A DNA stretch of 64,000 bases from the sequence record OR067838.1, one strand, 5' to 3'. A program made the translations under genes and the position numbers. The DNA comes from Escherichia phage KKP 3954. The notes under the pieces were generated by a model. The model saw only the letters and a program-made list of their open reading frames with translations, had not been told where the DNA came from and ran no database searches. This document shows positions 1 to 64,000 of the stretch, piece by piece; within the stretch, counting starts at the first letter, position 1; each line of letters opens with the position of its first letter.

Positions 1-117
1 TGCTACATCATCAATACCGAACAGAGCATCAGTCCAAATCAGAACTTTAGCAGCATCGGCAGCTTCAGCTTTAGCAGCTTCAGTGTTGTCAGCTTTCAGG
101 ATAGAACCAATTTTCAT
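1..117 (-). CDS. partial CDS, candidate major capsid protein N-terminus (runs off window start)
   Basis: ATG at 117-115 (minus) open to position 1; MKIGSILKADNTEAAKAEAADAAKVLIWTDALFGIDDVA; CTG/GCT/GGT-rich codons; lies after scaffold gene in head module. Confidence 0.3.
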   Translation of the reverse strand, partial: MKIGSILKADNTEAAKAEAADAAKVLIWTDALFGIDDVA

Positions 118-242
118 GGTTGCTGTTTTAACCAGGTTAACTTCACGTATACACAGTGTCCAAGGTCAGAGCTAAACACTCCACCCAGAACCAGGTGTCC
201 GAATTCCTGGCGAGAGTTAGATAAAGTAATTCCTTTAGCCAT
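114..242 (-). CDS. small hypothetical protein (42 aa)
   Basis: AGGAGA RBS upstream of ATG at 242-240; stop overlaps next ATG (ATGA); could instead be a frame-disrupted capsid N-terminus. Confidence 0.3.
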   Translation of the reverse strand: MAKGITLSNSRQEFGHLVLGGVFSSDLGHCVYVKLTWLKQQP

Positions 243-261
243 TTAATTTAATCTCCTAAGA

Positions 262-1377
262 TTATTGTTTCTGGGCTTTTTTAAGTTCAGCAGCTTTCTG
301 ACTAATCAGTTCAGAAGAAGATTTAGCTACAGGTTGAGTATTGATCACATCAACACCACGTTCTGCTCCAAATTCTTTCTTAACTGCGTCCACTTCTGCA
401 CGTGCTTTTTCGAATGCTTTGACGATAGTTTCAGCGATATCTTTATTATCTACCAGATATTTAACGAGAGCTTCAACTTTGTCTTCTTCTACGAAAGAAT
501 AGGATTTAACAACAGTTGTATATTCTTCTTCGATACGAGCTTGTTCAGCTTTACGAAGTTCTTCTGCTTCCTGTTCTGCCTTAGCGATTTTTTCCTGTGC
601 TTCAAGTTCTGCGGCTGCACGTGCATCTGCGGCTGCTTTTTCTACAGCTTCAGCGATCTGTGCTTTCATCAGTTCTTGGAATTCAGCAGATTTCAGGAAT
701 TCTTCTTTGTTGATATTTTCCAAAGGGGTTTCTCCTTTATTGATTCCAGTTGTGTTTGCAGATTTATCACCTGCGGGGTTAGCCTCTGCATCCACAGAGT
801 TTGTATTAGCTTTAGCGTGAGCTTTCACTAAATAATCTTTAACTTGACTTTGTTTCAAGGAACTCTTAACGAGATTACTCAAAGCATCGTCTAAAACGTC
901 CTCAAAGAAATCAATGGAGATCATTACATCACCATCAACAACTTGATAATCAGTAACACGAACAACAGGTTTAGCAACCTCTTCAACTTCAACATTCAGT
1001 CCGTCAACTTTAAAGCCAACAGAGAACATACCGTTATCTGAACAGAAAATTGCAACGTTCGCATCGAAGTCAGCATCAATAACGTAAACCCAATCCCAAC
1101 CAGCTTCAAATTTTTCACGCACTTTTTCAGAGATGCGATCCATCACTTGTTGAATATAGCTTTTACGTAACTCTGTAACATCTTCTCCCATTTTAGTGAG
1201 AGCTTCTAACTTTTCAAAAGTTATGTCTGGAGATCCGTCTGACTTAAATAAAAGGGGGGTATTATAACCAGATGCCGCTCCACCTTGAAAATCAAAAGTG
1301 TAAGCAATATGAGCACCTAGTGACTCTTCCGTAGCTTTTCCTGAAAAGTCTACGTTAGTTAAATATGTATTTGCCAC
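262..1377 (-). CDS. putative head scaffolding protein
   Basis: 371 aa; C-terminal half Ala/Glu/Lys-rich coiled-coil-like (AEAVEKAAADARAAAELEAQEKIAKAEQEAEELRKAEQ); position between portal-side and capsid-side genes. Confidence 0.5.
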   Translation of the reverse strand: MANTYLTNVDFSGKATEESLGAHIAYTFDFQGGAASGYNTPLLFKSDGSPDITFEKLEALTKMGEDVTELRKSYIQQVMDRISEKVREKFEAGWDWVYVIDADFDANVAIFCSDNGMFSVGFKVDGLNVEVEEVAKPVVRVTDYQVVDGDVMISIDFFEDVLDDALSNLVKSSLKQSQVKDYLVKAHAKANTNSVDAEANPAGDKSANTTGINKGETPLENINKEEFLKSAEFQELMKAQIAEAVEKAAADARAAAELEAQEKIAKAEQEAEELRKAEQARIEEEYTTVVKSYSFVEEDKVEALVKYLVDNKDIAETIVKAFEKARAEVDAVKKEFGAERGVDVINTQPVAKSSSELISQKAAELKKAQKQ

Positions 1378-1379
1378 GA

Positions 1380-1859
1380 TTAGTCCTTCTTGACTTTAAC
1401 GCCCATTGCGCCTATACTCAAACCTTTAAGAACGCCGTCTTTACGAGCTTGATATAATTCAGGGTCGTTGAATTGGATTTTAACGAGGGGAGTTCCTTCC
1501 ACAACGAGTTCGTCACCAATGTAACAATCGACTTCATTTACCCAAGCTTTAATTGGAGAAAACTTATCGGTGTTCTTCATGTGACCAAGATTACCACTAA
1601 TGTTGGTAATATTCTCATTGAAGTTGTCAACCATCTTCCTGATTTCCAAATCAGACATGCGCTCTCCGTGGAGATCGTCTTCTTCAGGTGGACAATACAA
1701 GACCTCAATAACCTGCATCTTTTCTTCATCAAATTTATTTTGTTTGACTAAAGTTTCAGGTTTTTGAGATGGTATAGAATCTTGTTGGGATTCAGAATTC
1801 TCTTTAAAACCAGCGAAGGTTTTGAAGAGTTCCCACAGTGTATCTTTATTGAGTTCCAT
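1380..1859 (-). CDS. head-module hypothetical protein (possible prohead protease or assembly factor)
   Basis: 159 aa ORF between portal and scaffold genes, 3-nt gap to scaffold; no motif recognised. Confidence 0.4.
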   Translation of the reverse strand: MELNKDTLWELFKTFAGFKENSESQQDSIPSQKPETLVKQNKFDEEKMQVIEVLYCPPEEDDLHGERMSDLEIRKMVDNFNENITNISGNLGHMKNTDKFSPIKAWVNEVDCYIGDELVVEGTPLVKIQFNDPELYQARKDGVLKGLSIGAMGVKVKKD

Positions 1860-1952
1860 TTGAAACCTCTTAAAAACAGATATCCCATAAATCTTAGTCT
1901 ACAGGATATTTGTTGTTTTGTCAATAGAAAAATTAAAAAATATTAAATATTT

Positions 1953-3518
1953 TTAATTCGACAGGTTTTGTGCTGAAGGATCTAAAGCAGAAACAGTATC
2001 AGATGTTCCAGTCCCTGCTGTAGCTAAACCATCTCCTGATCGTGAAGTTTTGTCAGGCATATAGTTATCCATGAATTCAAAGAATTTCTCTTTATTGGCA
2101 ACAATATCGTCAGGGATGCGATATTCAAAACCAATTTTTTCAAGGAACTCGTTAATAACTTCTGGGGTTAAAGGTATTGCACCAGAGGCTACCAACTGTT
2201 GAATAGCTTTAGCATTTACTTCAATATCAGGATCACCCATTTCACCACTGACAAACTTAGGCATATCTTCATCAGAAAGGAAGATATTGTTTAGTCGTAG
2301 TGTTTGAGGGATTAGTTGAGAGTTTATAGCTTCTACAACAATATCTACATCTCGCTCAATAAAATGAGACAATAGTGTTTGTTTGTTGTCAGAAAGCGCA
2401 AAACTTCCTGCATCACCATCACCCATAATCAACACACCCGCACCAAAGCGGTTATAAATATCTAGTTTGCGTTGTTTGATTAGTGCTTGAGTGTCAAACT
2501 GTTTACCCGTGCCATCAACACCTTGGAATACAAGATCGTATTGACGCATCACTGTACCTTCATAAACGTCTGAAGGCAATACCATGTAGGCTTGCTCACC
2601 AGAGTGCAGGTTAGCGATGTTGGCTTGGAGAACTCGAAGAGATTGTGCTTCATCCCCAGCAGGATCTAAAGATGCCCTGTTTAGAATGTCACTTGGAACC
2701 TTAAGAACTGGCATACCGCCTAAATCTTTAGATACCCCAATAACCTCAAATTCCTGAATAAGAGATTTTTCACGCCAGCTACGATATACAGCTAAAAGCG
2801 GACTAACTCCTAGTGGGTTATTCTCTGTAATGTTGCTACCAACAAATAAAACTTTACTGAAAGGAATTTCTTTAATACCCGTTTCTAAAGTTGTATTACC
2901 TGGGGCTAACATTGTATTGGTGATATTCTGGTTAACAGACAAGATAGAACGTCCGTCTGCCGAATATGTAAAAGGTTGAGCCATGTGAAGAGTATCTTGT
3001 GGTCTAAAAGCCAGCTTAGTTAATCGCCAATACCCAAAGTAAGGACTCTTAGGATCTTCATCCAACTCATAAACTTTTTCTGCGAATGCAAACCCGTATT
3101 GCTTATATGTCAAAAGTGATCTAACATATTGACGTAGAGGGGCTTGCATATTACGTAACATATAATCAATAAACTTAGCAGCTTTTCTTGACTTTGCCGA
3201 GCTTACATTGTATTTTATCTTAAAATCAAAGAATGCTCTATCTACAAAGATATACGTAGCATCAAGAGCAGTAGCTACATCAGGGTCTTCACCCATCTCT
3301 TTAAAAGTTCGAATACATTCTGGGAAACGAGTCTCATAAGGCTGCATGAAATTCGTAAATGCTTTGATTGAGTTTAATCCGATCGTTCCTATTTCAGGTG
3401 ACAGGAGTAACGTTTTCTCTTTCTCTGCTTCTTTTGTTGGAGAGAGAGCAGCTTTATTTGCAGCACCTTTGTCCCAGTATTCTGACTTTTTAGTATACGT
3501 TCTTTTTCCTGTTGACAC
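1953..3518 (-). CDS. putative portal protein
   Basis: 521 aa ORF immediately downstream of large terminase; size and position typical of portal; no motif-level proof. Confidence 0.55.
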   Translation of the reverse strand: MSTGKRTYTKKSEYWDKGAANKAALSPTKEAEKEKTLLLSPEIGTIGLNSIKAFTNFMQPYETRFPECIRTFKEMGEDPDVATALDATYIFVDRAFFDFKIKYNVSSAKSRKAAKFIDYMLRNMQAPLRQYVRSLLTYKQYGFAFAEKVYELDEDPKSPYFGYWRLTKLAFRPQDTLHMAQPFTYSADGRSILSVNQNITNTMLAPGNTTLETGIKEIPFSKVLFVGSNITENNPLGVSPLLAVYRSWREKSLIQEFEVIGVSKDLGGMPVLKVPSDILNRASLDPAGDEAQSLRVLQANIANLHSGEQAYMVLPSDVYEGTVMRQYDLVFQGVDGTGKQFDTQALIKQRKLDIYNRFGAGVLIMGDGDAGSFALSDNKQTLLSHFIERDVDIVVEAINSQLIPQTLRLNNIFLSDEDMPKFVSGEMGDPDIEVNAKAIQQLVASGAIPLTPEVINEFLEKIGFEYRIPDDIVANKEKFFEFMDNYMPDKTSRSGDGLATAGTGTSDTVSALDPSAQNLSN

Positions 3519-3619
3519 TTGTTCCTCCAGTCAGGTATAAAATCGTTAAGGCAAGGCTGTATTATATACAACCTCACCTATCTAGTTATAATACACTTTA
3601 AAGTGACTTTTGTCAACAA

Positions 3620-5695
3620 TTATCTTTTACGGACACTATACGGTTGGTGAAATCCGCTGTTCATTCTACTGTATCCTGTAGGAGCATTTGTTGTTGTAGG
3701 AATAGCTACTGCCTTGAAAGTATTCTCTTTTGACAGAGTATTGAAACAAGAAGCAGCAGCATCGGGAATGTCATCTTTAATAGTGGCTGTAGATCTTTCA
3801 CCATTGAAAGATTCCAATTCTTTATAAAAGTGGGTTAGAGTTTCCACATTAGGGAAAGAATCTTCAACAATATAAACAAAACCATTTTGACACGCACTAC
3901 TAAAAGGCATAAAACGCTGAAGCTTTTTCTTGTTGCCTGGCATAGCATCTGGTTTAACAACAAAACCTTCTAGAATAAGTTTCTTTGCAGACTCTGTATA
4001 TTCTATTGTTCCAGCACCAGATGGGTCTTTAGGAAGCACTACTGTAACTTCTGGTCCATCAATCTTACATTGATTAAGAATCAGATTATCCCTTTCCCCA
4101 GGTAGTCTTCTAAACCTTCCGAAAATTTTACTTTTCTCATCCACAGCGTCATAGTCATAGTCACCAAAGATGTAGATATTACCATCCTGATCTTTACCCA
4201 TTTTGACAGACGTTGTATAGTCTGGATAACGATAAGTTTCTGTAGGAACTGAAACAGCTTTATCCCAGGCTCGCATTAGTTTAAGATTGTTAGGAACATC
4301 TTTATAAGATATTTTATGTAACCATTCACGTTGAAAGAAAGATTCTTTCTGAATACGTGCAAACCAACAACCATCCAGAAGCTGTGCTCTTTTAATTGCT
4401 GTTTGTGATTTAAGCTGTGCTAAGTAATTAGGGTTAAGCCTAATCAGTTCTGGGTTATCAAATATTGTCCCACCAATAAATACGAAAGTTTGTGGTTCAA
4501 TAACAACTGTCTCCCCTGTATTAGGGTTTTCCATGAAACAGTTTTCTGGATATTTTTCTTTCAGTTCTTCAGGTGTGTCAGCAAAAACAGGTTCATCGTT
4601 AACAATGATGAAATATTTTTGTTTACCACACATATCTTCTCTAGGATAACCACCCTCATCAAGATAAGGTAACACCCAATTCAAAACCCAACTATCTGCA
4701 TCGGGGTTACATGTGCACAACATGAAGCTTGTTTCTGATTCTGAACGCATACGTCCCAGAAGATAGAGCATTTCATATTGCGTGAAGTGGGTTAACTCGT
4801 CAAAACCTACCATTGAATACTGTATACCCTGATGGTTTGTTTCTGCTGTTACGTTATCATTTTCCAAATGGTCGAATTTGAGGGTTCCACCACCAGTGGC
4901 TTCAAAAATGATATCCATTGTACTTTCTTTTACGTGCGGTTGTAAAGGAAGATACAAACGTTTTGCTTCTGTAAACAGACCACCTGGTTTACGGTGAGCA
5001 GTGGTGTTCTTACGAAAAAGTATTCCACCAAACAAAGGATCTTTGTAGGCGTATTTTAAAGCTTTCAGCAATAGCAGACGAGACTTGCCGCTATTCCCAG
5101 TAACGAAGCAGTGATCGCCACGTCTAAAGACAATATAGCTGCTTGGAGTCTCAAAACAATATTTCTTATCATCTGTTGAAATAACCTCGTGTATTTTTAA
5201 GTAAGTGCTCTTTTTACCAGGTATGTTAAAAGGAACACGTTTACCGAATGGATTTTCTACATAACCTTGAAGGGGTTTTCCTATTTGCTGTAATGCAATA
5301 AGATCTCCTACAAGAATCTCGAAATGTTTCTTTGATTTCTTTTTCTTATAGAATACAAAACGGTGTTCCATACTAAGTTCTTGGAACAATCCTACACCAT
5401 TTGTTATTCTGTATAGGTTATCTCCATTTAAATCGTATTCTACAAAATAAGGTGTTACCAATTCTAAACGCTTATTCTTAGGATTGTATTGGTAAATATC
5501 CTCTCCTGAATATTCACTAATCTGTCTCCAACCATCTTTTGTAAGATATTCCGTTTCAGCAGAAACACATCCAGCGGCACCACCATAAATCATAACTTCT
5601 GGCATTAAATCCATTGCAAGAGTCTGTTTACCTGGTTGAGCCTTTACTTCAATATCTACTCCAGCTAAACTACCTGCTGCCTTTTTCTTTGCCAC
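3620..5695 (-). CDS. terL: terminase large subunit, intein-containing precursor
   Basis: 691 aa; Walker A split as YGGAAG / SGKS around an insert; Walker B-like VGFDELTHF; LCTCNP coupling motif; C-terminal nuclease-like region. Confidence 0.85.
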   Translation of the reverse strand: MAKKKAAGSLAGVDIEVKAQPGKQTLAMDLMPEVMIYGGAAGCVSAETEYLTKDGWRQISEYSGEDIYQYNPKNKRLELVTPYFVEYDLNGDNLYRITNGVGLFQELSMEHRFVFYKKKKSKKHFEILVGDLIALQQIGKPLQGYVENPFGKRVPFNIPGKKSTYLKIHEVISTDDKKYCFETPSSYIVFRRGDHCFVTGNSGKSRLLLLKALKYAYKDPLFGGILFRKNTTAHRKPGGLFTEAKRLYLPLQPHVKESTMDIIFEATGGGTLKFDHLENDNVTAETNHQGIQYSMVGFDELTHFTQYEMLYLLGRMRSESETSFMLCTCNPDADSWVLNWVLPYLDEGGYPREDMCGKQKYFIIVNDEPVFADTPEELKEKYPENCFMENPNTGETVVIEPQTFVFIGGTIFDNPELIRLNPNYLAQLKSQTAIKRAQLLDGCWFARIQKESFFQREWLHKISYKDVPNNLKLMRAWDKAVSVPTETYRYPDYTTSVKMGKDQDGNIYIFGDYDYDAVDEKSKIFGRFRRLPGERDNLILNQCKIDGPEVTVVLPKDPSGAGTIEYTESAKKLILEGFVVKPDAMPGNKKKLQRFMPFSSACQNGFVYIVEDSFPNVETLTHFYKELESFNGERSTATIKDDIPDAAASCFNTLSKENTFKAVAIPTTTNAPTGYSRMNSGFHQPYSVRKR
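5093..5569 (-). other. mini-intein (Hint domain) inserted in the terminase P-loop
   Basis: Residues 43-201: starts Cys (CVSAETEYLTKDGW), ends FVTGN followed by Ser; removal gives canonical GAAGSGKS; about 159 aa, too small for a homing endonuclease domain. Confidence 0.7.
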
Positions 5696-5704
5696 ATTTC
5701 CTCC

Positions 5705-6031
5705 TTATTCAGCAATAATACCTTTTTCTTGCAGTGTTTTAATATATGTTTGTAAACCTAAAACCTTTCGTCTATCTTGCTCCCAAAGAGCGTTGTTTTG
5801 AGTTTGGTTGTTAACAACTTCAGATCTACTGACCCCTTTTGCAATTTGATTTTTAGTGTATGGCACAGGTGTCGATACTTTATCCATCAAGTCTGAATCT
5901 GGACCTTTAACCTTTTCTATGGCTACAGCCTTACACTCATCAATAAGAACTGGGGAAACTTTTGTTGATGATGAACAACCCGTCATCATTAGGGGCAAAG
6001 CAAGACATACTGCCAGAATTAGTTTTTGCAT
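5705..6031 (-). CDS. o-spanin (Rz1-like outer-membrane lipoprotein)
   Basis: Signal peptide MQKLILAVCLALPLMMTGCSSS with lipobox-like TGC; overlaps the 3' end of the i-spanin gene in another frame. Confidence 0.55.
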   Translation of the reverse strand: MQKLILAVCLALPLMMTGCSSSTKVSPVLIDECKAVAIEKVKGPDSDLMDKVSTPVPYTKNQIAKGVSRSEVVNNQTQNNALWEQDRRKVLGLQTYIKTLQEKGIIAE

Positions 6032-6332
6032 AATTCGTTGTATCCTCATTGATCGTTTGTTTCTTCTTCTCTAAATCTGCTTTTAATTGTGCATTGTTTT
6101 TAGACAAGTTGTTTATTTGAGTATTTAATAATGCTCTTTCTTCATCGGCTCTTTTTTGAAGAACATCAAAATCCTGTTTTGCTTTTGCTTGGGCTGCTTG
6201 ATATAATTGCGTTTGATAGGCAACACCATCTTTGTAGCCAGACTCACGTATCTTGTTATAAGCAAACATTCCGGTAAGAATAAGAACAACAATTAAAACA
6301 AAACCTAATACAGTTTTAGTCTTTAGATTCAT
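5940..6332 (-). CDS. i-spanin (Rz-like)
   Basis: N-terminal TM helix (TVLGFVLIVVLILTGMFAY) then coiled-coil periplasmic region; overlapping partner lipoprotein ORF. Confidence 0.55.
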   Translation of the reverse strand: MNLKTKTVLGFVLIVVLILTGMFAYNKIRESGYKDGVAYQTQLYQAAQAKAKQDFDVLQKRADEERALLNTQINNLSKNNAQLKADLEKKKQTINEDTTNYAKTNSGSMSCFAPNDDGLFIINKSFPSSY

Positions 6333-6531
6333 TATCTTCTGCTTCCTCATAAAATTTTATTTTAGGAAGAGAAGGGGCATTATTAACTATCTTCTTCACT
6401 TCCATTGGTTGAGCCTCCACTAGGATCTCTTCCCACGTCTTCTCTGTCATCATAAAGTTCTTCCTCCAAGTTCCAAGCCCGTGTGTAATCATTCTTTTTA
6501 TCTTTATGATAAGAAGAACGGTTAAAATCAT
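6316..6531 (-). CDS. hypothetical protein
   Basis: 71 aa ORF in track; start uncertain. Confidence 0.3.
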   Translation of the reverse strand: MILTVLLIIKIKRMITHGLGTWRKNFMMTEKTWEEILVEAQPMEVKKIVNNAPSLPKIKFYEEAEDNESKD

Positions 6532-6693
6532 TTTTAACTACAAAATTGCGCATATTTTATCCTCCTCATATCTGATCTTATCACAAAAGGATATACAATT
6601 GCAAGCATTAAAAATAAAAAAGCCCCTAACCTTTCGGAGAGGGGTGTTAAAAATAACAAGGAGGAGGGCCAAAGCCCCAAGAGAGGAGAGGGA

Positions 6694-6990
6694 TTAGATT
6701 ACGATCTTTTTAGGAACGTCATCTGTATTCTGCACGGCAGGGGTTTCTTCTTCCATAGCTTCATAATGTTCTTCTAACCATTCTTCTACTTGCTCTTTAA
6801 TAGCTTTAGCTGCTTGGAAGCGGAGAGGTTTTGCTGCATCCTTATCATTAACAAGTTCAACAATATACCGCATAGCTTCTAAATAATGCTCTGCAAATAA
6901 TTCTTTTACACTTGCTTGCGCCGCATCCATTGCGTAAATCTGTTGCATTTCGGCTGTTGGTCTTCCACGACCACGTTTTAGTTTAGGCAT
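6694..6990 (-). CDS. hypothetical protein (possible small DNA-binding or terminase-associated protein)
   Basis: 98 aa, basic N-terminus MPKLKRGRGRP; upstream of spanins and terminase on same strand. Confidence 0.45.
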   Translation of the reverse strand: MPKLKRGRGRPTAEMQQIYAMDAAQASVKELFAEHYLEAMRYIVELVNDKDAAKPLRFQAAKAIKEQVEEWLEEHYEAMEEETPAVQNTDDVPKKIVI

Positions 6991-7007
6991 AATAAAATCC
7001 TCCTAAA

Positions 7008-7040
7008 CTTTATCTTAACATATAAAAAATAATAAGTCAA
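7008..7040 (-). promoter_or_regulatory. putative sigma70-like promoter for the 6990 gene
   Basis: Minus-strand TTGACT (rc of agtcaa 7035-7040) with AT-rich -10-like element about 17 nt downstream. Confidence 0.3.
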
Positions 7041-7057
7041 GTTTTATTCAATAGATA

Positions 7058-7081
7058 GCAAAAAGCCTCCAATAAGGAGGC
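7058..7081 (-). terminator. rho-independent terminator after the tRNA cluster
   Basis: GCCTCC-AATAA-GGAGGC hairpin followed on the minus strand by a U-tract. Confidence 0.5.
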
Positions 7082-7197
7082 CAATAAATACTGTTAATTT
7101 GAAATGCTTTATTATGATTGTGCGTTAAGGAGTCGCACCCCTCCATCTTAGAAGGAACCAGGCAAGGTCTTCAAAGATACCGCTGGCAAGCGATATT

Positions 7198-7276
7198 TGG
7201 AGGCGGGAATTGGATTTGAACCAATGATCTCCAGCATATGAAACTGGCGAGGACGACCAGACTCCTCTATCCCGCT
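7198..7276 (-). tRNA. tRNA-Met (anticodon CAT)
   Basis: Manual cloverleaf: CCA encoded, acceptor GGCGGGA/TCCCGCT, T-arm ATTGG-ATTTGAA-CCAAT, anticodon loop rc TTCATAT; long D-loop. Confidence 0.6.
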
Positions 7277-7280
7277 ATCA

Positions 7281-7352
7281 TGTATCCCGTGCTGGATTCG
7301 AACCAGCGTCACAATAAATTGTGGATCTCTTATCCTGTAAGTCTAACGGGAA
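7281..7352 (-). tRNA. tRNA-like element, no canonical anticodon arm (possible pseudo-tRNA)
   Basis: Perfect T-arm GCTGG-ATTCGAA-CCAGC and 6/7 acceptor complementarity, but no 5-bp anticodon stem found by hand. Confidence 0.25.
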
Positions 7353-7354
7353 AC

Positions 7355-7428
7355 TGGTTGTTTCGACAAGAATCGAACTTGTGTCTCACGATTATCAGTC
7401 GTGGGTTCTACCATTGAACTACGAAACA
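7355..7428 (-). tRNA. tRNA-Ile (anticodon GAT)
   Basis: CCA encoded; acceptor TGTTTCG/CGAAACA; T-arm ACAAG-AATCGAA-CTTGT; anticodon stem CACGA/TCGTG, loop rc CTGATAA. Confidence 0.7.
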
Positions 7429-7434
7429 TTTAAT

Positions 7435-7511
7435 TGGTCGGAATTGCAGGATTCGAACCTGCGACCCTACGCTCCCAAAGCGTATGCTCTACCAAACTGA
7501 GCTAAATTCCG
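7435..7511 (-). tRNA. tRNA-Pro (anticodon TGG)
   Basis: CCA encoded; acceptor CGGAATT/AATTCCG; T-arm GCAGG-ATTCGAA-CCTGC; D-arm GCTC-TACCAAACT-GAGC; anticodon stem TACGC/GCGTA. Confidence 0.75.
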
Positions 7512-7516
7512 TTATA

Positions 7517-7592
7517 TGGCTGGTCTGTCTGGATTTGAACCAAACCTACGACAGTCAAAGTGTCGTGTGCTACCGGACTACACTACAAACCA
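7517..7592 (-). tRNA. tRNA-Gln (anticodon TTG)
   Basis: CCA encoded; T-loop ATTTGAA; anticodon stem CGACA/TGTCG, loop rc CTTTGAC; one mismatch each in T-stem and acceptor. Confidence 0.6.
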
Positions 7593-7690
7593 ATAAATCA
7601 TTTAATGAAGGGCAACCAGAAGAAGTGTGAGAGAAGGAGAAAACCATGAGTAAAAGAGAAAGTTTTCTGGCAACCCTTTATTAAATAATT

Positions 7691-7764
7691 TGGAGCGTTC
7701 TACGAGGATCGAACTCGTGCCGCCGACTTGGAAGGACGGAATGCTACCGCTACACCAAGAACGC
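7691..7764 (-). tRNA. tRNA-Gly (anticodon TCC)
   Basis: CCA encoded; acceptor GCGTTCT/AGAACGC; T-arm ACGAG-GATCGAA-CTCGT; anticodon loop rc CTTCCAA; one mismatch in anticodon stem. Confidence 0.55.
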
Positions 7765-7775
7765 CCTATATATTT

Positions 7776-7805
7776 ACTATACTACATTTTACTATTTGTT
7801 GTCAA
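7776..7805 (-). promoter_or_regulatory. sigma70-like promoter upstream of tRNA-Gly
   Basis: Minus strand TTGACA-N18-TATAGT, placing the start site a few nt before tRNA-Gly. Confidence 0.4.
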
Positions 7806-8077
7806 GACTTTTATTGATTGGGACAGTGACGAGTATCCCGTTGGGTGACTAGCCCTACGTTCGGTAAGCTAACTTAAAATAATACAAAACCAAAGTCAAA
7901 TATTATTCTTCGTTGCTGTCGATGGGAGAGCCGCTTCTCATTTTGCCCCATCCAACCCTACTCCGGTCAAGTTTCGGGTGACTCTTTTTGTGATCAACAC
8001 AATACTAAGAACACTGTCTTTCGAGCAGACCTTGTGCACAGGAACGACGATCAATCACAATGCTCTTAATGTTGTGT

Positions 8078-8152
8078 TGGTGCTCCCACACTGAATCGAA
8101 CAGAGATCCACGGATTACAAAACCGTTGTAATAGCCATTATACTATAGGAGC
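8078..8152 (-). tRNA. tRNA-Thr (anticodon TGT)
   Basis: CCA encoded; acceptor GCTCCCA/TAGGAGC; T-loop AATCGAA; anticodon loop rc TTTGTAA; single mismatches in T and anticodon stems. Confidence 0.6.
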
Positions 8153-8158
8153 AATGCT

Positions 8159-8235
8159 GGGACTCGGCAGGATTCGATACCTGCAATTCCAGAAGCCTAT
8201 TGGCGACTGGGGGTTTACCTTAACTCTACAAGTCC
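8159..8235 (-). tRNA. tRNA-like element, unresolved fold
   Basis: T-arm-like GCAGG-ATTCGATA-CCTGC (8-nt loop) and acceptor-like complementarity GGACTCG/CAAGTCC; no canonical anticodon arm found by hand. Confidence 0.25.
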
Positions 8236-8242
8236 ATAATTC

Positions 8243-8328
8243 TGGCGATGAGTATAGGATTCGAACCTATATTGTTCTTTCGAACACGGATTAACAGTCC
8301 GCCGCTTAAACCGTTCAGCCAACTCATC
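8243..8328 (-). tRNA. tRNA with anticodon GTT (Asn-type) and an atypical 15-nt variable region
   Basis: CCA encoded; perfect acceptor GATGAGT/ACTCATC; T-arm ATAGG-ATTCGAA-CCTAT; anticodon stem ACGGA/TCCGC, loop rc CTGTTAA; extra GTTC-TTTC-GAAC hairpin. Confidence 0.45.
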
Positions 8329-8334
8329 TTAATT

Positions 8335-8422
8335 TGGTGGTGAGTGATGGAGTCGAACCACCCGAATCGCAATGATAACAGATTTACAGTCTGCCCCGCT
8401 ACCCCTACGGAATTAACTCACC
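8335..8422 (-). tRNA. tRNA-Tyr (anticodon GTA)
   Basis: CCA encoded; acceptor GGTGAGT/ACTCACC; T-loop AGTCGAA; long variable arm (class II); anticodon loop rc CTGTAAA. Confidence 0.7.
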
Positions 8423-8553
8423 TAAATACTAATATTTAAATTCTTTTTAAAATAGCCAGTGTTCGCACCACTAACTATGAGTTATCGGTAAGATGGTGGG
8501 GGGCTATCTTCCGAAAGTTTACTCTATTAAAGTAAGCTACATTAAAAAGAACT

Positions 8554-8639
8554 TGGCGGTAGATGTAGGACTCGAACCTACACGCCGTTTCCGACTACAG
8601 TTTAGCAAACTGTCGTGGCTACCATTTCACCAATCTACC
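8554..8639 (-). tRNA. tRNA-Ser (anticodon GCT)
   Basis: CCA encoded; acceptor GGTAGAT/ATCTACC; T-arm GTAGG-ACTCGAA-CCTAC; anticodon stem ACAGT/ACTGT, loop rc TTGCTAA; long variable arm. Confidence 0.75.
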
Positions 8640-8644
8640 TAATC

Positions 8645-8735
8645 TGGCGGAAGGAGGGAGAGTCGAACTCCCAAGGCTCTTTCAAGCTCGGCGGTTTTCA
8701 AGACCGTTTTCGTCGCCACATCGATTTGCCCTTCC
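8645..8735 (-). tRNA. tRNA-Ser (anticodon TGA)
   Basis: CCA encoded; T-arm GGGAG-AGTCGAA-CTCCC; anticodon stem GCGGT/ACCGT (G-U), loop rc CTTGAAA; long variable arm. Confidence 0.7.
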
Positions 8736-8969
8736 ATACTTATAATCTAACATAAAATAATGATTGTTGTCAATACTTTTTTAAAACATTTTACCATGAA
8801 TGGTGACTCCACCAACCCCCGTTCTCCACGAACGGTGCTCTTCGAGCATTTATGTCTTCTAATATAACCGTGGCCTTTGTTTATAATGTCTGACATACTT
8901 GCCTCATTCTCTGCCACCATGATCAGTAGTGGGTTCAAATCACTTGAGCTAATTCATGTTAAAATGTTC

Positions 8970-9044
8970 TGGTGTCTTTACAAGGAATCGAACCTTGACT
9001 AAGAGTTTAGAAGACTCCTGTGCTATCCATTACACCATAAAGAC
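8970..9044 (-). tRNA. tRNA-Arg (anticodon TCT)
   Basis: CCA encoded; acceptor GTCTTTA/TAAAGAC; T-arm CAAGG-AATCGAA-CCTTG; anticodon loop rc CTTCTAA. Confidence 0.7.
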
Positions 9045-9046
9045 GT

Positions 9047-9121
9047 TGGTGGCCCTGGCTGGTTTCGATCCAGCTACCTATCGGTTATGAGCCGACAGCT
9101 CTCCCATTGAGCTACAGGGCC
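9047..9121 (-). tRNA. tRNA with anticodon CAT (second copy; initiator Met or lysidine-Ile)
   Basis: CCA encoded; acceptor GGCCCTG/CAGGGCC; T-arm GCTGG-TTTCGAT-CCAGC; D-arm GCTC-TCCCATT-GAGC; anticodon loop rc CTCATAA. Confidence 0.7.
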
Positions 9122-9368
9122 ATAAATGTGGTAACAGAGACGCTGACGATTGTAGAGAACCGCTACATTCTCTAAGACCAAGCCCAACTTTCAGCGTAAA
9201 AGTTCTTGAGCCGAGACTATTCCTTTTCCTCTTTGGTAGCTAACCTCTGAAGAAGTAGTCTCTAACACTATCCGCAGTGCAAGCCCCTCTTAACAAAAGT
9301 CAACGACCCTGTTACCACACTTGATGAACGTATCCTAACATATGAAGGATACGTTTGTCAATAGTTAT

Positions 9369-9617
9369 TTAAGCATATTCTGCTACTTCTTCACTATCTT
9401 TCTTTTCCAGAAGAGCAACAACCAAAGCTTCTGCGTTAAAAGTATTAATTTCAAGATCCATCTCTCGCATCAGAGCCAAGAAATCAATAACTTTAACATC
9501 TTTAGTGATTACAATAGAAGTTGTACCATTGTTTTCAGATGTGTATTTTTCTGGATGGAAAAGAAAAACTGCATTGCCGTTACCATCTTCAAACACGTGT
9601 TTTTCTAATAGAGACAT
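9369..9617 (-). CDS. hypothetical protein
   Basis: Track ORF 9369..9683; AGGAGG RBS supports start at MSLLEKHVFEDG (9617). Confidence 0.5.
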   Translation of the reverse strand: MSLLEKHVFEDGNGNAVFLFHPEKYTSENNGTTSIVITKDVKVIDFLALMREMDLEINTFNAEALVVALLEKKDSEEVAEYA

Positions 9618-9625
9618 TGTTCCTC

Positions 9626-9877
9626 CTAATCTGTTAGTTGTTCGTCCTCTACCAAGTTTGACACGAGAACGTCTGTTATACATTGATGCTGATAAACCCT
9701 TTCGGGACTATCATCAAAAGCCAAACCTGTGCAAATAGAACAGAGGTCTGATTCCTTGATGACTCCATTTTTATCACGTCTGGAGTGGTTTGTCAAATGC
9801 CTATTACAAGCACGGCACCTAAAATAAAAGCTATTTTGCATATATCCTTCGAACCCCAAATGGGGAGTGATCGGCAT
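9626..9877 (-). CDS. hypothetical Cys-rich (zinc-finger-like) protein
   Basis: 83 aa; CRACNRH ... CSIC cysteine pairs. Confidence 0.4.
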   Translation of the reverse strand: MPITPHLGFEGYMQNSFYFRCRACNRHLTNHSRRDKNGVIKESDLCSICTGLAFDDSPERVYQHQCITDVLVSNLVEDEQLTD

Positions 9878-9914
9878 CTCCTCACTTCTAGTTTAGCACG
9901 AAGGATATCTTAAG

Positions 9915-10100
9915 TCAACTAGGAATAATTTTATCCCTTTTGGTTTCATAACCAGTCCAATCTAAATCCTCCCAGCCTTCATCATCGTCTAACACATTGT
10001 CATCGTCATAAGATGCAATGTTATAAATAGAACGTGGATTACAAGACATACAATCTTTAATAGGCACATGATGCCATTTGCACGGATTATCACTAATCAT
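9915..10100 (-). CDS. hypothetical protein
   Basis: 61 aa ORF; GGAGG RBS upstream on minus strand. Confidence 0.45.
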   Translation of the reverse strand: MISDNPCKWHHVPIKDCMSCNPRSIYNIASYDDDNVLDDDEGWEDLDWTGYETKRDKIIPS

Positions 10101-10577
10101 TGCACACCTCCATTCTTGTTAAGATGTTTCATGTATTGTACTTCATACTAATCTATAGATCAAGTATTATTTATAATAATTTATTATTTTAATTGATAGA
10201 AGTTGATCTATACATACCAGTTCTGATACACTGTACCTGTTTGTTAGATCTAATAATTATTTATTATTAATATTTAATAATTATTAATCTAATACGAATG
10301 ACAATATTTGAGTATGAGAGTACTACATCAACAACCTAAAACCTTAACTCGCTGCGCTCGTTAATAGATTTCTAGGGTAGCATACTTCGAACACAAAAGT
10401 CAAGTGTTTTATTAAAATTATTTTCTGTGTGCAAAAACCTTGCTTAAACAGGTAGCAATAGTATAGCCTATAACATAAGCTTCATAAGAGGCTCGTAGAG
10501 CAAGTTTACTTACTAGGTAAGGTGATTTATCATCTTATATATAAAAAGTGCGTCAGAGACGCGTTTAGGAGGCTAGA
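10101..10577. promoter_or_regulatory. AT-rich divergent intergenic control region
   Basis: 477 bp non-coding between minus and plus gene blocks; 12-bp perfect palindrome GATCTATAGATC, AT-rich direct repeats, GCGTC-AGA-GACGC hairpin before first plus-strand RBS. Confidence 0.5.
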
Positions 10578-10901
10578 ATGAGATTTACAAGACAAGAGGT
10601 GGTTGTGCTGGACGAAGCAATGACAATGATCGTCTTTTACTATGAGGATATCTTCTGTGCAGCATATCATTTAAATGACATTCAGATTGAATGGCAGCAG
10701 ATAGCATTCCTGTTGGACAAGAGTAATCATTTAGATGGCTTTGAGTATTTGGAGTGGGATGGTGCAAAGGAAGTTAAAATTGTAGGGTTAAATCACGATC
10801 AGATTGTTGACATGCAATGTAAGTTGTGTCATTATCAGTTCTCAAATAAAGTTAAACTCGAAAGGCAACTGGAGGTAGTTAAAGATGATAGCACTAATTA
10901 G
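10578..10901 (+). CDS. hypothetical protein
   Basis: 107 aa; GGAGG RBS; first gene of plus block. Confidence 0.55.
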   Translation: MRFTRQEVVVLDEAMTMIVFYYEDIFCAAYHLNDIQIEWQQIAFLLDKSNHLDGFEYLEWDGAKEVKIVGLNHDQIVDMQCKLCHYQFSNKVKLERQLEVVKDDSTN

Positions 10902-10997
10902 TGAGCATCCAATCCTGGCAACAATTGTTCTGATTTTCGCCATTTGTGTGGTTCACGATGTTCTGGTAAGCTATTTTGACAACAAAGGAGGTAAGAA

Positions 10998-11192
10998 ATG
11001 AAAGACGTTATTCAAATGGTATTCCGTGTCACCCTGGATGATATTCATGTTGTTAAAGGCACCCAGAACTACACAGAAGCGAAAGAACATTTCCTGGAAT
11101 GGGTTGAGACGTTGAAGACACAAAACGTTTCCTACAACCGTGTGACGCTCACTGGCGACCATACCCCAATCATGGAGTACGTAAAGAAATGA
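10998..11192 (+). CDS. hypothetical protein
   Basis: 64 aa; AGGAGG RBS; co-oriented packing. Confidence 0.5.
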   Translation: MKDVIQMVFRVTLDDIHVVKGTQNYTEAKEHFLEWVETLKTQNVSYNRVTLTGDHTPIMEYVKK

Positions 11193-11428
11193 GCAAATAT
11201 CCAATTACAGGTGTAACCTATTCTTGTGTATCCAAAGGTGGCTTATATACGGTCGTGGAATTTCCAAAACCTGCCGGAATATCTAAAGTGTTTGATCCTG
11301 TTGTTATCTATGAAGATCTTAGAACAGGTCAACGTTATTGGAGATTTGTGAATGACTTTTTAGATCGTATGGAGGTAGTAAGTGGCGAAAACACCGAAGA
11401 AGTTATCAAAGCCAAAGAACGTTACTAA
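11189..11428 (+). CDS. hypothetical protein
   Basis: 79 aa; ATGA start/stop overlap with upstream gene. Confidence 0.5.
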   Translation: MSKYPITGVTYSCVSKGGLYTVVEFPKPAGISKVFDPVVIYEDLRTGQRYWRFVNDFLDRMEVVSGENTEEVIKAKERY

Positions 11429-11735
11429 GAAACCGAAAAACGAGGTTCTCAAAGTAGCCAAATCAGTTCCTAAGAAAGATAAATTTGATACGGAGGCATT
11501 CGTCTTTGACACACCAATCGAGAAGATTGAAGAAGCGTTGCAACGTCTTGAGGAGCAGGAGGCAGATCCAATGGCTGAACCACTCACGGCAGACCAAATT
11601 TATTGGTGGGGAATATGGACTTTGCAACTACCAGAAGCAAAAAGAAGAGGAATGACTTCAGTTCCTACTTGCGCAAAAGAAGCGGCTGTGTTAGGTTTGT
11701 ATGAGAAATCTAAAAAGAGGAGCAAAAAGAAATGA
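11382..11735 (+). CDS. hypothetical Lys-rich basic protein (possible nucleic-acid binding)
   Basis: 117 aa; GTG start after GGAGGT; N-terminal KKLSKPKNVTKKPKN and C-terminal KKRSKKK. Confidence 0.45.
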   Translation: MAKTPKKLSKPKNVTKKPKNEVLKVAKSVPKKDKFDTEAFVFDTPIEKIEEALQRLEEQEADPMAEPLTADQIYWWGIWTLQLPEAKRRGMTSVPTCAKEAAVLGLYEKSKKRSKKK

Positions 11736-12013
11736 TCAAGACTTTCCTGAAGTGTGTAAAAGCAACAGATAATGAGTGGTACTCTGGATTATTCACTGCT
11801 GGCAAGAAATACGAGATCCTCAACGGGACAGGCAAGAAGTTTTCTCTCGTTATAAACGATGAAGGCACGAAGCAAATGGTATTTGCTGAAAGTTCTGTTT
11901 ATGGTATTTTTGAAGTAGTGCAAGAAGGCTCTCCAATGATTCTGGAGTATCATGGCACTAATAAACCATATACTGCTATGGATGTTATCAACAATAAGAG
12001 GAATGCAAAATGA
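11732..12013 (+). CDS. hypothetical protein
   Basis: 93 aa; ATGA overlap with upstream stop. Confidence 0.5.
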   Translation: MIKTFLKCVKATDNEWYSGLFTAGKKYEILNGTGKKFSLVINDEGTKQMVFAESSVYGIFEVVQEGSPMILEYHGTNKPYTAMDVINNKRNAK

Positions 12014-12192
12014 TTTTACTTTATTCCGGTAAGGCGAAATACATGCAAGGTGTTAAACGTGTAGAGGTTACTAAGACAGTAACAATCGGAAAATCTTTTA
12101 TAGTTTATTATTTCATTATTAATGGGAAGGAGTATGCTGTAGCAAAGACCTTGGTTGATAATGGTAAAACGTGGAAAGTGGAGGCACTATGA
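12010..12192 (+). CDS. hypothetical protein
   Basis: 60 aa; ATGA overlap. Confidence 0.4.
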   Translation: MILLYSGKAKYMQGVKRVEVTKTVTIGKSFIVYYFIINGKEYAVAKTLVDNGKTWKVEAL

Positions 12193-12395
12193 TCCCTGTA
12201 GCTGGGTGGGTGGTATTGGCAACACTTAATGGGAATGTTACTGTGGAGACTAAAACCATCTTCAAAGCACCAGAAGATTGCTATAACTCCTTGGTAACTT
12301 GGCCTCGTGACGAGGATGATAAGGCAGAGTATCAGTGTTTTTACATTGAGGGTAAGCCTGTAGAATTTGAGGTTAAAGTGAAGGAGGAAAAATGA
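12189..12395 (+). CDS. hypothetical protein
   Basis: Track ORF 12171..12395; GGAGG RBS supports start at MIPVAGWV. Confidence 0.45.
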   Translation: MIPVAGWVVLATLNGNVTVETKTIFKAPEDCYNSLVTWPRDEDDKAEYQCFYIEGKPVEFEVKVKEEK

Positions 12396-12862
12396 GAATT
12401 AAAGTAACTAAAGCTTACGATGATAACCCGAAGTTTATCTCTTTGAATAAGAGTTATGGTGTCGAAAACGGCGATGAGTTCGAGGTTATCGATCTTTTTG
12501 AGGACCACGGTTATATTGTCAAAGCCCCAATCACAGAGCAGGCTATTATCATCTTACGCACAGAGGCTGTTGAGGTAGGTTCTGATGAGCCTCAATATGA
12601 CAGCCCATACATGACAGAGTGGATTGTGGCTGTAGATGTTGGAGGCAGGGTTTCTGTATTGAAAGCTCCTAATCTCCATCCTAGTTTTACAGAGAACGGT
12701 AAGACAGCTTTGGATTATGGGTTGCCAGAAGATGTTGAGAATACACCGCCAGGTATGTACCGTTGGATTTGCTCTTTCCATGAAGAGAAGGATTGGGAAT
12801 CAGGGCTTGTTGATGATTGGCATTTTGAAGTGGAAAGTTCTTTTTTAATCATGCCAGCTTAA
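12392..12862 (+). CDS. hypothetical protein
   Basis: 156 aa; ATGA overlap with upstream gene. Confidence 0.55.
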   Translation: MRIKVTKAYDDNPKFISLNKSYGVENGDEFEVIDLFEDHGYIVKAPITEQAIIILRTEAVEVGSDEPQYDSPYMTEWIVAVDVGGRVSVLKAPNLHPSFTENGKTALDYGLPEDVENTPPGMYRWICSFHEEKDWESGLVDDWHFEVESSFLIMPA

Positions 12863-12872
12863 AGGAGGTTAT

Positions 12873-13217
12873 ATGAAAGTTTGGATAGATGATATGCGGA
12901 ACCCAGCCGACTATGGACAGGAAGATGCAATTTGGTTTAAAACGTCACAAGAAGCTATGGCCTTTCTCAATGATCCTGCTAAACTGTATCGAAGAGTAAC
13001 CGAGTGGTCTTTTGACAATGATTTAGGTATGGAGTCAGACCAAGATGGGTATGATGTTTTCCTGCACCTGGAAGAACTTCTGGCGTTTGGTAAACCTTGC
13101 TTTGGTTCACCTACCATTTTCGTGCATACTTCTAATCCCGCCGCTGGGGATAAATTCATGCTTGCAAAAGAATCCATGCTGCGTTATGGTATTAAAATGA
13201 TTCGTGTGCACTACTAA
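12873..13217 (+). CDS. hypothetical protein
   Basis: 114 aa; AGGAGG RBS. Confidence 0.55.
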   Translation: MKVWIDDMRNPADYGQEDAIWFKTSQEAMAFLNDPAKLYRRVTEWSFDNDLGMESDQDGYDVFLHLEELLAFGKPCFGSPTIFVHTSNPAAGDKFMLAKESMLRYGIKMIRVHY

Positions 13218-13226
13218 GGAGAGAAC

Positions 13227-13370
13227 ATGCATCATTTGGTTTGGTCGGAACAAGAAGAGGACGAAGGTTACTTTATCTACCGAGAAGAAGAGGATTGGCC
13301 CGACACAAGTAATGATCTTTTACTTCCAGACACTAGTTTTTTCGAGGATAACTTAAGAGAGGAGGATTAG
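13227..13370 (+). CDS. small acidic hypothetical protein (47 aa)
   Basis: Not in track (<60 aa); AGGAGAGAAC RBS then ATG; fills the gap between flanking genes. Confidence 0.35.
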   Translation: MHHLVWSEQEEDEGYFIYREEEDWPDTSNDLLLPDTSFFEDNLREED

Positions 13371-13376
13371 GAAACA

Positions 13377-13733
13377 ATGAGTGGTATTGAAAACAACATT
13401 TGTTACCAACCTCTTACCTGGATGGGTGAGGGTCATTATGCGCAACGTGTTATCGTCTGTGCTGCAAATAAGTATATTTTGAATAATGGTGAAGAGTTAA
13501 TTATTCCTTGTGTTCGACATGCAAATCCTGTACTATATGCACAGTTAAACGTGTTGAAAGAAGCAGGTGTAATCAACAAAACTTTGTGCACACCAGATAA
13601 TCAAGGCTTTATCGATCAGTATTACAATTGGTGGAGTCGTGCGGATGCTTACATCATCGCGGAAAATGCTGACCAGATCGACCATGAGCGTAATGGTCAC
13701 GACCATGAATTATTTAGCGAGGGATTATACTAA
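13377..13733 (+). CDS. hypothetical protein
   Basis: 118 aa; GGAGG RBS. Confidence 0.55.
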   Translation: MSGIENNICYQPLTWMGEGHYAQRVIVCAANKYILNNGEELIIPCVRHANPVLYAQLNVLKEAGVINKTLCTPDNQGFIDQYYNWWSRADAYIIAENADQIDHERNGHDHELFSEGLY

Positions 13734-14284
13734 TGTTTATTACAAGCGATTTGCATTTTATGCATAAACGTATTCGAGAGTTTGCTCCTGAATATCGTCC
13801 CTGGGAAGATATGGACCACATGACAGAAGCCTTGATCGAAGCATGGAACAAATGTGCTACTACTCCTGGTGTTAAGATGTGGCATTTGGGCGACTTCTGT
13901 TTCGGAACTGAAGAAGATACCCGTAAAATTGCTTCCCGTCTCCAAGGAGATATCACCTACTGTGTTGGGAACCATGACTACAGCAAACACCGAGAAGTGC
14001 TTGCAGAGTATGGAGAAGTGGTGTATTATGACGAAGTGAAATATCAGAAGCTGTTCTTCGTCTTAAGCCATTACCCTATGGCCTCCTGGAATAAACAAGG
14101 TCGTGGATCAATCATGCTACACGGGCATTCCCACGGATCTTTCCCTGATGAAGCTTATGGTAAAATGTTAGATGTGGGTTGGGATGCACACGGAAAAATC
14201 TTGCATTTTGATGAGATAATTTCTATGATGAGTAAACGAGATATCGTGACTGTAGACCATCACAAAATAATCAAAGGAGAGTAA
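13733..14284 (+). CDS. calcineurin-like metallophosphoesterase
   Basis: 183 aa; phosphoesterase motifs HLGDFCFG, GNHD, HGHSHG; first gene of RNA-repair-like trio. Confidence 0.65.
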   Translation: MFITSDLHFMHKRIREFAPEYRPWEDMDHMTEALIEAWNKCATTPGVKMWHLGDFCFGTEEDTRKIASRLQGDITYCVGNHDYSKHREVLAEYGEVVYYDEVKYQKLFFVLSHYPMASWNKQGRGSIMLHGHSHGSFPDEAYGKMLDVGWDAHGKILHFDEIISMMSKRDIVTVDHHKIIKGE

Positions 14285-14285
14285 T

Positions 14286-15218
14286 GTGACTAAATTTAAT
14301 TGCGACGATTTGGTTGAAAAAGGTTTAGTTCATAAGAAAACATATAAAGAAGGAGAGTATTCTGGTCTATCTGTTCTTAAGTATAAGAACAAAGTTTTCT
14401 GGGATAACTTATGGAGCATTGATTCTCGTCTTCTAGAATGTCGCGGAATCGTTGTTGATGCTGATGACAATGTTGTTATTTGGCCTTTCACTAAGATTTT
14501 TAATCGTTTTGAGAATGGCACAGATCTACCATTGGATGAACTTGTAGATGTGGTTCGTAAAGTAAATGGTTTTATGGCCTCTGTAGGTGTATATAAAGGT
14601 CAACTTATTGTATCGACAACAGGAAGCCTTGAATCAGATTTTGCAAGTATTGCAAAGAATCGTATTGTTTCAGAGTGTGATGACATAGAACATTTCATCA
14701 AATGGACAGAGAGTGCAAAAGCAACTTTCCTTTTTGAAATCTGTGATCCTTCTGATCCGCATATTGTCGAAGAAGAACCAGGTGCATACTTAATTGGTGC
14801 CAGAATTCAAAATCCTGATGGGACAAGTTTTATGTTACCTGAAGGTGCTCTTGATGGAATTGCTTCTGTCACCAAATTTAAGCGTCCTGAAGTTCATCCA
14901 ATGGTTAAGTTTTCAGATGTTGTTGAAATGTCTAAACATTGTAAACACGAAGGGTTTATTGTTCGTGAAACAAACTGTCCGTTTAACTTACTTTTAAAGA
15001 TTAAGTCACCATACTATCTTACTAAGAAGTTTCTTATGCGTGGTGGAGATAAGAAGTGGGATCTTATTTGGGATAATCCAAAAAATGCCAAACAAATTGT
15101 TGACGAAGAATATTACACTTTGTTAGAATGGATTCGAAATAATTTTACGAAGACTCAATGGGCTGCTTTAAATCAGCAAGAGCGACGTGAAGAAATCGAA
15201 AACTTCTTTGGAGGATAA
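14286..15218 (+). CDS. nucleotidyltransferase of the ligase family (RNA-ligase-like)
   Basis: 310 aa; GTG start after AGGAGAG; motif I-like KVNG, motif IV-like EGFIV, motif V-like LKIK. Confidence 0.5.
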   Translation: MTKFNCDDLVEKGLVHKKTYKEGEYSGLSVLKYKNKVFWDNLWSIDSRLLECRGIVVDADDNVVIWPFTKIFNRFENGTDLPLDELVDVVRKVNGFMASVGVYKGQLIVSTTGSLESDFASIAKNRIVSECDDIEHFIKWTESAKATFLFEICDPSDPHIVEEEPGAYLIGARIQNPDGTSFMLPEGALDGIASVTKFKRPEVHPMVKFSDVVEMSKHCKHEGFIVRETNCPFNLLLKIKSPYYLTKKFLMRGGDKKWDLIWDNPKNAKQIVDEEYYTLLEWIRNNFTKTQWAALNQQERREEIENFFGG

Positions 15219-15623
15219 ATGAAACAACTTATCATTTTACGTGGTGTTTCAGGTGCTGGTAAATCTACAGTAGCAGAAATTATTTCTGAAGGTTATTGGC
15301 CTATCTGCGAGGCAGATCAATATCATTACACAGAAAGTGGTGTTTACGATTGGAAGCCAGAAAATGTAGGTAAAGCACACGCATGGTGTCAGAGTATTGT
15401 TCGTGATGCTATGGCGTCTAATCTTAACAAGATTATTGTTTCTAACACTTCAACCACAGAGAAAGAACTTAAACCTTATCTAGCTCTTGCTGAAGAGTTT
15501 GGTTATCAAGTTATCTCTTTAGTTGTTGAAAATAGGCACGGTAATGATTCAATTCACGAGGTTCCACAATATATCCGTGATCAGCAAGAGAAACGTCTTC
15601 GTGGTTCACTTAAACTTCAATAA
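15219..15623 (+). CDS. polynucleotide 5'-kinase (P-loop, T4 Pnk kinase-domain-like)
   Basis: 134 aa; Walker A GVSGAGKST; IVSNTSTTEKE resembles the T4 Pnk IISDTN region. Confidence 0.6.
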   Translation: MKQLIILRGVSGAGKSTVAEIISEGYWPICEADQYHYTESGVYDWKPENVGKAHAWCQSIVRDAMASNLNKIIVSNTSTTEKELKPYLALAEEFGYQVISLVVENRHGNDSIHEVPQYIRDQQEKRLRGSLKLQ

Positions 15624-15632
15624 GGAGAAATA

Positions 15633-15959
15633 ATGCAGATTTATACAGATGATCGTAAATATGAGACAATTTTAGATGAAGATACTGGACGAATTACCGT
15701 TCTCCGTCACGGTGAAGAGTGGCGTGATGAAACGGGAGACAATTATATCTTGTCTCTGATTCATCTTATTGAACAAATGCGTGATGATTACGCTGAACTG
15801 CATTATGAAAATGAGGCGAATAAAGTAAAATTTGAAAATGAATTAGAAGAGAAAGAATCTGAAATGGTATATCTAAAAGAAGAGATCTCCCGTTTGGAGG
15901 AAGAGATTGATGCTCTTCAGGAAGAGATTTACGAACTCAACAGCGAACTGAATGCTTAA
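15633..15959 (+). CDS. hypothetical coiled-coil protein
   Basis: 108 aa; heptad-like C-terminus EISRLEEEIDALQEEIYELNSEL. Confidence 0.5.
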   Translation: MQIYTDDRKYETILDEDTGRITVLRHGEEWRDETGDNYILSLIHLIEQMRDDYAELHYENEANKVKFENELEEKESEMVYLKEEISRLEEEIDALQEEIYELNSELNA

Positions 15960-15968
15960 GGATGAATT

Positions 15969-16157
15969 ATGAAAAAAGATATCGTTGTTGATTGGCTGAC
16001 TTGTCCTTGTGGCAGTCATGAAATCTCTGTAAACACAGAAGGTGATAAACATTATTTGTTCTATGGTGATAAAATCACTTGCCTTTCTTGCGGACGCATT
16101 GGTATTATAGAAACAGATGATTGCTGTGTTTTTGAATCTTGGGATGAAGATGAATGA
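15969..16157 (+). CDS. hypothetical zinc-ribbon protein
   Basis: 62 aa; CPCGSHE ... CLSCGR. Confidence 0.45.
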   Translation: MKKDIVVDWLTCPCGSHEISVNTEGDKHYLFYGDKITCLSCGRIGIIETDDCCVFESWDEDE

Positions 16158-16375
16158 GTACTGCATTTTATGTTCGTAGCGGAGACGAGGATTTTCTAGC
16201 TACTTTTGATGACGGTGATCTTGAAGATATGTATGAAGATATGCTTGACTATGCCAAAGGGCAAGGTTTCACAAGCATTGATTATATGTTGGCAACATCT
16301 ACAACGTTACTCGACGCAGATTTGGATGAAGTGTGTAACAGATTGAAAATTTCAGTTTTTAAATGGGAGGACTAA
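16154..16375 (+). CDS. hypothetical acidic protein
   Basis: 73 aa; ATGA overlap. Confidence 0.45.
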   Translation: MSTAFYVRSGDEDFLATFDDGDLEDMYEDMLDYAKGQGFTSIDYMLATSTTLLDADLDEVCNRLKISVFKWED

Positions 16376-17490
16376 TGCAACAAACAAATCAAACGCTGTA
16401 TGGTAAAGATTCAAAAGGAAAACTTAAACAGTGGACAGTGTATACAGATGGTGCAGTTGTTACTGTAGCTCATGGAAGGGTAGGTGGAAAAATCACAGAA
16501 AAATCTTATACAGCAGAAGCAAAAAACATTGGTCGTTCCAATGAAACAACACCGGAAGAACAAGCTGAACTTGAAGCTTTTGCCAAATGGACAAAACAGT
16601 TAAAGAATGGCTATTATAAAACAAAAGAAGAAGCTGAAAACCATGTTCCTTCTACACCAATGAAATGCCAGGATTATAAAGATTATCCTGAAAGGGTTGT
16701 GTTCCCTGGTTATGCACAATACAAACTGAACGGGTTACGTTCTATGATTAACATGAAAGGGGAGTGTTTATCAAAAGCTGGGGAAGTGTATAACCTGCCA
16801 CCTCATTGGGAAGGTATTCCAAACTTTATTAGTGAAGTTGTTGGTCATCCTCTTGATGGTGAAGTGTTTGCTGGGTTAGGTGTCCTTAGTCTGCAACAAA
16901 TTAACAGTGCCTGGAAGAAGCATAATGCAAATACACCTTTGCTGAATTATTACGTATACGATATTCCAGTTCCAGATCTACCGTTTGAAAAACGTGTTGA
17001 TGTTCTGGCTGCTCTTAAGGCAGTAGTGGAAGATTATGGTCTTGATGAGCTTATTTGTGTAGTTCATACAGAGTATATTGAAAACCAAGAACAGTTTGAT
17101 GCTTTCTATGAAAAAGCTTTACTTGAAAAGGCTGAAGGTGTAGTATATCGTAATGCTCGCGGAGTTTACGAATTTGATAAACGTTCTTATGACGTTATTA
17201 AACGTAAGCCTCGCCACACCCTTGAAGTTAAAGTAACAAATTCAAAAAGTGATAAAAATGGCGATGGAGTGTTGACAGGTGAGATGGAAAATGGTAAAGT
17301 AGTCGAATTCTTAATGCGTAAAGATGCTCATGAGACTATCAATTATCGTAAAGCAGAGAATGCTTCTACCTTGATTAATCAGTTCGTTGAAATAGAGTAT
17401 GAAGAATTTTCAGATGAAGGTATTCCAACAAAACCTGTTGGTGTTCGTATTCGAGAAATGATCCCAGGCACTTGGGAACCAGCAGAATAA
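16375..17490 (+). CDS. ATP-dependent DNA ligase (minimal type)
   Basis: Track ORF 16363..17490; GGGAGG RBS supports MQQTNQ start; motif I KLNGLR, III LDGEVF, IV EGVVYR, V VIKRK. Confidence 0.55.
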   Translation: MQQTNQTLYGKDSKGKLKQWTVYTDGAVVTVAHGRVGGKITEKSYTAEAKNIGRSNETTPEEQAELEAFAKWTKQLKNGYYKTKEEAENHVPSTPMKCQDYKDYPERVVFPGYAQYKLNGLRSMINMKGECLSKAGEVYNLPPHWEGIPNFISEVVGHPLDGEVFAGLGVLSLQQINSAWKKHNANTPLLNYYVYDIPVPDLPFEKRVDVLAALKAVVEDYGLDELICVVHTEYIENQEQFDAFYEKALLEKAEGVVYRNARGVYEFDKRSYDVIKRKPRHTLEVKVTNSKSDKNGDGVLTGEMENGKVVEFLMRKDAHETINYRKAENASTLINQFVEIEYEEFSDEGIPTKPVGVRIREMIPGTWEPAE

Positions 17491-17499
17491 GGAGGAAAA

Positions 17500-17694
17500 A
17501 TGTTCTTAGCCATTCTAATCGTTTTCAGTGTGCTTTCTTTTTATTGTATGAATGCTTCTGAAAACTTTCCTAAGAATTCAAAGAAAAGAACCGTATGTAT
17601 TGCGATTGATTCATGTATGTCTGGAGTTGGGTATGCGGTAGTTTCTTGTTTCTTAGCTTATCATTGTGCAAAATACCTGGAGGCATTTTTATGA
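17500..17694 (+). CDS. small membrane protein
   Basis: 64 aa, hydrophobic N-terminus. Confidence 0.4.
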   Translation: MFLAILIVFSVLSFYCMNASENFPKNSKKRTVCIAIDSCMSGVGYAVVSCFLAYHCAKYLEAFL

Positions 17695-17873
17695 TAATTT
17701 TAGCAACAATTCTTATGATGTTGATAGCCATTGCTATTGTAATTCTGGCATCTTTTCCGGCGGATAAATGGTATTTCAATATTCCACGTATGCTTGTTTT
17801 CGGTTTCGCAGGAATTTACATGGGTGAGACTGTAGTAAATATTAGCAACTTTCTAGAAAGCTATTTTAAATAA
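17691..17873 (+). CDS. small membrane protein
   Basis: Track ORF 17613..17873; GGAGG RBS supports start MIILATILMM; two hydrophobic segments. Confidence 0.45.
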   Translation: MIILATILMMLIAIAIVILASFPADKWYFNIPRMLVFGFAGIYMGETVVNISNFLESYFK

Positions 17874-17882
17874 GGAGTTATA

Positions 17883-18608
17883 ATGATCGAGAATTTTTTT
17901 AAAGATATTAAATTCGATACTGAATTTTTCAAAAATGCAGCAAAGCACGTGATTGACTGGAATGCCAAAGCACGAGGTGGTGAACAACCGGAATTCACTC
18001 AAGAGCTATTTATGTCCCAAATCGGGTTCGTTCGTGAAGAGCTTAAAGAGTATGAAACAGCCGCGAAAGTAAACGATCATGTAGAACTCTTGGATGCAGC
18101 AGCGGATATTTTTGTAGTATCAAGTTATCTGACTTACATGTTCTTTGGTGAAGAACATACGATGAATTTCTTGGACTATGCTGTAGGCGATGTTTTTACT
18201 CCAACTGTGTATACTGATTTTGATGCTTTGGAACAAACATTTACAGAGCCAGTTCAAATGGCACTAATGGCTGCTGGTATTATGCGTATGTCTCGTGACA
18301 CTCTAATCCGTTCAAAATATCCAGAAAAGAAAGTTATTAAAGAGGTATTGAAAAGTAATGATTCCAAGTATCCAACTAAACAACAGTTGCTGAAAACTTG
18401 GAAAACTTCAGATATCGATTCAGCCATTGCACAAGAATGCACTGCAATTGAAGAACGAAATGCCAATCGTCCAGAAGGAGCATACACTGGTGTTCATGCT
18501 GTTTATAATGAAAAACAGAAAGTGTATGTGTTCTTTGATGATAAAGGTAAGATCATGAAACCATCGACCTTTGTCAAACCTAATATTGCAGGTATTATTA
18601 ATAAGTAA
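17883..18608 (+). CDS. putative all-alpha NTP pyrophosphohydrolase (MazG/dUTPase-like)
   Basis: 241 aa; EELKEYETA ... ELLDAAADIF resembles the MazG EExxE/ExxD metal-binding pattern; weak. Confidence 0.35.
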   Translation: MIENFFKDIKFDTEFFKNAAKHVIDWNAKARGGEQPEFTQELFMSQIGFVREELKEYETAAKVNDHVELLDAAADIFVVSSYLTYMFFGEEHTMNFLDYAVGDVFTPTVYTDFDALEQTFTEPVQMALMAAGIMRMSRDTLIRSKYPEKKVIKEVLKSNDSKYPTKQQLLKTWKTSDIDSAIAQECTAIEERNANRPEGAYTGVHAVYNEKQKVYVFFDDKGKIMKPSTFVKPNIAGIINK

Positions 18609-18664
18609 TGTTGTAAGCCGCCCTTTATGGGCGGTAATGTGAGATGTATTAAATAGGAGGAAAC

Positions 18665-19543
18665 ATGTTTGTAAAATCTTTTAAATCCGCTCTGCCTATG
18701 GTTGTTGGTGACAATGCTTCTGTAGCATCCCTTAACAGCATTACAGATATTCCTCTGGAATTTGTAACAGCAGAAGGCTCCCAGTCACACACTATCGGTC
18801 TTGTTCGTTTCGAAGATGACTCTAAATTTGTAAAAGAGTTTTCAGATCTTGAACTGCTTAATGTAGGTCAATCTGTGAAGAAGGTAGATAAAAAGAAAGT
18901 TAAACGTATTCTGAATGAACGTCTAGAAGAAATGCGTCAGGACATGGAGAGCGAAGGTAAAGAGTTTTATGTCGATAAAGAAGTAGTCAAAGCAATGAAG
19001 GAAGATATTGAATTTGCACTATTGCCTGAAACAGAACCTGAAGATTTCTTTAACTATGTTGTCTTGGATAAAACTACGAATCTTCTTTATGTTCTTAATG
19101 GAAGTAAAAAGGTTGCAGAAGAGATTACTTCTTTCCTCCGTTCCGTTCTGGGGACTTTCCCTTCGGTAGGTTTTAGTGTGCACGAAGAAGCTATTGTAAA
19201 AGGTTTTGGTGAATTGCTGGAGAATCACGAAGCAGATCGTATTACTCTCGGAAATTATATCAAAATGGAGGATAGCGAGGGCGTTGTTGTTTGGAGTAAA
19301 GAATCTCTATACGAGTCTAAAGCTGTCGAACTAAAAGAAGATGGTAAAGATGTGGTTGCAATTGGTCTTGAATATGACGGTGTTGTAGATTTTGTAGTGG
19401 ATAAAGAGTTTAAACTTTCTAAACTACGTTTTCCGAAATATTTTGCAGACGAAGAAGGTAGTATTGAAGCTTCAGTTCTTCTGTGCTTCAATGAGATTCG
19501 AGGTCTGATGGAAGATTTAACCAAAGCAACAATCCTTAAATAA
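18665..19543 (+). CDS. hypothetical protein
   Basis: 292 aa; AGGAGG RBS. Confidence 0.6.
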   Translation: MFVKSFKSALPMVVGDNASVASLNSITDIPLEFVTAEGSQSHTIGLVRFEDDSKFVKEFSDLELLNVGQSVKKVDKKKVKRILNERLEEMRQDMESEGKEFYVDKEVVKAMKEDIEFALLPETEPEDFFNYVVLDKTTNLLYVLNGSKKVAEEITSFLRSVLGTFPSVGFSVHEEAIVKGFGELLENHEADRITLGNYIKMEDSEGVVVWSKESLYESKAVELKEDGKDVVAIGLEYDGVVDFVVDKEFKLSKLRFPKYFADEEGSIEASVLLCFNEIRGLMEDLTKATILK

Positions 19544-19547
19544 GTTC

Positions 19548-19605
19548 TTGACTTGCGGGATTAGTTATGATATTATGCCTACCTACTTAATGAGGTAGGC
19601 TTTTT
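19548..19605 (+). promoter_or_regulatory. composite promoter / terminator-like hairpin
   Basis: TTGACT-N17-TATTAT directly followed by GCCTACCT-loop-AGGTAGGC hairpin plus TTTTT, then RBS of the 19616 gene. Confidence 0.4.
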
Positions 19606-19615
19606 AGGAGGCGTT

Positions 19616-19825
19616 ATGAAAAAGATTCTGACAGTCGTTCTTTTAGCTTTTAGTTTCACAGTAGCAGCAGGTCAAATTACTTTAATCTTGTCTGATTCTG
19701 AAGTTAATGGCAACACAAAATATTGCTACTATTCTAACGCTAACCAAGATGAAGTTATAGCAATCCCGAAAAGTCGTCAATGTCCGTATACTAAAACATT
19801 CTCAACAGAGGATGACGATGAATAA
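19616..19825 (+). CDS. small secreted protein
   Basis: 69 aa; signal peptide MKKILTVVLLAFSFTVAAGQ. Confidence 0.5.
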   Translation: MKKILTVVLLAFSFTVAAGQITLILSDSEVNGNTKYCYYSNANQDEVIAIPKSRQCPYTKTFSTEDDDE

Positions 19826-19837
19826 TTAGGGGGAAAT

Positions 19838-20956
19838 ATTAGCGGTTATATTTTAATTAAACCTGAAGATCTTCATTTATATGTCAACGAAGAAACAATA
19901 GCTGCAATTGATTATGATCAGATCGCTTTCCAAGCAGCGTCTGCATTAGAGAAAAGAACAATCATTGCGAAGCACATCCCTTCGGGTGCTCAAAAGGAAT
20001 TTAAAAATAAGACAGAGTTTTGGGGTAAAAGCAAGACTAAAATTGGAGGTTGGCTAGGAGATACAAATGCAGAAAGAGCCTCCAAAAACAAACGTCCCTT
20101 CACAAAGGAAGAGTTCGAAATCATTGATAAGCAATACCCGCCAGAAGATATCGGACACACCTTCCAAGCAGCTAAAACAAAAGTCTTAGGTATTCTAAAA
20201 CATCTACGTTTAGAAAAATATTGCGGAGTTATTGGCGTAGGAAAAACTTTCAGACACGCCTTCAAAATGCCCGTAGAATATAAATCTGAACGGTTAGATA
20301 TCAAACCACTTCAGCTTTCAGAAACCAAAGATTATCTTGTGGAATTCCACAATGGTGATGTTGTTACTGTAATAGAGGCTGACGATGAGTTGGAGAAATA
20401 TGGTTTCCAGGGTTATAAAGATTATAAAAGGACGGGTAAATTTTCTTATATCGTAGTGTCTATCGATAAAGATAGTTTACATACTCCTAGTATCCTTTTT
20501 AATTTCTACAAAGAAGATGGAGTCTTTAAAAACCCAGATATAATTCTTATTGATGAATCTATTGGCGACATATGGATCGTAGATAAAGGTAAAAAGAAAG
20601 AAGTTAAAGGTTGGGGCAGTTACTGGTTAGCATATCAAATGCTAATGGGAGATAAAACAGATAGTATCCGACCTTATCAAGATTTTGATATTAAGTTTGG
20701 AGATATTACTTGTTTTAATCTTCTTTCAGCTTGTAAAACTCAAGCAGAGCTTTTCCAAACAGTTAAAGATACTTACTACTCATGGTTCCCAGATGGTGTT
20801 AATTTTACTTCTTGGGATGGAGAAGAAGTCCATATGACAACAGATGAATGGATAGAAACAATTTTCCAGTTGGTATACATGAAACGCTGGGATAATGACG
20901 ATACAACATTTGAGAGTATGCTTCAGTCATACATCTCACAACAGGAGGCAGAGTGA
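19838..20956 (+). CDS. rnh: RNase H / 5'-3' exonuclease (T4 rnh-like), apparent non-AUG start
   Basis: Frame open from 19826; IAAIDYDQIA, EADDELEKYG, VVSIDKDS, LMGDKTDSI resemble T4 RNase H acidic clusters; no ATG/GTG/TTG in frame before 20267; GGGGG RBS then ATT. Confidence 0.55.
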   Translation: MSGYILIKPEDLHLYVNEETIAAIDYDQIAFQAASALEKRTIIAKHIPSGAQKEFKNKTEFWGKSKTKIGGWLGDTNAERASKNKRPFTKEEFEIIDKQYPPEDIGHTFQAAKTKVLGILKHLRLEKYCGVIGVGKTFRHAFKMPVEYKSERLDIKPLQLSETKDYLVEFHNGDVVTVIEADDELEKYGFQGYKDYKRTGKFSYIVVSIDKDSLHTPSILFNFYKEDGVFKNPDIILIDESIGDIWIVDKGKKKEVKGWGSYWLAYQMLMGDKTDSIRPYQDFDIKFGDITCFNLLSACKTQAELFQTVKDTYYSWFPDGVNFTSWDGEEVHMTTDEWIETIFQLVYMKRWDNDDTTFESMLQSYISQQEAE

Positions 20957-21603
20957 GCAGATTAACAGAAGAGCAGAAAGCAGATATCCTTAGTATGAGT
21001 GCAGAGGGTATGTCTTCTCGCAATATTGCAGCAATTGTTTTAGGTAGTCCAACAAGAAAAAGCACAGTAAATGATTTCCTTGCACGTTTCGGTGCAAGTA
21101 AACAAGAGCCAGTTAAAAAGAAACAACCAGTTATTAAAATTATTGATGTTGAAACTGCACCAGAGATTGCATATACTTTCCGTCGATTCAAAGCCTTCAT
21201 TTCTCCAGACCAGGTAATTCGTAGGGGTTATTTGTTATCTTACTCTTCTGCTGATTTGTATACAGGTGAAGTAGAAGGTAAGAACTTATCTTCTTATCCT
21301 CTTTTCGATATCGATCATACAGACGATTGGGAGCTTTGCCAAGATCTTTGGAACCTTCTGAATGAGGCAGATGTAGTTGTGGCACACAACGGGTATAAGT
21401 TTGACCGTGCATACATTAACCAACGATTTGCATATCACGATATGGCTCCTCCTTCTAATTATGTAGTTGTTGATACATTGAAGGCAGCTAAGAAACAATT
21501 TGCACTTCCTTCCAACTCCCTTAAAGAAATGGGAGCATATTTCGAAACAGAAAGTGAAAAACTGGATAACGAGGGGTTCCCCTTTATGGAAAGCATGTTG
21601 TGA
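20953..21603 (+). CDS. DEDDy-type 3'-5' exonuclease with N-terminal HTH, N-terminal part (frame-disrupted)
   Basis: Exo I IDVETAPE, Exo II VVAHNGYKFD; reading frame ends at 21603 before Exo III. Confidence 0.55.
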   Translation: MSRLTEEQKADILSMSAEGMSSRNIAAIVLGSPTRKSTVNDFLARFGASKQEPVKKKQPVIKIIDVETAPEIAYTFRRFKAFISPDQVIRRGYLLSYSSADLYTGEVEGKNLSSYPLFDIDHTDDWELCQDLWNLLNEADVVVAHNGYKFDRAYINQRFAYHDMAPPSNYVVVDTLKAAKKQFALPSNSLKEMGAYFETESEKLDNEGFPFMESML

Positions 21604-21913
21604 AGGTGATCGTGATGCTTTTGAACGTATGCAGATTTACAATGATGGCGATGTTGTTTCACTCCGTGATTTGTATATGAAAATCCTTCCGTGGATTCCA
21701 CAGCATCCTAACTTATCCGCTTATTACCCAGATGAGAAGGTCCGTTGTTCTCGTTGTGGCAGTGATCACGTTCACGTTGTTACTGGTAAACAATACCACA
21801 CTGCGGTAAGTTCTTTCGATATCATTCGTTGTGAATCTTGCGGAGGTTTGTCACGTAGTAGAGCAAACACCAGATCCAAGGATAAACGAGCAGCAACTAT
21901 CATCGGAATCTAA
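21500..21913 (+). CDS. C-terminal part of the same exonuclease in another frame
   Basis: Exo III-like YNDGD; Cys-rich zinc-ribbon tail CSRCGSDH ... CESCGG. Confidence 0.45.
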   Translation: MHFLPTPLKKWEHISKQKVKNWITRGSPLWKACCEGDRDAFERMQIYNDGDVVSLRDLYMKILPWIPQHPNLSAYYPDEKVRCSRCGSDHVHVVTGKQYHTAVSSFDIIRCESCGGLSRSRANTRSKDKRAATIIGI

Positions 21914-21919
21914 TAATAA

Positions 21920-21945
21920 GGGAGCTTCTTGCTCCCTTTTTTATT
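21920..21945 (+). terminator. rho-independent terminator
   Basis: GGGAGC-TTCTT-GCTCCC hairpin followed by TTTTTTATT. Confidence 0.6.
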
Positions 21946-21972
21946 GACAAAAATTTGATATTAGTGTATACT
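21944..21972 (+). promoter_or_regulatory. sigma70-consensus promoter
   Basis: TTGACA-N17-TATACT. Confidence 0.5.
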
Positions 21973-21999
21973 CTGCTAACCACAATAAAAGGAGGAAAT

Positions 22000-22227
22000 A
22001 TGAGCATTACATTAACAGGTAACGAAATTTTCGAACTGTTTGAAATGTTAGGTTTGAACTATACCATCGAGAAAGACCCAGATTTACTTGACGTTGAAAT
22101 AACAATTCAAGAAGATACAGCAATCTACAATGACGATGGTGATGTTATCTATCAAGGTAGGGTAGCTTATTATACAGACTACCCAGAAGAAGGCGCAGTA
22201 GGAATTCAGGAGGAAAATTATGTCTAA
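22000..22227 (+). CDS. hypothetical protein
   Basis: Track ORF 21955..22227; AGGAGG RBS supports start MSITLTGNE. Confidence 0.5.
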   Translation: MSITLTGNEIFELFEMLGLNYTIEKDPDLLDVEITIQEDTAIYNDDGDVIYQGRVAYYTDYPEEGAVGIQEENYV

Positions 22228-22615
22228 TGCTTTTGATAATCAGGTTGACGGTGATCACTACACAAAAATGGCAATGCAACCTATCGAATTAGCTTATTTG
22301 GTTGGTGGCACACCTTGTTTTTGCAAATTGGCAAAATACGCAACACGTATTAAAGGTGAGCGTCAGATTAACCTGGATAAAGCTATCCATTGTATTGAAC
22401 TGGAAAGAACGCTCATGGAAAATAACACGTATATGGTTCGTGAAAATTATCCGTCTATGACTAGTGCAGCTAAACATGATCAAGCTATGCTTCTTATCGA
22501 TTTCTTCACAAAAGATCCTTTAATCCGAGTAGCACTGAAACACATGTATAACTCTTCTTATGTAGATGCAATCGAAGCTATTAAACAACTTAAGGAACGT
22601 ATTAGTGGCGAGTAA
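22220..22615 (+). CDS. hypothetical protein
   Basis: 131 aa; ATGtctaATG overlap with upstream gene. Confidence 0.5.
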   Translation: MSNAFDNQVDGDHYTKMAMQPIELAYLVGGTPCFCKLAKYATRIKGERQINLDKAIHCIELERTLMENNTYMVRENYPSMTSAAKHDQAMLLIDFFTKDPLIRVALKHMYNSSYVDAIEAIKQLKERISGE

Positions 22616-22788
22616 TACTAAACAATATGGAGCAGGAGAAGTTTATAAAATATTCAACCGCAAAGGTGATAAACTTTTACTAACTTTGACTATTCCAGAA
22701 ACAATGTGCAAGGCGGGGTTAGACCGCCTTTTGTTTTTTAAACATAATATCCCACCAGGGGAATATACAGCTAAAAAGGTGAGCAATA

Positions 22789-23364
22789 TTGGCAGGTGAA
22801 CCAAAAATAATGTGGGGTGAAGGAACACCCTGGAAAACACAAGCTGAATTTTATACTTATCTTAGGGGATGTTTTAGAAAAGCATGGATGAGACACCCTA
22901 ATAAAATTAAGGTTATCAATGCAAGGCGTTTTAAAGTTGATCGTGTAGATAAAGACGGCAATGTAATGATAGACAAGAAAACTGGAAAACCAAAACAAGT
23001 TTGGAATTGTGAGTGTGAAATATGTGGACATAGAGGAGGAATGAAAGACTTCCAAGTGGATCATATTCACGCAGCAAAACAACTTCAATGTTTTGATGAT
23101 ATTCCTCTTTTTGTTTTCCGTTTAATCTATGTGAAAGAAGAAGATTTGCGCATGGTTTGTAAATTGTGCAACTCTATTCTTGCTTATGCAGACAAACAAG
23201 GTATATCTTTTGAAGAAGCGAAAGCTGAAAAAGAGGCGATAGCTTTGTGTAGAGCTAAGAAAGATAAAGCTTGGTTGAAGAAGCGTAAAATAGAACCTGA
23301 AAGCACAGTAGCAAAACGCCGTAAACAAATAGTCAAAATCCTATTGCAGGAAATTGAAAGTTAG
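22789..23364 (+). CDS. HNH endonuclease
   Basis: 191 aa; CECEICGH ... FQVDHIHA ... CKLCN zinc-binding HNH motif; start uncertain. Confidence 0.6.
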   Translation: MAGEPKIMWGEGTPWKTQAEFYTYLRGCFRKAWMRHPNKIKVINARRFKVDRVDKDGNVMIDKKTGKPKQVWNCECEICGHRGGMKDFQVDHIHAAKQLQCFDDIPLFVFRLIYVKEEDLRMVCKLCNSILAYADKQGISFEEAKAEKEAIALCRAKKDKAWLKKRKIEPESTVAKRRKQIVKILLQEIES

Positions 23365-23400
23365 TATAAGATAACTATACTAAAAGAGAGAGGAGGTTTT

Positions 23401-24009
23401 ATGCAGATAGTATGTGATTGGGATTTAGTTGTGGCTCCGTTAGATGTTGCTTGGTTAGAATGGTTGAATAAGATTAGTGGCCTTGGTGTTAAAATCGACA
23501 CATTCACAAAAAATGCAGATTATGATCTTACCAACTATTTTCCTGGTTTCAGGGAAGAGTTCAACATAGATCCTTACGGATTTCTGGATAATCCTCATCT
23601 CTACGATACAATGGGTTTTGTTCCAGGTATGCCAGATTTCTTAAAGTATGTTTCAAGGAAAGGTAGCAATCTTTTGATCGCGAGTGTGACAAAAGGTGGT
23701 CACTTAAGTTCTAAACATAAACATGTTTTAAGAACATTAGATACGATTGATTTTAGCAAAGGATCTGGTAACGGCTTTTTTGCTACGAAAGAAAAATACT
23801 TATTACCTTGTGATATAGCAATAGATGACAGGGCTGATAACCTATTATATTTTCCAGATGAAGTAGTTAAAATATATTTTAATACACCTTATAAAGATAA
23901 CCATCTAGAAGAACTAAAGAAAAAACCAAATGTTGTGATCACAGGTTTAGAAGATCAGTGGCTAACATGTTTGGATGTTTTTAACACTTTGAACAATTTT
24001 AAAAACTAA
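23401..24009 (+). CDS. 5'(3')-deoxyribonucleotidase (HAD superfamily)
   Basis: 202 aa; HAD motif I VCDWDLVV (DxDxV) and C-terminal AIDDRADN. Confidence 0.55.
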   Translation: MQIVCDWDLVVAPLDVAWLEWLNKISGLGVKIDTFTKNADYDLTNYFPGFREEFNIDPYGFLDNPHLYDTMGFVPGMPDFLKYVSRKGSNLLIASVTKGGHLSSKHKHVLRTLDTIDFSKGSGNGFFATKEKYLLPCDIAIDDRADNLLYFPDEVVKIYFNTPYKDNHLEELKKKPNVVITGLEDQWLTCLDVFNTLNNFKN

Positions 24010-24019
24010 GGAGAAAAAA

Positions 24020-24433
24020 ATGACAAAACAGATTTCGGCTAGTATTATTGCACATTCCATCACTGAAGACGGAAAAGAGATTGTAACTTTCGAACTTGAA
24101 TATCCACGTATTATTCATTCAGAACTGATGACTCACCGCCTGTTCAGTCGTAACGCTGCTTCTAGCCGTGCTATACCTGTTAAAACACTGATCGAAATGG
24201 TGCGAAATCAGCCTGCTCGTCCTTATCGTTTTGGTGCTAACCAACCTGGTATGCAGGACAAAGGTGTTGACCATGATGCTCTTATTGATGCAGGTTATAC
24301 TGCTCAAGAGTGGTGGGATCTTGCCGCGCTTAGCGCAGCACGTTTTGCAGAAGAATTCTCTTTGGCAGGGAATACCACAAACAAGTTGCAAACCGTCTTC
24401 TGGAACCTTTCCAACGAATTAAAACAGTTCTGA
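24020..24433 (+). CDS. ThyX-like protein, N-terminal reading frame
   Basis: THRLFSRNAASSRAIP resembles the ThyX RHRxxSxxxxSxR motif; frame ends at 24433. Confidence 0.45.
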   Translation: MTKQISASIIAHSITEDGKEIVTFELEYPRIIHSELMTHRLFSRNAASSRAIPVKTLIEMVRNQPARPYRFGANQPGMQDKGVDHDALIDAGYTAQEWWDLAALSAARFAEEFSLAGNTTNKLQTVFWNLSNELKQF

Positions 24434-24501
24434 CAGCAACAGAATATGAAAATTTCTGGTGGCTACGTGATGACAAAGAAGCCGATCCTACTATCGAAGC
24501 T

Positions 24502-25020
24502 TTGGCTAAAGAGATGCACAAAGAGTATGAAGAATCTACACCAGAAGTGCTGAAACCAGGGCAATGGCACACACCTTATGTAGACCATTTCTATGATAAT
24601 ATTGGCACAGAAGGTGACGATCATTTTGTTTTTGGTGGATACTACGTTCAAGATGAATCTGGAGAAGTTGTTGTGCTTACTTTGGAAGAAGCTAAAGCTA
24701 TTTCAGCTTCGTGTTGTGCACAGGTTAGCTATCGTCGTTTGAATGCAACTAAAGATAAAGCTTTAGATATTTATGGTCGTTTGCTAACTGGGCGCAAGGT
24801 TCATGCTTCTCCATTTGAACATCAAGCCACCCCAATGCAAGAAACATGCGAACAATACGGAGAGAACTGTTTTGAAGATTTGTTTATCAATGCTCCTTGG
24901 GATTTTAACTCTTGGGAACCAGGTATTACCCATGTAGATCGTAATGGTAAGTTTTGGTCTGGCAATTTCAAAGGTTGGATTCAACATCGTCAACTTTTAA
25001 CAAATCATACTAAATGGTGA
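24502..25020 (+). CDS. ThyX-like protein, C-terminal reading frame
   Basis: Frame open from 24334, overlapping upstream frame by about 100 nt; ENFWWLRDDKEADPTIEAL and HASPFEHQ are ThyX-like. Confidence 0.45.
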   Translation: MAKEMHKEYEESTPEVLKPGQWHTPYVDHFYDNIGTEGDDHFVFGGYYVQDESGEVVVLTLEEAKAISASCCAQVSYRRLNATKDKALDIYGRLLTGRKVHASPFEHQATPMQETCEQYGENCFEDLFINAPWDFNSWEPGITHVDRNGKFWSGNFKGWIQHRQLLTNHTKW

Positions 25021-25036
25021 TCTGTTTAAATAGTTA

Positions 25037-25064
25037 TTGACTTTAGTATTAGTTTTAGTATAAT
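25037..25064 (+). promoter_or_regulatory. sigma70-consensus promoter
   Basis: TTGACT-N16/17-TATAAT upstream of the 25119 gene. Confidence 0.5.
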
Positions 25065-25118
25065 ATAGCACAATACTGGGAGGAGGTGAGTCCTCCCATT
25101 CAAAACGAAGGAGAAAAT

Positions 25119-25529
25119 ATGTCATTAGTAAATACTACAACTTGGGCTACCGTAAGCATGTCTACTGTAATGTCTACCCCTATCTGGAAACTAGAATCAA
25201 ATAAACACAATGGCAATATCCCACACGAGAAACAAAATGCTGTTATTAGAGCGTCGCTTGTAATGCTGGGTATGGCTGAAGATTCACACTATTCTGTTGA
25301 GCGTAATGTGAATATCCGAAGCAATAACGATAAGCGAGTAGTGTTTGCAAATACAACGCTTTTCACTTTCCCTGTTTCACCTAATTGTGGTTTTAAACGA
25401 ATCTATCAAGAAAATGATATTTTTCATTTTGGTGATGAAGAATTTACAGGTTGGGGTGCGTCACATATTAAGATGGATGATTTCGGTAACTCTTATGATC
25501 CTGCGAAAGCAGATGATACTAATCAATGA
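25119..25529 (+). CDS. hypothetical protein
   Basis: Track ORF 25086..25529; AAGGAG RBS supports start MSLVNTTTW. Confidence 0.5.
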   Translation: MSLVNTTTWATVSMSTVMSTPIWKLESNKHNGNIPHEKQNAVIRASLVMLGMAEDSHYSVERNVNIRSNNDKRVVFANTTLFTFPVSPNCGFKRIYQENDIFHFGDEEFTGWGASHIKMDDFGNSYDPAKADDTNQ

Positions 25530-25780
25530 GAGGGACAATGACTGATAATAAATATGAAGGCTGTGAAATCGAAGTCTATTTTGATGAAACTGTTGGTTGT
25601 AATGTAACTGTAATTCTAGACACTTCAAAACGTTTATCTCCTAAAAGACAAGAAGCAGATCGTCGAGCAAAAGCAAAAGGGTTTGATGACATAACTCATT
25701 TTGAAGGTTTTCTATATGCTAATGGACTTTTTAATGAAATGAAGTTCGGTTATGATGTAGATGTTTTGAATATGCATTAA
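25526..25780 (+). CDS. hypothetical protein
   Basis: 84 aa; ATGA overlap. Confidence 0.5.
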   Translation: MRGTMTDNKYEGCEIEVYFDETVGCNVTVILDTSKRLSPKRQEADRRAKAKGFDDITHFEGFLYANGLFNEMKFGYDVDVLNMH

Positions 25781-25796
25781 TAATAGGGAGGAGAAG

Positions 25797-28037
25797 TTGA
25801 TTCGTTTTGTAACTAAATCTAATGGTAAGACAGAGGAGTTTAACCCAGAAAAACTTCGCAAGTGGTCTGAATTTGCAGCAGGTAAACTAAACTGGTCTGA
25901 AATTGAATTAGAAGCTGTGAAGCGGTGTTATGACGGTGTGTCTACACGTGATCTGCATAAAGCAATGATTGCAGCGTGTATTGACAAGAAAACACAAGCT
26001 TACAGTGATATGGCAGGAAGACTTCTTCTAGGTATGATTTACAAACAGGCTCATGGGGGATACCACAGTATCCCTTCACTGAATACCTTTTATCATGATA
26101 TGGTAGAACGTGGACACTGGGCTAAAATGGATTATACTGATGAAGAGATCAAAGAAATCGGTAAGATTGTAAAGCATAATAAAAATCTAACTTATGGTTA
26201 TTCTGTTTTACGTCAGATGGTAGATAAATATCTTATTCGAGATGCAGTAAACGATGTGGTGCATGAGTCTCCACAGTTTCTTTTCATTGGTATCGCAATG
26301 AAGGTTATGGAGATCCAACCAAAAGAACGCCGTATAGAAGATATTAAAAAACTTTATACTTATGTTAGCGATCTTAAGATTAATCTGCCATCGCCGTATC
26401 TGACAACTCTACGAACTCCAATCAAAGGAAGTGCGTCTTGTTGTTTATTCCGTGCAGATGATACGGCAGAGTCTTTAGCCATTGCTAATTACTTAGCTCA
26501 TGAGTATACATTGAATAACGCAGGTATTGGTGTTAATCTTCAAACTCGTGCCACAGGTCAAGGTGTTAAGAATAATCGTATTATTCACGGTGGTCTTCTT
26601 CCGTATCTGAAATGGATGGAAGATAGTGTTGGAGCTTCAAAGCAAGCAAGCCGTGGAGGTAGTGCTACAGTTACCTTTACCATACTTGAACCAGACTTCG
26701 ACGATCTGATTCGACTGAAGAATCCAACAACACCTATAGATAAACGAGTGGATAAACTAGATTATTCTATTGTTGTTAACCGTTCGTTCTTGCGTCGAGC
26801 AGCAAAAAACGAAGACTGGATGTTAGTTAGTTGTGATGATGCTCCTGAACTTTATGAAGCTTTATATAAAAGTGAAGAAGAGTTTGATGCAGTTTATGAC
26901 AAAGTAAGTCGTCGTCGCATTAAGAAAAAATTTGTTAAGGCTCGTGATCTTCTGACAGAGATTATTGTTCAACGTGCAGAAACAGGACGTATTTACATGT
27001 TCTTTGCTGACAACGTTAACAACCATACACCTTTCTTGGATACGGTGTATCAATCAAACCTGTGTCAAGAGATCTTCTTGCCAACTAAAGCTTTCCACAG
27101 TATGCCGGATCTCTTTACTGGTGAGAATACAGAAGATCAAGAATTGGCTTTATGCTTCTTATCTTCTATTGTTGCTGGTCGTGTATTACCTGAAGAATAT
27201 GAGGATGTTGCATACTACACTGTATTGACAATTGACAACGTTATTGAAACAATGGATTATCCATTTAAACATAACGAAATAACTGCTAAAGCACGTAGAT
27301 CTATTGGTGTAGGTATTACAAACTTAGCGCATTACTTGGCAAGTAATTTTGTAAATTATTCAGATGCTTATGCTAAAAAATTAATGCATGAACTTGCAGA
27401 ACGTCATTACTTTTGGTTGGCAAAAGCCTCTCTGCGTCTGGCTAAGGAAAAAGGTAATGCGGAATGGATCGATAAGACAAAATGGCCTCAAGGTTGGCTA
27501 CCAATTGACACCTATGCTAAAACAGTAGATAGTATCGGTAATTTTGATCTTAAAATGGACTGGGAAGGCTTACGTGCTGAAATCATTGAACAAGGTGGTA
27601 TCCGTAACAGTGTATTGGCTGCTATTGCACCTAATGAGTCCAGCAGTTTGGTAAGCAATACTACTAACTCTCTGTATCCTGTTCGTGATACCATTATGTA
27701 TAAACAAAGTCAGAAAGGTAGTGTATTATTTATTGTTCCAGACTACGAAAAACTGAAAATGTTCTACCAATCTGCCTGGGATACTCCGGCTAAAGACCTT
27801 GCAGAAATGTATGGTATCTTTACCAAGTTTACTGACCAAGGAATTTCTTGTGATTCTTGGCTAGATTATTCTAAATTGGTAGGTGGACGTTTATCCGTGA
27901 AAGCTGAGATGCAGTTTATTTTGAATTTTGCTAGACTGGGTGGCAAATCATTGTATTACCTTAATAGTAGAACAAAATCAGCAGACTCTTTAGCACAAGA
28001 AGATTCTGATGGTGGTTGTGAAGCTTGCAAGATGTGA
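25797..28037 (+). CDS. nrdA: ribonucleotide reductase class Ia alpha subunit
   Basis: 746 aa; TTG start after GGAGGAG; N-terminal ATP-cone VTKSNGKTEEFNPEKL; active-site SNLCQEI; C-terminal CEACKM. Confidence 0.85.
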   Translation: MIRFVTKSNGKTEEFNPEKLRKWSEFAAGKLNWSEIELEAVKRCYDGVSTRDLHKAMIAACIDKKTQAYSDMAGRLLLGMIYKQAHGGYHSIPSLNTFYHDMVERGHWAKMDYTDEEIKEIGKIVKHNKNLTYGYSVLRQMVDKYLIRDAVNDVVHESPQFLFIGIAMKVMEIQPKERRIEDIKKLYTYVSDLKINLPSPYLTTLRTPIKGSASCCLFRADDTAESLAIANYLAHEYTLNNAGIGVNLQTRATGQGVKNNRIIHGGLLPYLKWMEDSVGASKQASRGGSATVTFTILEPDFDDLIRLKNPTTPIDKRVDKLDYSIVVNRSFLRRAAKNEDWMLVSCDDAPELYEALYKSEEEFDAVYDKVSRRRIKKKFVKARDLLTEIIVQRAETGRIYMFFADNVNNHTPFLDTVYQSNLCQEIFLPTKAFHSMPDLFTGENTEDQELALCFLSSIVAGRVLPEEYEDVAYYTVLTIDNVIETMDYPFKHNEITAKARRSIGVGITNLAHYLASNFVNYSDAYAKKLMHELAERHYFWLAKASLRLAKEKGNAEWIDKTKWPQGWLPIDTYAKTVDSIGNFDLKMDWEGLRAEIIEQGGIRNSVLAAIAPNESSSLVSNTTNSLYPVRDTIMYKQSQKGSVLFIVPDYEKLKMFYQSAWDTPAKDLAEMYGIFTKFTDQGISCDSWLDYSKLVGGRLSVKAEMQFILNFARLGGKSLYYLNSRTKSADSLAQEDSDGGCEACKM

Positions 28038-28045
28038 TGAAACTA

Positions 28046-28067
28046 GGGGCTTCGGCCCCTTTTTATT
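28046..28067 (+). terminator. terminator hairpin GGGGC-UUCG-GCCCC plus U-tract
   Basis: Perfect 5-bp GC stem with UUCG tetraloop then TTTTTATT, right after nrdA stop. Confidence 0.55.
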
Positions 28068-28081
28068 GAGGAGAATTTTAA

Positions 28082-29170
28082 ATGGCAGCAATTAATTTAC
28101 ACAATGAAGTTTACAAAACAGGAAAATATCCAGTATTTTTAGGGGAACAATTAGGGATCTTTGATTCTGTTAACGTAACTTATCCAGAGATGCACAAACT
28201 CTACAAACTTCAAAAAGCACAAGATTGGGATGAGAATGAAGTCAATCTGGATCAGACACGTAAAGATTTCGTAGCTTGTTCTAAAAACAACTATGATGTT
28301 ATGATTAAAAACTTATCGTTCCAATGGGAAAATGATTCTCTTGCAAAATCAATCATCACTTTGTTCTCTCCATTCTTGAGTAACAATGAAGCCTGTGCTA
28401 TGATGATGAAGCAGAGTGAAATGGAAGTTCTCCATGCGTTAACGTATTCTGAAATAATCCGTCAATGTACTCCAGATCCAATCGAAGTCATCAATCAGAT
28501 TATGATTAATGATAAAATTTTCAATCGTATGGGTATCATTGCTGATATCATGGGTCAGTTGGAAGAAGCTGGTCATAAGTATGCTCTAGGATTGATTGAA
28601 GCTAACGATGAACTTCGACTGCTGATTCTTAAAGGGATGGTAGCCCTGATTGGATTAGAAGGTATTCAGTTTATATCTTCCTTCTCTGCTACTTTTGCTA
28701 TGGCAGAACAACAACTGTTTGTTGGGGCTTGTAAACTGATCCAGAAAATTATGCTAGATGAAATCTTGCATGTTAAGATGGATTATGCTGTAATTGATGC
28801 ATTGATGCATGACCCAATTTGGCGTAAAATTTACGAAGACAATATTGAAGAGTTGACTTTGATCCTCGACACTGTTGTTGAACAAGAGGAACAGTGGTGT
28901 GACTACCTGTTTAGTGAAGGTCGTTTTATTGTAGGTCTTAACGCCGAATTGTCTAAACAGTGGGTTTATTTCAATGCTGCTCCTATTTATCGTCGATTGA
29001 AAATGAAAGCCAAGTTTAAAGCACCTAAACATAGCCCTTTAGCTTGGATGGAAAAATGGTTGAATCCTGATTTGATTCAGTCAGCAGCCCAAGAGATTCA
29101 GTTAACTAACTACAAATTGAATTCAGCTAACAAAGATCTCTCTGATGATGAGGAGCTTGACTTCGAATGA
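28082..29170 (+). CDS. nrdB: ribonucleotide reductase class Ia beta subunit
   Basis: 362 aa directly downstream of nrdA; ferritin-like helical protein with conserved Glu/His spacing. Confidence 0.75.
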   Translation: MAAINLHNEVYKTGKYPVFLGEQLGIFDSVNVTYPEMHKLYKLQKAQDWDENEVNLDQTRKDFVACSKNNYDVMIKNLSFQWENDSLAKSIITLFSPFLSNNEACAMMMKQSEMEVLHALTYSEIIRQCTPDPIEVINQIMINDKIFNRMGIIADIMGQLEEAGHKYALGLIEANDELRLLILKGMVALIGLEGIQFISSFSATFAMAEQQLFVGACKLIQKIMLDEILHVKMDYAVIDALMHDPIWRKIYEDNIEELTLILDTVVEQEEQWCDYLFSEGRFIVGLNAELSKQWVYFNAAPIYRRLKMKAKFKAPKHSPLAWMEKWLNPDLIQSAAQEIQLTNYKLNSANKDLSDDEELDFE

Positions 29171-29376
29171 TTTTGAAATGTGTTGGTATAATCGACACAT
29201 TCAAAGACGTTTTTGATAAAGGGGCTTCTTATGAAGCCTCTGAAATGAAGAATGGTTTTTGTGATGTATTCGGTAAACGCCTGAAGAAAAACGGCGATCC
29301 TTGGCTAGGAGTTATGTCTTGTGGTCATATTATTGTAAATGGTGTTGCCAAATTTGAAATAATTAAGGAGGAATAG
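29167..29376 (+). CDS. hypothetical protein
   Basis: 69 aa; ATGA overlap with nrdB stop. Confidence 0.45.
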   Translation: MILKCVGIIDTFKDVFDKGASYEASEMKNGFCDVFGKRLKKNGDPWLGVMSCGHIIVNGVAKFEIIKEE

Positions 29377-29528
29377 TGGCTGAAAAACTTATTTTTTGTC
29401 CTGTGTGCGGTGGGACGGGACAGATGGAAGTGGAAATTATGGTAACATTTCCTTGCCTGAATTGTCATGGTGAGGGACGAGTAGTAGTCTTTGAAAAAGA
29501 AGGGTTGGAGGTAGAAGATGGAGAGTGA
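29376..29528 (+). CDS. small zinc-ribbon protein (about 50 aa)
   Basis: GTG start after AGGAGG; CPVCGG ... CLNCHG; not in track. Confidence 0.35.
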   Translation: MAEKLIFCPVCGGTGQMEVEIMVTFPCLNCHGEGRVVVFEKEGLEVEDGE

Positions 29529-29682
29529 AAAAGAGTATGTCCGCATTCCACGAGAATTAACAGATCACATTGCAGAAGCAATAGCTTTCGAAGCTAGATG
29601 TTGTGGAGGTATTGCTTACGATATTTATGAAGCAATTATTAAAGCTGCTCAAGAAGAGGAGGAGATGAATAATGGGTATTGA
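29518..29682 (+). CDS. small hypothetical protein (54 aa)
   Basis: ATG overlapping upstream gene end; not in track. Confidence 0.3.
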   Translation: MESEKEYVRIPRELTDHIAEAIAFEARCCGGIAYDIYEAIIKAAQEEEEMNNGY

Positions 29683-29998
29683 TATCGAATGGCGTATGTT
29701 ACAGGGTGCACCATATGATAAATGGAAAGAAATATTTGGAGACGACCCACAAGTTGAAGACCAGTTCGATGGGGACTTTAATTGGTTTCTCTGCGAAGGT
29801 TTGGGCTTGGAAAACATTTCCCCGTGGTACGATGCAGATCCTGAAGATTGTGTCTTCGGTGTCAAGCTGTGTAGCGGTTGTGGTGCTTGTGCCATAGACC
29901 TCACAAGCTTAAATAAAAAAGCAAATGAGATCTATTTTGAACTACTTAATAAGTATAATATTGAAACTGAAACATTAGTGTCACAAAACGTCTGGTAA
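29672..29998 (+). CDS. hypothetical protein
   Basis: 108 aa; GGAGGAG RBS. Confidence 0.5.
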   Translation: MGIDIEWRMLQGAPYDKWKEIFGDDPQVEDQFDGDFNWFLCEGLGLENISPWYDADPEDCVFGVKLCSGCGACAIDLTSLNKKANEIYFELLNKYNIETETLVSQNVW

Positions 29999-30007
29999 GG
30001 AGAACTG

Positions 30008-30493
30008 ATGCGCTATCTGGTAACAGGTGGTCTTGGTTTTATTGGGAGCGCCGTGGTGCGCTCTCTTTGTCAAGATCCTAATAACGAAGTTTTTATCATT
30101 GATAAAATGGGTTATGCAGCAGACATTGAGAATGTAGGTGATATCACTCACGCTAAACTAAGCATGACAGATTTGGCAAACGAAGCCCAGGTCAAAAGTT
30201 TAGTAGTAGAGTGCAATCCCGATTTCATCATTCACTTAGCGGCAGAGAGCCATGTGGATAATTCTATCAAGAATCCACGAGCTTTCATCGACTCCAATAT
30301 TATTGGTACATACAATTTATTGGAAGCTGCAAGGCTCCTCCCAAAGAATAAACTGAAGATGTTCATACACGTCTCCACAGACGAAGTGTATACGGTGATA
30401 TGGCAGACTCTGGCGTTCCCTTTACCGAAGAGACAGCTTATGCCCCTTCAAGCCCGTACAGTGCGTCTAAGGCAGCATCTGACCATCTTGTGA
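30008..30493 (+). CDS. rmlB: dTDP-glucose 4,6-dehydratase, N-terminal part (frame-disrupted)
   Basis: VTGGLGFIGS Rossmann motif; HVSTDEVY then frame loss. Confidence 0.65.
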   Translation: MRYLVTGGLGFIGSAVVRSLCQDPNNEVFIIDKMGYAADIENVGDITHAKLSMTDLANEAQVKSLVVECNPDFIIHLAAESHVDNSIKNPRAFIDSNIIGTYNLLEAARLLPKNKLKMFIHVSTDEVYTVIWQTLAFPLPKRQLMPLQARTVRLRQHLTIL

Positions 30494-31002
30494 AAGCTTG
30501 GCACCGTACCTACGATTTACCTGTTGTGATAACCAACTGCTCCAATAACTTTGGACCCTATCAACATCCAGAAAAGCTGATCCCAAAAATCATCACAAGT
30601 ATCTTGACGAATAAAGAGATTCCGGTGTATGGTAAAGGCGATCAGGTGCGAGACTGGCTTTTTGTTGAGGATCATGCGCGAGCTATTCTTCAAGTGGCAA
30701 CAGGTGGAGAACCAGGTAAAACGTATAATGTGGGAACACGTAATCCCAAAACCAATATGGAGATCATCTATATGGTTTGTGACTACATGGATGCTGTACA
30801 TCCAGAAGCAGGAACCTACCCTTCTTCCAACTTGATAACTTTTGTTGAAGATCGTAAAGGGCATGACTTGCGTTATGAAATCAATCCTTCTAAGATAGAG
30901 TTTGAACTGGGTTGGAGTGCAAACTCTACATTTGAACAAGATCTCTACTCAACGATTGAATGGTACTTAAACAACCCTCAATGGTGGAGTGGGAAGATTT
31001 AA
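30400..31002 (+). CDS. rmlB: dTDP-glucose 4,6-dehydratase, C-terminal part in second frame
   Basis: [32 protein letters not shown] (catalytic YxxxK region) open from about 30388; about 2 nt extra at GTGTATACGG. Confidence 0.65.
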
Positions 31003-31010
31003 GGAGGGCT

Positions 31011-31889
31011 ATGAAAGGTATTATTTTGGCGGGAGGAAGTGGAACCCGCCTTCATCCGGTAACACGCAGTGTGAGCAAGCAATTGCTCCCTGTGTATGAC
31101 AAACCCATGATCTACTACCCTTTATCGGTATTGATGTTGGCTGACATTAAGGATATCTTAATCATTACCACACCAGGCGATCAGGAAGACTTTGAGTATC
31201 TTCTCGGAGATGGGTCTATGTTTGGGATAAAACTCACTTACGCAATCCAATCCGAGCCACGAGGTCTTGCGGACGCTTTCATCATCGGTAAAGATTTTAT
31301 CGGAGAAGACTCTGTTGCTCTTATTTTAGGTGACAACCTATTCTTCGGACAAAGCTTTGGTAAACTACTGATTAACGCCAGTGAGATGGTAGATGTTTGT
31401 GGCGGAGCTTGTATCTTCGGGTATTTGGTGAAAGATCCTGAACGATTCGGTGTGGTTGAATTTGGGAGTAATCGTCAAGCTATTTCTATTGAAGAGAAAC
31501 CTGAAAATCCTAAATCAGATTATGCTGTCACAGGTTTGTATTTCTATGATAACTCTGTTGTTCAACGTGCATTAGAAGTAACCCCTTCCGCGCGTGGAGA
31601 ACTGGAGATCACAGATATCAATCGCAGCTACCTCGAAGACAGGAAGTTACAAGTGGAAGTTCTCGGACGAGGATTTACTTGGCTTGACACAGGAACACAC
31701 GCCAGTCTGATGGAAGCTGGTCAATTCGTGCAGACTATTGAGAACCGTCAAGGATTGAAGATTGCGTGCCTGGAAGAAATTGCTTTCAAAAAAGGGTGGA
31801 TTTCTTTAGAGACTTTGTTGTATCATGGAAACTCACTGAAGAAAACAGAATACGGGCAATACCTACTCAAATTAGCGGAGAGAAAATGA
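31011..31889 (+). CDS. rmlA: glucose-1-phosphate thymidylyltransferase
   Basis: Track ORF 30960..31889; AGGAGGG RBS supports start [14 protein letters not shown]. Confidence 0.8.
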
Positions 31890-32452
31890 AAGTAGAAAAA
31901 ACAAAAATTGAAGGTGCGGTAATTATCAAACCAGACGTTTATAAAGATGATCGTGGTTTCTTTTTAGAAACATATAATGAACAAAAATACGAAGATATCA
32001 TTGGTAGACAAACTTTCGTTCAAGATAACATGTCTAAATCAAACTTCGGTGTTTTGCGAGGAATGCACTTTCAAACAAATAATCCGCAAGGTAAGCTTGT
32101 TCGTTGTGTAAGTGGGGAAGTATTGGATTTCGCTGTAGACCTACGTAAAGATAGTCCTACTTACGGTGCTTGGGACGGTGTTGTTCTTCGTGCACGACAC
32201 CATACACAGTTCTGGCTTCCACCTGGTTTGGCACATGGTTTTATAGTGCTGAGTATGGATGCTATCTTCGAATACAAATGCACAACTCCATACGACCCTT
32301 CCAGCGAACAAAGTTTACGTTGGGATGATCCTGATATAGGGATTGATTGGGGCTTCGATATGATTTTTGACGAAGATTTTAAACCTATCTTATCAACAAA
32401 AGATGCAATGGCTAAGTCTTTTCAACAGCTACGTAGCGAGGGTGTATGCTAA
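31886..32452 (+). CDS. rmlC: dTDP-4-dehydrorhamnose 3,5-epimerase
   Basis: Track ORF 31766..32452; start [10 protein letters not shown] overlaps rmlA stop (ATGA); cupin-type motifs DDRGFF and RGMHFQ. Confidence 0.75.
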
Positions 32453-33288
32453 CATATCTGGTATTGGGTGGTAATGGACAACTGGGACAAGCTTTACGTA
32501 AAGTGGCTCCTTCAAATGTGTCTTTAATTTATCCTAAAGAACGTGTAGATATTACAAATTTTGAAGCTGTGCGAAACGCTATTGTTGAAGATTATGTAGA
32601 TGGTGTTATTAATTGCGCTGCTTATACGGCTGTAGATAAAGCAGAACATGATTTTGCTACTGCTTTGGCTGTTAATGCCTATGGCCCTGCAAATACTGCG
32701 GCAGTGTGCAGCAAACTTAAAATTGATTTTGTGCATATTTCTACAGACTATATTTTTAATTATTCTCATCCTATTTTTGAAGATACTACACCTAACCCAA
32801 TAAACAATTATGGGTATACGAAAGAACTTGGTGAAAAAATGGTGCGAGGAGTTAACCCAAATGCATATATTATTCGAACAGCCTCGGTATATAGCGAATT
32901 TGGAAATAACTTTCTAAAAACCATGTTGTCTCGCTATAATGATGGACAACGTGATTTTATTATTGTTGCTGATCAGTTCTCTTGTCCAACATATGCCCCA
33001 GATTTAGCAGAAGCTATTTTTGAAGTATTAAAAACAGGTTGGTCAAGATCTGTAAAGACTTACCATTTTGCAGGAAGCCATCTTATTTCTTGGGCGGAGT
33101 TTGCGGAAAAGATCTTGACACAGATGCCAGAACCTGTTAAGATATCGGCGGTATCAGCTTCAACCTATAATGCTCCAGCAGCACGTCCGGTGAAGTCACA
33201 ATTAGTAACCAGTCACTATCTTACAAAATCAGATTTAAATAAAGGTATTGAACGGTCTTTAGCAGTATTACTTAATAAGGAGAGGTAA
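32446..33288 (+). CDS. rmlD: dTDP-4-dehydrorhamnose reductase
   Basis: 280 aa; N-terminal LGGNGQLG Rossmann motif; completes B-A-C-D order. Confidence 0.75.
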   Translation: MLTYLVLGGNGQLGQALRKVAPSNVSLIYPKERVDITNFEAVRNAIVEDYVDGVINCAAYTAVDKAEHDFATALAVNAYGPANTAAVCSKLKIDFVHISTDYIFNYSHPIFEDTTPNPINNYGYTKELGEKMVRGVNPNAYIIRTASVYSEFGNNFLKTMLSRYNDGQRDFIIVADQFSCPTYAPDLAEAIFEVLKTGWSRSVKTYHFAGSHLISWAEFAEKILTQMPEPVKISAVSASTYNAPAARPVKSQLVTSHYLTKSDLNKGIERSLAVLLNKER

Positions 33289-33548
33289 TGGAATTTGTAA
33301 TTTTTGGTAAACCTAACTGTCAATTTTGCGAAATGTCAAAACAACTATTAACCATGCGCAATAAACAGTTTGAATATTTAAGTCTTGACCAAGACTACGA
33401 TTTAGAATCAATGACTAAAACAGTTGTTGATCTTACCGGAGTTCCTCCACGCACATTTCCACAAATTCTGTCTGAAGTGAACGGGGAGGTAACATACGTA
33501 GGCGGTTTTACCGAACTGCGTGATCTCATGGCTCAAATTGCGGAGTAA
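33288..33548 (+). CDS. glutaredoxin / NrdH-like thioredoxin (T4 NrdC-like)
   Basis: 86 aa; CQFC active site near N-terminus; ATGA overlap with rmlD. Confidence 0.7.
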   Translation: MEFVIFGKPNCQFCEMSKQLLTMRNKQFEYLSLDQDYDLESMTKTVVDLTGVPPRTFPQILSEVNGEVTYVGGFTELRDLMAQIAE

Positions 33549-33553
33549 CAATT

Positions 33554-33703
33554 ATGAAAAGTAAACAGAAACGTAAGATCTTTTCTCGTGCTTTGGCAAA
33601 TGAGCTGAAGTCCAACATAAAGAAAACGAAACCAAAACGTGAAACTTCTCCAGAACACCTGTTGTTTAACGAGTTGGATCACGGAGTAGGAGACGACGAA
33701 TAG
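33554..33703 (+). CDS. small basic hypothetical protein (49 aa)
   Basis: Not in track; weak RBS; MKSKQKRKIFSR. Confidence 0.25.
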   Translation: MKSKQKRKIFSRALANELKSNIKKTKPKRETSPEHLLFNELDHGVGDDE

Positions 33704-33710
33704 GAAGTAA

Positions 33711-34211
33711 ATGGCTAAAGTAGTAGATGAGTTTGATATGCTACGAGTCGATGAAGGACTGAAGCTTACTGTTTATCAAGACCATCTTGGTTATTGGACA
33801 GTCGGCATAGGACACCTTCTGACTAAAATAAAAGATAAAGCAAAGGCTATTCAAATCTTAGATAATCTCCTTGGTCGTAAGACCAATGGAGTTATCACAG
33901 AAAAAGAAGCCCGTCAAATCTTTGCTGACGATGTTGCAAAAGTGAAGAGAGACATAAAAAACAGTGCTATCTTATCACCAATCTATGATAAGGTGAGTGA
34001 TACTCGTAAATTGGGAATAATCAACATGGTTTTCCAGTTGGGGTTAAAAGGTGCTGAAGGGTTTCAAAATAGCTTGACTTTAATCAGCAATGCATATTAT
34101 ACTCAAGCAGGTAAAAACATGCGTAAAAGCCGATGGTATAGCCAGACGCCAAACCGTGCTGAACGAGTAATTAAAGTTCTGACTTCTGGAACTTTAGATG
34201 CTTACAACTAA
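33711..34211 (+). CDS. T4-type lysozyme (endolysin)
   Basis: 166 aa; EGLKLTVYQDHLGYWTVGIGHLLTK (catalytic Glu/Asp region), NGVITE, INMVFQLG, SRWYSQTPNRAERVI all T4 lysozyme-like. Confidence 0.9.
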   Translation: MAKVVDEFDMLRVDEGLKLTVYQDHLGYWTVGIGHLLTKIKDKAKAIQILDNLLGRKTNGVITEKEARQIFADDVAKVKRDIKNSAILSPIYDKVSDTRKLGIINMVFQLGLKGAEGFQNSLTLISNAYYTQAGKNMRKSRWYSQTPNRAERVIKVLTSGTLDAYN

Positions 34212-34215
34212 TAAA

Positions 34216-34229
34216 GGGGCTTCGGCCCC
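34216..34229 (+). terminator. GGGGC-UUCG-GCCCC hairpin (weak U-tract)
   Basis: Same 14-nt hairpin as at 28046 and 46308, right after lysozyme stop. Confidence 0.4.
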
Positions 34230-34248
34230 TTCTAAAAGGAGTGCTACT

Positions 34249-35007
34249 ATGGGAAATAAAACCGCAGCTAAAACACAACGGCAGAAACTGGCTAATTCAG
34301 CAAAGATTGAAAGCCGTTATGCAGCAAAAGCGGTAGGTAATGACGATTACCGTTTAGATGAATTTATGCCTGAAGGGGACCAAAATAAGATTGTTCAAAG
34401 CATGATTTGGAATGATCTGACTGTTGTAAATGCTCCGGCAGGGACTGGTAAAACCTCTGTTGCTTTATGGAAAGCTTTGCAGATGCTTCGTTCAGGAGAC
34501 TTCCGTAAACTACTTTTTATCAAGAACCCTACTGAAGTCGGAGATGATCAGATTGGTTTCTTGTCTGGGGATAAAACAGATAAACTAGCAGCACACTATG
34601 AATCTACAAAACGTATTTTCCAGCAATTCATGACAGCCAACAAATTGGAAAACGATATTGGATCAGGTAAGATCGAATTGAATATTCCTAACTATTTGTT
34701 GGGAGCTACCCTGGATAATACAATTGTCATTATTGACGAAGCACAACTTATGTCAACAGAAACACTTAAACTTCTTATTGAACGTGCAGGTATTAATACG
34801 CATGTTATTGTATTAGGCGATGTTCGCCAGACATATGCAATTAAAAAACGTAGCAATGGTCTGCATCAAATTTTGGAACTTTTATATCCAGAAAATGAAG
34901 AAGGTGTTCGTGAGCCAATTGTAGATTTTATTGGATATGTTGAACTGACAACGGACGATAATAAACGTGGACGTTTGTCTAAACTGATTACTGAAGTGTT
35001 TATTTAA
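34249..35007 (+). CDS. phoH: PhoH-like ATPase
   Basis: Track ORF 34198..35007; AAGGAG RBS supports start MGNKTAAK; Walker A NAPAGTGKTSVAL; Walker B VIIDEAQL. Confidence 0.8.
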   Translation: MGNKTAAKTQRQKLANSAKIESRYAAKAVGNDDYRLDEFMPEGDQNKIVQSMIWNDLTVVNAPAGTGKTSVALWKALQMLRSGDFRKLLFIKNPTEVGDDQIGFLSGDKTDKLAAHYESTKRIFQQFMTANKLENDIGSGKIELNIPNYLLGATLDNTIVIIDEAQLMSTETLKLLIERAGINTHVIVLGDVRQTYAIKKRSNGLHQILELLYPENEEGVREPIVDFIGYVELTTDDNKRGRLSKLITEVFI

Positions 35008-35039
35008 TAACGTGGCAGGGAAGCCATTTATAAGGAGGA

Positions 35040-35543
35040 TTGATGGGTGTAGCAACAATAGCTATCGGAAGAAGCGGTATAGATGAGTGCTATCAAACGG
35101 GACTCGTAAAACCTAACGAATTTCGTCAAATTTGTGTAAACCATATTGAAAAAGAGATTGCTCTTACTTTAGAGAATATGACCCTCCGAGATAAACTGGA
35201 AATGTTTAAATGTTGGTGTCTAGGAGAAGATTGGCTTTTAAACCATTTTCAAGAACTTTCTGATAGTAAAGAAAGCTTGTTTGATTGTATAATAGGAATA
35301 GCTGGCTCCGATCCTAGCCTTCTGCACATAACAGAAGAAGAGGCGAAGTTACTGTTCTTAAGTAATTTGTTTAATAAGAAAGCACTGCTTGTTCGTGATT
35401 GCAGTGATCTTCTTAATAACCCGCTCGCAACGTCTGATCAAATTTTTGTTGACAAAGAGACACTACGTGCGATAGAATACATCTGCAAATATGTGAATGG
35501 CGGGAAAGCGGTTCTTAAAACATTAACAGAGGAGGAAGAATAG
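35040..35543 (+). CDS. hypothetical protein
   Basis: 167 aa; AGGAGG RBS. Confidence 0.55.
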   Translation: MMGVATIAIGRSGIDECYQTGLVKPNEFRQICVNHIEKEIALTLENMTLRDKLEMFKCWCLGEDWLLNHFQELSDSKESLFDCIIGIAGSDPSLLHITEEEAKLLFLSNLFNKKALLVRDCSDLLNNPLATSDQIFVDKETLRAIEYICKYVNGGKAVLKTLTEEEE

Positions 35544-36235
35544 TGACGACAATTATTGCAACCAAAAATAAGATTTTGAGTGACGGTAAGGTAACTTTTG
35601 GTGGACGTGTAGATTCTATTAATTTCAAAAAGGTCCGAAAAATTGGAGATTACCTTGTAGGTGGTGCTGGTCGTCTGACCTCCGTGCTTTCTTTCTTTCA
35701 ATGGTTTGAACAAAATCTACAGTGCGAAGCAGCACGTGATGCTGTCCCTGGTTTGATGATTCACTCTGATCCAGATAAAGAAGATGAAGAGTTTATTGCA
35801 CTTGTTGTTCATCCTGACGGACGTATTTTCCTGCACGAAGGTAACAACCCAACACGTGCATATCCGATTGATGAAGAATATTATGCGGTAGGAAGCGGGT
35901 CAGACTTTGCTTTAGCTGCTCTTGATGCAGGGGCAACACCAGAACAGGCTATGGAAGTAGCTAAAAAGCGAGATGCTTTTTCTGGTGGTGAAACATTTGT
36001 TGAAGAACAAGATGAGATTATTGAATTAACAGACGATGATTTAGAAAACTTCTCCAAAGAAGAATTGATCAATCTTTTGAAATTCGGTAATCCCTACGGT
36101 GAAGAAGAACCTCGTAACGTGGCAGGTAACGAGGCGGATACTGAAGAAAAATCTGTTGCAGAAAACAACTTGACTTCTAAATCTGAAAATATTAATCTCG
36201 TAAATGTGGCGGATTTCGAAGGAACCGCTATTTAA
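35543..36235 (+). CDS. HslV-like (proteasome beta-type, Ntn-hydrolase) peptidase
   Basis: 230 aa; GTG start giving M-TTIIA (N-terminal Thr nucleophile); GGAGRLTS and AVGSGSDFALAALDAG resemble HslV; acidic C-terminal extension. Confidence 0.6.
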   Translation: MTTIIATKNKILSDGKVTFGGRVDSINFKKVRKIGDYLVGGAGRLTSVLSFFQWFEQNLQCEAARDAVPGLMIHSDPDKEDEEFIALVVHPDGRIFLHEGNNPTRAYPIDEEYYAVGSGSDFALAALDAGATPEQAMEVAKKRDAFSGGETFVEEQDEIIELTDDDLENFSKEELINLLKFGNPYGEEEPRNVAGNEADTEEKSVAENNLTSKSENINLVNVADFEGTAI

Positions 36236-36241
36236 CAAACT

Positions 36242-36255
36242 GCCCCTTCGGGGGC
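36242..36255 (+). terminator. GCCCC-UUCG-GGGGC hairpin
   Basis: Stem-inverted variant of the recurrent UUCG hairpin, right after the HslV-like gene. Confidence 0.4.
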
Positions 36256-36280
36256 ATTTCTTAAACATAGGAGATTAATA

Positions 36281-36716
36281 ATGTTACAAGTTCCTGCTAA
36301 GTTTGTTGAAGGCGCTATCCACTCTTACCGTCAAACATGTAAGAGGGCAAGAAACTGTTTAGATGGTCTGGTGGCAAAAACCTATACTGTTGAAAAAGAA
36401 AAAACGTTGGTTTGGCAAAGATGTTTACGAAGTTAATATTTTTGGTGAACATAAACTAAACCACGATACTCCTGAAAACATGTTAGAAATATTTCTAAGA
36501 GATGACAAAATATCTCCTATGGATTACCAACTTTTAAAATTTTATGATTCTTCTTTGGCTATTGATAAGTTTGTTGAAGATATTCTGTCTAGAAAAACAG
36601 ATAAAAACACTTATCCTCTAGAGGCTGATCAAATAGGATTATTAAACGAGATTTCATCCTTTAAAGAGTTGGATAATATTACAAAAGAGGAGATTTTAGA
36701 TGGCATTAGATTATGA
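36281..36716 (+). CDS. hypothetical protein, frame-disrupted at a poly(A) run
   Basis: Strong RBS TAGGAGATTAATA-ATG at 36281 (frame open to about 36436); track ORF 36363..36716 in another frame; frames overlap across AAAAAGAAAAAA. Confidence 0.45.
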
Positions 36717-37209
36717 TCGCCCAACGAGCGATTATTATCCGACACCGCAAAAAGCAATCAACAGTTTGTTTAGTGTTATAGATTTCAAAAATCTAAAGGA
36801 AGAAGGTTGGGTTTTTGCAGAACCTTGTAGAGGTGAAGCTGAAGCGATTTATCGCCATTTTCCTGAAGGTTCAGAATATTGTGAACTTGAAGAAGGTAAA
36901 GATTATTTTAGTCATGAATGGGAAAATCGTCCCGACATTATAATCACAAATCCTCCATTCAAGTTAGCAATGGAGTTCTTGGAAAAGAGCTTAAAAGAGG
37001 CGGATGTTTGTATTTATCTTCTTCGGTTGGGCTTCTTGGAGTCAAAGAAACGACGAGAGTTCCATCAAAAGAATCCACCAACAAACCTTATAGTCCTTTC
37101 AGAACGGCCTTCGTTTGTTGCAGGTGGAACAGATAAGACAGCATACGCTTGGTATGTATACGACCCAAAGAATCGTTTGGGCCTCTCTCAACCATTTTAT
37201 TTTGTTTAA
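36700..37209 (+). CDS. DNA N6-adenine methyltransferase (small phage Dam-like)
   Basis: 169 aa; catalytic IIITNPPF (NPPF motif IV); AGAGGAG RBS. Confidence 0.55.
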   Translation: MALDYDRPTSDYYPTPQKAINSLFSVIDFKNLKEEGWVFAEPCRGEAEAIYRHFPEGSEYCELEEGKDYFSHEWENRPDIIITNPPFKLAMEFLEKSLKEADVCIYLLRLGFLESKKRREFHQKNPPTNLIVLSERPSFVAGGTDKTAYAWYVYDPKNRLGLSQPFYFV

Positions 37210-37221
37210 GGAGTGTGAACT

Positions 37222-37458
37222 ATGGGTAAACTAATTATGACAGTGGCTATTGATTTTGATGAAGTAGATGAAAGCCTCAACCTTTCACTTTCTACTGATG
37301 TAGAGGGTGAAATGGATAATATTGAAGCAGCTACTGCTCTTTTCTTCAAAAAGGCCATTGAAGTTTATGCCGAACATGCTGCAAATCAGGCAGTAGATTA
37401 CGGTGGTATCGTGCGAGCTTTGGTTCACTCTACCGAGGACAATGACTGGGAAGACTAA
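37222..37458 (+). CDS. hypothetical acidic protein
   Basis: 78 aa. Confidence 0.5.
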   Translation: MGKLIMTVAIDFDEVDESLNLSLSTDVEGEMDNIEAATALFFKKAIEVYAEHAANQAVDYGGIVRALVHSTEDNDWED

Positions 37459-37661
37459 TGGCTTACAATTATTACTGCATTTATGCACATGAAAAGAAGA
37501 AAGGTGACACTGGGACTAACGTTTATGCGGAGTCTGAATCTCATGCAAAAGAGATTGGTGCTATCCTTTTATCACGCTGGACTGGAAATAATTACAGTGC
37601 AGAAGATATGTTTGCAGAAGTGGATTCTAGTATCCAAGAAGGCAACATAACAACTACGTGA
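37458..37661 (+). CDS. hypothetical protein
   Basis: 67 aa; ATGA overlap. Confidence 0.45.
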   Translation: MAYNYYCIYAHEKKKGDTGTNVYAESESHAKEIGAILLSRWTGNNYSAEDMFAEVDSSIQEGNITTT

Positions 37662-37707
37662 TATACTTATACTCCCTTCTCGGAGGGAGTATTTTTAAGG
37701 AGGGATT

Positions 37708-37902
37708 ATGCAGAGCGGAGAAGAACTTTTAGAGAAACAATTCTCAACGCGTCAACAAGCTTTAAGTTATATGGTTTTTCTAAGCAATCTTGATGTGAAT
37801 GAGATACTTTTACGGCGCGAAGGTAATTTCTGGAGCGTTAAATACCATGCAACAAGATCTGTAATCTACCTAGAAGAGGCGGAATTCTCTTTGGTAGAAT
37901 GA
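37708..37902 (+). CDS. hypothetical protein
   Basis: 64 aa; AGGAGGG RBS; preceded by hairpin plus T-run. Confidence 0.45.
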   Translation: MQSGEELLEKQFSTRQQALSYMVFLSNLDVNEILLRREGNFWSVKYHATRSVIYLEEAEFSLVE

Positions 37903-37916
37903 TCCGAGGAGTAGTT

Positions 37917-38489
37917 ATGCGTTCAACTTTCACTGGCAAAATAAACGCTGGTTTAATTTTTACCGCAGTAAGCATTCTTAGCAAAAAGTTTAAAGTTGTT
38001 AACTTACCTGTGTGTGTCGATTTCGATCATGTCTTTGATCCTTCGAACCCCACTCGTTGCATAGTAAGGAGTAATGTTGAAAACCCAACAGAAAATCTTT
38101 TTTATGTAACAAAACCATCTCAAAGCATACTTAACCAGGTTGAGGCGAAATTGATACCTAACGGTAAATATTACTCCTTTTTACCTTGCAAGTCGGTTGA
38201 AGTAGAGAATAGCAATACTTTCGCTAACAACTTGTCTGTATTCGTTTTCTTTGTTTCGCACGAAGATGAAACAGATGAAATGGTAGCAACAGTGAGATCA
38301 CTTTATGACTCTTTAGGGGTTGTTTATAGACAACAAGTGTGCGAAAATAATAAAGCTTGTGTAGATTTCATTATCAACGGTATTTGTGTTTGTAGAGTAG
38401 AATCTTTTTGGCTGCACGATACATATGTGACTGTAGCAGAGGTTATATCTGAACCAAAATTTAGTCATGCGGTTTCGTTAATAATTTGA
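37917..38489 (+). CDS. hypothetical protein
   Basis: Track ORF 37899..38489; GAGGAG RBS supports start MRSTFTGK. Confidence 0.5.
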   Translation: MRSTFTGKINAGLIFTAVSILSKKFKVVNLPVCVDFDHVFDPSNPTRCIVRSNVENPTENLFYVTKPSQSILNQVEAKLIPNGKYYSFLPCKSVEVENSNTFANNLSVFVFFVSHEDETDEMVATVRSLYDSLGVVYRQQVCENNKACVDFIINGICVCRVESFWLHDTYVTVAEVISEPKFSHAVSLII

Positions 38490-38499
38490 GGAGGAAGGA

Positions 38500-38829
38500 A
38501 TGGAAATTACTACAGAACAAGCCCTTATCGACGAGGGTCGTAAAATCTTAGAAAAGCATTTAGGGGAGATTCATAAAACTCCTGGCTATTTGGGTTGGAG
38601 AATTGTTGAAGCTGTAGATTTCCTTCCTCGTAACAGTAAAAGCGTCGAAATGCGATCTCTTTTCTTATTAGTAAAGGTGGATGGGGATACACCTTTTAAA
38701 GATGCCGCAGAGCATATTGAAAAAGTTGAAGAGAAAGCTTATGCAGAATTTGCCGATCTTGTTTTAGAACAAAAGATTGAAGGAAAGGTGAATATTTTTA
38801 TTTTCTTAGATTTTGAGGAGGATAAGTGA
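38500..38829 (+). CDS. hypothetical protein
   Basis: 109 aa; GGAGGAAGG RBS. Confidence 0.55.
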   Translation: MEITTEQALIDEGRKILEKHLGEIHKTPGYLGWRIVEAVDFLPRNSKSVEMRSLFLLVKVDGDTPFKDAAEHIEKVEEKAYAEFADLVLEQKIEGKVNIFIFLDFEEDK

Positions 38830-39569
38830 TCATACATAGAGAAATTACTGTTAAAAGCGATCAAGATCTTTTTATAATTGGAGATCTACACGGTTGTTAT
38901 AATTTGTATGAAAAAGGAAAGGCAAAGTTAGGTATCCGAGATACAGATGTAGTTGTATCTTTAGGAGATCTTACTGACCGTGGAAAGCAAAACTTTCGTT
39001 GTGTTTTAGAATTTACTCGTAAACACAATCGCTACGCTATTCGTGGAAATCATGAAGACATGATGATTAAAGGTATGCTGGAAGGAGATCGTAGCTACTT
39101 CGAGTGTTGGTATCAAAATGGAGGATATACAGTCCTTGAAGAATGTGGTGAAGAAGGAGCTACAGCCTTAGCAATGATGACAGAAGATTTACCTGTTGTT
39201 CTCATTGTTAACTACAGAGGCATGAAACTTGCGTTTATTCATGGTGGGTATCCATCTTCTTTGGAATATCTCCCTGTAACAGATATTCCAGAATACACTT
39301 TGAAGATGACAAAAACACAGGAAAACCGTTTTGCTGAAGCACTTATGTGGGACAGAGATATGGTGGACTGTGCTAAAGAGGGAATGAAACTTCCTGTTGT
39401 GATGGGTGTGGACTATGTGTTTCATGGACACTCTTATGTAAAAACACCTATTATCAATGCGAATCGTGTTTATATGGATACTGGATCTGTGTTCAATAAT
39501 AACTTAACATTTGCTTATTTCGATATGGACGGTGGTCTTCAATTTTATTCAACTCTTGAGGAGGATTAA
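38826..39569 (+). CDS. Ser/Thr protein phosphatase (PPP family, lambda-phosphatase-like)
   Basis: 247 aa; GTG start; motifs GDLHG, GDLTDRG, RGNHE. Confidence 0.75.
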   Translation: MIIHREITVKSDQDLFIIGDLHGCYNLYEKGKAKLGIRDTDVVVSLGDLTDRGKQNFRCVLEFTRKHNRYAIRGNHEDMMIKGMLEGDRSYFECWYQNGGYTVLEECGEEGATALAMMTEDLPVVLIVNYRGMKLAFIHGGYPSSLEYLPVTDIPEYTLKMTKTQENRFAEALMWDRDMVDCAKEGMKLPVVMGVDYVFHGHSYVKTPIINANRVYMDTGSVFNNNLTFAYFDMDGGLQFYSTLEED

Positions 39570-39877
39570 TGTATAAGATTACAATTATTCAAAGTGTAGG
39601 TAATATCCGTAAAGAAGTTATCTTAGAAACAGAAGATGTTAATCTTGTTCGTGAGATTGTTTTTAAGGAAGATAACCTGCAAGCTGTAGAATCGGATGCA
39701 CCGAATCTTATGGTGGATCAAGAATATTCTGAACTTCGTCGTATTTTTGAAGAGATTCAGAAGAAAGAAACACAACCTACCATAAAACCTTTTGGTCCTT
39801 ATGATCCGAGCAATCCTAGCAGTCCTTGGATCATGAGAAATACAGAACCATATACACCTTTTGAAATTACTTGCTGA
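39569..39877 (+). CDS. hypothetical protein
   Basis: 102 aa; ATGA-type overlap. Confidence 0.5.
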   Translation: MYKITIIQSVGNIRKEVILETEDVNLVREIVFKEDNLQAVESDAPNLMVDQEYSELRRIFEEIQKKETQPTIKPFGPYDPSNPSSPWIMRNTEPYTPFEITC

Positions 39878-39884
39878 GGTGTTT

Positions 39885-40466
39885 ATGGCAGAATTGTTTT
39901 ATACGGGAGTTGGAAGTAGAGACATCTCCGAAGAAGAGTGGGCTTTGATGGTAGGCATAGGGAAATGGCTTTCCAACCTTGGGTTTAAATTAAGGTCTGG
40001 GAAGGCAGAGGGTAGTGATTCTGCTTTTGAAACAGGTGTCCAAGAGTCTGAAAATCCTACTAACAAGGAGATTTATGTTCCTTGGGAAAATTTCAAAGGT
40101 AATCAGATTCCAGGTGATGTTATTGTTCTTGCAAAACCAGATACAATGAACTATGCTATCTCTGTGCAATGGATCAAAGATGTTCACCCAGCTTATGAAA
40201 AGCTTAAGCAGGGTGCTAGAAAATTGCACCAACGTAATGTGCATCAGGTGTTAGGTAAAGATTTGGAGAATCCTGCTCCATCATGTTTCTTGTTGGCTTG
40301 TGCCGATACTGATAAACACGGAGATGCAAAAGGCGGAACAGCTACGGCTTGGAAGATAGCTAAAGCAAATAATGTTCCTTGTTTAAACATTCGTGGGAGA
40401 ACAAAACAAGAGATTTATGATTTTCTACGACCTTTGGTAATGAGGGCAATAACAAGTGATTCCTAA
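39885..40466 (+). CDS. DprA/SLOG-like Rossmann-fold protein
   Basis: Track ORF 39861..40466; GAGGTG RBS supports start MAELFYTG; YTGVGSRD then LRSGKAEGSDSAFETG resembles DprA/Smf. Confidence 0.4.
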   Translation: MAELFYTGVGSRDISEEEWALMVGIGKWLSNLGFKLRSGKAEGSDSAFETGVQESENPTNKEIYVPWENFKGNQIPGDVIVLAKPDTMNYAISVQWIKDVHPAYEKLKQGARKLHQRNVHQVLGKDLENPAPSCFLLACADTDKHGDAKGGTATAWKIAKANNVPCLNIRGRTKQEIYDFLRPLVMRAITSDS

Positions 40467-40968
40467 ACGTAAACGTGGTGAACAAAGAACAAACTTGGCA
40501 GAAATCTTAGATTACAACATGGTTAATGATGTGACAAAAGAAATTCTCCCTGTTGTAGAAGATATTCTTCGTAGAGGGTTACGATTCTGCTCGGATCGGG
40601 TGCATTTCATGTGGACACATAAAAGTGATTCCGCTTTGAATTTCTATCCTTTAGACTACACTCTGAACAATGCAGAGATGAAAGATATTAACAAATATTT
40701 AATGGGGTATAAAGATATAACCGAAACTGTTCTTGGAGAATTGGCAGAAATCTTGGCTAACGATATCCTTAGAAATATTAATAAGGCTCTTGACAGAAGC
40801 CCAGAAGGAGTAGTAGTATCTTTTGCTGTGCCAGATATGGTTAAATATGAGTCTACAATACCTAATAAAGCTTATGCCTTTCTTCGGAGAGACGTTCGTG
40901 GAAATGTGTTGGAGATGGAGTCAAACTACAAGATTGAGGAGGTTTTATGGCAGAGTTCGGATCAGTAA
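40456..40968 (+). CDS. hypothetical protein
   Basis: 170 aa. Confidence 0.5.
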   Translation: MIPKRKRGEQRTNLAEILDYNMVNDVTKEILPVVEDILRRGLRFCSDRVHFMWTHKSDSALNFYPLDYTLNNAEMKDINKYLMGYKDITETVLGELAEILANDILRNINKALDRSPEGVVVSFAVPDMVKYESTIPNKAYAFLRRDVRGNVLEMESNYKIEEVLWQSSDQ

Positions 40969-41237
40969 CAAGTTTTGAAAGTAACTTCGTTACAGCTTGG
41001 GAAGCTTGGGATGAAATGGGTGTTGGGGAACTTTATTTTTACAATGTAACATTACGTCCAGAGTATGCTTACCTGGTACCAGAAGGAACAGTTCAAATTG
41101 GCATGTATTTGTCTTCTCAAGACGGTGTTGTTCAATTTGAGTTTTATTCGAACACAACGGACAACGAATTTACATATCGTGCATTTCATGTCACCATGTC
41201 TTTAGGAGAGGAGAAATTTTATGACGACCAAGTTTAA
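40947..41237 (+). CDS. hypothetical protein
   Basis: 96 aa. Confidence 0.45.
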   Translation: MAEFGSVTSFESNFVTAWEAWDEMGVGELYFYNVTLRPEYAYLVPEGTVQIGMYLSSQDGVVQFEFYSNTTDNEFTYRAFHVTMSLGEEKFYDDQV

Positions 41238-41418
41238 AACAGTAGAAGAAGCCGTAAAAGCAGCTTATGAGGCTTTAGCGGAAGCAGAGCAGTTAGCAGA
41301 TGAGACTGGTAAAGGTTTCCGTTTCTCCCCTGAATATGGGATGGGTGGCTATTATGATCCAGAAGATGAAAATGAGAATACTGGAACAAATTGGCATCCA
41401 TCTTCTTTAAGTTGTTAA
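41221..41418 (+). CDS. small protein, C-terminal W-x-SS-x-C family member 1
   Basis: 65 aa ending NWHPSSLSC. Confidence 0.5.
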   Translation: MTTKFKTVEEAVKAAYEALAEAEQLADETGKGFRFSPEYGMGGYYDPEDENENTGTNWHPSSLSC

Positions 41419-41429
41419 TAGGAGGTAAA

Positions 41430-41705
41430 GTGGGAATCGAAGATATCAAAGGTTATAAGGCGCATACTGACGATAAGATTGGCAAGGTTAACGCTATTAA
41501 AGATGCAGAAGAGCGTTTAGGTTTAATCTTCAAAGCTTTAGAGGAAGAGTATTGTGAAGCATATCATGGGTCTTTTGACGGCACAGAAAAAGAATTAGAT
41601 CTTGCATACGAACGTATTGATCAAATCCGTTGTGCTATTAAACATTTAAAAGAAGCTAGTATGTGGGCTTGTCGTTCAGTTTTCCAACCAGAGGAGAAAT
41701 ACTAA
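41430..41705 (+). CDS. hypothetical protein
   Basis: Track ORF 41391..41705; TAGGAGG RBS supports GTG start at 41430. Confidence 0.45.
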   Translation: MGIEDIKGYKAHTDDKIGKVNAIKDAEERLGLIFKALEEEYCEAYHGSFDGTEKELDLAYERIDQIRCAIKHLKEASMWACRSVFQPEEKY

Positions 41706-41923
41706 TGAGTGATCGTAATGTTGAAGAATTAACTGAAAAAGCCCAAGCTATTATGGCTTTAGTGGACGAACTTACAAAAGAAGCTGAAGATGCTGGTTTT
41801 GGTCTTAGTTTAGAAAATGACGCAATCTGTTTTGAAGATTGGCAATCCTCTTCTTGTTATGGTGAAGGTGATGATGGTTTCGTCGTTAATTCTCAAGGCG
41901 TTTGGCACAGTAGTAGCTGTTAA
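41705..41923 (+). CDS. small protein, C-terminal W-x-SS-x-C family member 2
   Basis: Track ORF 41663..41923; GAGGAG RBS supports start MSDRNVEEL; ends GVWHSSSC. Confidence 0.5.
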   Translation: MSDRNVEELTEKAQAIMALVDELTKEAEDAGFGLSLENDAICFEDWQSSSCYGEGDDGFVVNSQGVWHSSSC

Positions 41924-41932
41924 GGAGAGATT

Positions 41933-42205
41933 GTGGAGTCTGAAGGCGAACTGCTGATAAAAAAGAAAGTTAAAGAGATGGAACAAGCACAAAGAAAGTT
42001 TCGTAAGGAGATTGAAGAACTTTGTGAACAGTTTCAGGAACAAGCTTGGATAGGTGACTACGGTAACGGAGAAACTTATTACCCTACAGGAACGCCAGCC
42101 GCAGATCACTATATTGATTTCATTTGTGAAGATTATGGTGTAGAGTTGGATGAAAATGGTTTAACCACAAGAGGTGTTTGGATCTCTTCTTCCTCAATGT
42201 GTTAG
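41933..42205 (+). CDS. small protein, C-terminal W-x-SS-x-C family member 3
   Basis: 90 aa; GTG start after AAGGAG; ends GVWISSSSMC. Confidence 0.5.
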   Translation: MESEGELLIKKKVKEMEQAQRKFRKEIEELCEQFQEQAWIGDYGNGETYYPTGTPAADHYIDFICEDYGVELDENGLTTRGVWISSSSMC

Positions 42206-42215
42206 TAAATAATAA

Positions 42216-42239
42216 CCCGCTTCGGCGGGTTTTTTTATT
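42216..42239 (+). terminator. rho-independent terminator
   Basis: CCCGC-UUCG-GCGGG hairpin followed by TTTTTTTATT. Confidence 0.65.
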
Positions 42240-42266
42240 GACAGGAATCTGGAAGCTTGATAAACT
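42238..42266 (+). promoter_or_regulatory. sigma70-consensus promoter
   Basis: TTGACA-N17-TAAACT. Confidence 0.5.
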
Positions 42267-42296
42267 TAACCTATCAACCAATAGAGGAGAAATATT

Positions 42297-43240
42297 ATGG
42301 TGTTAATTGGTAGCCGTGCATTGCAAATTCATGCTATGGACATGGGAAAAGACTTGTATCGCCCTTGTGTAGATTTAGATTACCTGTGTATACAGAACAA
42401 GAGTGGGAAGAATTATCAAAAATGTTCTCTCAAGAGGAGTTTGTTGAACTTGTAGAACGTAAAGGAAACAAAGGCCATGTCAAAATGATAGCTGGTGCAC
42501 ATTTGGAATACGATATTGCTTCTCAAGGAGATAGCACAGAAGCTTTGATTAGTTATTGTGAAGATTCTGATGATGTTCGTCGAACTTACGCTGGACATGT
42601 TGTTGCTCCTTTAGATGTGCTCTACCTTCTTAAAATGAGTCATCGTTTTAAAAAGGATAGTCCTCACTTCTTTAAAACTATGAAAGATATTCATTTCATG
42701 CGATCACTAGGTGCAAAGATCCCAGAAAATCTTAAGAGTATTTATGAGTTGCGTGAGAAAGAAACATACACTTACTCTCATCCAAACTTAAACGTGAGAA
42801 GTAAAGACTTCTTTAAAGGTGATGAGGTTCCGTATGTTTATGATCATGACTCTATTCATGAAGCAATCGCAGTAATGGATGCTCCAGCATATAAATCTTA
42901 TATGAAAGATGGAAGTGAAGTTATGACCAGCAAAGAAAAGTTTTTTGCTCAACCAAAACATGTGCGCCTGTTAGGTGTTTATGAAGAAGCGTGCGTTTTG
43001 GCTTTGGAACGTTCACAAATTCCTTTCGGTGAAGAGATCGGAGGTCCAACCCCTAAGCAAAGTTTTATGATGGCTTTATCTAAAGTTTGCACATCTATCA
43101 CTAGTGGTTGGTTTAGGGAATATGCTTGGGAGAACTTTTATATTGTTACTAAACTATATGAAAACATGGGTGAAAACGACTATGTTGAACGTTTTAAAGC
43201 TAATCAACATGTAGTTAAGCCTTTTGAAGGAGGTTATTAA
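42297..43240 (+). CDS. hypothetical protein, frame-disrupted near its 5' end
   Basis: Strong RBS AGAGGAGAAATATT-ATG at 42297 (frame 0, about 52 codons); main 291-aa ORF 42365..43240 in another frame, open from 42314. Confidence 0.45.
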
Positions 43241-43637
43241 TATGTGTGGATATCTTTCAGAAAGTTATTTCAAAGTGACGCATGAGGATTTAGAAAAAGC
43301 ACGATTGAAATTGACAGCTATTATTGAATACTCTAATACTGTTGATCACAGATTAAAGACTACTAAAGTATCTGTTCCTTGTTGGTTAGGTTTACGGCAT
43401 AAAACAATGTCTCAACATGATCATGTTGTTCGAGAGATGCATGGTTGGTGTTGGTTTCACGATGTGGCTTTGCATTTTGGTTATATTACAGAAGAAGAAC
43501 ATAGATTCTGTGAACTAACGTATCGTATTCCAACCCTTCACGATCTAGATTTGTGGAAGAAAGCAAACGAGATTTTTCTTACAGAAAGTGATTGGCGTAA
43601 AGTTATGGCTTGTCTTGAATGGAGGGGTAATGAGTAA
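43224..43637 (+). CDS. hypothetical protein
   Basis: 137 aa; GGAGG RBS. Confidence 0.5.
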   Translation: MKEVINMCGYLSESYFKVTHEDLEKARLKLTAIIEYSNTVDHRLKTTKVSVPCWLGLRHKTMSQHDHVVREMHGWCWFHDVALHFGYITEEEHRFCELTYRIPTLHDLDLWKKANEIFLTESDWRKVMACLEWRGNE

Positions 43638-44313
43638 AACAGTTTTGTCTATGTTTGACGGATCTGGGATCATGGTGTTACGTTATGCCGAAGCAGGTCA
43701 CAAGTGTTTTTGTGTAAACGCTGATGAAGGGGACCACGGTAAATACGAGGTTAGGATGGAGCACCCAAACATAACCTATGTGAATGCTTGGATAGATTCT
43801 ACATTCAACCCTGAAGATCATGGAATACCTAAACCCGATATTATTTTTGGATTTCCACCTTGCACTATGTTAGCAGGTAGTGGTAGCAAACACGAACGCA
43901 GCACAGAGGAATTAGATGAAGCTTTAGCTAATATTCGTGTAGTGGAAGCTTTGGGTAACAAATACAATGTTCCTTGGATGATTGAGAACCCAGTAGGTAA
44001 ACTTTCAACCTTATGGCGTAAACCCGATTTTTACTTTGATCCTTATGAGTATGGTGGGTATTTGTTTGAAGAGGAAGGAAGCTTTCATCCTAAAATGCCT
44101 ACCCGTGATGGGTATACAAAGAAAACTTGTATTTGGCACGGGAATGGTTTTGTTCAACCAGTGAAGAAACCAGTAGATCATATAGGCTGTTTCTGGGGTT
44201 GGAAAAGCTTAGGCGGAGCTAGTGCAAAAACAAAACAACTTAGATCACTAACCGCACGTGGTTTTGCTCGTGCAGTGTTTTTGTCTAACAATCTTCTAGA
44301 TAAGGAGAAATAA
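43630..44313 (+). CDS. DNA (cytosine-5)-methyltransferase-like protein
   Basis: Track ORF 43588..44313; GGAGGGG RBS supports start MSKTVL; motif I-like SMFDGSG, motif IV FGFPPC, motif VI ENP. Confidence 0.55.
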   Translation: MSKTVLSMFDGSGIMVLRYAEAGHKCFCVNADEGDHGKYEVRMEHPNITYVNAWIDSTFNPEDHGIPKPDIIFGFPPCTMLAGSGSKHERSTEELDEALANIRVVEALGNKYNVPWMIENPVGKLSTLWRKPDFYFDPYEYGGYLFEEEGSFHPKMPTRDGYTKKTCIWHGNGFVQPVKKPVDHIGCFWGWKSLGGASAKTKQLRSLTARGFARAVFLSNNLLDKEK

Positions 44314-44966
44314 TGTCAAATTCAAAACCAGTAGTTGCTTATCAAGTAGATCGTAATGATGGTGAAGGAAGTGTTGTTATTTTCAGCACACACGGTCTTG
44401 AGGCTCGTCGAAAAGGTGCGTATCGTTTAGAATGTGAGTTTGAAGACTGCACAAGCCACCGTGTCAAACAATTTGATCAATATGCTGATAAAGGCTTCGT
44501 CCCTATCAAAGCTTTACTGGAAGATGGTTGGTGGGTATATTCTGCTTTTGATTACTCAAAACTGGAAGAGTCAGCTTCGTGCGCCTCCGAGATCGAATAT
44601 GATGATTACTATGACACTCTCTACCTTCCAGAATGGCTTGTCTTTTCCCCTGATGAGAGAAGCGTCTGGAAAACTTGGGAAGAAATGGAGAGACATGCAT
44701 ATAGCATCAATGAAGCCTTAGATCGTAAAGCTTGGTTTATTGAGGCAGTAAAGGCGGCATACCCTCAATTTTCATTCTGTGATTTCACTGGTGGCCCAGG
44801 GTACATTACACATACAGCCTCTTTTGAGTTCCCTGGTTCACGTTATAAAGGTAACGTTTATTGGGATTGGGATGAAAATAAACAACCTTCGGCTCAAGAC
44901 TTCCGTTGCTATGTTTGTCAAGGTGATCAAGAAGCCCTTGACAAATACCTACAAAGTCTGGTATAG
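44313..44966 (+). CDS. hypothetical protein
   Basis: 217 aa; ATGA overlap. Confidence 0.55.
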   Translation: MSNSKPVVAYQVDRNDGEGSVVIFSTHGLEARRKGAYRLECEFEDCTSHRVKQFDQYADKGFVPIKALLEDGWWVYSAFDYSKLEESASCASEIEYDDYYDTLYLPEWLVFSPDERSVWKTWEEMERHAYSINEALDRKAWFIEAVKAAYPQFSFCDFTGGPGYITHTASFEFPGSRYKGNVYWDWDENKQPSAQDFRCYVCQGDQEALDKYLQSLV

Positions 44967-45024
44967 TGCCAACATCTGAACAAAGCTTCCTGTTTCAGGG
45001 GGCTTTTCTTTTATAGGAGGGAAT

Positions 45025-45498
45025 ATGTTTCAAGTAAATATCAATGTGCATAATAGTTACTCTGATTGTGAAACGTGTGGCTATAATTCATCTAATGTTG
45101 TTCGTATTAGTGGCGATTTAGGAGAAGCTTCTTTTGGAGAAGAAGCAAGTTGCTTTAGTGGTATGGATGCAGAATGGAATGATATTGCACATTGGTTGGT
45201 GAGCAAACTAAAAGAAAAAGAGAAACCATTTCCTACTCTGCTTGATCGTTCTCTTGTAGAAGATGCAGGTAAAGCATATGCAGACTATGCGTATGCAGAC
45301 GGGAAATATTTGGAAGATGATAAGGCTAACCATTTGCTTTATGTTTACTATGAAGCTGAATCTGCCTACGATAATTATTATAGCATGTCTAACATCCTCC
45401 GTCTATTTGCAGAGTTTGATATTTATTTCGAAGTAGAATTTTCAGAAGACGATACTTACGAATATGATTCTTATGATCCATTTGAGGAGGACGAATAA
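45025..45498 (+). CDS. hypothetical acidic protein
   Basis: 157 aa; GGAGGG RBS. Confidence 0.5.
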   Translation: MFQVNINVHNSYSDCETCGYNSSNVVRISGDLGEASFGEEASCFSGMDAEWNDIAHWLVSKLKEKEKPFPTLLDRSLVEDAGKAYADYAYADGKYLEDDKANHLLYVYYEAESAYDNYYSMSNILRLFAEFDIYFEVEFSEDDTYEYDSYDPFEEDE

Positions 45499-46298
45499 TG
45501 CCAAGACGTGTATATTTTATTAGTGGTGCGGGACTAAGTGCTGACAGCGGAATCCAAACATTTCGCACAGAAACAGATTCTGGAAAGGCATTATGGGATG
45601 AATATGATTTAACAGAAGTCTGTGACATTTTCAACTTCCGTGACGGTTATCAGCAAGAACAGGGTATTCCTGATGCTATGGGTGGCTTAGATGTGGAAGG
45701 ATATAACCTCTACCGTAAAACTCACGACTTCTACAATAAACGTCGCGTGGAATTAGAGAAAGTTGACCCGAATCCAGCACATCTTCAGATTGGAGAATGG
45801 TTCGAAAAATACGGTGCAGAAAGGATTATTAACATTACTACTAACGTTGACGATCTATTAGAACGCGCTGGAATCGATAGAGAAGAAATATTGCACGTTC
45901 ATGGTTTCTTGCCAGAAGTTGTTGTTGATAACAAAATTATCAAAGATGTGGGTTACGCAGCTATTGATGTAGACGATTACAAATATGTGAAGCCTAATGT
46001 GGTGTTTTTTGGTGAGAATGCACCACTCTACACAGACATGTATCACAAACTGGATCAACTAACATCACAAGATATGGTTATCGTTGTAGGCTGCTCTAAC
46101 CAAGTAATCAACTTCAACTGGGAACTCTTCCCTGCCCTGAATATTGGGGTTAAGATGGTTGTAGTTAACCCAGGTTTGAATTTTGTAGAACAAACTCTCT
46201 ACGAAGAACGTGGAGTGCTTGTCTACCGAGAGAAAGCAGGAACAGTCTTCAGTGATGAAGGCTTTATCAAAATGGTTGAAGACCATTTAAACAAATAA
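45498..46298 (+). CDS. sirtuin-like (SIR2 family) NAD-dependent protein without zinc ribbon
   Basis: 266 aa; FISGAGLSADSGIQTFR, NPAH, TTNVDDL, HVHG, VVFFGE, VVGCS in SIR2 order; no Cys4 module. Confidence 0.6.
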   Translation: MPRRVYFISGAGLSADSGIQTFRTETDSGKALWDEYDLTEVCDIFNFRDGYQQEQGIPDAMGGLDVEGYNLYRKTHDFYNKRRVELEKVDPNPAHLQIGEWFEKYGAERIINITTNVDDLLERAGIDREEILHVHGFLPEVVVDNKIIKDVGYAAIDVDDYKYVKPNVVFFGENAPLYTDMYHKLDQLTSQDMVIVVGCSNQVINFNWELFPALNIGVKMVVVNPGLNFVEQTLYEERGVLVYREKAGTVFSDEGFIKMVEDHLNK

Positions 46299-46307
46299 AC
46301 CACTCAA

Positions 46308-46327
46308 GGGGCTTCGGCCCCTTTCTT
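46308..46327 (+). terminator. GGGGC-UUCG-GCCCC hairpin plus T-rich tract
   Basis: Third copy of the identical 14-nt hairpin, right after the sirtuin-like gene. Confidence 0.45.
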
Positions 46328-46341
46328 ATTAGGAGAATAAA

Positions 46342-46614
46342 ATGACTGAAGAAATCCGTGATTACTACCTTGCACATTACGTTTACTACTTTGCTAATGC
46401 TACACAAAAAGGGGAAGGTAATCTTTACTTGGCAACAGGACATGGAACAGGTGTTAGGAAATCAAATATTGATAATGCCTTGGCTCAAGTGGCTGCTGGG
46501 CTAGAAGATAAACTTCAAACGCCTGTAGTTGTAGTGATGCAAAATATAAGTTACCTAGCAAGTTGTACTGAAACCGAATTTAACGCATCTGAAACGCAAT
46601 CTAACGAAGAATAA
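46342..46614 (+). CDS. hypothetical protein
   Basis: 90 aa; AGGAG RBS; last plus-strand gene before strand switch. Confidence 0.5.
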   Translation: MTEEIRDYYLAHYVYYFANATQKGEGNLYLATGHGTGVRKSNIDNALAQVAAGLEDKLQTPVVVVMQNISYLASCTETEFNASETQSNEE

Positions 46615-46620
46615 AACAAA

Positions 46621-46649
46621 GGCACCCAAGTGGGTGCCTTTTCTATTTT
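46621..46649. terminator. bidirectional terminator at convergent gene junction
   Basis: GGCACCC-AAGT-GGGTGCC hairpin with T-runs on both sides. Confidence 0.55.
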
Positions 46650-46683
46650 AGAGCGTCTCTGTTCGATTTAGGTGGGTTCTAGC

Positions 46684-46914
46684 TTACTTGTGTAGTGCTC
46701 TCTCGTATAACTCAATGATCAATTCATCCTCTACTGTAATACGCGCCATTTGATCCGTCTTAAGTATTGTTGGTTGGTAGTAGTGCATTTCGCTATTGAT
46801 ACTACAATCCCATTCGTCATTACCTAAATACTCTCCTACATGGATCTTAACCATAAACGGAAACGGGTTATCTACCAAAAATGCCATACAACCTTCTTCG
46901 ATTTTATTTAACAC
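46684..46914 (-). CDS. hypothetical protein
   Basis: 76 aa; track ORF. Confidence 0.45.
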   Translation of the reverse strand: MLNKIEEGCMAFLVDNPFPFMVKIHVGEYLGNDEWDCSINSEMHYYQPTILKTDQMARITVEDELIIELYERALHK

Positions 46915-47005
46915 ACGACCTCCTATTGCTACAGATATGAAAAAACCCGCCGAAGCGGGTTCTATTGCTACGATAGAATCACTATCCTATAGTATTGTTT
47001 CTGTG

Positions 47006-47287
47006 TCAAGCCTTAGCGTAGAAAAACTTCTCATATTCAGCTTTTGTTACGATTGTGGGGCAACCTTTTGTTCCATCCTCGATAACAGGGGCTTCTACCA
47101 TTCTGGTGTTGAATAAGCAATAAGTTCCACGCATATAAATACCCAGTTTTGTTTGTACAATGTGCTCTTTACTTACGCTTGAAAACTTAATCTCACCATC
47201 GGAGTCTCTTATAGCAATAAGCGCATGTTCGGGCCAATCTTTTCCTTTTGCTCCTAAAGCATTATACAGTTCTTGAACGAGTTCCAT
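47006..47287 (-). CDS. hypothetical protein
   Basis: 93 aa; GGAGG RBS on minus strand. Confidence 0.5.
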   Translation of the reverse strand: MELVQELYNALGAKGKDWPEHALIAIRDSDGEIKFSSVSKEHIVQTKLGIYMRGTYCLFNTRMVEAPVIEDGTKGCPTIVTKAEYEKFFYAKA

Positions 47288-47299
47288 ATTACCTCCTTA

Positions 47300-47476
47300 T
47301 TAAATAACAAATTTTTCTTCTTCTTCTGGTTTATCGTAATCTGGAGAATAAACATGTGCGGGATTAAAACCTTTAAAATTTCCGCGACCTTTACGTGGAC
47401 AATTGAATGTGCGAGCTTGATGATCCCCAAAAGATTTCCCACAATGCATACATTTAAAATCAGTGCGTTTAGTCAT
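47300..47476 (-). CDS. small zinc-ribbon protein
   Basis: Track ORF 47300..47503; AAGGAGA RBS supports start MTKRTDF; CMHCG ... CPRKG. Confidence 0.45.
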   Translation of the reverse strand: MTKRTDFKCMHCGKSFGDHQARTFNCPRKGRGNFKGFNPAHVYSPDYDKPEEEEKFVI

Positions 47477-47639
47477 GCCGTATCTCCTTTTAAAAGGCTG
47501 CACCTATTGAAGATGCAGCTTTGATAGATTATTTAGATGAGTCTAAAATGTCTTTTACTTTTGCCGTGATAACGTCTTGATATTTGTTAATAAGATAGCC
47601 TACAACTACACCTACGATAAATGAAACCATTATTTCTCC

Positions 47640-48248
47640 TTACTTAAGTGGTGAGAGAACAATCTCTCGGTTTTTTAAGAACCAAAGCATGTCATCTTGA
47701 TCATAATCTGATCCCTCTGTAGTAGAATTTTTGATAGAATCAAAAAACCAACGAGGTATACCAAAACAACTTCCAGATGACTGCATGTCTTTCTGCGACA
47801 TTTTAAATGTGATTGGAAAATCACAATTATCAATCTCTCGGATATCTGCTGAAGATAAGATTGTAACTTCAACCAGTTCGTCGTTAGATGTAGTATCGTT
47901 GTCTTCCTGAATAATGTCAAATGCTTTTTGCACATCTTTTGCATCTAATGTTAAACCTGTGGCTTTCTGAAAAGCCGAGACAAAAATTAGAGCTTCTTCA
48001 GAGCAAGGGGCTTCCAGCAAATGAGCCATAATAGGTGACAAGCAAATGTTAAGATCTTTGTCATACCAACGAACAATCCACACAGGCGTTGCTCCGTTTT
48101 GTTTGTCACGAGCCAAAATTGTAACGTGCTGACCTTCTTCTGGTATATGATACAAACCAGAAAAACCAGGACCTGTAGTAGATTTTTTGACACGCGCTAC
48201 GTGTCCAACTTCTAAAGGATCTTTACCATCCCAAATCTTCTCTTCCAT
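47640..48248 (-). CDS. hypothetical protein
   Basis: 202 aa; GGAGG RBS. Confidence 0.55.
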   Translation of the reverse strand: MEEKIWDGKDPLEVGHVARVKKSTTGPGFSGLYHIPEEGQHVTILARDKQNGATPVWIVRWYDKDLNICLSPIMAHLLEAPCSEEALIFVSAFQKATGLTLDAKDVQKAFDIIQEDNDTTSNDELVEVTILSSADIREIDNCDFPITFKMSQKDMQSSGSCFGIPRWFFDSIKNSTTEGSDYDQDDMLWFLKNREIVLSPLK

Positions 48249-48256
48249 ATAACCTC

Positions 48257-48520
48257 CTAAATAACATCTTTGAAATAGTGAATCACTTCAATATTATGGT
48301 ACAAAGTGCTTCGCTCTTTTGTATACTCTGTTTTAGTAACAAACACTTTTGCAATACCGTATTTATGCGCTGGTAGATTTGGATTGGTTTGCATAATTTC
48401 TTTCACTACACTTATAGTTTCGTGCTCGGATTCCCAATAAGTGAAGTAACCCTCACTATCAACGATTAAAGACTCGTTTTCAAGATCTACAAAACAGAAA
48501 AATATTGACGGATGGCTCAT
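48257..48520 (-). CDS. hypothetical protein
   Basis: 87 aa. Confidence 0.5.
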   Translation of the reverse strand: MSHPSIFFCFVDLENESLIVDSEGYFTYWESEHETISVVKEIMQTNPNLPAHKYGIAKVFVTKTEYTKERSTLYHNIEVIHYFKDVI

Positions 48521-48680
48521 TCTTTTTCTTCAACCTTCCTCAAAGCTTTTTGATCGAATATAGCGTGTTGCAACTCCCCGTTTTCATCAAACCAAGTTAC
48601 TTTACAAGATTCGCCATAACTTTCTATTACTGTCATTTGTTTGTTTGCACCTTTAAGACAAACCACATCACCTACTTGCA

Positions 48681-49130
48681 TCATGATTGAGTTCCTTTTT
48701 GTTTTTCAATAGCTGCACGAATTTCTGCTAAAGGTTCTGCTACCAGATCTTCAACTTCTTGGATTTGTTCATTCATTACGTCACGAACCATTTGAATCCG
48801 CTCTTCAAGGGAAACAGCAAGTTCATCTGCATAAGCCATATTAAGAACGTGGTAGAAATTTTCTTGTGCACTTAAAGCACCAGATAACAAATAATCCTGA
48901 TCTTCCTCTGGTAAAAGCATGTGTTGCTCATATTCAGCAAAAGTGTTTTTGTTAATCTCAAGCAAAGCACCCATCATAACATCATACTGATAATCTTTAT
49001 GACCAGGGTTGTTTAAAATAACATCTTCAAAGATATTAAGAAGAATCTTAGTAACAAAAGCATTGTTTTCGGCACCTTCCATCTGACGGATTACCGTGAT
49101 TACTTCTTTTTCTTTAGCGTTTTGGCTCAT
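48681..49130 (-). CDS. hypothetical protein
   Basis: 149 aa. Confidence 0.55.
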   Translation of the reverse strand: MSQNAKEKEVITVIRQMEGAENNAFVTKILLNIFEDVILNNPGHKDYQYDVMMGALLEINKNTFAEYEQHMLLPEEDQDYLLSGALSAQENFYHVLNMAYADELAVSLEERIQMVRDVMNEQIQEVEDLVAEPLAEIRAAIEKQKGTQS

Positions 49131-49320
49131 AGTGTTTCTCCTCTGATTCTATTTGGATATAACCTGTGGTTTTGCACGGGTTACACTCGTAAATTTGACC
49201 TACATCCGCCATAACATATCCTGCACCACCACAATAGGGACAAGGCATAGGAGGACAAGGTATGGACGTAGTGATTGTTACGACATTATCAATTTCCAAC
49301 ATTTTCGCCATTATTACCAT
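49114..49320 (-). CDS. small Cys-rich protein (CxxCxGxG zinc-finger-like)
   Basis: 68 aa; CPYCGGAGYV ... CNPCKTTGYI. Confidence 0.45.
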   Translation of the reverse strand: MVIMAKMLEIDNVVTITTSIPCPPMPCPYCGGAGYVMADVGQIYECNPCKTTGYIQIESEEKHYEPKR

Positions 49321-49562
49321 TCCGCTATTAACGTCAAACCAAGTGCATCGTTAAAACGCTCAACATTTGAGTATAGATATGGAGGGGTTATTTGCTCTAA
49401 AATTTGTGCTGCTTCCACTTGGTGTTCTATGTTTTGAGAAGTTCGGGCATAAACTAAGACGCCCATTTTATTCAAAATAAAAACAGAATCAGACCCATCC
49501 AGCTTATCAACGGCTGCATACATTTTAGTCATATTTTCTCCTGGATTACCATTCAGCAACAA
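49314..49562 (-). CDS. hypothetical protein
   Basis: 82 aa. Confidence 0.45.
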   Translation of the reverse strand: MLLNGNPGENMTKMYAAVDKLDGSDSVFILNKMGVLVYARTSQNIEHQVEAAQILEQITPPYLYSNVERFNDALGLTLIAEW

Positions 49563-49761
49563 GACTAGGATTCATAGCAAAAGCTTTGAAAGTTGTTATG
49601 TCATGACTAACATTAAAACTAACACCTTTTACTTTCTCTAGTATTTGAACTTTCGTCTCTCCGTCCCACGGTAGGATGATAACACCATCTACTGTGATCA
49701 ACCACCAATGGTTCTCTCCATCTCGTGAATCTTTTGCTTTGTATAGAAAATTGGAACTCAT
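49546..49761 (-). CDS. hypothetical protein
   Basis: 71 aa; GGAGGAAGA RBS. Confidence 0.45.
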   Translation of the reverse strand: MSSNFLYKAKDSRDGENHWWLITVDGVIILPWDGETKVQILEKVKGVSFNVSHDITTFKAFAMNPSLVAEW

Positions 49762-50121
49762 TCTTCCTCCTGTTCGGTATTATTCACCTGTGAGACACAA
49801 TGTAACACAAGCTTTGTGAGTTTGTCAAGGATCTAATTACATTCTACAGAAGAAGATGGTTAATAACTATAGGAATAGTCTTACTATAGGTGCAATACTA
49901 GTTAAGAGTTAGATTGATAGGTAAGACTTATCTTAAACAGATAATTGATAGGTGAGTCAGCATTGACTTTTTCAAAAAAATATGGTACCCTAAACATATG
50001 TTTACGAGCGATAGCGAGTAGTAGATTTCTATATAATAATGTTTCATGTTACTCACGATAGTGAGGTATGAAACGTAAGTGAAGGTAGATAAACTATGAT
50101 CATCTATCTACCATCTATTAA
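49762..50121. promoter_or_regulatory. intergenic region rich in inverted and direct repeats
   Basis: 360 bp non-coding inside minus gene block; TTGATAGGT x2, ACTATAGG x2, GGTAGATA-N13-TATCTACC, GTTTCAT ... ATGAAAC palindrome. Confidence 0.4.
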
Positions 50122-50331
50122 TCAATATAGATCTAATGTTAGACTAACAGTTATCCAACAAACAATAGCAGTCCATATAACAAGTAATGATCTACAAACT
50201 ACATCCCATTCAAATACATTGTATGTTAACCATTCTCCCATCACAACAGAAGAACCCAACCAACATCCAACAACAACTATAATCCAATAAAAGAATCCTA
50301 CAGTAGAGTATACAGCAAAAGCTTTTAACAT
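50122..50331 (-). CDS. small membrane protein
   Basis: 69 aa, two hydrophobic segments; GGAGGA RBS. Confidence 0.45.
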   Translation of the reverse strand: MLKAFAVYSTVGFFYWIIVVVGCWLGSSVVMGEWLTYNVFEWDVVCRSLLVIWTAIVCWITVSLTLDLY

Positions 50332-50744
50332 CTTTCCTCCAGAAGTTGTTCAACAGTTTGACGAGTATGATTGTCCCAGTAAACCTTAGTGAAGTCAAGA
50401 GTTCCTTGTTCGTTTCTCTTAGTTTCGAAGAAGTATCCGCCTTCTCTTTCTACTCTGTCTCTAATGTGCTCTATGAGGTGCTTCTTACAAGATGCTGATA
50501 AACAGTGGTCATACTCCCCACGAAGTAACGCTATAGCTGCAAGTCTGTTATCACCAACTTGAGATATTGTCCAAGAAAGCATACTACCTTCTATACCTAA
50601 AGGTGTTTGTCGAATGGAATATCCACCATGCCGACTGATAGAAATTATGGCAAGTGGTTCTCCTGTTAGAGATCTTCCTAATGCACCTTCTGTTGGACTT
50701 CCTTCAACAATACGTTTGAAAAAAGCTTTGATCTTACCTAACAT
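50325..50744 (-). CDS. hypothetical protein
   Basis: 139 aa. Confidence 0.5.
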   Translation of the reverse strand: MLGKIKAFFKRIVEGSPTEGALGRSLTGEPLAIISISRHGGYSIRQTPLGIEGSMLSWTISQVGDNRLAAIALLRGEYDHCLSASCKKHLIEHIRDRVEREGGYFFETKRNEQGTLDFTKVYWDNHTRQTVEQLLEERC

Positions 50745-50761
50745 AAGTCCCCCTTAAAAAT

Positions 50762-50896
50762 TTACTTGTTTAAAGTATCTCTTACTTGTTCTGCTTGACG
50801 TTTAGTAATAAAAGTCCCAACCGAAACGTTAAACTCATTGACTACAGAGAACGATCCATCACGGTTCTCACGAATATTAAACAATTTCTTACTCAT
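50762..50896 (-). CDS. small hypothetical protein (44 aa)
   Basis: Not in track; GGAGG RBS then ATG; MSKKLFNIRENRDG. Confidence 0.3.
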   Translation of the reverse strand: MSKKLFNIRENRDGSFSVVNEFNVSVGTFITKRQAEQVRDTLNK

Positions 50897-51092
50897 TTCT
50901 ACCTCCTTCAATGCTTTGTGCCATATCATCCCAAGCCATTAGAATGTTTTCCAATAGTTCACGAGGCTCTTTAAACCAAACTTCCATTTCATCAAGAATC
51001 TCGTCCGTGTCGTAAGTATAACCTGGAACACCAAGTTCACATTTCTTAATATAACTTTCTAACCAACGATGATAAGTCTTAGCCCCATTCAT
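50889..51092 (-). CDS. hypothetical protein
   Basis: 67 aa. Confidence 0.45.
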   Translation of the reverse strand: MNGAKTYHRWLESYIKKCELGVPGYTYDTDEILDEMEVWFKEPRELLENILMAWDDMAQSIEGGRNE

Positions 51093-51465
51093 ACTGTGCT
51101 ACCTTTTCTTTTACCCAATCTACGCGATCTTTGTCATAATGTTGAGTGCCAAGGAAAAGACCATTGTGGAAACTTTCCTCACCGAAAGGATAAATTGGAT
51201 CTAAACCATCTTCTTCAAACAACATTTTTAATCTGTTTGATGTAGATTTCTTAGTTTCTGAATTGTAGTTTGTGGTTATAAGCCAATCTTCCAAACAACG
51301 ACACAAGCCTTGACGAGAATCCCAAGGAAAAACACAATCTCCGACAGGAGCTTGTTCCGCCCATTTCAACCAACCTTTAAAAAAGTTATACAGTATATAG
51401 TCTTCAGTGTAATACATTAGCTCCTCCTTTACATATACAATAACACCCCGCAGAACGGGGTGCAA
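51079..51465 (-). CDS. paralog family A member 1 (GLC / PF / WVKDR motifs)
   Basis: 128 aa; FFKGWLKWA, GLCRCL, PIYPFGE, RVDWVKEKV. Confidence 0.55.
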   Translation of the reverse strand: MHPVLRGVIVYVKEELMYYTEDYILYNFFKGWLKWAEQAPVGDCVFPWDSRQGLCRCLEDWLITTNYNSETKKSTSNRLKMLFEEDGLDPIYPFGEESFHNGLFLGTQHYDKDRVDWVKEKVAQYEWG

Positions 51466-51468
51466 CTA

Positions 51469-52080
51469 TTATTTAATCTGTTTAAAAATTTCGTTTGGAA
51501 CGGTACCGTTTAAAATACCTTCTACGATCTCTTGTGCAGATGTGTAAGAGAGTCCAAAAGAAGCTACGCCTAAAATTGCCTCCTTCAAAGGATCTGGTAA
51601 GGGTTCAAAATTACCTGCAACAAATCCTCCCGCACAAGCAGCACCTTCATCATCCCAGAAAACAACTGCTACTTCATTACCATGTGAAGTTGTGCGATGT
51701 GCAAGAACTTCAACTTCAGTACCTTCTTTAGGAATAGAATAAGAGGTGTCCCAGGAGTATCTTTCTAAATCGGGGACAAAAATAACCTTCTCACCTACTG
51801 GCGGCAGTTCACAACGATAATACCAAGAATTTTTTTCGTTCATTGTTTTATTTTCCTCCACGTCTTCAAAAGTAACGATCCAATCGTAGCCGTAAGAAAA
51901 CGGATATTTTAGATCTAAAGAATAAGTTTGACCTAGATCGTCCTCAACAAGAACCATCCTGTCAAAGTTTGCGATGTTAGGATTATGTTTAATGACAGGG
52001 TATGTTTCCCCTACAGTAAATTGTCCCAAATGGTAAAGTTCGTCTCTCCAAGTGATTTTGATACGAGTGCATTGAATCAT
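51469..52080 (-). CDS. hypothetical protein
   Basis: 203 aa. Confidence 0.55.
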   Translation of the reverse strand: MIQCTRIKITWRDELYHLGQFTVGETYPVIKHNPNIANFDRMVLVEDDLGQTYSLDLKYPFSYGYDWIVTFEDVEENKTMNEKNSWYYRCELPPVGEKVIFVPDLERYSWDTSYSIPKEGTEVEVLAHRTTSHGNEVAVVFWDDEGAACAGGFVAGNFEPLPDPLKEAILGVASFGLSYTSAQEIVEGILNGTVPNEIFKQIK

Positions 52081-52084
52081 AAAA

Positions 52085-52327
52085 TTACCCCCAAGAAATA
52101 GCTATGTATCTTACAATGTTTGCACTGTCTAAAGCCATGTTTGCACCACACCCACGCTCGCGCCAGTAACTAACAATACCTTCACAAATACTCTCTTGTA
52201 TCTTCTTATCATTTGGCATTTCTAATATAAGACTTGGGTTGTGGATGTTTATGTTATAATATCCTTCCTCTGCGGCTTGAGCTACCAATTTACTCACTTT
52301 TTCAAAATACAGGGGAATTAGTGGCAT
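52085..52327 (-). CDS. hypothetical protein (YWRxxGC motif, possible family C)
   Basis: 80 aa; IVSYWRERGCGAN. Confidence 0.45.
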   Translation of the reverse strand: MPLIPLYFEKVSKLVAQAAEEGYYNINIHNPSLILEMPNDKKIQESICEGIVSYWRERGCGANMALDSANIVRYIAISWG

Positions 52328-52357
52328 CTGCTATTGTTTTTAAGGTTTGTCTATCCA

Positions 52358-52756
52358 TTATTCTGCCTCATCATAGAAGAAATCCAACTCTTGTTCCAGT
52401 TGTTTAACTCGATCCTTAACCCACTGTACACGTTTTTCATTAAACATGCAACGTTTTTCCTTACACTCTTGCTCAAAAGATTTTGCTGTGTTAAATGGGA
52501 AAGTTGTATCTAAGCCAGCGTTTTCAAAACTGGCTAATTGCATACCATAAACAGAATATGCTAAAGAATGCTCGGCCCGAAATTCATCACTTATATACAT
52601 ACGTAGACCTCGGCATAAGCCAACATCAGCGTAACCACTTTCTCTTGGAAAGAGACGGAGGTGTTCTAACCAATTATTATAGAAATCTAAAAGAATCCTC
52701 TTACACTTCAAATCGATTGTCATAAAAAGTTTCTCCTTCATCGAACAAGTTGGCAA
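52358..52756 (-). CDS. paralog family A member 2
   Basis: 132 aa; FYNNWLEHL, GLCRGL, TFPFN, RVQWVKDRV. Confidence 0.55.
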   Translation of the reverse strand: MPTCSMKEKLFMTIDLKCKRILLDFYNNWLEHLRLFPRESGYADVGLCRGLRMYISDEFRAEHSLAYSVYGMQLASFENAGLDTTFPFNTAKSFEQECKEKRCMFNEKRVQWVKDRVKQLEQELDFFYDEAE

Positions 52757-53123
52757 GATTGTTCACGGCAATCTGGGTGGAAAGAAGACAACTGTTTGCA
52801 GACACATAAGCACGAGCTATTTTGTAAACATAGGCTTTCGTATTACAATTGTCTAGGATCGGAAGACTTTCGTCGATAGCATCTATAACACTAAACATCA
52901 CATCTAAAACTTTAATGGTGAGTGTTGTATTTGTATCTTCGTAACCTTTTTCAATCCGACCTGAATAGAAAGCATAGTCCTCAACAGTTCGTCGTTTAAA
53001 CTGGCGCATAAAATCGGAACCATCTGTAGCAGAATTGAACAAATTTTCAAAAAATACCTCCCATCCGGCAAAAAGGGCTGACAGCATGATTAAGTGATCT
53101 ACAGATTCATTTTCTTGTTTCAT
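52701..53123 (-). CDS. hypothetical protein
   Basis: 140 aa. Confidence 0.5.
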   Translation of the reverse strand: MKQENESVDHLIMLSALFAGWEVFFENLFNSATDGSDFMRQFKRRTVEDYAFYSGRIEKGYEDTNTTLTIKVLDVMFSVIDAIDESLPILDNCNTKAYVYKIARAYVSANSCLLSTQIAVNNLANLFDEGETFYDNRFEV

Positions 53124-53131
53124 ATCCTCTC

Positions 53132-53809
53132 CTATTTAATGTTCAATCTAGCACACAAGCGAGAAACAGTTTTAGCATCCCACTTACCACCACGTGCTGT
53201 TGCGATTTTCTTACTATTGAATTTTTCAGCAATAGTTTTGTAAGGTGTATTTAAATCTCTAAGGATTTCTAAGCGTTCACGGAATGTCTCTGCAAAAGCG
53301 TCTGCTTTAACAGAATTGTATTCCATTTTTCCTTTTCTACGTGCAGCAGCAGTTTTAGGATTAGCACTGCCTAATAAAACACCTTTGCTTTTTGCTACAG
53401 CAAGACCCTTTTTAATACGATCAGCAATACCTCTAACTTCTTGTTCAGCCAGAACAGACAGAAGCTGTATAACCATTTTATCTGCGTCTGGCATGATGGC
53501 TATCTTAACATCGATCATTTCTAGAAGAGTTGCTACGGAGGCGTTGTTACGACCCAAGCGGTCAACTTTAGCTACCAATAAAGTTGCTCCGGTAGCTTTA
53601 CACATTTCAACCGCTTTAACCAGTTCCTTACGTTGCTTCCAATCGCCCTTACCCGAATAGTATTCAGAAAATTGACCAATAACTTCCGCATCAGGTACAG
53701 AGTCTAAGAAGTAACGGATATCGTTCTCTTGGCTCTCCATACCATATTGTGCCTCACCTTTTTTCTGTTTAGAAAGACGACTGTAAACAACAAACTTTTT
53801 CATAACCAC
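53132..53809 (-). CDS. small serine recombinase (resolvase/invertase family)
   Basis: 225 aa; catalytic VYSRLSKQ ... SQ, VAKVDRLGRN, C-terminal HTH-like region. Confidence 0.7.
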   Translation of the reverse strand: MVMKKFVVYSRLSKQKKGEAQYGMESQENDIRYFLDSVPDAEVIGQFSEYYSGKGDWKQRKELVKAVEMCKATGATLLVAKVDRLGRNNASVATLLEMIDVKIAIMPDADKMVIQLLSVLAEQEVRGIADRIKKGLAVAKSKGVLLGSANPKTAAARRKGKMEYNSVKADAFAETFRERLEILRDLNTPYKTIAEKFNSKKIATARGGKWDAKTVSRLCARLNIK

Positions 53810-53873
53810 TCCTAAACCATTGCTGTATTCTCACTTTACAAAACGAATAAACACTTGTCAAGGTATTTATTAT

Positions 53874-54086
53874 TTACAGCCATTCTACTCTTAAGCAGTA
53901 TTCCTCGACATGTTGTTTACGCTTGTTTTTGTCTATGTAAGTGTATTCAACAAATGTCCCAAGATAGTCCTTGTCTACATTGTGTGGGCTATTGATTGGA
54001 CATTTAGTACGACAAACCCGTTGCCACTGACGAAGAATTACGGCTTTGTTTTTAGGATCAAACGGATGAGGGTAATGTACCTTCAT
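53874..54086 (-). CDS. hypothetical protein
   Basis: 70 aa. Confidence 0.45.
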   Translation of the reverse strand: MKVHYPHPFDPKNKAVILRQWQRVCRTKCPINSPHNVDKDYLGTFVEYTYIDKNKRKQHVEEYCLRVEWL

Positions 54087-54410
54087 TCACGCCCCCTGTT
54101 TTAGTCGAAAAATATTTTGAATAACTAGAGATGTATAGTTATCACTTAGTCCCATAAGTTCTACTTCCAAGTTTCGAATATCTTCCACCGTAGGAGGATA
54201 TGTTGGTAAAAATGCTTGAGCATTGCCAGATCCAACCTCATTGCTGTAAGCAGTTGTAAAATTGTAAGATACAAAACATGAAACACCTTTTTGTCGGTAC
54301 CCGATTAATCGACGAATACACCAGATAAGAGCCAAACCTATGAGAACACCTCCTAAACCAGCTAACAAGAAGGATAAGTTTATAATAGCTTCGTTAACAA
54401 CTGCTTGCAT
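54087..54410 (-). CDS. hypothetical membrane protein
   Basis: 107 aa; N-terminal TM segment LAGLGGVLIGLALIW. Confidence 0.5.
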   Translation of the reverse strand: MQAVVNEAIINLSFLLAGLGGVLIGLALIWCIRRLIGYRQKGVSCFVSYNFTTAYSNEVGSGNAQAFLPTYPPTVEDIRNLEVELMGLSDNYTSLVIQNIFRLKQGA

Positions 54411-54420
54411 TCTTTTCTCC

Positions 54421-54720
54421 TTAGTTATGTAAACCCAAATGTGCTACAACTTCTCTACGATAAGATAACTGCATAGCAATTTTATAGCCAGGATGAAAAC
54501 CATTTACATCAATATCATCAAACCAAACCTCAAACGAACCGTGCTTAAGAGTCATTAAATTGATATACCATTCAATAGTATAATGATCGTCGGCAATACC
54601 TTCGATGTAAAATTCTCGGCAACAGTGAGATAAGTCTTCACTTGTTTCACGTTTCCAATCCTTAATAGCCCCTTTCTCTTTGGCTTTGTTCAGAATGTTG
54701 ATCAGGTCTTCAACTTGCAT
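54421..54720 (-). CDS. hypothetical protein
   Basis: 99 aa. Confidence 0.5.
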   Translation of the reverse strand: MQVEDLINILNKAKEKGAIKDWKRETSEDLSHCCREFYIEGIADDHYTIEWYINLMTLKHGSFEVWFDDIDVNGFHPGYKIAMQLSYRREVVAHLGLHN

Positions 54721-54773
54721 ATCTATCTCCTTTGTGGTTAATCTTTATATTTTAAATATTATACCGTCTTCTA

Positions 54774-55226
54774 TCAAATAGCCTCTTTCTCTAAAACAAC
54801 TCTTTGGATCACAACATCTTCAATGTTTGCCAAACAATGACCCAAAGTCAATCCTGCTTTGAAAGGTGCTTGTAGTTTGGACTCAGCTTCTACGCGAATA
54901 GAATGTTCCGCTCCGCACATGGTGTAATCTACACGGTAAACGTTTAAACCTAAGAACATAGATTCTTCTTCCTCACAACAAGGATTGAGTTCAGCCCATT
55001 CCCAAGCATCTCCTTCTAAAGCAAACGGGGTGTTGTAATTGAAGAAAGTGCAGCGCGGATACTCCCCGTTGAAAGAATCTTTCAACAAGATATATTTCTT
55101 ACCGTTTGCGTGGAAGAGTTCTCCTTTGATAACCTTGCCTACAAGGATATCACTGTTAGTAGAACGGGTGCAGATAAACTTTTTCATGATTTTCTCCTCT
55201 TTGTTTTGATGAGATGAGTATGACAA
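54774..55226 (-). CDS. hypothetical protein
   Basis: 150 aa. Confidence 0.5.
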   Translation of the reverse strand: MSYSSHQNKEEKIMKKFICTRSTNSDILVGKVIKGELFHANGKKYILLKDSFNGEYPRCTFFNYNTPFALEGDAWEWAELNPCCEEEESMFLGLNVYRVDYTMCGAEHSIRVEAESKLQAPFKAGLTLGHCLANIEDVVIQRVVLEKEAI

Positions 55227-55249
55227 AGACAGATCCTTCTGTCAACGAT

Positions 55250-55489
55250 TTATTTCCACTCGCCTTGATGTTCTTTGATCTCGTAAGAGTAGTATTCGAA
55301 CATGCTCATACAAACCACACCTGCCATTTCTAAACAAAAAGGTTTGTCATTATAGAAGGCACTTACTGCTCTTCCTGCTTTATGTGCTGCTTCTTCGGAA
55401 TCACAACCGCAAACGTTATGCACCCAAGGATCAGGGCCATCATATTTAAGACGTACAATCCACATGATCATTCTTCCATCTCGAACCAT
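55250..55489 (-). CDS. hypothetical protein
   Basis: 79 aa. Confidence 0.45.
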   Translation of the reverse strand: MVRDGRMIMWIVRLKYDGPDPWVHNVCGCDSEEAAHKAGRAVSAFYNDKPFCLEMAGVVCMSMFEYYSYEIKEHQGEWK

Positions 55490-55695
55490 TCAGGGAACAC
55501 TTTGTGGAAGACACGTGTTGTTTCTAAGAGAAATTCCAACTCTTTTTCCAAATCTGCGTTCCAACCGTTTATTTTAACACGGATTGCCAATGCACTTGCA
55601 CGGCGACTCAATTCTTGACAGATTGGATCACGCAGAACTATTGAGTCATAAAACTGACAAACAGCCTCAAGTTCATACCAGTTATAATCCGACAT
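55468..55695 (-). CDS. hypothetical protein
   Basis: 75 aa. Confidence 0.45.
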   Translation of the reverse strand: MSDYNWYELEAVCQFYDSIVLRDPICQELSRRASALAIRVKINGWNADLEKELEFLLETTRVFHKVFPEWFEMEE

Positions 55696-56021
55696 TATTC
55701 ATCCTCCTCTGCAATACGATCTCTTACCCAATTAATCCTGTCCACGTTCAGGTGACATACCTTTGCATCTGATTCTAAGACATATGCATCGTAGTTCTCA
55801 TTGAAAGGGAGTTCTTGACTCAACCCTTTGTGGTAAAACTGTGCGTGCATTTCATCTGACAAGGTTGTTATAATGGGGTTGTAATTACCTCTGTGCACAT
55901 AATCGAACAAGTTGGCACACAAACCACAATCCCGCCGAAAAGGTTTACCATCAGGAGCACCAACATCAATCCATGCTAGATAAATTTTATAAAACTCCAT
56001 CAAATCTTTACTTGTTTTCAT
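55695..56021 (-). CDS. paralog family A member 3
   Basis: 108 aa; FYKIYLAWI, GLCANL, ELPFNE, RINWVRDRI. Confidence 0.55.
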   Translation of the reverse strand: MKTSKDLMEFYKIYLAWIDVGAPDGKPFRRDCGLCANLFDYVHRGNYNPIITTLSDEMHAQFYHKGLSQELPFNENYDAYVLESDAKVCHLNVDRINWVRDRIAEEDE

Positions 56022-56092
56022 TATTTTACCTCGATCACGTTGATAAATACATCTTCACGACAATCTTTATCGTCCCCGTAGATTTGACCTAA

Positions 56093-56437
56093 TCATACAC
56101 ATGCGTTAAAGGCGGATTTTGCGGGAATTTGATATTTACGGACAGGACCATTGTCTTTTGTGTAGGAAACCTCAAAGAGACGAATAGTGTCATCCTCAAT
56201 TACATGAAACCGACCACAATCCATAATCAAAGAGATACACAGGGTATCCCCTTCTTCGTCTGTAATATAAAACAAACCTGGATTATCTATAACTTGGGAA
56301 GCTAGATACTGCTTACCCTCTTTAAGGAACTCGACAGAAGACTCTGCACATAAAAGTTTAATCATTTTTCTCCTCCTTATCTGTGTTGATAATGTATGTA
56401 TACCATACATAAAAGAAATGTCAAGGTTTATCGACAC
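56093..56437 (-). CDS. hypothetical protein
   Basis: 114 aa. Confidence 0.5.
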   Translation of the reverse strand: MSINLDISFMYGIHTLSTQIRRRKMIKLLCAESSVEFLKEGKQYLASQVIDNPGLFYITDEEGDTLCISLIMDCGRFHVIEDDTIRLFEVSYTKDNGPVRKYQIPAKSAFNACV

Positions 56438-56628
56438 AGATAGTTGTAACGATCCGCTTTATCCTCTGCTTCAGCAAAGTCAGCAATCAAGGAAGTTTTG
56501 AGTTCTTCCAACTCTTTCACCCAAGAGTCGTAATCGTTCTGTGTTTCTCCAATAGTTTGGAGAAAACAATCGTCGTAGCCAATAGACATGGCTAACTCGA
56601 TAATACGTTCCAGTTTTTCTTCCATCAC
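56428..56628 (-). CDS. hypothetical protein
   Basis: 66 aa. Confidence 0.45.
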   Translation of the reverse strand: MMEEKLERIIELAMSIGYDDCFLQTIGETQNDYDSWVKELEELKTSLIADFAEAEDKADRYNYLCR

Positions 56629-56987
56629 TTCTCTCCTTCTACAGACTTCTGTTTAACATAAAAGTAAGCACCACGAGCAAGATACAAATCATGTTCAATA
56701 TCGCTCACAGGAAAACCATCTGGATTTTTAAAACCATCTTCTACAGCCAAAATGAGAGATCGTAAACTGATAGCTAACAACTCCATTTGATCTTGTAGTT
56801 TTCTATTTTCTGCATAAAGGTTTTTGCATTTTTGTTCTGCATTTTTCCATTGTTCTAATGCGTGATCATAGTTTCGCATAAGAATAGCTTTTTCTTGTTC
56901 ACGTTTAAAGGTTTCTTCACAAATGAAACCTGTGCCTAAACCAGTTTCTTCATCTTTGACAAACATTTCAACAAAATCTTTAGACAT
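56625..56987 (-). CDS. hypothetical coiled-coil protein
   Basis: Track ORF 56625..57119; AGGAGA RBS supports start MSKDFVEMF. Confidence 0.45.
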   Translation of the reverse strand: MSKDFVEMFVKDEETGLGTGFICEETFKREQEKAILMRNYDHALEQWKNAEQKCKNLYAENRKLQDQMELLAISLRSLILAVEDGFKNPDGFPVSDIEHDLYLARGAYFYVKQKSVEGEK

Positions 56988-56988
56988 A

Positions 56989-57252
56989 TTATCTCCTATT
57001 TGCTTTTGGATACTCCCAACCCTCTGGGAGATCTTCTTTACACATCCACTCAAAAGGCCAGCGACAATAACTGTGCCACTTTCCATCGAGATACAAGCAA
57101 TCTTCATCCACTGGTCCACATGGGTTGATAACTACAACACACCCTTTCGCTCGCCAATATTGAACTATTTCAGGGTAAAAACAAGAAACGTCGGTCCACT
57201 CCCAAATACGCTCATCATTCAAACGATATGCTGCTGGCAATGTTTCTTCCAT
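56989..57252 (-). CDS. hypothetical protein (YWRxxGC motif, possible family C)
   Basis: 87 aa; IVQYWRAKGCVVV. Confidence 0.45.
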   Translation of the reverse strand: MEETLPAAYRLNDERIWEWTDVSCFYPEIVQYWRAKGCVVVINPCGPVDEDCLYLDGKWHSYCRWPFEWMCKEDLPEGWEYPKANRR

Positions 57253-57256
57253 ATTA

Positions 57257-57703
57257 TTAAACCTCTGTCAAAGAGAAACGCCAATCCTTACTACTACCTA
57301 CGCCAAGGAAGATATAGTCTCCGGTACTAACGGAAATACGCCAAGCGGGAATCCAATCAGGAATCTCTGGCTTATGGCTGTAACCATAACGATCACCATT
57401 CGAGTCTGTTGCAATATAATTAACAAATTCAGGAACATCTAAAGTTTCACCTTGATACTCTACACGCTTGAAGCCATCTTCCACTTCTTTCTCACCTTCT
57501 ACCAGACAAGCAAGAAGTTTGATGTGAGGGCAAGTGAAATCTTGTCCTGGATAACGTGAACGGATATCAGTTAACAATGCGATTACAGCATCCGATAACT
57601 CTTTATAATCCTCATATCTTACAAATGTGCCTTCTGTCGGATCATCAGGACACAAACGCCAAGCATCGTTGCAGTTTACAGCGTAATGCCTCACTTTAGT
57701 CAT
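57257..57703 (-). CDS. hypothetical protein
   Basis: 148 aa. Confidence 0.5.
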   Translation of the reverse strand: MTKVRHYAVNCNDAWRLCPDDPTEGTFVRYEDYKELSDAVIALLTDIRSRYPGQDFTCPHIKLLACLVEGEKEVEDGFKRVEYQGETLDVPEFVNYIATDSNGDRYGYSHKPEIPDWIPAWRISVSTGDYIFLGVGSSKDWRFSLTEV

Positions 57704-57713
57704 AAATCCCCCC

Positions 57714-58112
57714 TTATCGTTGCGTACAATCAGCTTCTAGAGTAAGAACATTCGTTATTGTTTTATCATTTTTTAGAAATGCAAACCAAGCTAAAGTATC
57801 TCGATACTCTGTGCGCATCATCACAACTTCGGTAGTGCCAATAAACTGCTGTGAACCGTACATAGAACTTCCATCTTTACTCTTTCCTCCTGTGTTTTGA
57901 AGAATACCGCTCATCAAAGCACCACCCGAATTTTTAAGGATAAAGGAGTTGTCTTTATTAATGACAACAGAAGCCATTTTCTTAGGACCAGAAATCACTT
58001 CACCTTTCAGATTTTTAACAACTACGTCTGATACACACTCATAAACTTGAGATGCATTCGCTGTTCCAAGAGATGCAATGAGTAACAATAAACCTACGAT
58101 AATCTTTTTCAT
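57714..58112 (-). CDS. secreted/periplasmic hypothetical protein
   Basis: 132 aa; signal peptide MKKIIVGLLLLIASLGTANA; followed by hairpin plus T-run. Confidence 0.55.
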   Translation of the reverse strand: MKKIIVGLLLLIASLGTANASQVYECVSDVVVKNLKGEVISGPKKMASVVINKDNSFILKNSGGALMSGILQNTGGKSKDGSSMYGSQQFIGTTEVVMMRTEYRDTLAWFAFLKNDKTITNVLTLEADCTQR

Positions 58113-58207
58113 ATAAACTCTCCTCTTTATTTACCCGACGCGCCCCTGTTGGGCGGAAAGGGTTATACGCAAAATTTTTAGCTCCAATCGTCGGGTGTCC
58201 CGACTCC

Positions 58208-58414
58208 TTACGCTTTTAATGTTTTAACAGAATGACAAGCTTTGCAAACCATAACTGGAACAAGTTCATCTCCATTATCCGCATAAATCACTGTTTTCTT
58301 CATTCTGCTACCACATGAACAATACACTGTATGATCTACTGGAATATTAAATATTCCGTAATCACTTTCATACTGTTTCTTACACATGGATACTGCTTTT
58401 GTAAAACAAGACAT
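58208..58414 (-). CDS. small Cys-rich protein
   Basis: 68 aa; CSCGSR ... CKACH. Confidence 0.45.
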   Translation of the reverse strand: MSCFTKAVSMCKKQYESDYGIFNIPVDHTVYCSCGSRMKKTVIYADNGDELVPVMVCKACHSVKTLKA

Positions 58415-58416
58415 AC

Positions 58417-58638
58417 CTACTCCGCAAGAACATTCACTTCGTCAGAGAAAAATACGTAATCACAACCTTCCCAAACATCTTCTTCAAACCACTCCCATCC
58501 CTCAACTTTGGACATTTCTTCTATCGTAACAAAGAATGTTGCCATATCCTCACTAACAAGATGTGCTTCAACAACAAAAGGAATCTGAACATTCTCAAAA
58601 CCAACATAACCCAATACATCACAAACTCTAATTTTCAT
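58417..58638 (-). CDS. paralog family B member 1
   Basis: 73 aa; EWFEEDVWEGCDYVFFSDE. Confidence 0.5.
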   Translation of the reverse strand: MKIRVCDVLGYVGFENVQIPFVVEAHLVSEDMATFFVTIEEMSKVEGWEWFEEDVWEGCDYVFFSDEVNVLAE

Positions 58639-58639
58639 A

Positions 58640-58840
58640 TTATGCTCCTTTGTAGATTATGTTGGTGCGTTCACACTCTGCCACCAGCAAGCGATTAGCA
58701 ATGTTGTCCATAGGAACATCAATCTCTACGCTCCAGGCGTTGATATACACTTCTTCAATCTTTGCTCCAAGCATTTGTGCGATCAAGGCAACAGCCCCAG
58801 CATATTCAAGTTTAATCTCAATTACCATTTTGCACCTCAA
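58640..58840 (-). CDS. hypothetical protein
   Basis: 66 aa. Confidence 0.45.
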   Translation of the reverse strand: MRCKMVIEIKLEYAGAVALIAQMLGAKIEEVYINAWSVEIDVPMDNIANRLLVAECERTNIIYKGA

Positions 58841-58842
58841 GG

Positions 58843-59079
58843 TTATTTATCTTGCTTGTATCTTACAAGGCGATCACACTCCAGGTCAAGAAATTTCTCC
58901 GCATTTCGTTCATGTTTGAGCACAATACATTGTTCTTTCAAGTCTGTAGCTCTTTGCTGCGCGGCTCCTGGGTCAAAATCCCAAAGCCATGCAGCGAAAA
59001 GAACCACCATAACAATTGCCAAGAAAACAAACACTATAGGCATTGCACATCCTCCTGTGTGGCATGATCTTTTACCCAT
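58843..59079 (-). CDS. hypothetical membrane protein
   Basis: 78 aa; TM segment IVFVFLAIVMVVLFAAWLW. Confidence 0.45.
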   Translation of the reverse strand: MGKRSCHTGGCAMPIVFVFLAIVMVVLFAAWLWDFDPGAAQQRATDLKEQCIVLKHERNAEKFLDLECDRLVRYKQDK

Positions 59080-59348
59080 TTTATACGAGCAGCATTCAAA
59101 TGTAGCAGCCCGTTTCTTTGTGCAAAATCATATTTAAACCAATCCCCATCATCAAACGGGTATTCTTCAGACAAACCTGCTTCGCGGAATTGCATTTGCA
59201 TTTCATAATTTAGGTCATCATAACCACCAGACCAAAGATATAGGCAGCTACATAACCCTTTATCATGCCAGAAAGGATTATTATCTGGAGCACCAGCTAA
59301 CAGCCAGTTATGATATGCCTGATAAAATTCTTTAAGTTCCTCTGACAT
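59034..59348 (-). CDS. paralog family A member 4
   Basis: 104 aa; FYQAYHNWL, GLCSCL, EYPFDD, RIKWVKDH. Confidence 0.55.
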   Translation of the reverse strand: MSEELKEFYQAYHNWLLAGAPDNNPFWHDKGLCSCLYLWSGGYDDLNYEMQMQFREAGLSEEYPFDDGDWFKYDFAQRNGLLHLNAARIKWVKDHATQEDVQCL

Positions 59349-59591
59349 TTAACCTCCTGTGTGCAGTGTTGAAAGATACACAGCAAAAGCATTCTCGGCT
59401 GTTTTCACCTCCTCTTCAAGATCTTCACGCTCTGCTGGTGTTAGTGCATTTCGCACAGCAGCGTCTGCTTCTCGGATTTTTCTTACTAAACGTGAAACAT
59501 CTTTCAGTTGTTGAAAAGTAGCCATAATCTTTCTCCTGGAATCTCTGTGATCTCCCCTTTGCGGGTTTCGAAGATGGTATCCCCTTTTCAA
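59349..59591 (-). CDS. hypothetical protein
   Basis: 80 aa. Confidence 0.45.
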   Translation of the reverse strand: MKRGYHLRNPQRGDHRDSRRKIMATFQQLKDVSRLVRKIREADAAVRNALTPAEREDLEEEVKTAENAFAVYLSTLHTGG

Positions 59592-59806
59592 TTAGTCGGA
59601 TTTTCATATCGTGCTTCCTTCAATGCGAGTAATGCGTTCACCAGATTATCAACACCTTGATCATCCAGTGCGATAACATCGAAGTTAAACCCTGTATCAG
59701 TTGGGACTTTACGTTTTATGGTGTAATAGTCTCCTTCATGACGTTCAACATACGCGTATGGGTAACTGCTGTTTGGATCATGTTTCACGCGAATAGATGT
59801 TTTCAT
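59588..59806 (-). CDS. hypothetical protein
   Basis: 72 aa. Confidence 0.45.
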   Translation of the reverse strand: MKTSIRVKHDPNSSYPYAYVERHEGDYYTIKRKVPTDTGFNFDVIALDDQGVDNLVNALLALKEARYENPTN

Positions 59807-59821
59807 GTTTTGTTCTCCTCT

Positions 59822-60121
59822 TTAGTCAAACCAGTCGTATTCAGAAGGGTAACGAGCGTAGTTTGGCTTATACCCCAGTCTTTTCATCTTAACAGACATA
59901 CGAGTGAAGCCAAAGGTTGTTTTGCCCTTAGACATAAACTTCTTCCCGCTCTTCATTGGCTTCTTAGGGTTTTTGATCGTCTGGTGTAACGCTCGCGCAA
60001 GCCACAGAGTGTATGCGCTCGGCACTTGATTAACTTTCATCTTGTTACCTTTCATCGAAACCTCCTTAGTGAACTTCGTGCCAAGTGCCAAACTCTTCTG
60101 CTGATACTTTAGGAACGGCAT
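59822..60121 (-). CDS. hypothetical basic protein
   Basis: 99 aa, Lys-rich. Confidence 0.45.
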   Translation of the reverse strand: MPFLKYQQKSLALGTKFTKEVSMKGNKMKVNQVPSAYTLWLARALHQTIKNPKKPMKSGKKFMSKGKTTFGFTRMSVKMKRLGYKPNYARYPSEYDWFD

Positions 60122-60293
60122 GAGTTTCTCGGTATTTGTTTAAAGCTTTCTCAACGGCTGTAGCAAAAACATCTTGTGATTTATGAGGCATATAATAAGA
60201 GCGCCCCATATATGCTACTGCATCACGTAATTCTTCTGCTTGCTCTTGTGTAACTGTCAATGTGATAGTAACCATTATTTCACCTCCGACCAA
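60066..60293 (-). CDS. hypothetical protein
   Basis: 75 aa. Confidence 0.4.
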   Translation of the reverse strand: MVGGEIMVTITLTVTQEQAEELRDAVAYMGRSYYMPHKSQDVFATAVEKALNKYRETHAVPKVSAEEFGTWHEVH

Positions 60294-60574
60294 TCAATAG
60301 TGATCCACTCGTATGCCCCATTCAGATCCATTTCTTTATAAACAATAAGCCCACGCTCACGAAGAATTGCTACTGCTTCATCCATCCACTTCACCTGATT
60401 GTAGATCGCCCCTGGGTGGGTAGGGGAATTATCCAGACCAAAATCAGATGGCGTGAAATTTCTTGAAGAGTTTCCCGCTCGTGCTTCAGCAAAACATGTC
60501 TCGATCACTTCTTCAACAGGGAAGTTGAAGGAAGCTTCTTTTGCAATACGGCGTAACTGTTCGGTCAGATTCAT
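60275..60574 (-). CDS. hypothetical protein
   Basis: 99 aa. Confidence 0.5.
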   Translation of the reverse strand: MNLTEQLRRIAKEASFNFPVEEVIETCFAEARAGNSSRNFTPSDFGLDNSPTHPGAIYNQVKWMDEAVAILRERGLIVYKEMDLNGAYEWITIDWSEVK

Positions 60575-60601
60575 CTTATTCTCCTTTCGTTGTGCGAAAC
60601 A

Positions 60602-61039
60602 TTATAACAGATCTAATGCTTTCAATTCTTCTTTCAATGATTCAGGCAAGTCACATTCAATGTCAATCAGGGATAACAAGTGACCAACAATGCCTTCCAG
60701 ATGTTGATACTCACTATAACTTATAAATTCAGAATTGTAAACAGAAACATCCTTAGTTTCTTTCACAACTTCCCCCGCAGACACGCACATAAAAAAGTTA
60801 CGCTCTCCGCGAGCTAACAATATCTCCCAACTTCTGAACGGATACTGTCCAGCTTCAATAATATCTCCGCTGTCCAATAAAGTCAATGAGCAAACAGACC
60901 CTGATTCACTAACATCTTCGACGCGGAAACAAGACCCTTCAATCAAAGCTGCCATTTTGAAATTTTCATCAGAGATCATAGAGAAAGCTTCACAGGCAGC
61001 TTTAGTTTTGAAACAGTAAACAGCATTAACTTTAAACAT
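60602..61039 (-). CDS. hypothetical protein
   Basis: 145 aa. Confidence 0.5.
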   Translation of the reverse strand: MFKVNAVYCFKTKAACEAFSMISDENFKMAALIEGSCFRVEDVSESGSVCSLTLLDSGDIIEAGQYPFRSWEILLARGERNFFMCVSAGEVVKETKDVSVYNSEFISYSEYQHLEGIVGHLLSLIDIECDLPESLKEELKALDLL

Positions 61040-61051
61040 AACATTCCCCTT

Positions 61052-61510
61052 TTAAACAAAAGATACGCCGATGGTAGCAACAACCAAACGTTTATAAACT
61101 TCAACCTCTTCTGTAGGATTAGCCATTTTATGCTCTGCTGCTTCTTTCAAAGCTTCTTCATAACTTTGAGATCCAGAGATACAGGTGTCACCAGTCATTA
61201 CAACATACCACTCTTCTTTTGTTGTATCAACAGGCTCTTCTTGGGGTTTTCCACGACCACCACGAACACCGCCGTCAACAAAATAATCTATATGAGCAGA
61301 ATTGATTATGTAACGATCCCCATCGCCAGCAGTGATAATACCGTCCCTCATACCTATCACAACCATTGACAAGATATTACCATTTGTATCAGTGCTCAAC
61401 ACCTCGAAAAAATTCTCTCCGATGATAGCTGCAATACTGTTATCAAAGGTAGAATATAGTCGCATATAATCCTCATCCTGGAAACGGTAGACATGACCTT
61501 CTTTAAACAT
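61052..61510 (-). CDS. hypothetical protein
   Basis: 152 aa. Confidence 0.5.
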   Translation of the reverse strand: MFKEGHVYRFQDEDYMRLYSTFDNSIAAIIGENFFEVLSTDTNGNILSMVVIGMRDGIITAGDGDRYIINSAHIDYFVDGGVRGGRGKPQEEPVDTTKEEWYVVMTGDTCISGSQSYEEALKEAAEHKMANPTEEVEVYKRLVVATIGVSFV

Positions 61511-61964
61511 TGTTCTCTCCTCCTAACCCATCATACCATTTCAAAGCGTCTTTTGGAAGCATACCAAAATCTTCTTTCAGTTCTTTTTCAATCTCTTCTT
61601 GCATTTCCATCAGCATTTTCAATTGACGAACTTTTTTGTGCATAGCCACATTCCTTTCATTAAGGTTTGTCACTACATTATTTGCACGACTCGGTGGAAA
61701 CGACAAAGGTTTCACGGGAAGATAATCTTCGATATTATCTAGCGCGTTACGAAAATTATGATCCAAGAAACGCACATCTACACGATTGTAATCGGCAGCT
61801 ACAACAGTGAACACTTTAAACGGCACATTGGATAAAGTATGTTGCACACAGACAATACCCATATTGCCTTCAATTTTACTATTAACTTCCAGCAAACCTG
61901 TATGAGCACTAACATAATCGTGAACACATTGCACATAAGCTGCCAGTATAGAGAATTGTCTCAT
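61503..61964 (-). CDS. hypothetical protein
   Basis: 153 aa. Confidence 0.5.
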   Translation of the reverse strand: MRQFSILAAYVQCVHDYVSAHTGLLEVNSKIEGNMGIVCVQHTLSNVPFKVFTVVAADYNRVDVRFLDHNFRNALDNIEDYLPVKPLSFPPSRANNVVTNLNERNVAMHKKVRQLKMLMEMQEEIEKELKEDFGMLPKDALKWYDGLGGENNV

Positions 61965-62182
61965 TTTCTACCTCCCCATAATGCTAACATTTTATTGAAA
62001 ATGGAAACGCGTCGTGCGCGAGATGCCATATCATAATTCATTCTTTCCGTCTCTGCAAGAAATTGATCTACTGTAATCAACGCTTCTGTCTTCTCTTTCA
62101 GAGTTTGCATATTCATCCATTCACATTCAGAAGTACCAATTATCGAAATACAAACTATCGAGAAGATCCATTGCTGCTTCAT
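61961..62182 (-). CDS. hypothetical protein
   Basis: 73 aa. Confidence 0.45.
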   Translation of the reverse strand: MKQQWIFSIVCISIIGTSECEWMNMQTLKEKTEALITVDQFLAETERMNYDMASRARRVSIFNKMLALWGGRK

Positions 62183-62213
62183 TCTGTTGTGGTGTGATCA
62201 TTGCACACAACCC

Positions 62214-62444
62214 TTAATAGACAATTTCATATTCGTGAGGAAAGAAAACATAATCTTCCCCTTCTCGTGCATCTATCTCGTCCCAAAACCATTCCTGCAC
62301 TTCCATCATCTTCGAGAATCGCACATGAGCAAGCCCACTGTATTCCACAGTAGCTTCCAACACAAGTGGAAATTTTGCATGTGCCAATCCTTTATAACCA
62401 CCATCATTCTCAATACGAATTTTCATGCGTTTCATGTTATGCAT
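62214..62444 (-). CDS. paralog family B member 2
   Basis: 76 aa; EWFWDEIDAREGEDYVFFPHE. Confidence 0.5.
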   Translation of the reverse strand: MHNMKRMKIRIENDGGYKGLAHAKFPLVLEATVEYSGLAHVRFSKMMEVQEWFWDEIDAREGEDYVFFPHEYEIVY

Positions 62445-62646
62445 CCTTCAGACCCTTAATAAAGTAACGACCAACCAGATTCCCTCGGAAGTATTCGTTA
62501 ATGAAATCGATAACACACGTTTCACTGCCTGTCACAACGGACGGCTTAAAGTTTTGGAATTCTACAGCTACACGGCTGGCTTTAGCCAGTGCTTGCACAC
62601 GTGTAGGATCAGTCAAGAACATTGTGACAGTTTTCAAATTCTTCAT
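62437..62646 (-). CDS. hypothetical protein
   Basis: 69 aa. Confidence 0.45.
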   Translation of the reverse strand: MKNLKTVTMFLTDPTRVQALAKASRVAVEFQNFKPSVVTGSETCVIDFINEYFRGNLVGRYFIKGLKDA

Positions 62647-62695
62647 TTCATCTCCTCATTGGCTATCTGTTATGTCATCCATTATACAAACATCT

Positions 62696-63079
62696 TTATT
62701 CAATGCAAGCATTATTTACATCTTCAATCCGATCTTTCACCCACTGAAGACGTAACGTGTTGGTATGACACGCCAAGTTTATACACTCTGAAAGGTAATC
62801 CATGCAATCCACATTGAACGGAAGATTGTAGTCCAGCCCTGCACATGTAAATTGTTTCCTCATTTCATATTTCAAACGGTCCAACAAATGATCACGCCAT
62901 TTTCTATCTTCTTCTCTAGGTGTCTCACCAACAAAATCATCTACATAATCTACCAGACAACCACATAAGCCACTCGTTGTGCGATTCATTGCAGGATAGT
63001 TGGCAATCCATGCTTTATAGAAGCGAAGCAATGTTGCACTGCTCAACGGAATACTATTTGTCATCTTTCTCTCCTTCAT
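62696..63079 (-). CDS. paralog family A member 5
   Basis: 127 aa; FYKAWIANY, GLCGCL, NLPFNVD, RLQWVKDRI. Confidence 0.55.
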   Translation of the reverse strand: MKERKMTNSIPLSSATLLRFYKAWIANYPAMNRTTSGLCGCLVDYVDDFVGETPREEDRKWRDHLLDRLKYEMRKQFTCAGLDYNLPFNVDCMDYLSECINLACHTNTLRLQWVKDRIEDVNNACIE

Positions 63080-63398
63080 AATCTTGAATTCTATCTAGCA
63101 CCCATTGTATACGATGTTTGTTTTTATGGCAAATATGTTTTTTATGTTCAAAGGTGTATTCCTCATAACCACCTTCATTAAACGGGAAATTGTAATCCAA
63201 TCCTGCACCAATAAACTGTGATTTCATCTCCTGTTGTAGACGAGGTAACAGTTCATCAGGGTATGTTCCCTCTACATACTTAATCAAACATATGCACAAA
63301 CCACTCGTTGTGTGACCTTCTACCTCACCAGCAAGCCAAGCTTTGTAAAACTTCATTAGACGTAAACTACTTAACGGAACATTTTTACTCTCTTGCAT
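63054..63398 (-). CDS. paralog family A member 6
   Basis: 114 aa; FYKAWLAGE, GLCICL, NFPFNEG, RIQWVLDRI; overlaps member 5 by 26 nt. Confidence 0.55.
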   Translation of the reverse strand: MQESKNVPLSSLRLMKFYKAWLAGEVEGHTTSGLCICLIKYVEGTYPDELLPRLQQEMKSQFIGAGLDYNFPFNEGGYEEYTFEHKKHICHKNKHRIQWVLDRIQDYEGEKDDK

Positions 63399-64000
63399 GA
63401 TAATCTCCTCTCATCGTTAGCTATCTTTCATGGCAATCATCAATCACCAACATCATACGATCAATCTTAGGGAATTACAATCGAATTATCATAGGGGATT
63501 CCTATCAATTATCCCATATATACCGATTATTTTTGACACCCCACTCTTGTATAAAAAGTAACCCAAAATATCTACGGGAAGAGATTATTTCGACACACCC
63601 TGTTTCATGGCAAGCATGGCAAGAATATCTAATAGAATCAATATCATATGGCAAAAATCATGGCGCATACGTAAGAAGTGCTTAACGCGAATTTTCGGGC
63701 CGTCAGGTCCACGCAGCGACAATTCCCAAATATCATGAGAATGAGAATAATTATCATTCGTATTCAATGACTTATGCAAGGCTCATGCCAACATAGCGAC
63801 AAGGTGGCCCACCTGATTATAAATCACACAAACACTTATTTATCAATGGCTTGGCAACTTCATCATATGACGGAACAATGTCAACTGATCCCGCCCATGA
63901 CAAGCAGACTATTATTTATATGAGAATGATTATTATTTAAACGTTTATTAGCATATAAACTAAAATAAATCAAGAATTTTCTGATTTTATTTACGTTTAA
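63399..64000. repeat. non-coding region with CATGGCAA-type repeats
   Basis: About 600 bp without convincing ORF; TCATGGCAATC, tandem CATGGCAAG-CATGGCAAG, TCATGGCGC, CCCATGACAAGC; AT-rich tail to window end. Confidence 0.4.

Follow-up and report, generated by a model that had tools for sequence, protein, structure and literature searches.

Results

Organization of the locus

The window, by which we mean the whole stretch of 64,000 nucleotides of Escherichia phage KKP 3954 (OR067838.1) that was analysed, comes from a phAPEC8-like Phapecoctavirus. Downstream of rdgC we distinguish the following features:

19548–19576, plus strand: predicted sigma-70-like promoter just after rdgC (TTGACT, 17 nt spacer, TG-TATTAT), by consensus match only
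19577–19605, plus strand: terminator-like hairpin (GCCTACCT...AGGTAGGC) followed by a T-run, adjoining the promoter −10 element
19616–19825, plus strand: upstream ORF of 69 aa with a signal-peptide-like N-terminal segment, phrog_4641 (E = 7e-27)
19828–19833, plus strand: Shine-Dalgarno sequence AGGGGG, in which A19828 precedes GGGGG; one G-U wobble in the match
19838–19840, plus strand: ATT, putative initiation codon of the FEN gene, from the aligned codons in relatives and the CDS start in the ESCO13 RefSeq record
19838–20956, plus strand: predicted full-length gene for a FEN-type 5' nuclease, 372 codons plus TGA, from phrog_107, AF2, Foldseek and 360–380-aa homologues
19907–19918, plus strand: I-D-Y-D motif, first metal-binding carboxylate cluster of FEN nucleases, from an alignment of 47 homologues
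20267–20269, plus strand: ATG of the internal Met-144, the start in most database annotations, giving a truncated product of 229 aa
20953–21603 (the end of the listed ORF), plus strand: DnaQ-like 3'-5' exonuclease gene with a GTG start (PF13482 RNase_H_2, E = 1.8e-5)

The candidate promoter matches the consensus at 10 of 12 positions and has an extended −10 TG, and the FBKp34 record has a promoter annotated at the equivalent place. From its sequence, it likely starts a transcript that carries the small ORF, the FEN gene and the DnaQ-like exonuclease gene. The GTG start of the last overlaps the FEN stop codon (GTGA), which places these two genes in the same operon. The hairpin, with an 8-bp stem that includes five G-C pairs and is followed by TTTTT, probably ends the rdgC transcripts. 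The phi92 homologue of the small ORF, gp086, is annotated with a signal peptide, and relatives annotate a DnaQ-like homologue of about 320 aa (960-bp CDS).

A long open frame that begins without a canonical start codon

As a preliminary description of this DNA had stated, the FEN frame is open from 19826, its first in-frame ATG, GTG or TTG is the ATG at 20267, and GGGGG at 19829–19833 is followed by an in-frame ATT at 19838. The frame closes with the TGA at 20954–20956, the ATG at 20267 is codon 144 when the ATT is taken as codon 1, and the ATT (19838–19840) stands 4 nt past the last G. The same description had the first catalytic-Asp region encoded by 19895; the region is present, but TIAAIDYDQIA only begins at 19895 and the conserved aspartates lie beyond the end of the interval described, D25 at 19910–19912 and D27 at 19916–19918. 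The 69-aa ORF, which shares the frame of the FEN gene, ends with a TAA (19823–19825) 12 nt before the ATT.

The window uses ATG, GTG and TTG for 5.4% of its codons, at which usage the probability of 147 codons free of all three is about 3e-4. When segments of 147 codons were slid along the 44 other long ORFs of the window, none of the 4551 segments was free of these codons; the start-free stretch exceeds chance. Among the stop-to-stop frames of at least 120 codons with at least 40 start-less leading codons, only the FEN frame and the frameshifted thyX resemble real coding sequence, and the four other start-less leads on the plus strand (9373, 58610, 60905 and 62067) all look like non-coding frames. 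A further start-less lead lies at 32913 on the minus strand. The thyX gene of this genome appears to be disrupted by a private 2-nt insertion at about 24360–24380.

The duplex of AGGGGG with the 3' end of 16S rRNA is worth −9.3 kcal/mol, and no Shine-Dalgarno sequence precedes the ATG at 20267 (upstream sequence cacgccttcaaaATG). We found no support for the idea that the Shine-Dalgarno sequence is unusually strong to offset a weak codon: values of −7 to −13 kcal/mol are ordinary to strong, and about 43% of a background made of the best such sequence per ORF in this genome, which is a biased background, matches or exceeds that of the FEN gene. RNA structure at 19770–19910 is no more stable than that of shuffled sequences (z = 0.23), the alignment of 13 lineages contains no conserved non-coding element beyond the Shine-Dalgarno sequence and coding constraints, and no conserved RNA structure that would hint at a regulatory element was found near the start. 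A phage initiator tRNA was also considered as a helper and appears unlikely: judged by eye, the tRNA(CAT) at 7198–7276 on the minus strand has an A1·C72 mismatch but is without the three anticodon-stem G-C pairs of an initiator, and the other, at 9047–9121, resembles tRNA-Ile2.

The gene product is predicted to be a divergent flap endonuclease

The AF2 model of the 372-aa protein has a pLDDT of 96 over its whole length and a pTM of 0.89, and together with the Foldseek matches it displays a PIN-like α/β fold with the helical arch and H3TH region of FEN proteins. The top 13 Foldseek matches in the PDB are all ExoIX, T5 D15/T5 FEN or M. smegmatis Pol1 (probability 0.92–1.00, E down to 8e-5), the best being ExoIX 3zdc and T5 D15 5hp4/1exn. 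Residues 10–367 match phrog_107 'exonuclease' (E = 1.4e-55), and homologues of full length, 360–380 aa, exist. Over 47 homologues, D25, E180, D182, D183, D210, D212, D272 and D275 are invariant and D27 nearly so, which provides an N-terminal Asp and the E-x-D(-D), D-x-D and D-x-x-D elements of the carboxylate cluster. Sequence comparisons reach less far: Pfam gave no family for the window protein at E ≤ 0.01, PF02739 5_3_exonuc_N included, and phmmer gave no match among PDB sequences. Precomputed PF02739 matches exist in the distant homologues P0035, P0073–75, P0077, P0079, P0080, P0082 and P0084, and a profile search gave a weak match to the Taq 5' nuclease (E = 0.36) that served for motif alignment only.

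The window protein shares the fold of the FEN family, which comprises T5 D15, ExoIX, the Pol I 5' nuclease and T4 RNase H (Foldseek probability 1.0, E = 8e-5 to 4e-3), and its motifs YK..R, E-A-D-D, D-K-D and G-D..D-N align with the Taq 5' nuclease, which reads EADD, DKD and GDxSDN at the last three. It is, however, about 100 residues longer than T5 D15 and ExoIX, with insertions, and relative to the solved FEN structures its identity is 11–14% and its TM-score 0.40 by query and 0.58 by target. As judged from the predicted fold and the motifs, the window protein is a divergent member of the FEN / 5'-3' exonuclease superfamily, with the activity predicted accordingly. The initial label of 'T4 RNase H-like' is right at the level of the superfamily of FEN 5' nucleases, but the nearest structures are ExoIX and T5 D15, and T4 RNase H is absent from the top 50 structural matches.

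The codons ahead of Met-144 behave as coding sequence

Codons 2–143 have dN values of 0.10–0.35 with dS saturated, and by this measure the region is under purifying selection. The region from the ATT to Met-144 matches phrog_107 by itself (E = 5e-7), is modelled at pLDDT 86–98 as part of the FEN fold, and holds the I-D-Y-D motif, 116 codons ahead of the first canonical start. D25 and D27 presumably belong to the catalytic site, as we assume from what is established for T5 FEN and the Taq 5' nuclease. The sequence evidence indicates that translation covers the stretch from the ATT to Met-144; peptides such as (M)SGYILIKPEDLHLYVNEETIAAIDYDQIAFQAASALEK would be expected from residues 1–143.

A probable near-cognate start codon is conserved in the relatives

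Of the loci with a protein identity of 50% or more, all 32 have a near-cognate codon 4–5 nt after the Shine-Dalgarno sequence and none has a canonical one: ATT at 21 loci, ATC at six, ATA at three and CTG at two. These loci take in the window, phAPEC8, nepoznato, ESCO13, phi92, Bas62/JohannJBalmer and phiWec179, the Klebsiella phages phi1_175008, FBKp34 and 05F01, and metagenomic contigs. The Shine-Dalgarno sequence of the relatives is TAGGAGG, AAGGAGG or AGGGGG, with the same spacing. At all 25 loci with a protein at most 47% identical, in contrast, the aligned codon is ATG, GTG or TTG. Alignment of the N-terminus to homologues, a check that the preliminary description had named, thus puts the canonical start of these distant orthologues exactly at the position of the ATT, their proteins beginning M-G-Y-P where the window protein reads I-S-G-Y. 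Translation from AUU, the first of the two alternatives offered there, is strongly supported by the near-cognate codon that stands at this position in every relative at least 50% identical, behind a strong Shine-Dalgarno sequence. The first canonical start comes 143 codons after the ATT, with D25, D27 and a selected N-terminus in between.

The near-cognate clade is monophyletic in a neighbour-joining tree, with several codon changes inside it. The start region is identical in nepoznato, ESCO13, iGC_PHA_EC001 and one IMG/VR contig, and that of phAPEC8 has one substitution, upstream of the Shine-Dalgarno sequence. In one relative, L009, a TAA stop directly precedes the ATC that is equivalent to ATT 19838, which, with the differing frames and genes upstream in other relatives described below, leaves no room for coding sequence ahead of the start. 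Two loci (L087 and L088) have an in-frame ATG, without a Shine-Dalgarno sequence, 9–10 codons downstream of the near-cognate codon, and this ATG could also serve as a start there.

A neutral-drift test for the avoidance of ATG, with about 11 independent lineages, gives (0.8)^11, or about 0.09; the case for selection against ATG is modest under neutral drift and strong only when set against the genome-wide preference for ATG. We also considered depletion of internal canonical starts as a trait of the clade. Codons 2–144 contain one such start in the window (the Met-144 ATG) and 0–2 in several relatives, but the depletion is no consistent property of the clade because L005/phiWec179 has seven and the phi92 group five.

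Other explanations for the missing start codon

Initiation might take place at another near-cognate codon, such as one of the ATT codons that lie in frame at 19850 and 19856, or purely by reinitiation of terminating ribosomes independently of the Shine-Dalgarno sequence. Several in-frame ATT or ATA codons do lie within the first seven codons (I5, I7), and the upstream stop, 12 nt away in the window, is 1–18 nt from the start in all relatives. The spacing of 4–5 nt from the Shine-Dalgarno sequence that is conserved in every lineage, however, exists only at 19838, which is also the codon aligned with the canonical starts of distant homologues, and I5 and I7 are not kept as near-cognates (F-I-K-I-K in L010, K-F-E-T in L017). 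We regard initiation elsewhere than at 19838 as improbable.

The comparative DNA evidence, together with the selected codons 2–143 that carry D25 and D27, leads us to reject the remaining explanations. A start at ATG 20267 would yield a protein of 229 aa and leave the upstream 441 nt non-coding. This ATG was chosen by gene callers restricted to ATG, GTG and TTG in nepoznato, iGC_PHA_EC001, phAPEC8 and Klebsiella phi1_175008, and Met-144 is kept in close relatives, although it is Leu in some homologues. Such a start is very unlikely given that the ATG has no Shine-Dalgarno sequence and that the 143 codons before it are under purifying selection, match the exonuclease family by themselves, carry the invariant D25 and near-invariant D27 and are integral to a confidently predicted FEN fold, quite apart from the improbability (about 3e-4) of the start-free open frame of 147 codons.

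The frame shared by the upstream ORF and the FEN gene, a point missed by the preliminary description, raises the possibility that the nuclease has no initiation site of its own and is made as a fusion with the 69-aa protein by readthrough of TAA 19823 or by frameshifting. We tested this and find it highly improbable. In the window and several relatives the ORF is in frame with a single stop between, and P0005, a database protein, has the form of a fusion of this kind; the DNA behind P0005, however, has a TAG that was read as sense, which makes the fusion an artefact of gene calling. L005/phiWec179 and L006/phi92 have the upstream ORF in a different frame, L010, L017 and L018 have two in-frame stops in between, and the place of the ORF is taken by a methyltransferase gene in L087 and by an HNH endonuclease gene in L095. 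A signal peptide on a cytoplasmic nuclease is moreover implausible, and a fusion leaves the conserved Shine-Dalgarno sequence at initiation spacing unexplained.

The second alternative of the preliminary description, that a canonical start is masked by an error of sequencing or assembly or by a recent mutation, be it a frameshift or a base change, is refuted, its probability being close to nil: the genome does seem to have at least one private indel, that in thyX, but positions 19780–19900 are the same in independently sequenced phages, 64 records match at 95–99%, and the near-cognate codon holds its position across lineages whose synonymous divergence is saturated.

Annotation of the gene in databases

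The gene almost certainly starts at the weak, non-standard AUU, and this would explain why most of its database proteins are truncated and lack the catalytic N-terminus. Of ten named-phage records inspected, nine give a shortened flap endonuclease, among them the RefSeq entries of phAPEC8, phi92 and nepoznato and that of the BASEL phage Bas62; these truncated proteins, of 229–364 aa, are without the first catalytic aspartates or are cut just before or after them. The phAPEC8 record fills the 'gap' with a spurious ORF of 40 aa. Only in the ESCO13 RefSeq record, among the ten, does the annotated CDS begin at the ATT, and this record also carries an RBS feature for it. A literature search on AUU/ATT starts in phages, Phapecoctavirus start codons and ESCO13 found no description of the AUU start, and the literature searched yielded neither proteomics nor ribosome profiling of these phages.

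Discussion

We consider the best joint explanation, to which we give a probability of about 0.8, to be that the locus encodes a complete FEN of 372 residues that starts at AUU 19838, that the role of this codon is low expression, and that the trait has a single origin in the clade. AGGGGG, 4 nt upstream, would position the ribosome on the near-cognate AUU. It is established that initiator fMet-tRNA decodes such an AUU, and the protein would start Met-Ser-Gly-Tyr rather than with Ile. The FEN gene would be the second cistron behind the small signal-peptide ORF; since only 12 nt separate the stop of this ORF from the AUU, part of the initiation may be due to ribosomes that have just finished translating the ORF. 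Initiation at AUA, AUC, AUU and CUG reaches 1–2% of that at AUG, with Met at the N-terminus (bioRxiv 10.1101/063800), AUU has also been placed 6–8-fold below AUG (PMC3592434), and surplus IF3 inhibits initiation at non-canonical codons (PMC2268962). As near-cognates initiate weakly and IF3 discriminates against them, the most likely role of the codon would be low synthesis of the nuclease, possibly in dependence on the IF3-to-ribosome balance of the infected cell. The trait would have arisen once, at the base of a Stephanstirmvirinae-like clade, the codon then drifting among four weak near-cognates without return to ATG, GTG or TTG.

The best functional analogy for the 5' nuclease is E. coli pcnB, whose weak AUU is generally thought to limit an enzyme that is harmful in excess. 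It differs in being a host gene for another class of enzyme, and harm from an excess of phage FEN is assumed. The pcnB gene (poly(A) polymerase I) and infC are the only E. coli genes confirmed to have an AUU start (bioRxiv 10.1101/063800). The E. coli infC gene is alike in that its AUU stands behind a Shine-Dalgarno sequence and close to the stop codon of thrS, the cistron ahead of it, is conserved in orthologues and is repressed by IF3 (PMC3592434, PMC2268962); the distance to the thrS stop is 3 nt (PMC3592434). Unlike the phage gene, infC is autoregulatory, its product being the discriminator itself, whereas the phage product is a nuclease, so any dependence on IF3 would be a one-way sensor, and the codon of the phage clade wanders among AUU, AUC, AUA and CUG. 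Streptomyces sigR also has a conserved non-canonical start, GTC, and translational control via IF3, but in another organism and regulon and with another codon (PMC5472188).

That weak codons have persisted throughout the clade, although synonymous sites have diverged to saturation, suggests selection for translation that is low or sensitive to IF3; the rationale, be it toxicity or the sensing of IF3, would follow by analogy with these systems. A more specific and rather doubtful idea is that the near-cognate start is a regulatory device, in which FEN synthesis would be gated by the host IF3-to-ribosome ratio or by a phage-induced change in fidelity. If so, the nuclease would be made only at a particular stage of infection or in a particular physiological state, and the start would be the viral equivalent of infC autoregulation, having become fixed a single time in the Stephanstirmvirinae ancestor and been kept by selection against canonical codons.

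Gene callers restricted to ATG, GTG and TTG will keep repeating the truncation of this protein. A near-cognate start kept throughout a phage subfamily, with turnover of the codon and without reversion, would exemplify natural and well-replicated selection for a weak, IF3-sensitive start. These phages, Bas62 and phi92 among them, can be grown on E. coli hosts that are laboratory strains or have been characterised, and they would offer a tractable system in which to ask whether infection exploits the fidelity of initiation.

Start region of the nuclease gene

Sixty-four phage records align to this region at 95-99% identity, and every one is a phAPEC8-like Phapecoctavirus (Stephanstirmvirinae). 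The gene order here is an rdgC-like gene, a promoter with a hairpin, a small signal-peptide ORF, the nuclease gene and a DnaQ-like exonuclease gene:

First in the gene order: rdgC-like gene (PF04381)
Within 19548-19605: predicted sigma-70-like promoter (TTGACT, 17 nt spacer, TATTAT, extended -10 TG)
19577-19605: terminator-like hairpin and T-run, adjoining the promoter
19616-19825, + strand: small signal-peptide ORF, 69 aa (phrog_4641), stop TAA at 19823-19825
19828-19833, + strand: Shine-Dalgarno (SD) sequence AGGGGG (A19828 plus GGGGG 19829-19833), then aaat, then ATT
19838-19840, + strand: in-frame ATT, the inferred start, read directly from the window
3' of the nuclease gene: DnaQ-like 3'-5' exonuclease gene, its GTG start overlapping the nuclease stop

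Transcripts from the predicted promoter would begin within the hairpin and escape termination, and rdgC transcripts would end there. The FBKp34 record has a promoter annotated at the equivalent relative position.

Three-frame translation agrees with the preliminary description that the nuclease frame, which is also that of the 69-aa ORF, is open from 19826 (as far as the TGA at 20954-20956), and direct reading confirms the GGGGG with its downstream in-frame ATT. The first in-frame ATG, GTG or TTG is, as had been stated, the ATG at 20267, codon 144 from the ATT (ORF list and direct scan). The motif TIAAIDYDQIA does lie in the open frame, but it begins at 19895 rather than being encoded by then, with its aspartates at 19910-19918. 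The TAA of the 69-aa ORF is 12 nt from the ATT; in relatives the stop of the preceding cistron is 1-18 nt away.

This start-less lead is not a chance pattern. In the window's 44 long ORFs, 5.4% of codons are ATG, GTG or TTG; at that usage a run of 147 codons free of all three has a probability of ~3e-4, and every one of the 4551 sliding 147-codon windows in these ORFs contains at least one. A scan of stop-to-stop frames 120 codons or longer for at least 40 leading codons without ATG, GTG or TTG gave genuine-looking coding sequence only in the nuclease frame and in a frameshifted thyX.

The latter, a ThyX-like flavin-dependent thymidylate synthase gene, lies in two frames (ORF 24020-24433, then a frame open at 24334-25020). 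Compared with the intact 999-nt CDS of Shigella phage SF1-1, two extra nucleotides, AA, are inserted at 24371-24372. The thyX-region matches in the close records listed are all of SF1-1's length (1048 nt), so the insertion is private to the window genome; it reflects either a sequencing error or a real mutation that inactivates the gene. One further extra base is found at 24014, in intergenic sequence.

Between the ATT and Met-144 (19841-20266), the window's nuclease has no Met, GTG or TTG codon. Several relatives with near-cognate starts (among L005-L018, homologous DNA loci) have 0-2 ATG, GTG or TTG codons in the same stretch, and most canonical-start homologues have 4-10; counter-cases among the former are phiWec179 (L005), with seven, and the phi92 group, with five. 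The scarcity of internal canonical starts behind a weak start may reflect weak selection against them, or chance.

Probable near-cognate start codons among homologues

A protein search for nuclease homologues returned 84 clusters. Distant homologues (40-47% identity) are 364-380 aa long and begin M-G-Y-P, their Met aligning with the Ile encoded by the window's ATT (I-S-G-Y). Close homologues (53-86%) have ragged called N-termini (MNEDT, MHKY, MIKPEDL, MKH, MAFQ, MVIDYD, MDYDQ), which is the signature of gene callers seeking any internal ATG, GTG or TTG. We tabulated the codon 4-5 nt after the SD in junction DNA from 80 IMG/VR loci, ten named phage records and six metagenomic contigs; starts of distant homologues were assigned by alignment and SD spacing.

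Start codons by protein identity to the window's nuclease
At least 50%: near-cognate at 32 of 32 loci (ATT 21, ATC 6, ATA 3, CTG 2)
At most 47% (rV5/PVP-SE1-like and others): canonical at 25 of 25 loci (ATG 7-9, GTG 6, TTG 10)

The SD of the former group is TAGGAGG, AAGGAGG or AGGGGG. On a neighbour-joining tree the two groups fall cleanly apart, with several codon changes within the near-cognate clade.

Comparison of these loci indicates that the sequence upstream of the near-cognate start is non-coding. L009 has a TAA directly before its ATC; the small upstream ORF is out of the nuclease frame in phiWec179 (L005) and phi92 (L006); and two in-frame stops separate it from the nuclease start in L010, L017 and L018. 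In L087 a methyltransferase gene takes the upstream position; in L095 an HNH endonuclease gene does, its TAA ending 1 nt ahead of the CTG. An apparent fusion of the signal-peptide ORF and the nuclease, the 444-aa homologue protein P0005, is an artefact, since its source DNA (L089 1201-2535, Logan contig SRR30397360_28145) reads TAG, then GAGGGTAAT ATC. The caller had read the in-frame TAG as Gln; some proteins in this large collection are thus recoded-stop gene calls.

Downstream of the ATT, codons 2-143 are coding: in comparisons of the window with six relatives, dN is 0.18-0.32 over these codons and 0.10-0.35 over codons 2-24, with dS at least 1.5 or saturated. No SD was found before ATG 20267.

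On this evidence from junctions, upstream sequence, dN/dS and SD, we reject a pseudogene, readthrough, a start at Met-144, and the frameshift or base error that the preliminary description had offered as its alternative to an AUU start: the upstream sequence is non-coding, the downstream codons are under selection with low dN, and a near-cognate codon is kept at all 32 loci. Initiation at ATT 19838 would be the sole reading consistent with the data, and we put its probability at about 0.8.

Identity of the protein

The protein read from 19838 matches phrog_107 'exonuclease' (E = 1.4e-55, residues 10-367), and residues 1-143 by themselves still do so (E = 5e-7); single-sequence searches gave no Pfam match and no PDB sequence match. 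An AlphaFold2 model built from 47 homologues has a mean pLDDT of 96, N-terminal part included, and its top PDB folds are E. coli ExoIX, T5 D15 flap endonuclease and the Pol I 5' nuclease (prob 0.92-1.0, E down to 8e-5). In the homologue alignment D25, E180, D182, D183, D210, D212, D272 and D275 are invariant and D27 nearly so, and in a profile alignment the motifs YK..R, EADD, DKD and GD..DN line up with Taq 5' nuclease. These fold, carboxylate and motif matches therefore identify the predicted protein as a divergent member of the FEN-family 5' nuclease superfamily; the earlier label 'T4 RNase H-like' holds at the superfamily level only.

Possible consequences of a weak start

In E. coli, AUA, AUC, AUU and CUG initiate at ~1-2% of AUG, with N-terminal Met, and infC and pcnB are the only confirmed AUU genes (bioRxiv 10.1101/063800); in another reporter AUU was 6-8-fold under AUG, and in an infC-like arrangement about half of initiation was by reinitiating ribosomes (PMC3592434). 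Initiation at non-canonical codons is inhibited when IF3 is in excess (PMC2268962), and the activity of AUU mRNA varies with temperature, nutrient state and ppGpp (PMC5499595).

A near-cognate start would keep the flap endonuclease low, at a level possibly dependent on IF3. ATA, ATT and ATC are one step from ATG, synonymous sites are saturated between lineages, and canonical codons are wholly absent from the clade, which points to selection against a strong start. We give roughly even odds to selection for low expression, and consider a true IF3-sensing switch unlikely. We found no conserved RNA structure at the start region and no unusual SD strength, and therefore propose control at the codon level only. 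Among the more distant homologues, too, weak canonical starts are preferred: GTG or TTG is used at 16 of 25 loci (L020-L043 and L096), which are not independent lineages.

The window also carries a cluster of 10 tRNA genes (7198-9121, minus strand), with an eleventh tRNA-like Rfam match at 8338-8422 that ARAGORN did not call. Two of the tRNAs have a CAT anticodon. The one at 9047-9121 (minus) resembles tRNA-Ile2, the AUA reader; that at 7198-7276 (minus) has an unusual A1·C72 acceptor mismatch recalling initiator tRNA, but its anticodon stem does not have the three G-C pairs. To connect these tRNAs with near-cognate initiation would be pure speculation.

Annotation and novelty

The ESCO13 record annotates the CDS from ATT, with an RBS feature; the ESCO5/ESCO13 genome announcement makes no mention of the ATT start, and our literature search found no published description of a near-cognate start for this nuclease. 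Every other inspected record starts the gene at an internal ATG, GTG or TTG, most often Met-144 (229 aa), and the phi92 record remarks of its truncated call 'No RBS identified; weak Prodigal statistics'. In phAPEC8 the stretch unannotated as nuclease holds a hypothetical protein, G377_gp266 (RefSeq), in another frame within the N-terminal part of the nuclease:

Window 20067-20189; L092 530-652 in NC_020079: 40-aa ORF, MQKEPPKTNV...

This ORF is almost certainly spurious, filling the 'gap' left by the truncated call.

The inferred start is of the same type as those of infC and pcnB in E. coli, and is therefore not a new mechanism. The novelty seems to lie in the case itself: in this phage gene a non-canonical start has become fixed throughout a subfamily and drifts among all four near-cognate codons. 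It would offer a clear and well-replicated example from nature of near-cognate initiation in phages, and the systematic annotation error of this nuclease gene is worth correcting.

Follow-up and report, generated by a model that had tools for sequence, protein, structure and literature searches.

A ThyX-like gene split across two frames in Escherichia phage KKP 3954 carries a private two-nucleotide insertion in a GTAC site

Phage genes that are spread over two overlapping reading frames can point to programmed recoding, to an enzyme made in two pieces or simply to a gene that is broken in one sequence, and a ThyX-like locus in Escherichia phage KKP 3954 (OR067838.1) raises the question of which of these applies. 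We analysed a stretch of 64,000 nucleotides of this record (the window), in which all features of the locus lie on the plus strand. A ribosome-binding site, AAGGAG, and an A-run ending in ATG (24008–24020) can be read directly from the sequence; in the alignment the A-run is longer by one A (listed at 24014) here than in any of the four relatives used for comparison. The first ORF (ORF1) runs from ATG 24020 to TGA 24431–24433 and its 137-aa translation contains MTHRLFSRNAASSRAIP, the ThyX-type arginine/serine motif that the original prediction had pointed out. The downstream frame opens at 24334, right behind a stop at 24331–24333, and ends with the stop at 25018–25020; it contains ENFWWLRDDKEADPTIEAL as well as the predicted HASPFEHQ. 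Relative to ORF1 this frame is shifted by −1, which equals +2, and the overlap, given earlier as about 100 nt, counts to exactly 100 nt. Against the Pfam Thy1 profile (PF02511, cut-off 24.8 bits) the two halves alone give sub-threshold scores of 14.3 and 19.3 bits, and the joined protein reaches 35 bits (E = 1.6e-8), which bears out the earlier view that both frames are ThyX-like.

The window belongs to a Phapecoctavirus genome (phAPEC8/rV5-like, Stephanstirmvirinae), for which many relatives are available. Searching with 1.2 kb around the gene gave 64 phage records that cover 80% or more of the query, almost all of them 95–99% identical to it, and in the annotated records that we inspected the orthologue is a single 999-nt CDS of 332 aa, labelled 'putative' or 'FAD-dependent thymidylate synthase'. 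Phapecoctavirus orthologues (phAPEC8_00113, AFU62686.1; REC_00172, UPW40210.1; anhysbys_201; rV5 gp106) share approximately 98–99% nucleotide identity with the window gene and have the same neighbours, an NT5C-like nucleotidase upstream and nrdA and nrdB downstream; the sole difference in kind is an ORF-splitting 2-nt insertion, AA, at 24371–24372. In the alignment, the GGGTACC of the relatives, which includes both a GTAC and a GGTACC (KpnI-type) site, has become GGGAATACC in the window (GGG^AA^TACC). The insertion is present in none of the 64 close relatives, because a 61-nt query across the site aligns over 59 bases in all of them. Furthermore, neither RefSeq E. coli genomes nor PLSDB plasmids contain a match to the AA allele, its exact 28-mer is absent from IMG/VR, GTDB genomes and JGI metagenomes, and the exact ORF1 product is absent from the public gene index. 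The wild-type 26-mer is found on one IMG/VR contig, on which the ORF is intact.

The locus reads as native codons 1–117 (24020–24370; translation, Pfam and hhalign), which include T38-H-R-L-F-S-R-N-A-A-S-S-R50, followed by an out-of-frame ORF1 tail of 20 aberrant codons, NTTNKLQTVFWNLSNELKQF, and TGA (24371–24433), with native codons 118–332 and the stop continuing in the −1 frame (24373–25020; translation and alignment). Codons 118–332 hold the invariant R125, N144 and R149, a probably relocated module (SASCCAQVSYRR...KVHASPFEH, residues 228–267) and a beta-rich C-terminal tail. When AA is deleted a 332-aa ORF is restored; the original prediction rightly took the two frames to belong to a single ThyX-like protein and joined them by a −1 change of frame. 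The restored ORF differs from that of phage REC at nine codons, all of them synonymous and seven of them downstream of the lesion. Non-synonymous versus synonymous codon differences downstream of the lesion are 0 versus 7 against REC, 0 versus 8 against anhysbys and 0 versus 4 against SF1-1. In these three comparisons there is none of the decay expected of an old pseudogene, which means that the lesion is either very recent or not real.

An indel whose length is not a multiple of three relative to intact orthologues, and whose removal restores the full ORF, is what a frameshift lesion or an assembly indel looks like. We are confident that the ThyX-like locus is a normal single-ORF gene for a 332-aa flavin-dependent thymidylate synthase-like protein, conserved across the rV5/phAPEC8-like phages and cut here by a private AA in a GTAC/GGTACC site, with no recoding involved. 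What splits the gene in this one sequence is either an error made in sequencing or a mutation that inactivated it very recently. An intact single ORF on resequencing had been named in advance as the outcome that would overturn the split-gene prediction, and 64 independently sequenced relatives effectively supply that outcome. The feature is an ordinary finding, a private insertion in a well-known and widely annotated phage gene; its use is that programmed frameshifting loses a false candidate and that one phage genome is flagged as holding a probable error or pseudogene. If the AA is present in the phage DNA, the product would be a 137-aa fragment in which 117 native residues are followed by 20 aberrant ones; the residues that correspond to the dUMP-binding arginines (R125 and R149) and the HxSPFEH module would be missing. 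With a real insertion the enzyme would thus be dead and the phage would rely on the ThyA of its host.

The gene lies where the original prediction had put it, beside a deoxyribonucleotidase and nrdAB. The upstream neighbour is an NT5C-type 5'(3')-deoxyribonucleotidase (23401–24009, plus strand; Pfam PF06941, 26.1 bits versus a cut-off of 24.8), and downstream follows nrdA, encoding the large subunit of a class Ia ribonucleotide reductase (25797–28037, plus strand; from the ORF list and orthologue annotation), and then nrdB. A tblastn search with an E. coli ThyA probe found no ThyA-type gene within the window. Further downstream, at approximately 30000–33300, a full dTDP-rhamnose pathway (homologues of rmlB, rmlA, rmlC and rmlD) is located beside glutaredoxin and nucleotide-metabolism genes, and the relative SF1-1 lacks rmlB and rmlA. 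Judging by annotation, host surface or DNA modification are candidate roles for this pathway.

That the intact protein belongs with ThyX is visible through Pfam, hhalign and structure comparison only; a search with the intact protein and a 48-sequence profile against PDB sequences returned no ThyX. The Pfam Thy1 alignment pairs residues 22–175 with profile positions 59–191, and hhalign pairs residues 23–174 with canonical ThyX 65–211 (E = 5e-8). An AlphaFold2 model of the intact protein, built on 48 homologues, has a pLDDT of 84 and a pTM of 0.83, and the top Foldseek matches of this model in the PDB are only ThyX/FDTS and the homologue PolB (probability 1.0), with approximately 161 aligned columns against Thermotoga maritima ThyX. 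As modelled, the intact protein has the ThyX fold. The family is large, with 6,908 proteins in one search and 5,002 representatives of 50%-identity clusters in another, and the members listed are mostly single chains of 300–345 aa.

The counterpart of the ThyX signature RHRxxSxxxxSxR is T38-H-R-L-F-S-R-N-A-A-S-S-R50, which has five of the six defining residues; the first arginine is replaced by threonine in all 48 aligned homologues. Canonical ThyX (PF02511; T. maritima TM0449, M. tuberculosis ThyX and PBCV-1 A674R) and the homologue PolB, a UMP/dUMP methylase, have the HxSPFEH motif and conserved counterpart residues in common with the phage protein, which is about 110 residues longer than canonical ThyX. 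In T. maritima numbering, the alignment shows the counterparts of H79, R80, S83, N85, S88, R90, R147, N169, R174 and the H53-to-H59 motif to be conserved, and R78, E86 and Y91 to correspond to T, A and A in the phage protein. Taken from its sequence, thymidylate synthesis by the annotated family is plausible. For rV5 gp106, thymidylate synthase is given as an annotation (PMC3606486), and we found nothing more specific than this annotation in the literature on ThyX in rV5-like phages.

The original prediction had suspected that HASPFEH might sit outside the canonical ThyX order, and this was well founded. In canonical phage ThyX (n = 7), HxSPF(E/R)H is located approximately 25 residues before RHRxxSxNExSxRY. 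In the phage protein, VHASPFEH occupies residues 260–267 (HASPFEH 261–267), approximately 220 residues after T38-HRLFSRNAASSR50, so the canonical order, with the HxSPFEH module ahead of the RHR motif, is not present. Using hhalign, residues 228–267 align with the canonical N-terminal residues 23–61 (AARVS...HxSPFEH) at E = 1e-4, a score that was reached by two of 150 column shuffles. Behind this module, the C-terminus forms a beta-rich tail some 60 residues long, with the invariant positions G301, T303, H304, W312, S313, N315, G318, Q321, R323 and Q324. We think it probable that the N-terminal module of ThyX has moved behind the catalytic motif in a manner resembling a circular permutation. 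This case is made by the sequence profile and the motif, because the AlphaFold2 model of the C-terminal part alone is poor (pLDDT 70, pTM 0.39) and gives no significant Foldseek hit; Pfam likewise finds nothing in the C-terminal 157 residues (176–332) on their own. A permuted ThyX is not described in the literature that we searched. By its sequence, the protein annotated as 'thymidylate synthase' in rV5/phAPEC8-like phages looks like a permuted ThyX, about 330 aa long, in which another residue takes the place of the first signature arginine.

How the AA came to be in the sequence is informed by other differences between the window and its relatives, which we compared with Ro121, phAPEC8, SF1-1 and ukendt over approximately 49 kb for indels and substitutions, quantifying GTAC over 7600–56000. 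Each of the three clean 2-bp indels falls within a GTAC that the relatives carry intact: 24371 (GGG[AA]TACC), 30389 (GTG[TA]TACGG) and 42389 (GTG[TA]TACAG). The TA insertions at 30389–30390 and 42389–42390 are private and each turns a GTAC shared by all relatives into GTATAC. The former splits a dTDP-glucose 4,6-dehydratase (rmlB-like) gene into ORFs 30008–30493 and 30400–31002, and the latter puts the 5' part of a hypothetical gene of 313 aa out of frame, leaving ORF 42365–43240. GTAC itself is depleted about fivefold (36 sites observed versus 171 expected). In the window, 51% of the GTAC sites of Ro121 are altered, compared with a median of 8% across the 256 tetramers and 22% for the next highest. 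The window lineage has 12–14 private GTAC losses versus 0–2 in each relative, and 19 of its 535 lineage-specific substitutions fall in GTAC (2 of 335 in Ro121; 2 of 603 in phAPEC8). Most of these substitutions change the first base (G>A) or the fourth (C>T), in some sites both, which gives ATAT, and the private GTAC alleles that were tested are found in 0 of the 64 relatives. Private GTAC-destroying substitutions comprise 4–5 synonymous and 3 non-synonymous changes, which is too few to separate mutation from error.

The GTAC-specific changes, i.e. transitions at the outer G:C pairs and 2-bp insertions, are either the trace of a long-read assembly corrupted by DNA modification or a record of restriction pressure, and either reading bears on how phage genomes of the rV5/phAPEC8 group are interpreted. 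The literature that we searched contains nothing specific on GTAC avoidance in these phages. Separately, at approximately 10060–10320 the relatives carry about 11 GTAC sites within some 260 bp of mostly non-coding sequence, despite the genome-wide depletion, and in the window this cluster is mostly erased through G>A changes and small indels.

Weighing error against real lesion on the assembled sequence alone, we lean slightly towards a consensus error, in which DNA modified at GTAC would have led a long-read consensus to miscall some of the sites. All window-private indels are insertions. One of them, CCC to CCCC at 21579, breaks the conserved gene for a 3'-5' exonuclease/DNA-polymerase exonuclease subunit (ORFs 20953–21603 and 21500–21913), and another, AAAA to AAAAA at 36393, frameshifts a further ORF; private indels that are all insertions, homopolymer +1 cases included, suggest consensus errors in the assembly. 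The private GTAC changes also have the R/Y, reverse-complement-motif and partial-penetrance pattern of methylation-induced nanopore errors, which are reported to be R/Y transitions that strike a subset of the sites of reverse-complement motifs (PMC11610573). Double changes at several GTAC sites and a ThyX-like gene free of any decay fit the same explanation. However, a 2-nt insertion outside a homopolymer is not a classic sequencing error, and a real cut followed by fill-in explains equally well that all three 2-bp insertions are in GTAC and that two of them give exactly GTATAC. Moreover, window-private substitutions overall number 225 synonymous versus 81 non-synonymous, which indicates that most private differences of the lineage are real evolution and not noise.

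The same ratio counts in favour of a genuine, very recent lesion in the phage DNA, in a lineage whose GTAC sites were being erased under restriction selection, and we regard this as a serious possibility, at a little below even chances. The depletion of GTAC, the high share of altered sites and the excess of private losses over those in any relative are all as such selection would leave them, and the three genes hit (ThyX-like, dTDP-glucose 4,6-dehydratase and the hypothetical protein) are plausibly dispensable. On the other hand, the private homopolymer frameshifts in conserved genes of the same sequence suggest consensus errors, the double changes at several GTAC sites (ATAT, or a substitution together with an insertion) are not predicted by stepwise selection, and 36 GTAC sites are still present in the window.

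More specifically, the AA could be a restriction scar, left when a host enzyme cutting G^TAC (Csp6I/CviQI-type, with a 5'-TA overhang) was followed by fill-in and blunt ligation, a reading that we consider possible though less likely than not. Fill-in and ligation, which the phage polymerase and an ATP-dependent ligase could for instance perform, would duplicate TA, destroy the site and cost the phage a dispensable gene. The annotation includes a phage-encoded ATP-dependent DNA ligase, and at 30389 and 42389 the sequence is the exact fill-in product, GTATAC. The insertion in the ThyX-like gene, however, is AA rather than TA and does not match that product, and no cognate GTAC-cutting enzyme is known for the host. 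Extended to all three insertions (24371, 30389 and 42389), the proposal would be that they are in vivo restriction scars of a lineage that met a G^TAC-cutting system and lost three accessory genes, surviving by end fill-in and re-ligation, with a dozen more GTAC sites erased by point mutation. We consider this unlikely as a whole, although if true it would mean that escape from restriction through imprecise end repair had left its trace directly in the genome.

Very little speaks for the idea that a programmed −1 ribosomal frameshift at TTAAAAC (24419–24425) fuses the frames into a functional ThyX-like enzyme. The 100-nt overlap and the −1 relation of the frames fit such a mechanism and A_AAA would in principle permit single-tRNA(Lys) slippage; the original prediction had called this A-rich tract compatible with slippage. 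However, the two-frame layout is not kept in the relatives, 64 of 64 of which need no shift, and in which the sequence downstream of TTAAAAC is simply the inside of an ordinary ORF. A heptamer scan finds no X_XXY_YYZ in any phase across 24334–24433, and the 80 nt of RNA 3' of the tract (24426–24505) fold at −15 kcal/mol versus a shuffle mean of −14.0 (z = −0.34), i.e. without a stimulatory structure. TTAAAAC is also not the junction: the ORF-restoring junction is codon 117/118, about 47 nt further upstream, at the 2-nt insertion that the relatives lack. A slip at A_AAA would yield NTTNKLQTVFWNLSNEL instead of YHKQVANRLLEPFQRI (16 residues), with ...SNELKTVLTATEYENF... as the expected junction peptide, and the lost segment contains K120, Q121, N124, R125, L126, E128, P129 and Q131, all invariant in 48 homologues. 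Known programmed −1 sites of phages and bacteria (dnaX A_AAA_AAG; the G/GT of tail-assembly chaperones) have overlapping −1 frames and an A-rich tract like the window, but unlike them the window has an unconserved layout, neither an in-phase heptamer nor a stimulatory structure, and a shifted product that loses invariant residues. Recoding at TTAAAAC is contradicted by the single ORF of the relatives, the missing heptamer, the z score and the lost invariant residues.

ThyX active sites are at subunit interfaces and two fragments could in principle complement each other, but we give next to no credence to a split enzyme assembled from two separately translated polypeptides, given that the downstream frame offers no start codon before TTG 24502, which lies 69 nt 3' of the end of ORF1 and lacks a Shine-Dalgarno sequence, so that separate synthesis of the downstream part is unlikely and would give a product beginning at residue 161, without R125, N144 and R149; that the break falls directly after helix 95–115 and just before helix 120–130 of the AlphaFold2 model; and that a split at the same point is found in 0 of 64 close relatives and in none of the database homologues listed.

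The records that match the ThyX-like locus include some labelled Campylobacter phage B15, Acinetobacter phage vB_AbaM_ABPW7, Klebsiella phage ZCKP1 and 'Dompiswa phage'. They share approximately 98% identity with E. coli phapecoctaviruses there, and the hosts given in their labels may be unreliable.

Follow-up and report, generated by a model that had tools for sequence, protein, structure and literature searches.

A known dTDP-L-rhamnose operon in a phapecoctavirus and the probable consensus error that splits its rmlB gene

Four rhamnose genes between nrdAB and glutaredoxin

The DNA analysed here, referred to as the window, is a 64,000-nucleotide stretch of Escherichia phage KKP 3954 (record OR067838.1), a Phapecoctavirus (phAPEC8-like). 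Judging from the domains of their predicted products, the genes at positions 30008-33288 make up the canonical four-enzyme dTDP-L-rhamnose pathway (RmlB, RmlA, RmlC, RmlD). An earlier note had recognised a complete pathway between nrdAB and glutaredoxin; Pfam bears this out for all six genes, glutaredoxin and lysozyme included.

25797-28037: nrdA, upstream of rml
28045..28060, + strand: strong terminator-like hairpin after nrdA (consensus scan only)
28082-29170: nrdB, upstream of rml
30008..31002, + strand: rmlB, dTDP-glucose 4,6-dehydratase; as given, ORFs 30008-30493 and 30400-31002
31011..31889, + strand: rmlA, glucose-1-phosphate thymidylyltransferase; Pfam NTP_transferase (PF00483) 2e-73
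31886..32452, + strand: rmlC, dTDP-4-dehydrorhamnose 3,5-epimerase; Pfam dTDP_sugar_isom (PF00908) 1.1e-66
32446..33288, + strand: rmlD, dTDP-4-dehydrorhamnose reductase; Pfam RmlD_sub_bind (PF04321) 1.8e-72
33288..33548, + strand: glutaredoxin (CQFC), Pfam 1.8e-9; probably in the same transcription unit as rml, context only
33711-34211: phage lysozyme (Pfam)

The two ORFs of rmlB correspond to the N-half (30008-30493; Pfam GDP_Man_Dehyd 1.8e-32, profile 1-133) and the C-half (30400-31002; 1.4e-39, profile 139-327) of the same extended-SDR dehydratase. Deletion of 2 nt restores a clean ORF of 330 aa, and rmlB carries no further damage. The restored protein matches Salmonella RmlB (1G1A, E = 2e-111) and possesses the motifs GGLGFIGS (GxxGxxG), STDEVYG (catalytic T-D-E) and YSASK (YxxxK).

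A Shine-Dalgarno sequence, AAGGAGGG, precedes rmlA at 31001-31008. RmlA has the GGSGTRL signature and is ~70% identical to bacterial RfbA and 97-99% identical to the phage copies. The stop of rmlA overlaps the start of rmlC (ATGA). RmlC matches 1DZR (4e-56), with its catalytic residues aligned (His of RGxHFQ, Lys of GKLVRC, Tyr of YK and Asp of KDA), while RmlD matches 3SC6 (1e-43) and has both STDY and YGYTK (YxxxK). The pN/pS ratios (rmlA 0.15, rmlC 0.03, rmlD 0.10; 0.03-0.18 over the operon) indicate purifying selection. GC content is 43% in rmlBA and 37-39% in rmlCD.

The next strong terminator-like hairpin on the + strand, by the same consensus scan, lies at 36241-36256. On this basis rml probably belongs to a single transcription unit running from nrdB to an HslV-like gene, co-transcribed with nrdB, glutaredoxin and the adjacent genes.

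The gene content itself is nothing new. E. coli myoviruses of the phAPEC8-like (Phapecoctavirus) and phi92-like groups are known to carry the operon as a conserved accessory module; its annotation dates back to 2012 and now appears in dozens of phapecoctaviruses. Its puzzling position has already been treated in print, together with the idea of DNA glycosylation (Olsen et al. 2020, PMC7552041). Recent capture from E. coli was rejected as its origin: rmlBA shares 60-80% DNA identity with E. coli rfb/rff genes, and rmlCD has no match there.

A two-nucleotide insertion in rmlB

30389..30390, + strand: 2-nt insertion (TA) in rmlB, GTAC to GTATAC; GTGTACGG becomes GTGTATACGG

In the sequence as given, RmlB is not encoded by one uninterrupted frame. 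The estimate of about 2 extra nt made earlier proved exact: in an alignment with three relatives, which read GTG--TACGG where the window has GTGTATACGG, the excess is TA at 30389-30390. The frame breaks right after the catalytic TDEVY.

The insertion is confined to the window. In 16 aligned relatives rmlB is intact at 993 nt, and TA is absent from 36 of 36 phage records and from all 17 aligned relatives' loci. The exact junction has no match in IMG/VR or in genome and metagenome contig collections, and no recorded protein corresponds to the 161-aa frameshift product. A programmed frameshift was rejected: the sequence around GAA GTG TAT ACG lacks a slippery heptamer, a shift of +1 or -2 would be needed, and the protein is single-frame in all relatives.

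GTAC sites and homopolymers are anomalous across the window

Every 2-nt insertion of the window falls on a GTAC site of the relatives, all four coding ones included. Besides the one in rmlB, the coding insertions are:

150..151, - strand: 2-nt insertion at a GTAC site; cuts the head-decoration protein short after residue 31
24371..24372, + strand: 2-nt insertion, GGGTACC to GGGAATACC; splits a 332-aa ThyX-like gene into 24020-24433 and 24502-25020
42389..42390, + strand: 2-nt insertion at a GTAC site; splits a DUF7277/DUF7275 gene

All 17 relatives with coverage read GGGTACC at the second of these sites. In all, 23 of 44 ancestral GTAC sites are changed in the window alone: 17 of the 30 sites common to three relatives (1-2 per other lineage) and 6 of 14 in the region 49-64 kb. 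Among 4-mers GTAC is the sole outlier, with 48% lost against 3% overall. Of the window-specific indels, GTAC sites account for 8 and homopolymers for 5-6; those away from GTAC are mostly +1 in homopolymers and include +1 frameshifts, for example at 21579 and 36393. Altogether, at least six genes conserved in relatives are frameshifted: those for head decoration, an RNaseH_2-like protein, the ThyX-like protein, RmlB, a 144-aa product and DUF7277.

Random sequencing noise does not account for all differences of the window: 83% of its specific substitutions are synonymous, and GTAC and homopolymers alone are anomalous. Because of this synonymous share, we read the sequence as a whole as real divergence. 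Moreover, GTAC is depleted throughout the lineage (O/E 0.21 in the window), and GTAC loss therefore does have a biological component.

A second assembly keeps rmlB intact

The only other carrier of the window's RmlD allele is a pair of contigs from SRA run SRR24296944, L008 and L015, which match the window over 11,412 and 2,074 nt. They differ from it only at GTAC-derived sites and in one A-run, and are 100% identical elsewhere. They encode an intact 330-aa rmlB and intact adjacent genes. L015 is of normal length at 30389-30390, and L008 has TGTATACAG, in frame, at 42389-42390. L015 has GTAC changes of its own, which strike conserved or catalytic residues (T101I, E126G, R166H, H264Y); that read set therefore has GTAC-linked errors too. 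Its flank is also scrambled, from GAAGTG to GGGGTA.

The split of rmlB is thus most likely a sequencing or consensus error at a GTAC site that is probably modified: the insertion occurs in the window only, it is part of a series of GTAC and homopolymer anomalies, and an independent assembly, identical in other respects, lacks it. Long-read assemblies can show consensus errors linked to modification motifs. The TA would be one of many such GTAC- and homopolymer-linked errors, in a pattern that fits long-read base-calling of DNA with modified GTAC cytosines. Plus-strand reads would yield GTAT and minus-strand reads ATAC, and their merging would give GTATAC. The earlier note had offered a choice between an inactive pathway and an assembly error; the error is the better reading.

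Glycosyltransferases in the relatives

As had been noted, the window holds no recognisable glycosyltransferase (GT), and none is annotated in the window-equivalent part of the closest relative. Four GT genes do occur in that relative, ~75 kb from rml and outside the equivalent stretch; they are seen in relatives only. The clade distributions of GT2 and RmlC match (64 records each at 95% or above; ~62 versus 65 in phi92-likes). Since the relatives' four GT genes co-occur with rml across clades, a phage-directed use of dTDP-rhamnose, as first proposed from the window's genes, is plausible. Its extension to DNA bases fares worse, given restriction-sensitive relatives and the lack of an annotated hydroxymethylase. 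The rml product most likely feeds the four phage-encoded GTs, which would decorate a putative acceptor.

We consider the following reading probable as a whole: the operon is the known, conserved rhamnose module, rmlB is intact in the phage, TA is a consensus error, and the product probably feeds the four GTs.

Alternative explanations

The acceptor could be a protein or an envelope glycan. The GTs would then glycosylate virion proteins, as in Che8-type phages, or act with dTDP-rhamnose to remodel host LPS, ECA or capsule, masking receptors or excluding superinfection during infection. GT3 and GT4 belong to the GT-B, group-1-like enzymes, which typically assemble glycans. The conserved core is rmlCD, the branch in which an intermediate of host ECA synthesis is drawn off towards rhamnose. 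Beyond its own clade, GT2 has phage homologues only among 254 Mycobacterium phage GTs (26-29% identity), and F1-cluster phages of the Che8 type have been linked to capsid glycosylation (PMC11256854). Against this, the homology of GT2 is limited to the nucleotide-sugar-binding half, and neither flippase, polymerase or ligase genes nor a lipid-carrier GT are annotated in the window or in the closest relative's stretches. We see somewhat less than an even chance for such use. It refines the acceptor in the preferred reading and does not contradict it.

Alternatively, the frameshift could be real, with rmlB a fresh pseudogene in a lineage where some targeted mechanism removes GTAC sites. Phage polymerase could fill in the ends of a G^TAC restriction cut and phage ligase join them blunt; filling in a 5'-TA overhang does yield exactly GTATAC. 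Or the C5-methyltransferase of the phage could deaminate its target to GTAT or ATAC. Genes for an ATP-dependent ligase and a C5-MTase-like protein are present in the phage, and its lineage avoids GTAC. Of 7 coding substitutions that destroy GTAC, 5 are synonymous, a share that real selection against the motif could also produce. The genes broken at GTAC are plausibly dispensable; the pseudogene would be tolerated since host RmlB/RffG supply dTDP-4-keto-6-deoxyglucose. This reading nevertheless demands a truncated structural gene (head decoration), and the loss of 4 of ~40 sites would bring little escape from restriction. It leaves unexplained the +1 homopolymer frameshifts, the GAATAC variant at 24371 and the scrambled flank in L015, and it gives no account of two otherwise identical assemblies that differ only at GTAC sites. 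We regard it as unlikely.

Even a genuine loss of rmlB would matter little and would not necessarily inactivate the pathway, because phapecoctaviruses with rmlC-rmlD only are common and E. coli encodes RmlA/B-type enzymes. About a quarter of phapecoctaviruses (e.g. ESCO37, L032, L033, L037) naturally lack rmlB in this way, and 5418 of 5426 complete E. coli genomes have rfbA/rfbB- or rffG-type genes. The conserved core is rmlCD, with rmlBA as an optional add-on.

Genome-wide, T4-like glycosylation of hydroxymethylated DNA bases with dTDP-rhamnose from the operon (Olsen et al. 2020) is disfavoured and, in our estimate, very improbable. The hypothesis is in print (PMC7552041), the operon lies inside a nucleotide-metabolism block, and one of the four phage GTs, GT2, weakly resembles DNA glycosyltransferases: the relative's protein scores E = 1.3e-3 against Pfam TAGT (19 bits, under the family cut-off of 27.5) and 4e-6 over 40 residues against phrog_842. 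However, PMC8594841 describes relatives as "exceptionally susceptible" to restriction-modification, and many of their records are ordinary complete genomes. No pyrimidine hydroxymethylase was found in the window or among the annotations of the closest relative (1-50,000 and 58,000-124,000 of 151,671 nt): a ThyX-like gene is present, with no ThyA-type hydroxymethylase annotated or detected. A literature search found no report of rhamnosylated DNA.

Modification restricted to GTAC is a separate matter. The GTAC-specific anomalies suggest that the phage DNA is modified at this motif, and one gene of the window is a possible source:

43630..44313, + strand: candidate C5-cytosine DNA methyltransferase, 227 aa; FDGSG, PPC and ENP motifs; phrog_757 1.8e-84

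This candidate has no Pfam match and weakly resembles residues 3-80 of M.HaeIII (E = 0.08). Another ORF, 1380-1859 (-), is labelled 'DNA methyltransferase' in PHROGs; Pfam identifies it as an XkdF-type protease and it was not counted. A literature search on GTAC methylation in phapecoctaviruses returned nothing relevant.

Finally, a bulky GTAC-specific cytosine adduct, in which the four GTs extend the methyl group of the C5-MTase with a rhamnose-containing glycan, would scramble base-calling at GTAC, so that the apparent frameshift in rmlB would be an effect of the rml pathway itself. It would be the first motif-specific DNA glycosylation dependent on a dTDP-sugar; we give it very little credence. 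No TET/JBP or other oxidase was found adjoining the methyltransferase: precomputed Pfam results for ~20 kb around it include no Tet_JBP, and the 217-aa ORF coupled to it has no Pfam match and no HxD motif.

Two points are of use all the same. With TA as a consensus error, the notion of an inactive pathway should not spread, as the same error class breaks at least five further genes of the window. In addition, the presence of rml tracks a four-gene GT cluster, which makes the question of rhamnose use concrete.

Comparison with known systems

T4-type and MT-TET(5mYOX)-GT hypermodification (PMC8256090; bioRxiv 2023.12.21.572611) have in common with the phapecoctaviruses a sugar-nucleotide supply, more than one phage GT and a gene resembling C5-MTases. 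Unlike them, the phapecoctavirus data include no detected hydroxymethylase or TET/JBP domain, and relatives are sensitive to restriction-modification (PMC8594841); the donor would be a dTDP-sugar, a type named in neither of two papers on DNA glycosylation.

The GTs linked to virion glycosylation in cluster F1 mycobacteriophages of the Che8 type are homologous to GT2 over its residues 26-155. The identity of 26-29% covers the donor-binding region only.

The anomalies of the window resemble long-read errors at modification motifs: they affect one palindromic motif and homopolymers, are of the C to T type on either strand, and are not the same in two assemblies of one strain (the window and the SRR24296944 contigs). 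In contrast, it is unusual for such an error to be a 2-nt insertion; the merging of GTAT with ATAC that would account for it is our inference.

Bacterial rfb/rml operons (Salmonella 1G1A and 1DZR; gammaproteobacterial RfbA) encode the same four enzymes with the catalytic motifs kept. The phage copy, however, sits in the nucleotide-metabolism module of a lytic phage, without linked O-antigen GTs, flippase or polymerase. For its RmlD, the nearer enzymes are 3SC6 and 1VL0, of the Bacillus/Clostridium type, with Salmonella 1KBZ more distant.

The closest counterparts are phAPEC8 (JX561091, phAPEC8_00100-00103) and other members of Phapecoctavirus. Some members have rmlC-rmlD only, and the 2-nt insertion in rmlB sets the window apart; otherwise the four genes, their order and the nrdAB and glutaredoxin flanks agree, at 97-98.5% DNA identity.

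The rml operon and its setting

The four rml genes lie where the earlier note had placed them, and their identities are confirmed by Pfam together with structure or protein-sequence matches:

30008-30493, plus strand: N-terminal half of rmlB, extended-SDR sugar dehydratase (Pfam)
30400-31002, plus strand: C-terminal half of the same protein, same Pfam assignment
31011-31889, plus strand: rmlA, nucleotidyltransferase (Pfam, 2e-73)
31886-32452, plus strand: rmlC, dTDP-sugar epimerase (Pfam, 1.1e-66)
32446-33288, plus strand: rmlD, RmlD family (Pfam, 1.8e-72)

In a search of solved structures, repaired RmlB matches Salmonella RmlB 1G1A (2e-111), RmlC matches 1DZR (4e-56) and RmlD matches 3SC6 (1e-43), all with aligned catalytic motifs; phage RmlA and bacterial RfbA share about 70% identity. 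The nrdA and nrdB genes are found upstream, and rmlD is followed by a glutaredoxin with a CQFC motif and then by a phage lysozyme (Pfam). The operon is not new: the region is 97-98.5% identical to genomes of Phapecoctavirus, among them phAPEC8, ukendt and Ro121c4YLVW, whose annotation has the same four genes at the same place.

Strong terminator-like hairpins occur on the plus strand only at 28045 and 36241, so the rml genes are probably co-transcribed with those for NrdB, glutaredoxin, lysozyme, PhoH and an HslV-like protein. The nearest structures to RmlB and RmlC are Salmonella enzymes, while RmlD (32446-33288) is nearer to Bacillus/Clostridium-type structures (3SC6, 1VL0) than to Salmonella 1KBZ, which suggests a mosaic origin of the operon. 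Further downstream, a small ORF at 41391-41705 has a Pfam Acb2_Tad1_hairpin match in relatives (anti-CBASS/Thoeris sponge-type fold).

The rmlB frameshift is most likely not real

Alignment with three relatives bears out the split of rmlB: their GTG--TACGG becomes GTGTATACGG in the window, a gain of exactly 2 nt at 30389-30390, immediately 3' of the catalytic S-T-D-E-V-Y codons. Deleting these nucleotides restores a clean 330-aa RmlB with no further lesion. The insertion appears in none of the 36 phage records covering the stretch and in none of the 17 genomic and metagenomic loci that were aligned; its junction was not found in IMG/VR, genome or metagenome collections. The split is most probably spurious.

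The only other source found for the exact RmlD protein of the window was a Logan contig from SRA run SRR24296944. This contig, L008, corresponds to window 31877-43291 and matches it exactly over 11.4 kb except at two points: the +1 A at 36393 is missing, and TGTATACAG stands in place of TGTGTATACAG. Both affected genes are intact in L008. A second contig of the run, L015 (window 29831-31906), carries an intact 330-aa rmlB and reads GACGGGGTATACGG at the insertion site, with the length seen in relatives; among the sequences compared, the insertion is unique to the window, in favour of the assembly error that the earlier note had offered as an alternative. L015 differs from the window at GTAC sites only, and all five GTAC sites kept by the window rmlB read ATAC or GTAT there. 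Translated, these changes give T101I, E126G (the catalytic Glu), R166H and H264Y, which are errors rather than adaptations. L015 starts directly 3' of a GTAC site, and an A-rich homopolymer stretch lies at its junction with L008. As the two assemblies of this strain disagree solely at homopolymers and at a single palindromic motif, a technical cause is indicated.

At least six genes that are whole in relatives are frameshifted in the window, among them a structural gene and one of RNaseH_2-like type:

1-242, minus strand: head-decoration protein gene; 2 nt at GTAC, 150-151, with a stop after about 42 codons
20953-21913: RNaseH_2/DNA-polymerase-exonuclease-like gene, 319 aa in relatives; +1 C at 21579 in a C-run that reads CCC in 16 relatives
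24020-25020, plus strand: ThyX-like gene, 332 aa (weak Pfam Thy1 match in relatives; intact in 17 of 17 relatives with coverage); 2 nt at GGGTACC, 24371-24372
30008-31002, plus strand: rmlB; 2 nt at 30389-30390
36281-36716: 144-aa gene; +1 A at 36393; intact in L008
42297-43240, plus strand: DUF7277/DUF7275 gene; 2 nt at 42389; intact in L008

By coordinate mapping, +1 insertions at 52311, 57712 and 62131 also fall inside small hypothetical genes of relatives; two of the three lie at GTAC or next to it, the other in a C-run.

An anomaly at GTAC sites

We aligned the whole window to its closest relative, NC_052654.1, and polarised the changes with three relatives. Each of the four 2-nt insertions that hit coding sequence falls at a GTAC site of the closest relative. 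Among 30 GTAC sites common to the three relatives, 17 are changed in the window alone, against one or two lost per other lineage; another 6 of 14 are changed at 49-64 kb. Altogether, 23 of 44 ancestral sites are changed only in the window, chiefly to ATAC or GTAT (examples: 3495, 4824, 12656, 30365, 44386, 48323, 48359, 50923 and 58165). Substitution removed 48% of GTAC sites versus 3% for all 4-mers and 14% for the runner-up, making GTAC the sole outlier. The changes are mainly G to A at position 1 or C to T at position 4, one and the same change viewed from opposite strands.

Window-specific indels occur at GTAC (150, 10131, 10315, 24371, 30389, 42389, 52311 and 62131) or as +1 homopolymer insertions (21579, 24014, 36393, 42230 and 57712); the only others are an in-frame +3 and a -1 in a tRNA spacer. 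Of 340 lineage-specific substitutions, 83% are synonymous, which marks the window as real, diverged phage sequence whose problems are localised. No 4-mer palindrome is more depleted in it than GTAC (36 observed against 171 expected; O/E 0.21), and this lineage-wide depletion fits restriction avoidance and 5mC decay alike. Between divergent gene blocks, at 10100-10320, relatives carry an (A)GTAC repeat cluster (about 10 sites in 260 nt) that is heavily changed in the window and might serve as a regulatory or origin-like element.

We consider it likely that modified GTAC cytosines are the technical cause. Such a cytosine would be miscalled as T on each read strand, giving GTAT from one and ATAC from the other, and the two would sometimes be merged into GTATAC during consensus building. 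The error signature suggests GTAC modification in the DNA of this isolate. The modification may come from the product of the 227-aa ORF at 43630-44313, which has the C5-MTase motifs FDGSG, PPC and ENP, or equally well from a host methylase.

An ATGA overlap couples translation of this minimal C5-MTase-like gene to that of a 217-aa protein which could be assigned to no family (43630-44966). The MTase sequence is extremely common, occurring in 769 blocks of the collection. The ORF at 1380-1859 (minus strand) is labelled 'DNA methyltransferase' by PHROGs but has a Pfam XkdF-type phage serine protease domain, so the label in relatives is probably a mis-annotation.

An optional half of the module: rmlB and rmlA

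RmlC is found in 64 phage records at 95% identity or more, RmlB in only 47 at 90% or more. Phage ESCO37 lacks rmlA and rmlB (PMC10269720); in it and in 3 of 10 environmental contigs (L032, L033 and L037), rmlC-rmlD immediately follows the upstream 108-aa gene. The rmlBA pair has 43% GC versus 37-39% for rmlCD, contains seven of the region's ancestral GTAC sites and is under weaker purifying selection (pN/pS 0.18 for rmlB and 0.15 for rmlA, versus 0.03 for rmlC and 0.10 for rmlD). It is the optional, higher-GC half of the module.

Genes of the rfbA/rfbB or rffG type are present in 5418 of 5426 complete E. coli genomes, and RffH/RffG supply the synthesis of enterobacterial common antigen with the same dTDP-4-keto-6-deoxyglucose; a phage without rmlB would therefore still be able to make dTDP-rhamnose. 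The suspected inactivity of the pathway in this isolate is not upheld: even a real frameshift would be of limited consequence, given these host genes and the rmlC-rmlD-only relatives.

Glycosyltransferases and the use of rhamnose

The window contains no glycosyltransferase (GT), as first noticed. Beyond it, the closest relative has four consecutive GT genes at positions 13401-16545 of its own record, adjoining primase/helicase and DNA polymerase genes. GT3 and GT4 are GT-B, group-1-like paralogues. The distributions of GT2 and RmlC match, with 64 records each at 95% or more, and about 62 versus 65 among phi92-like phages; no other finding speaks as strongly for joint action of the rml and GT modules. 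We count as mildly new only this GT-linked architecture, with its rmlCD core and optional rmlBA, and the GTAC-linked error signature.

Phage-directed use of rhamnose, as proposed in the earlier note, is thus plausible through the GTs seen in relatives, while DNA bases, one of its suggested acceptors, are unlikely. Hypermodification restricted to GTAC is a remote possibility, but no oxidase for it was found near the MTase. Genome-wide DNA glycosylation is disfavoured. Glycosylation of hydroxymethylated nucleotides was already proposed by Olsen et al. (PMC7552041), and GT2 has only sub-threshold similarity to TET-associated DNA glycosyltransferases; but no hydroxymethylase or TET/JBP enzyme was found in the window and stretches of the closest relative (for TET/JBP, in the MTase neighbourhood), these phages are reported to be exceptionally sensitive to restriction-modification despite their 'putative dTDP glycosylation machinery' (Maffei et al. 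2021, PMC8594841), and the two DNA-glycosylation papers examined do not mention rhamnose or dTDP sugars. Outside its own clade, the phage homologues of GT2 are mycobacteriophage GTs, whose type has been connected with glycosylation of the capsid (PMC11256854).
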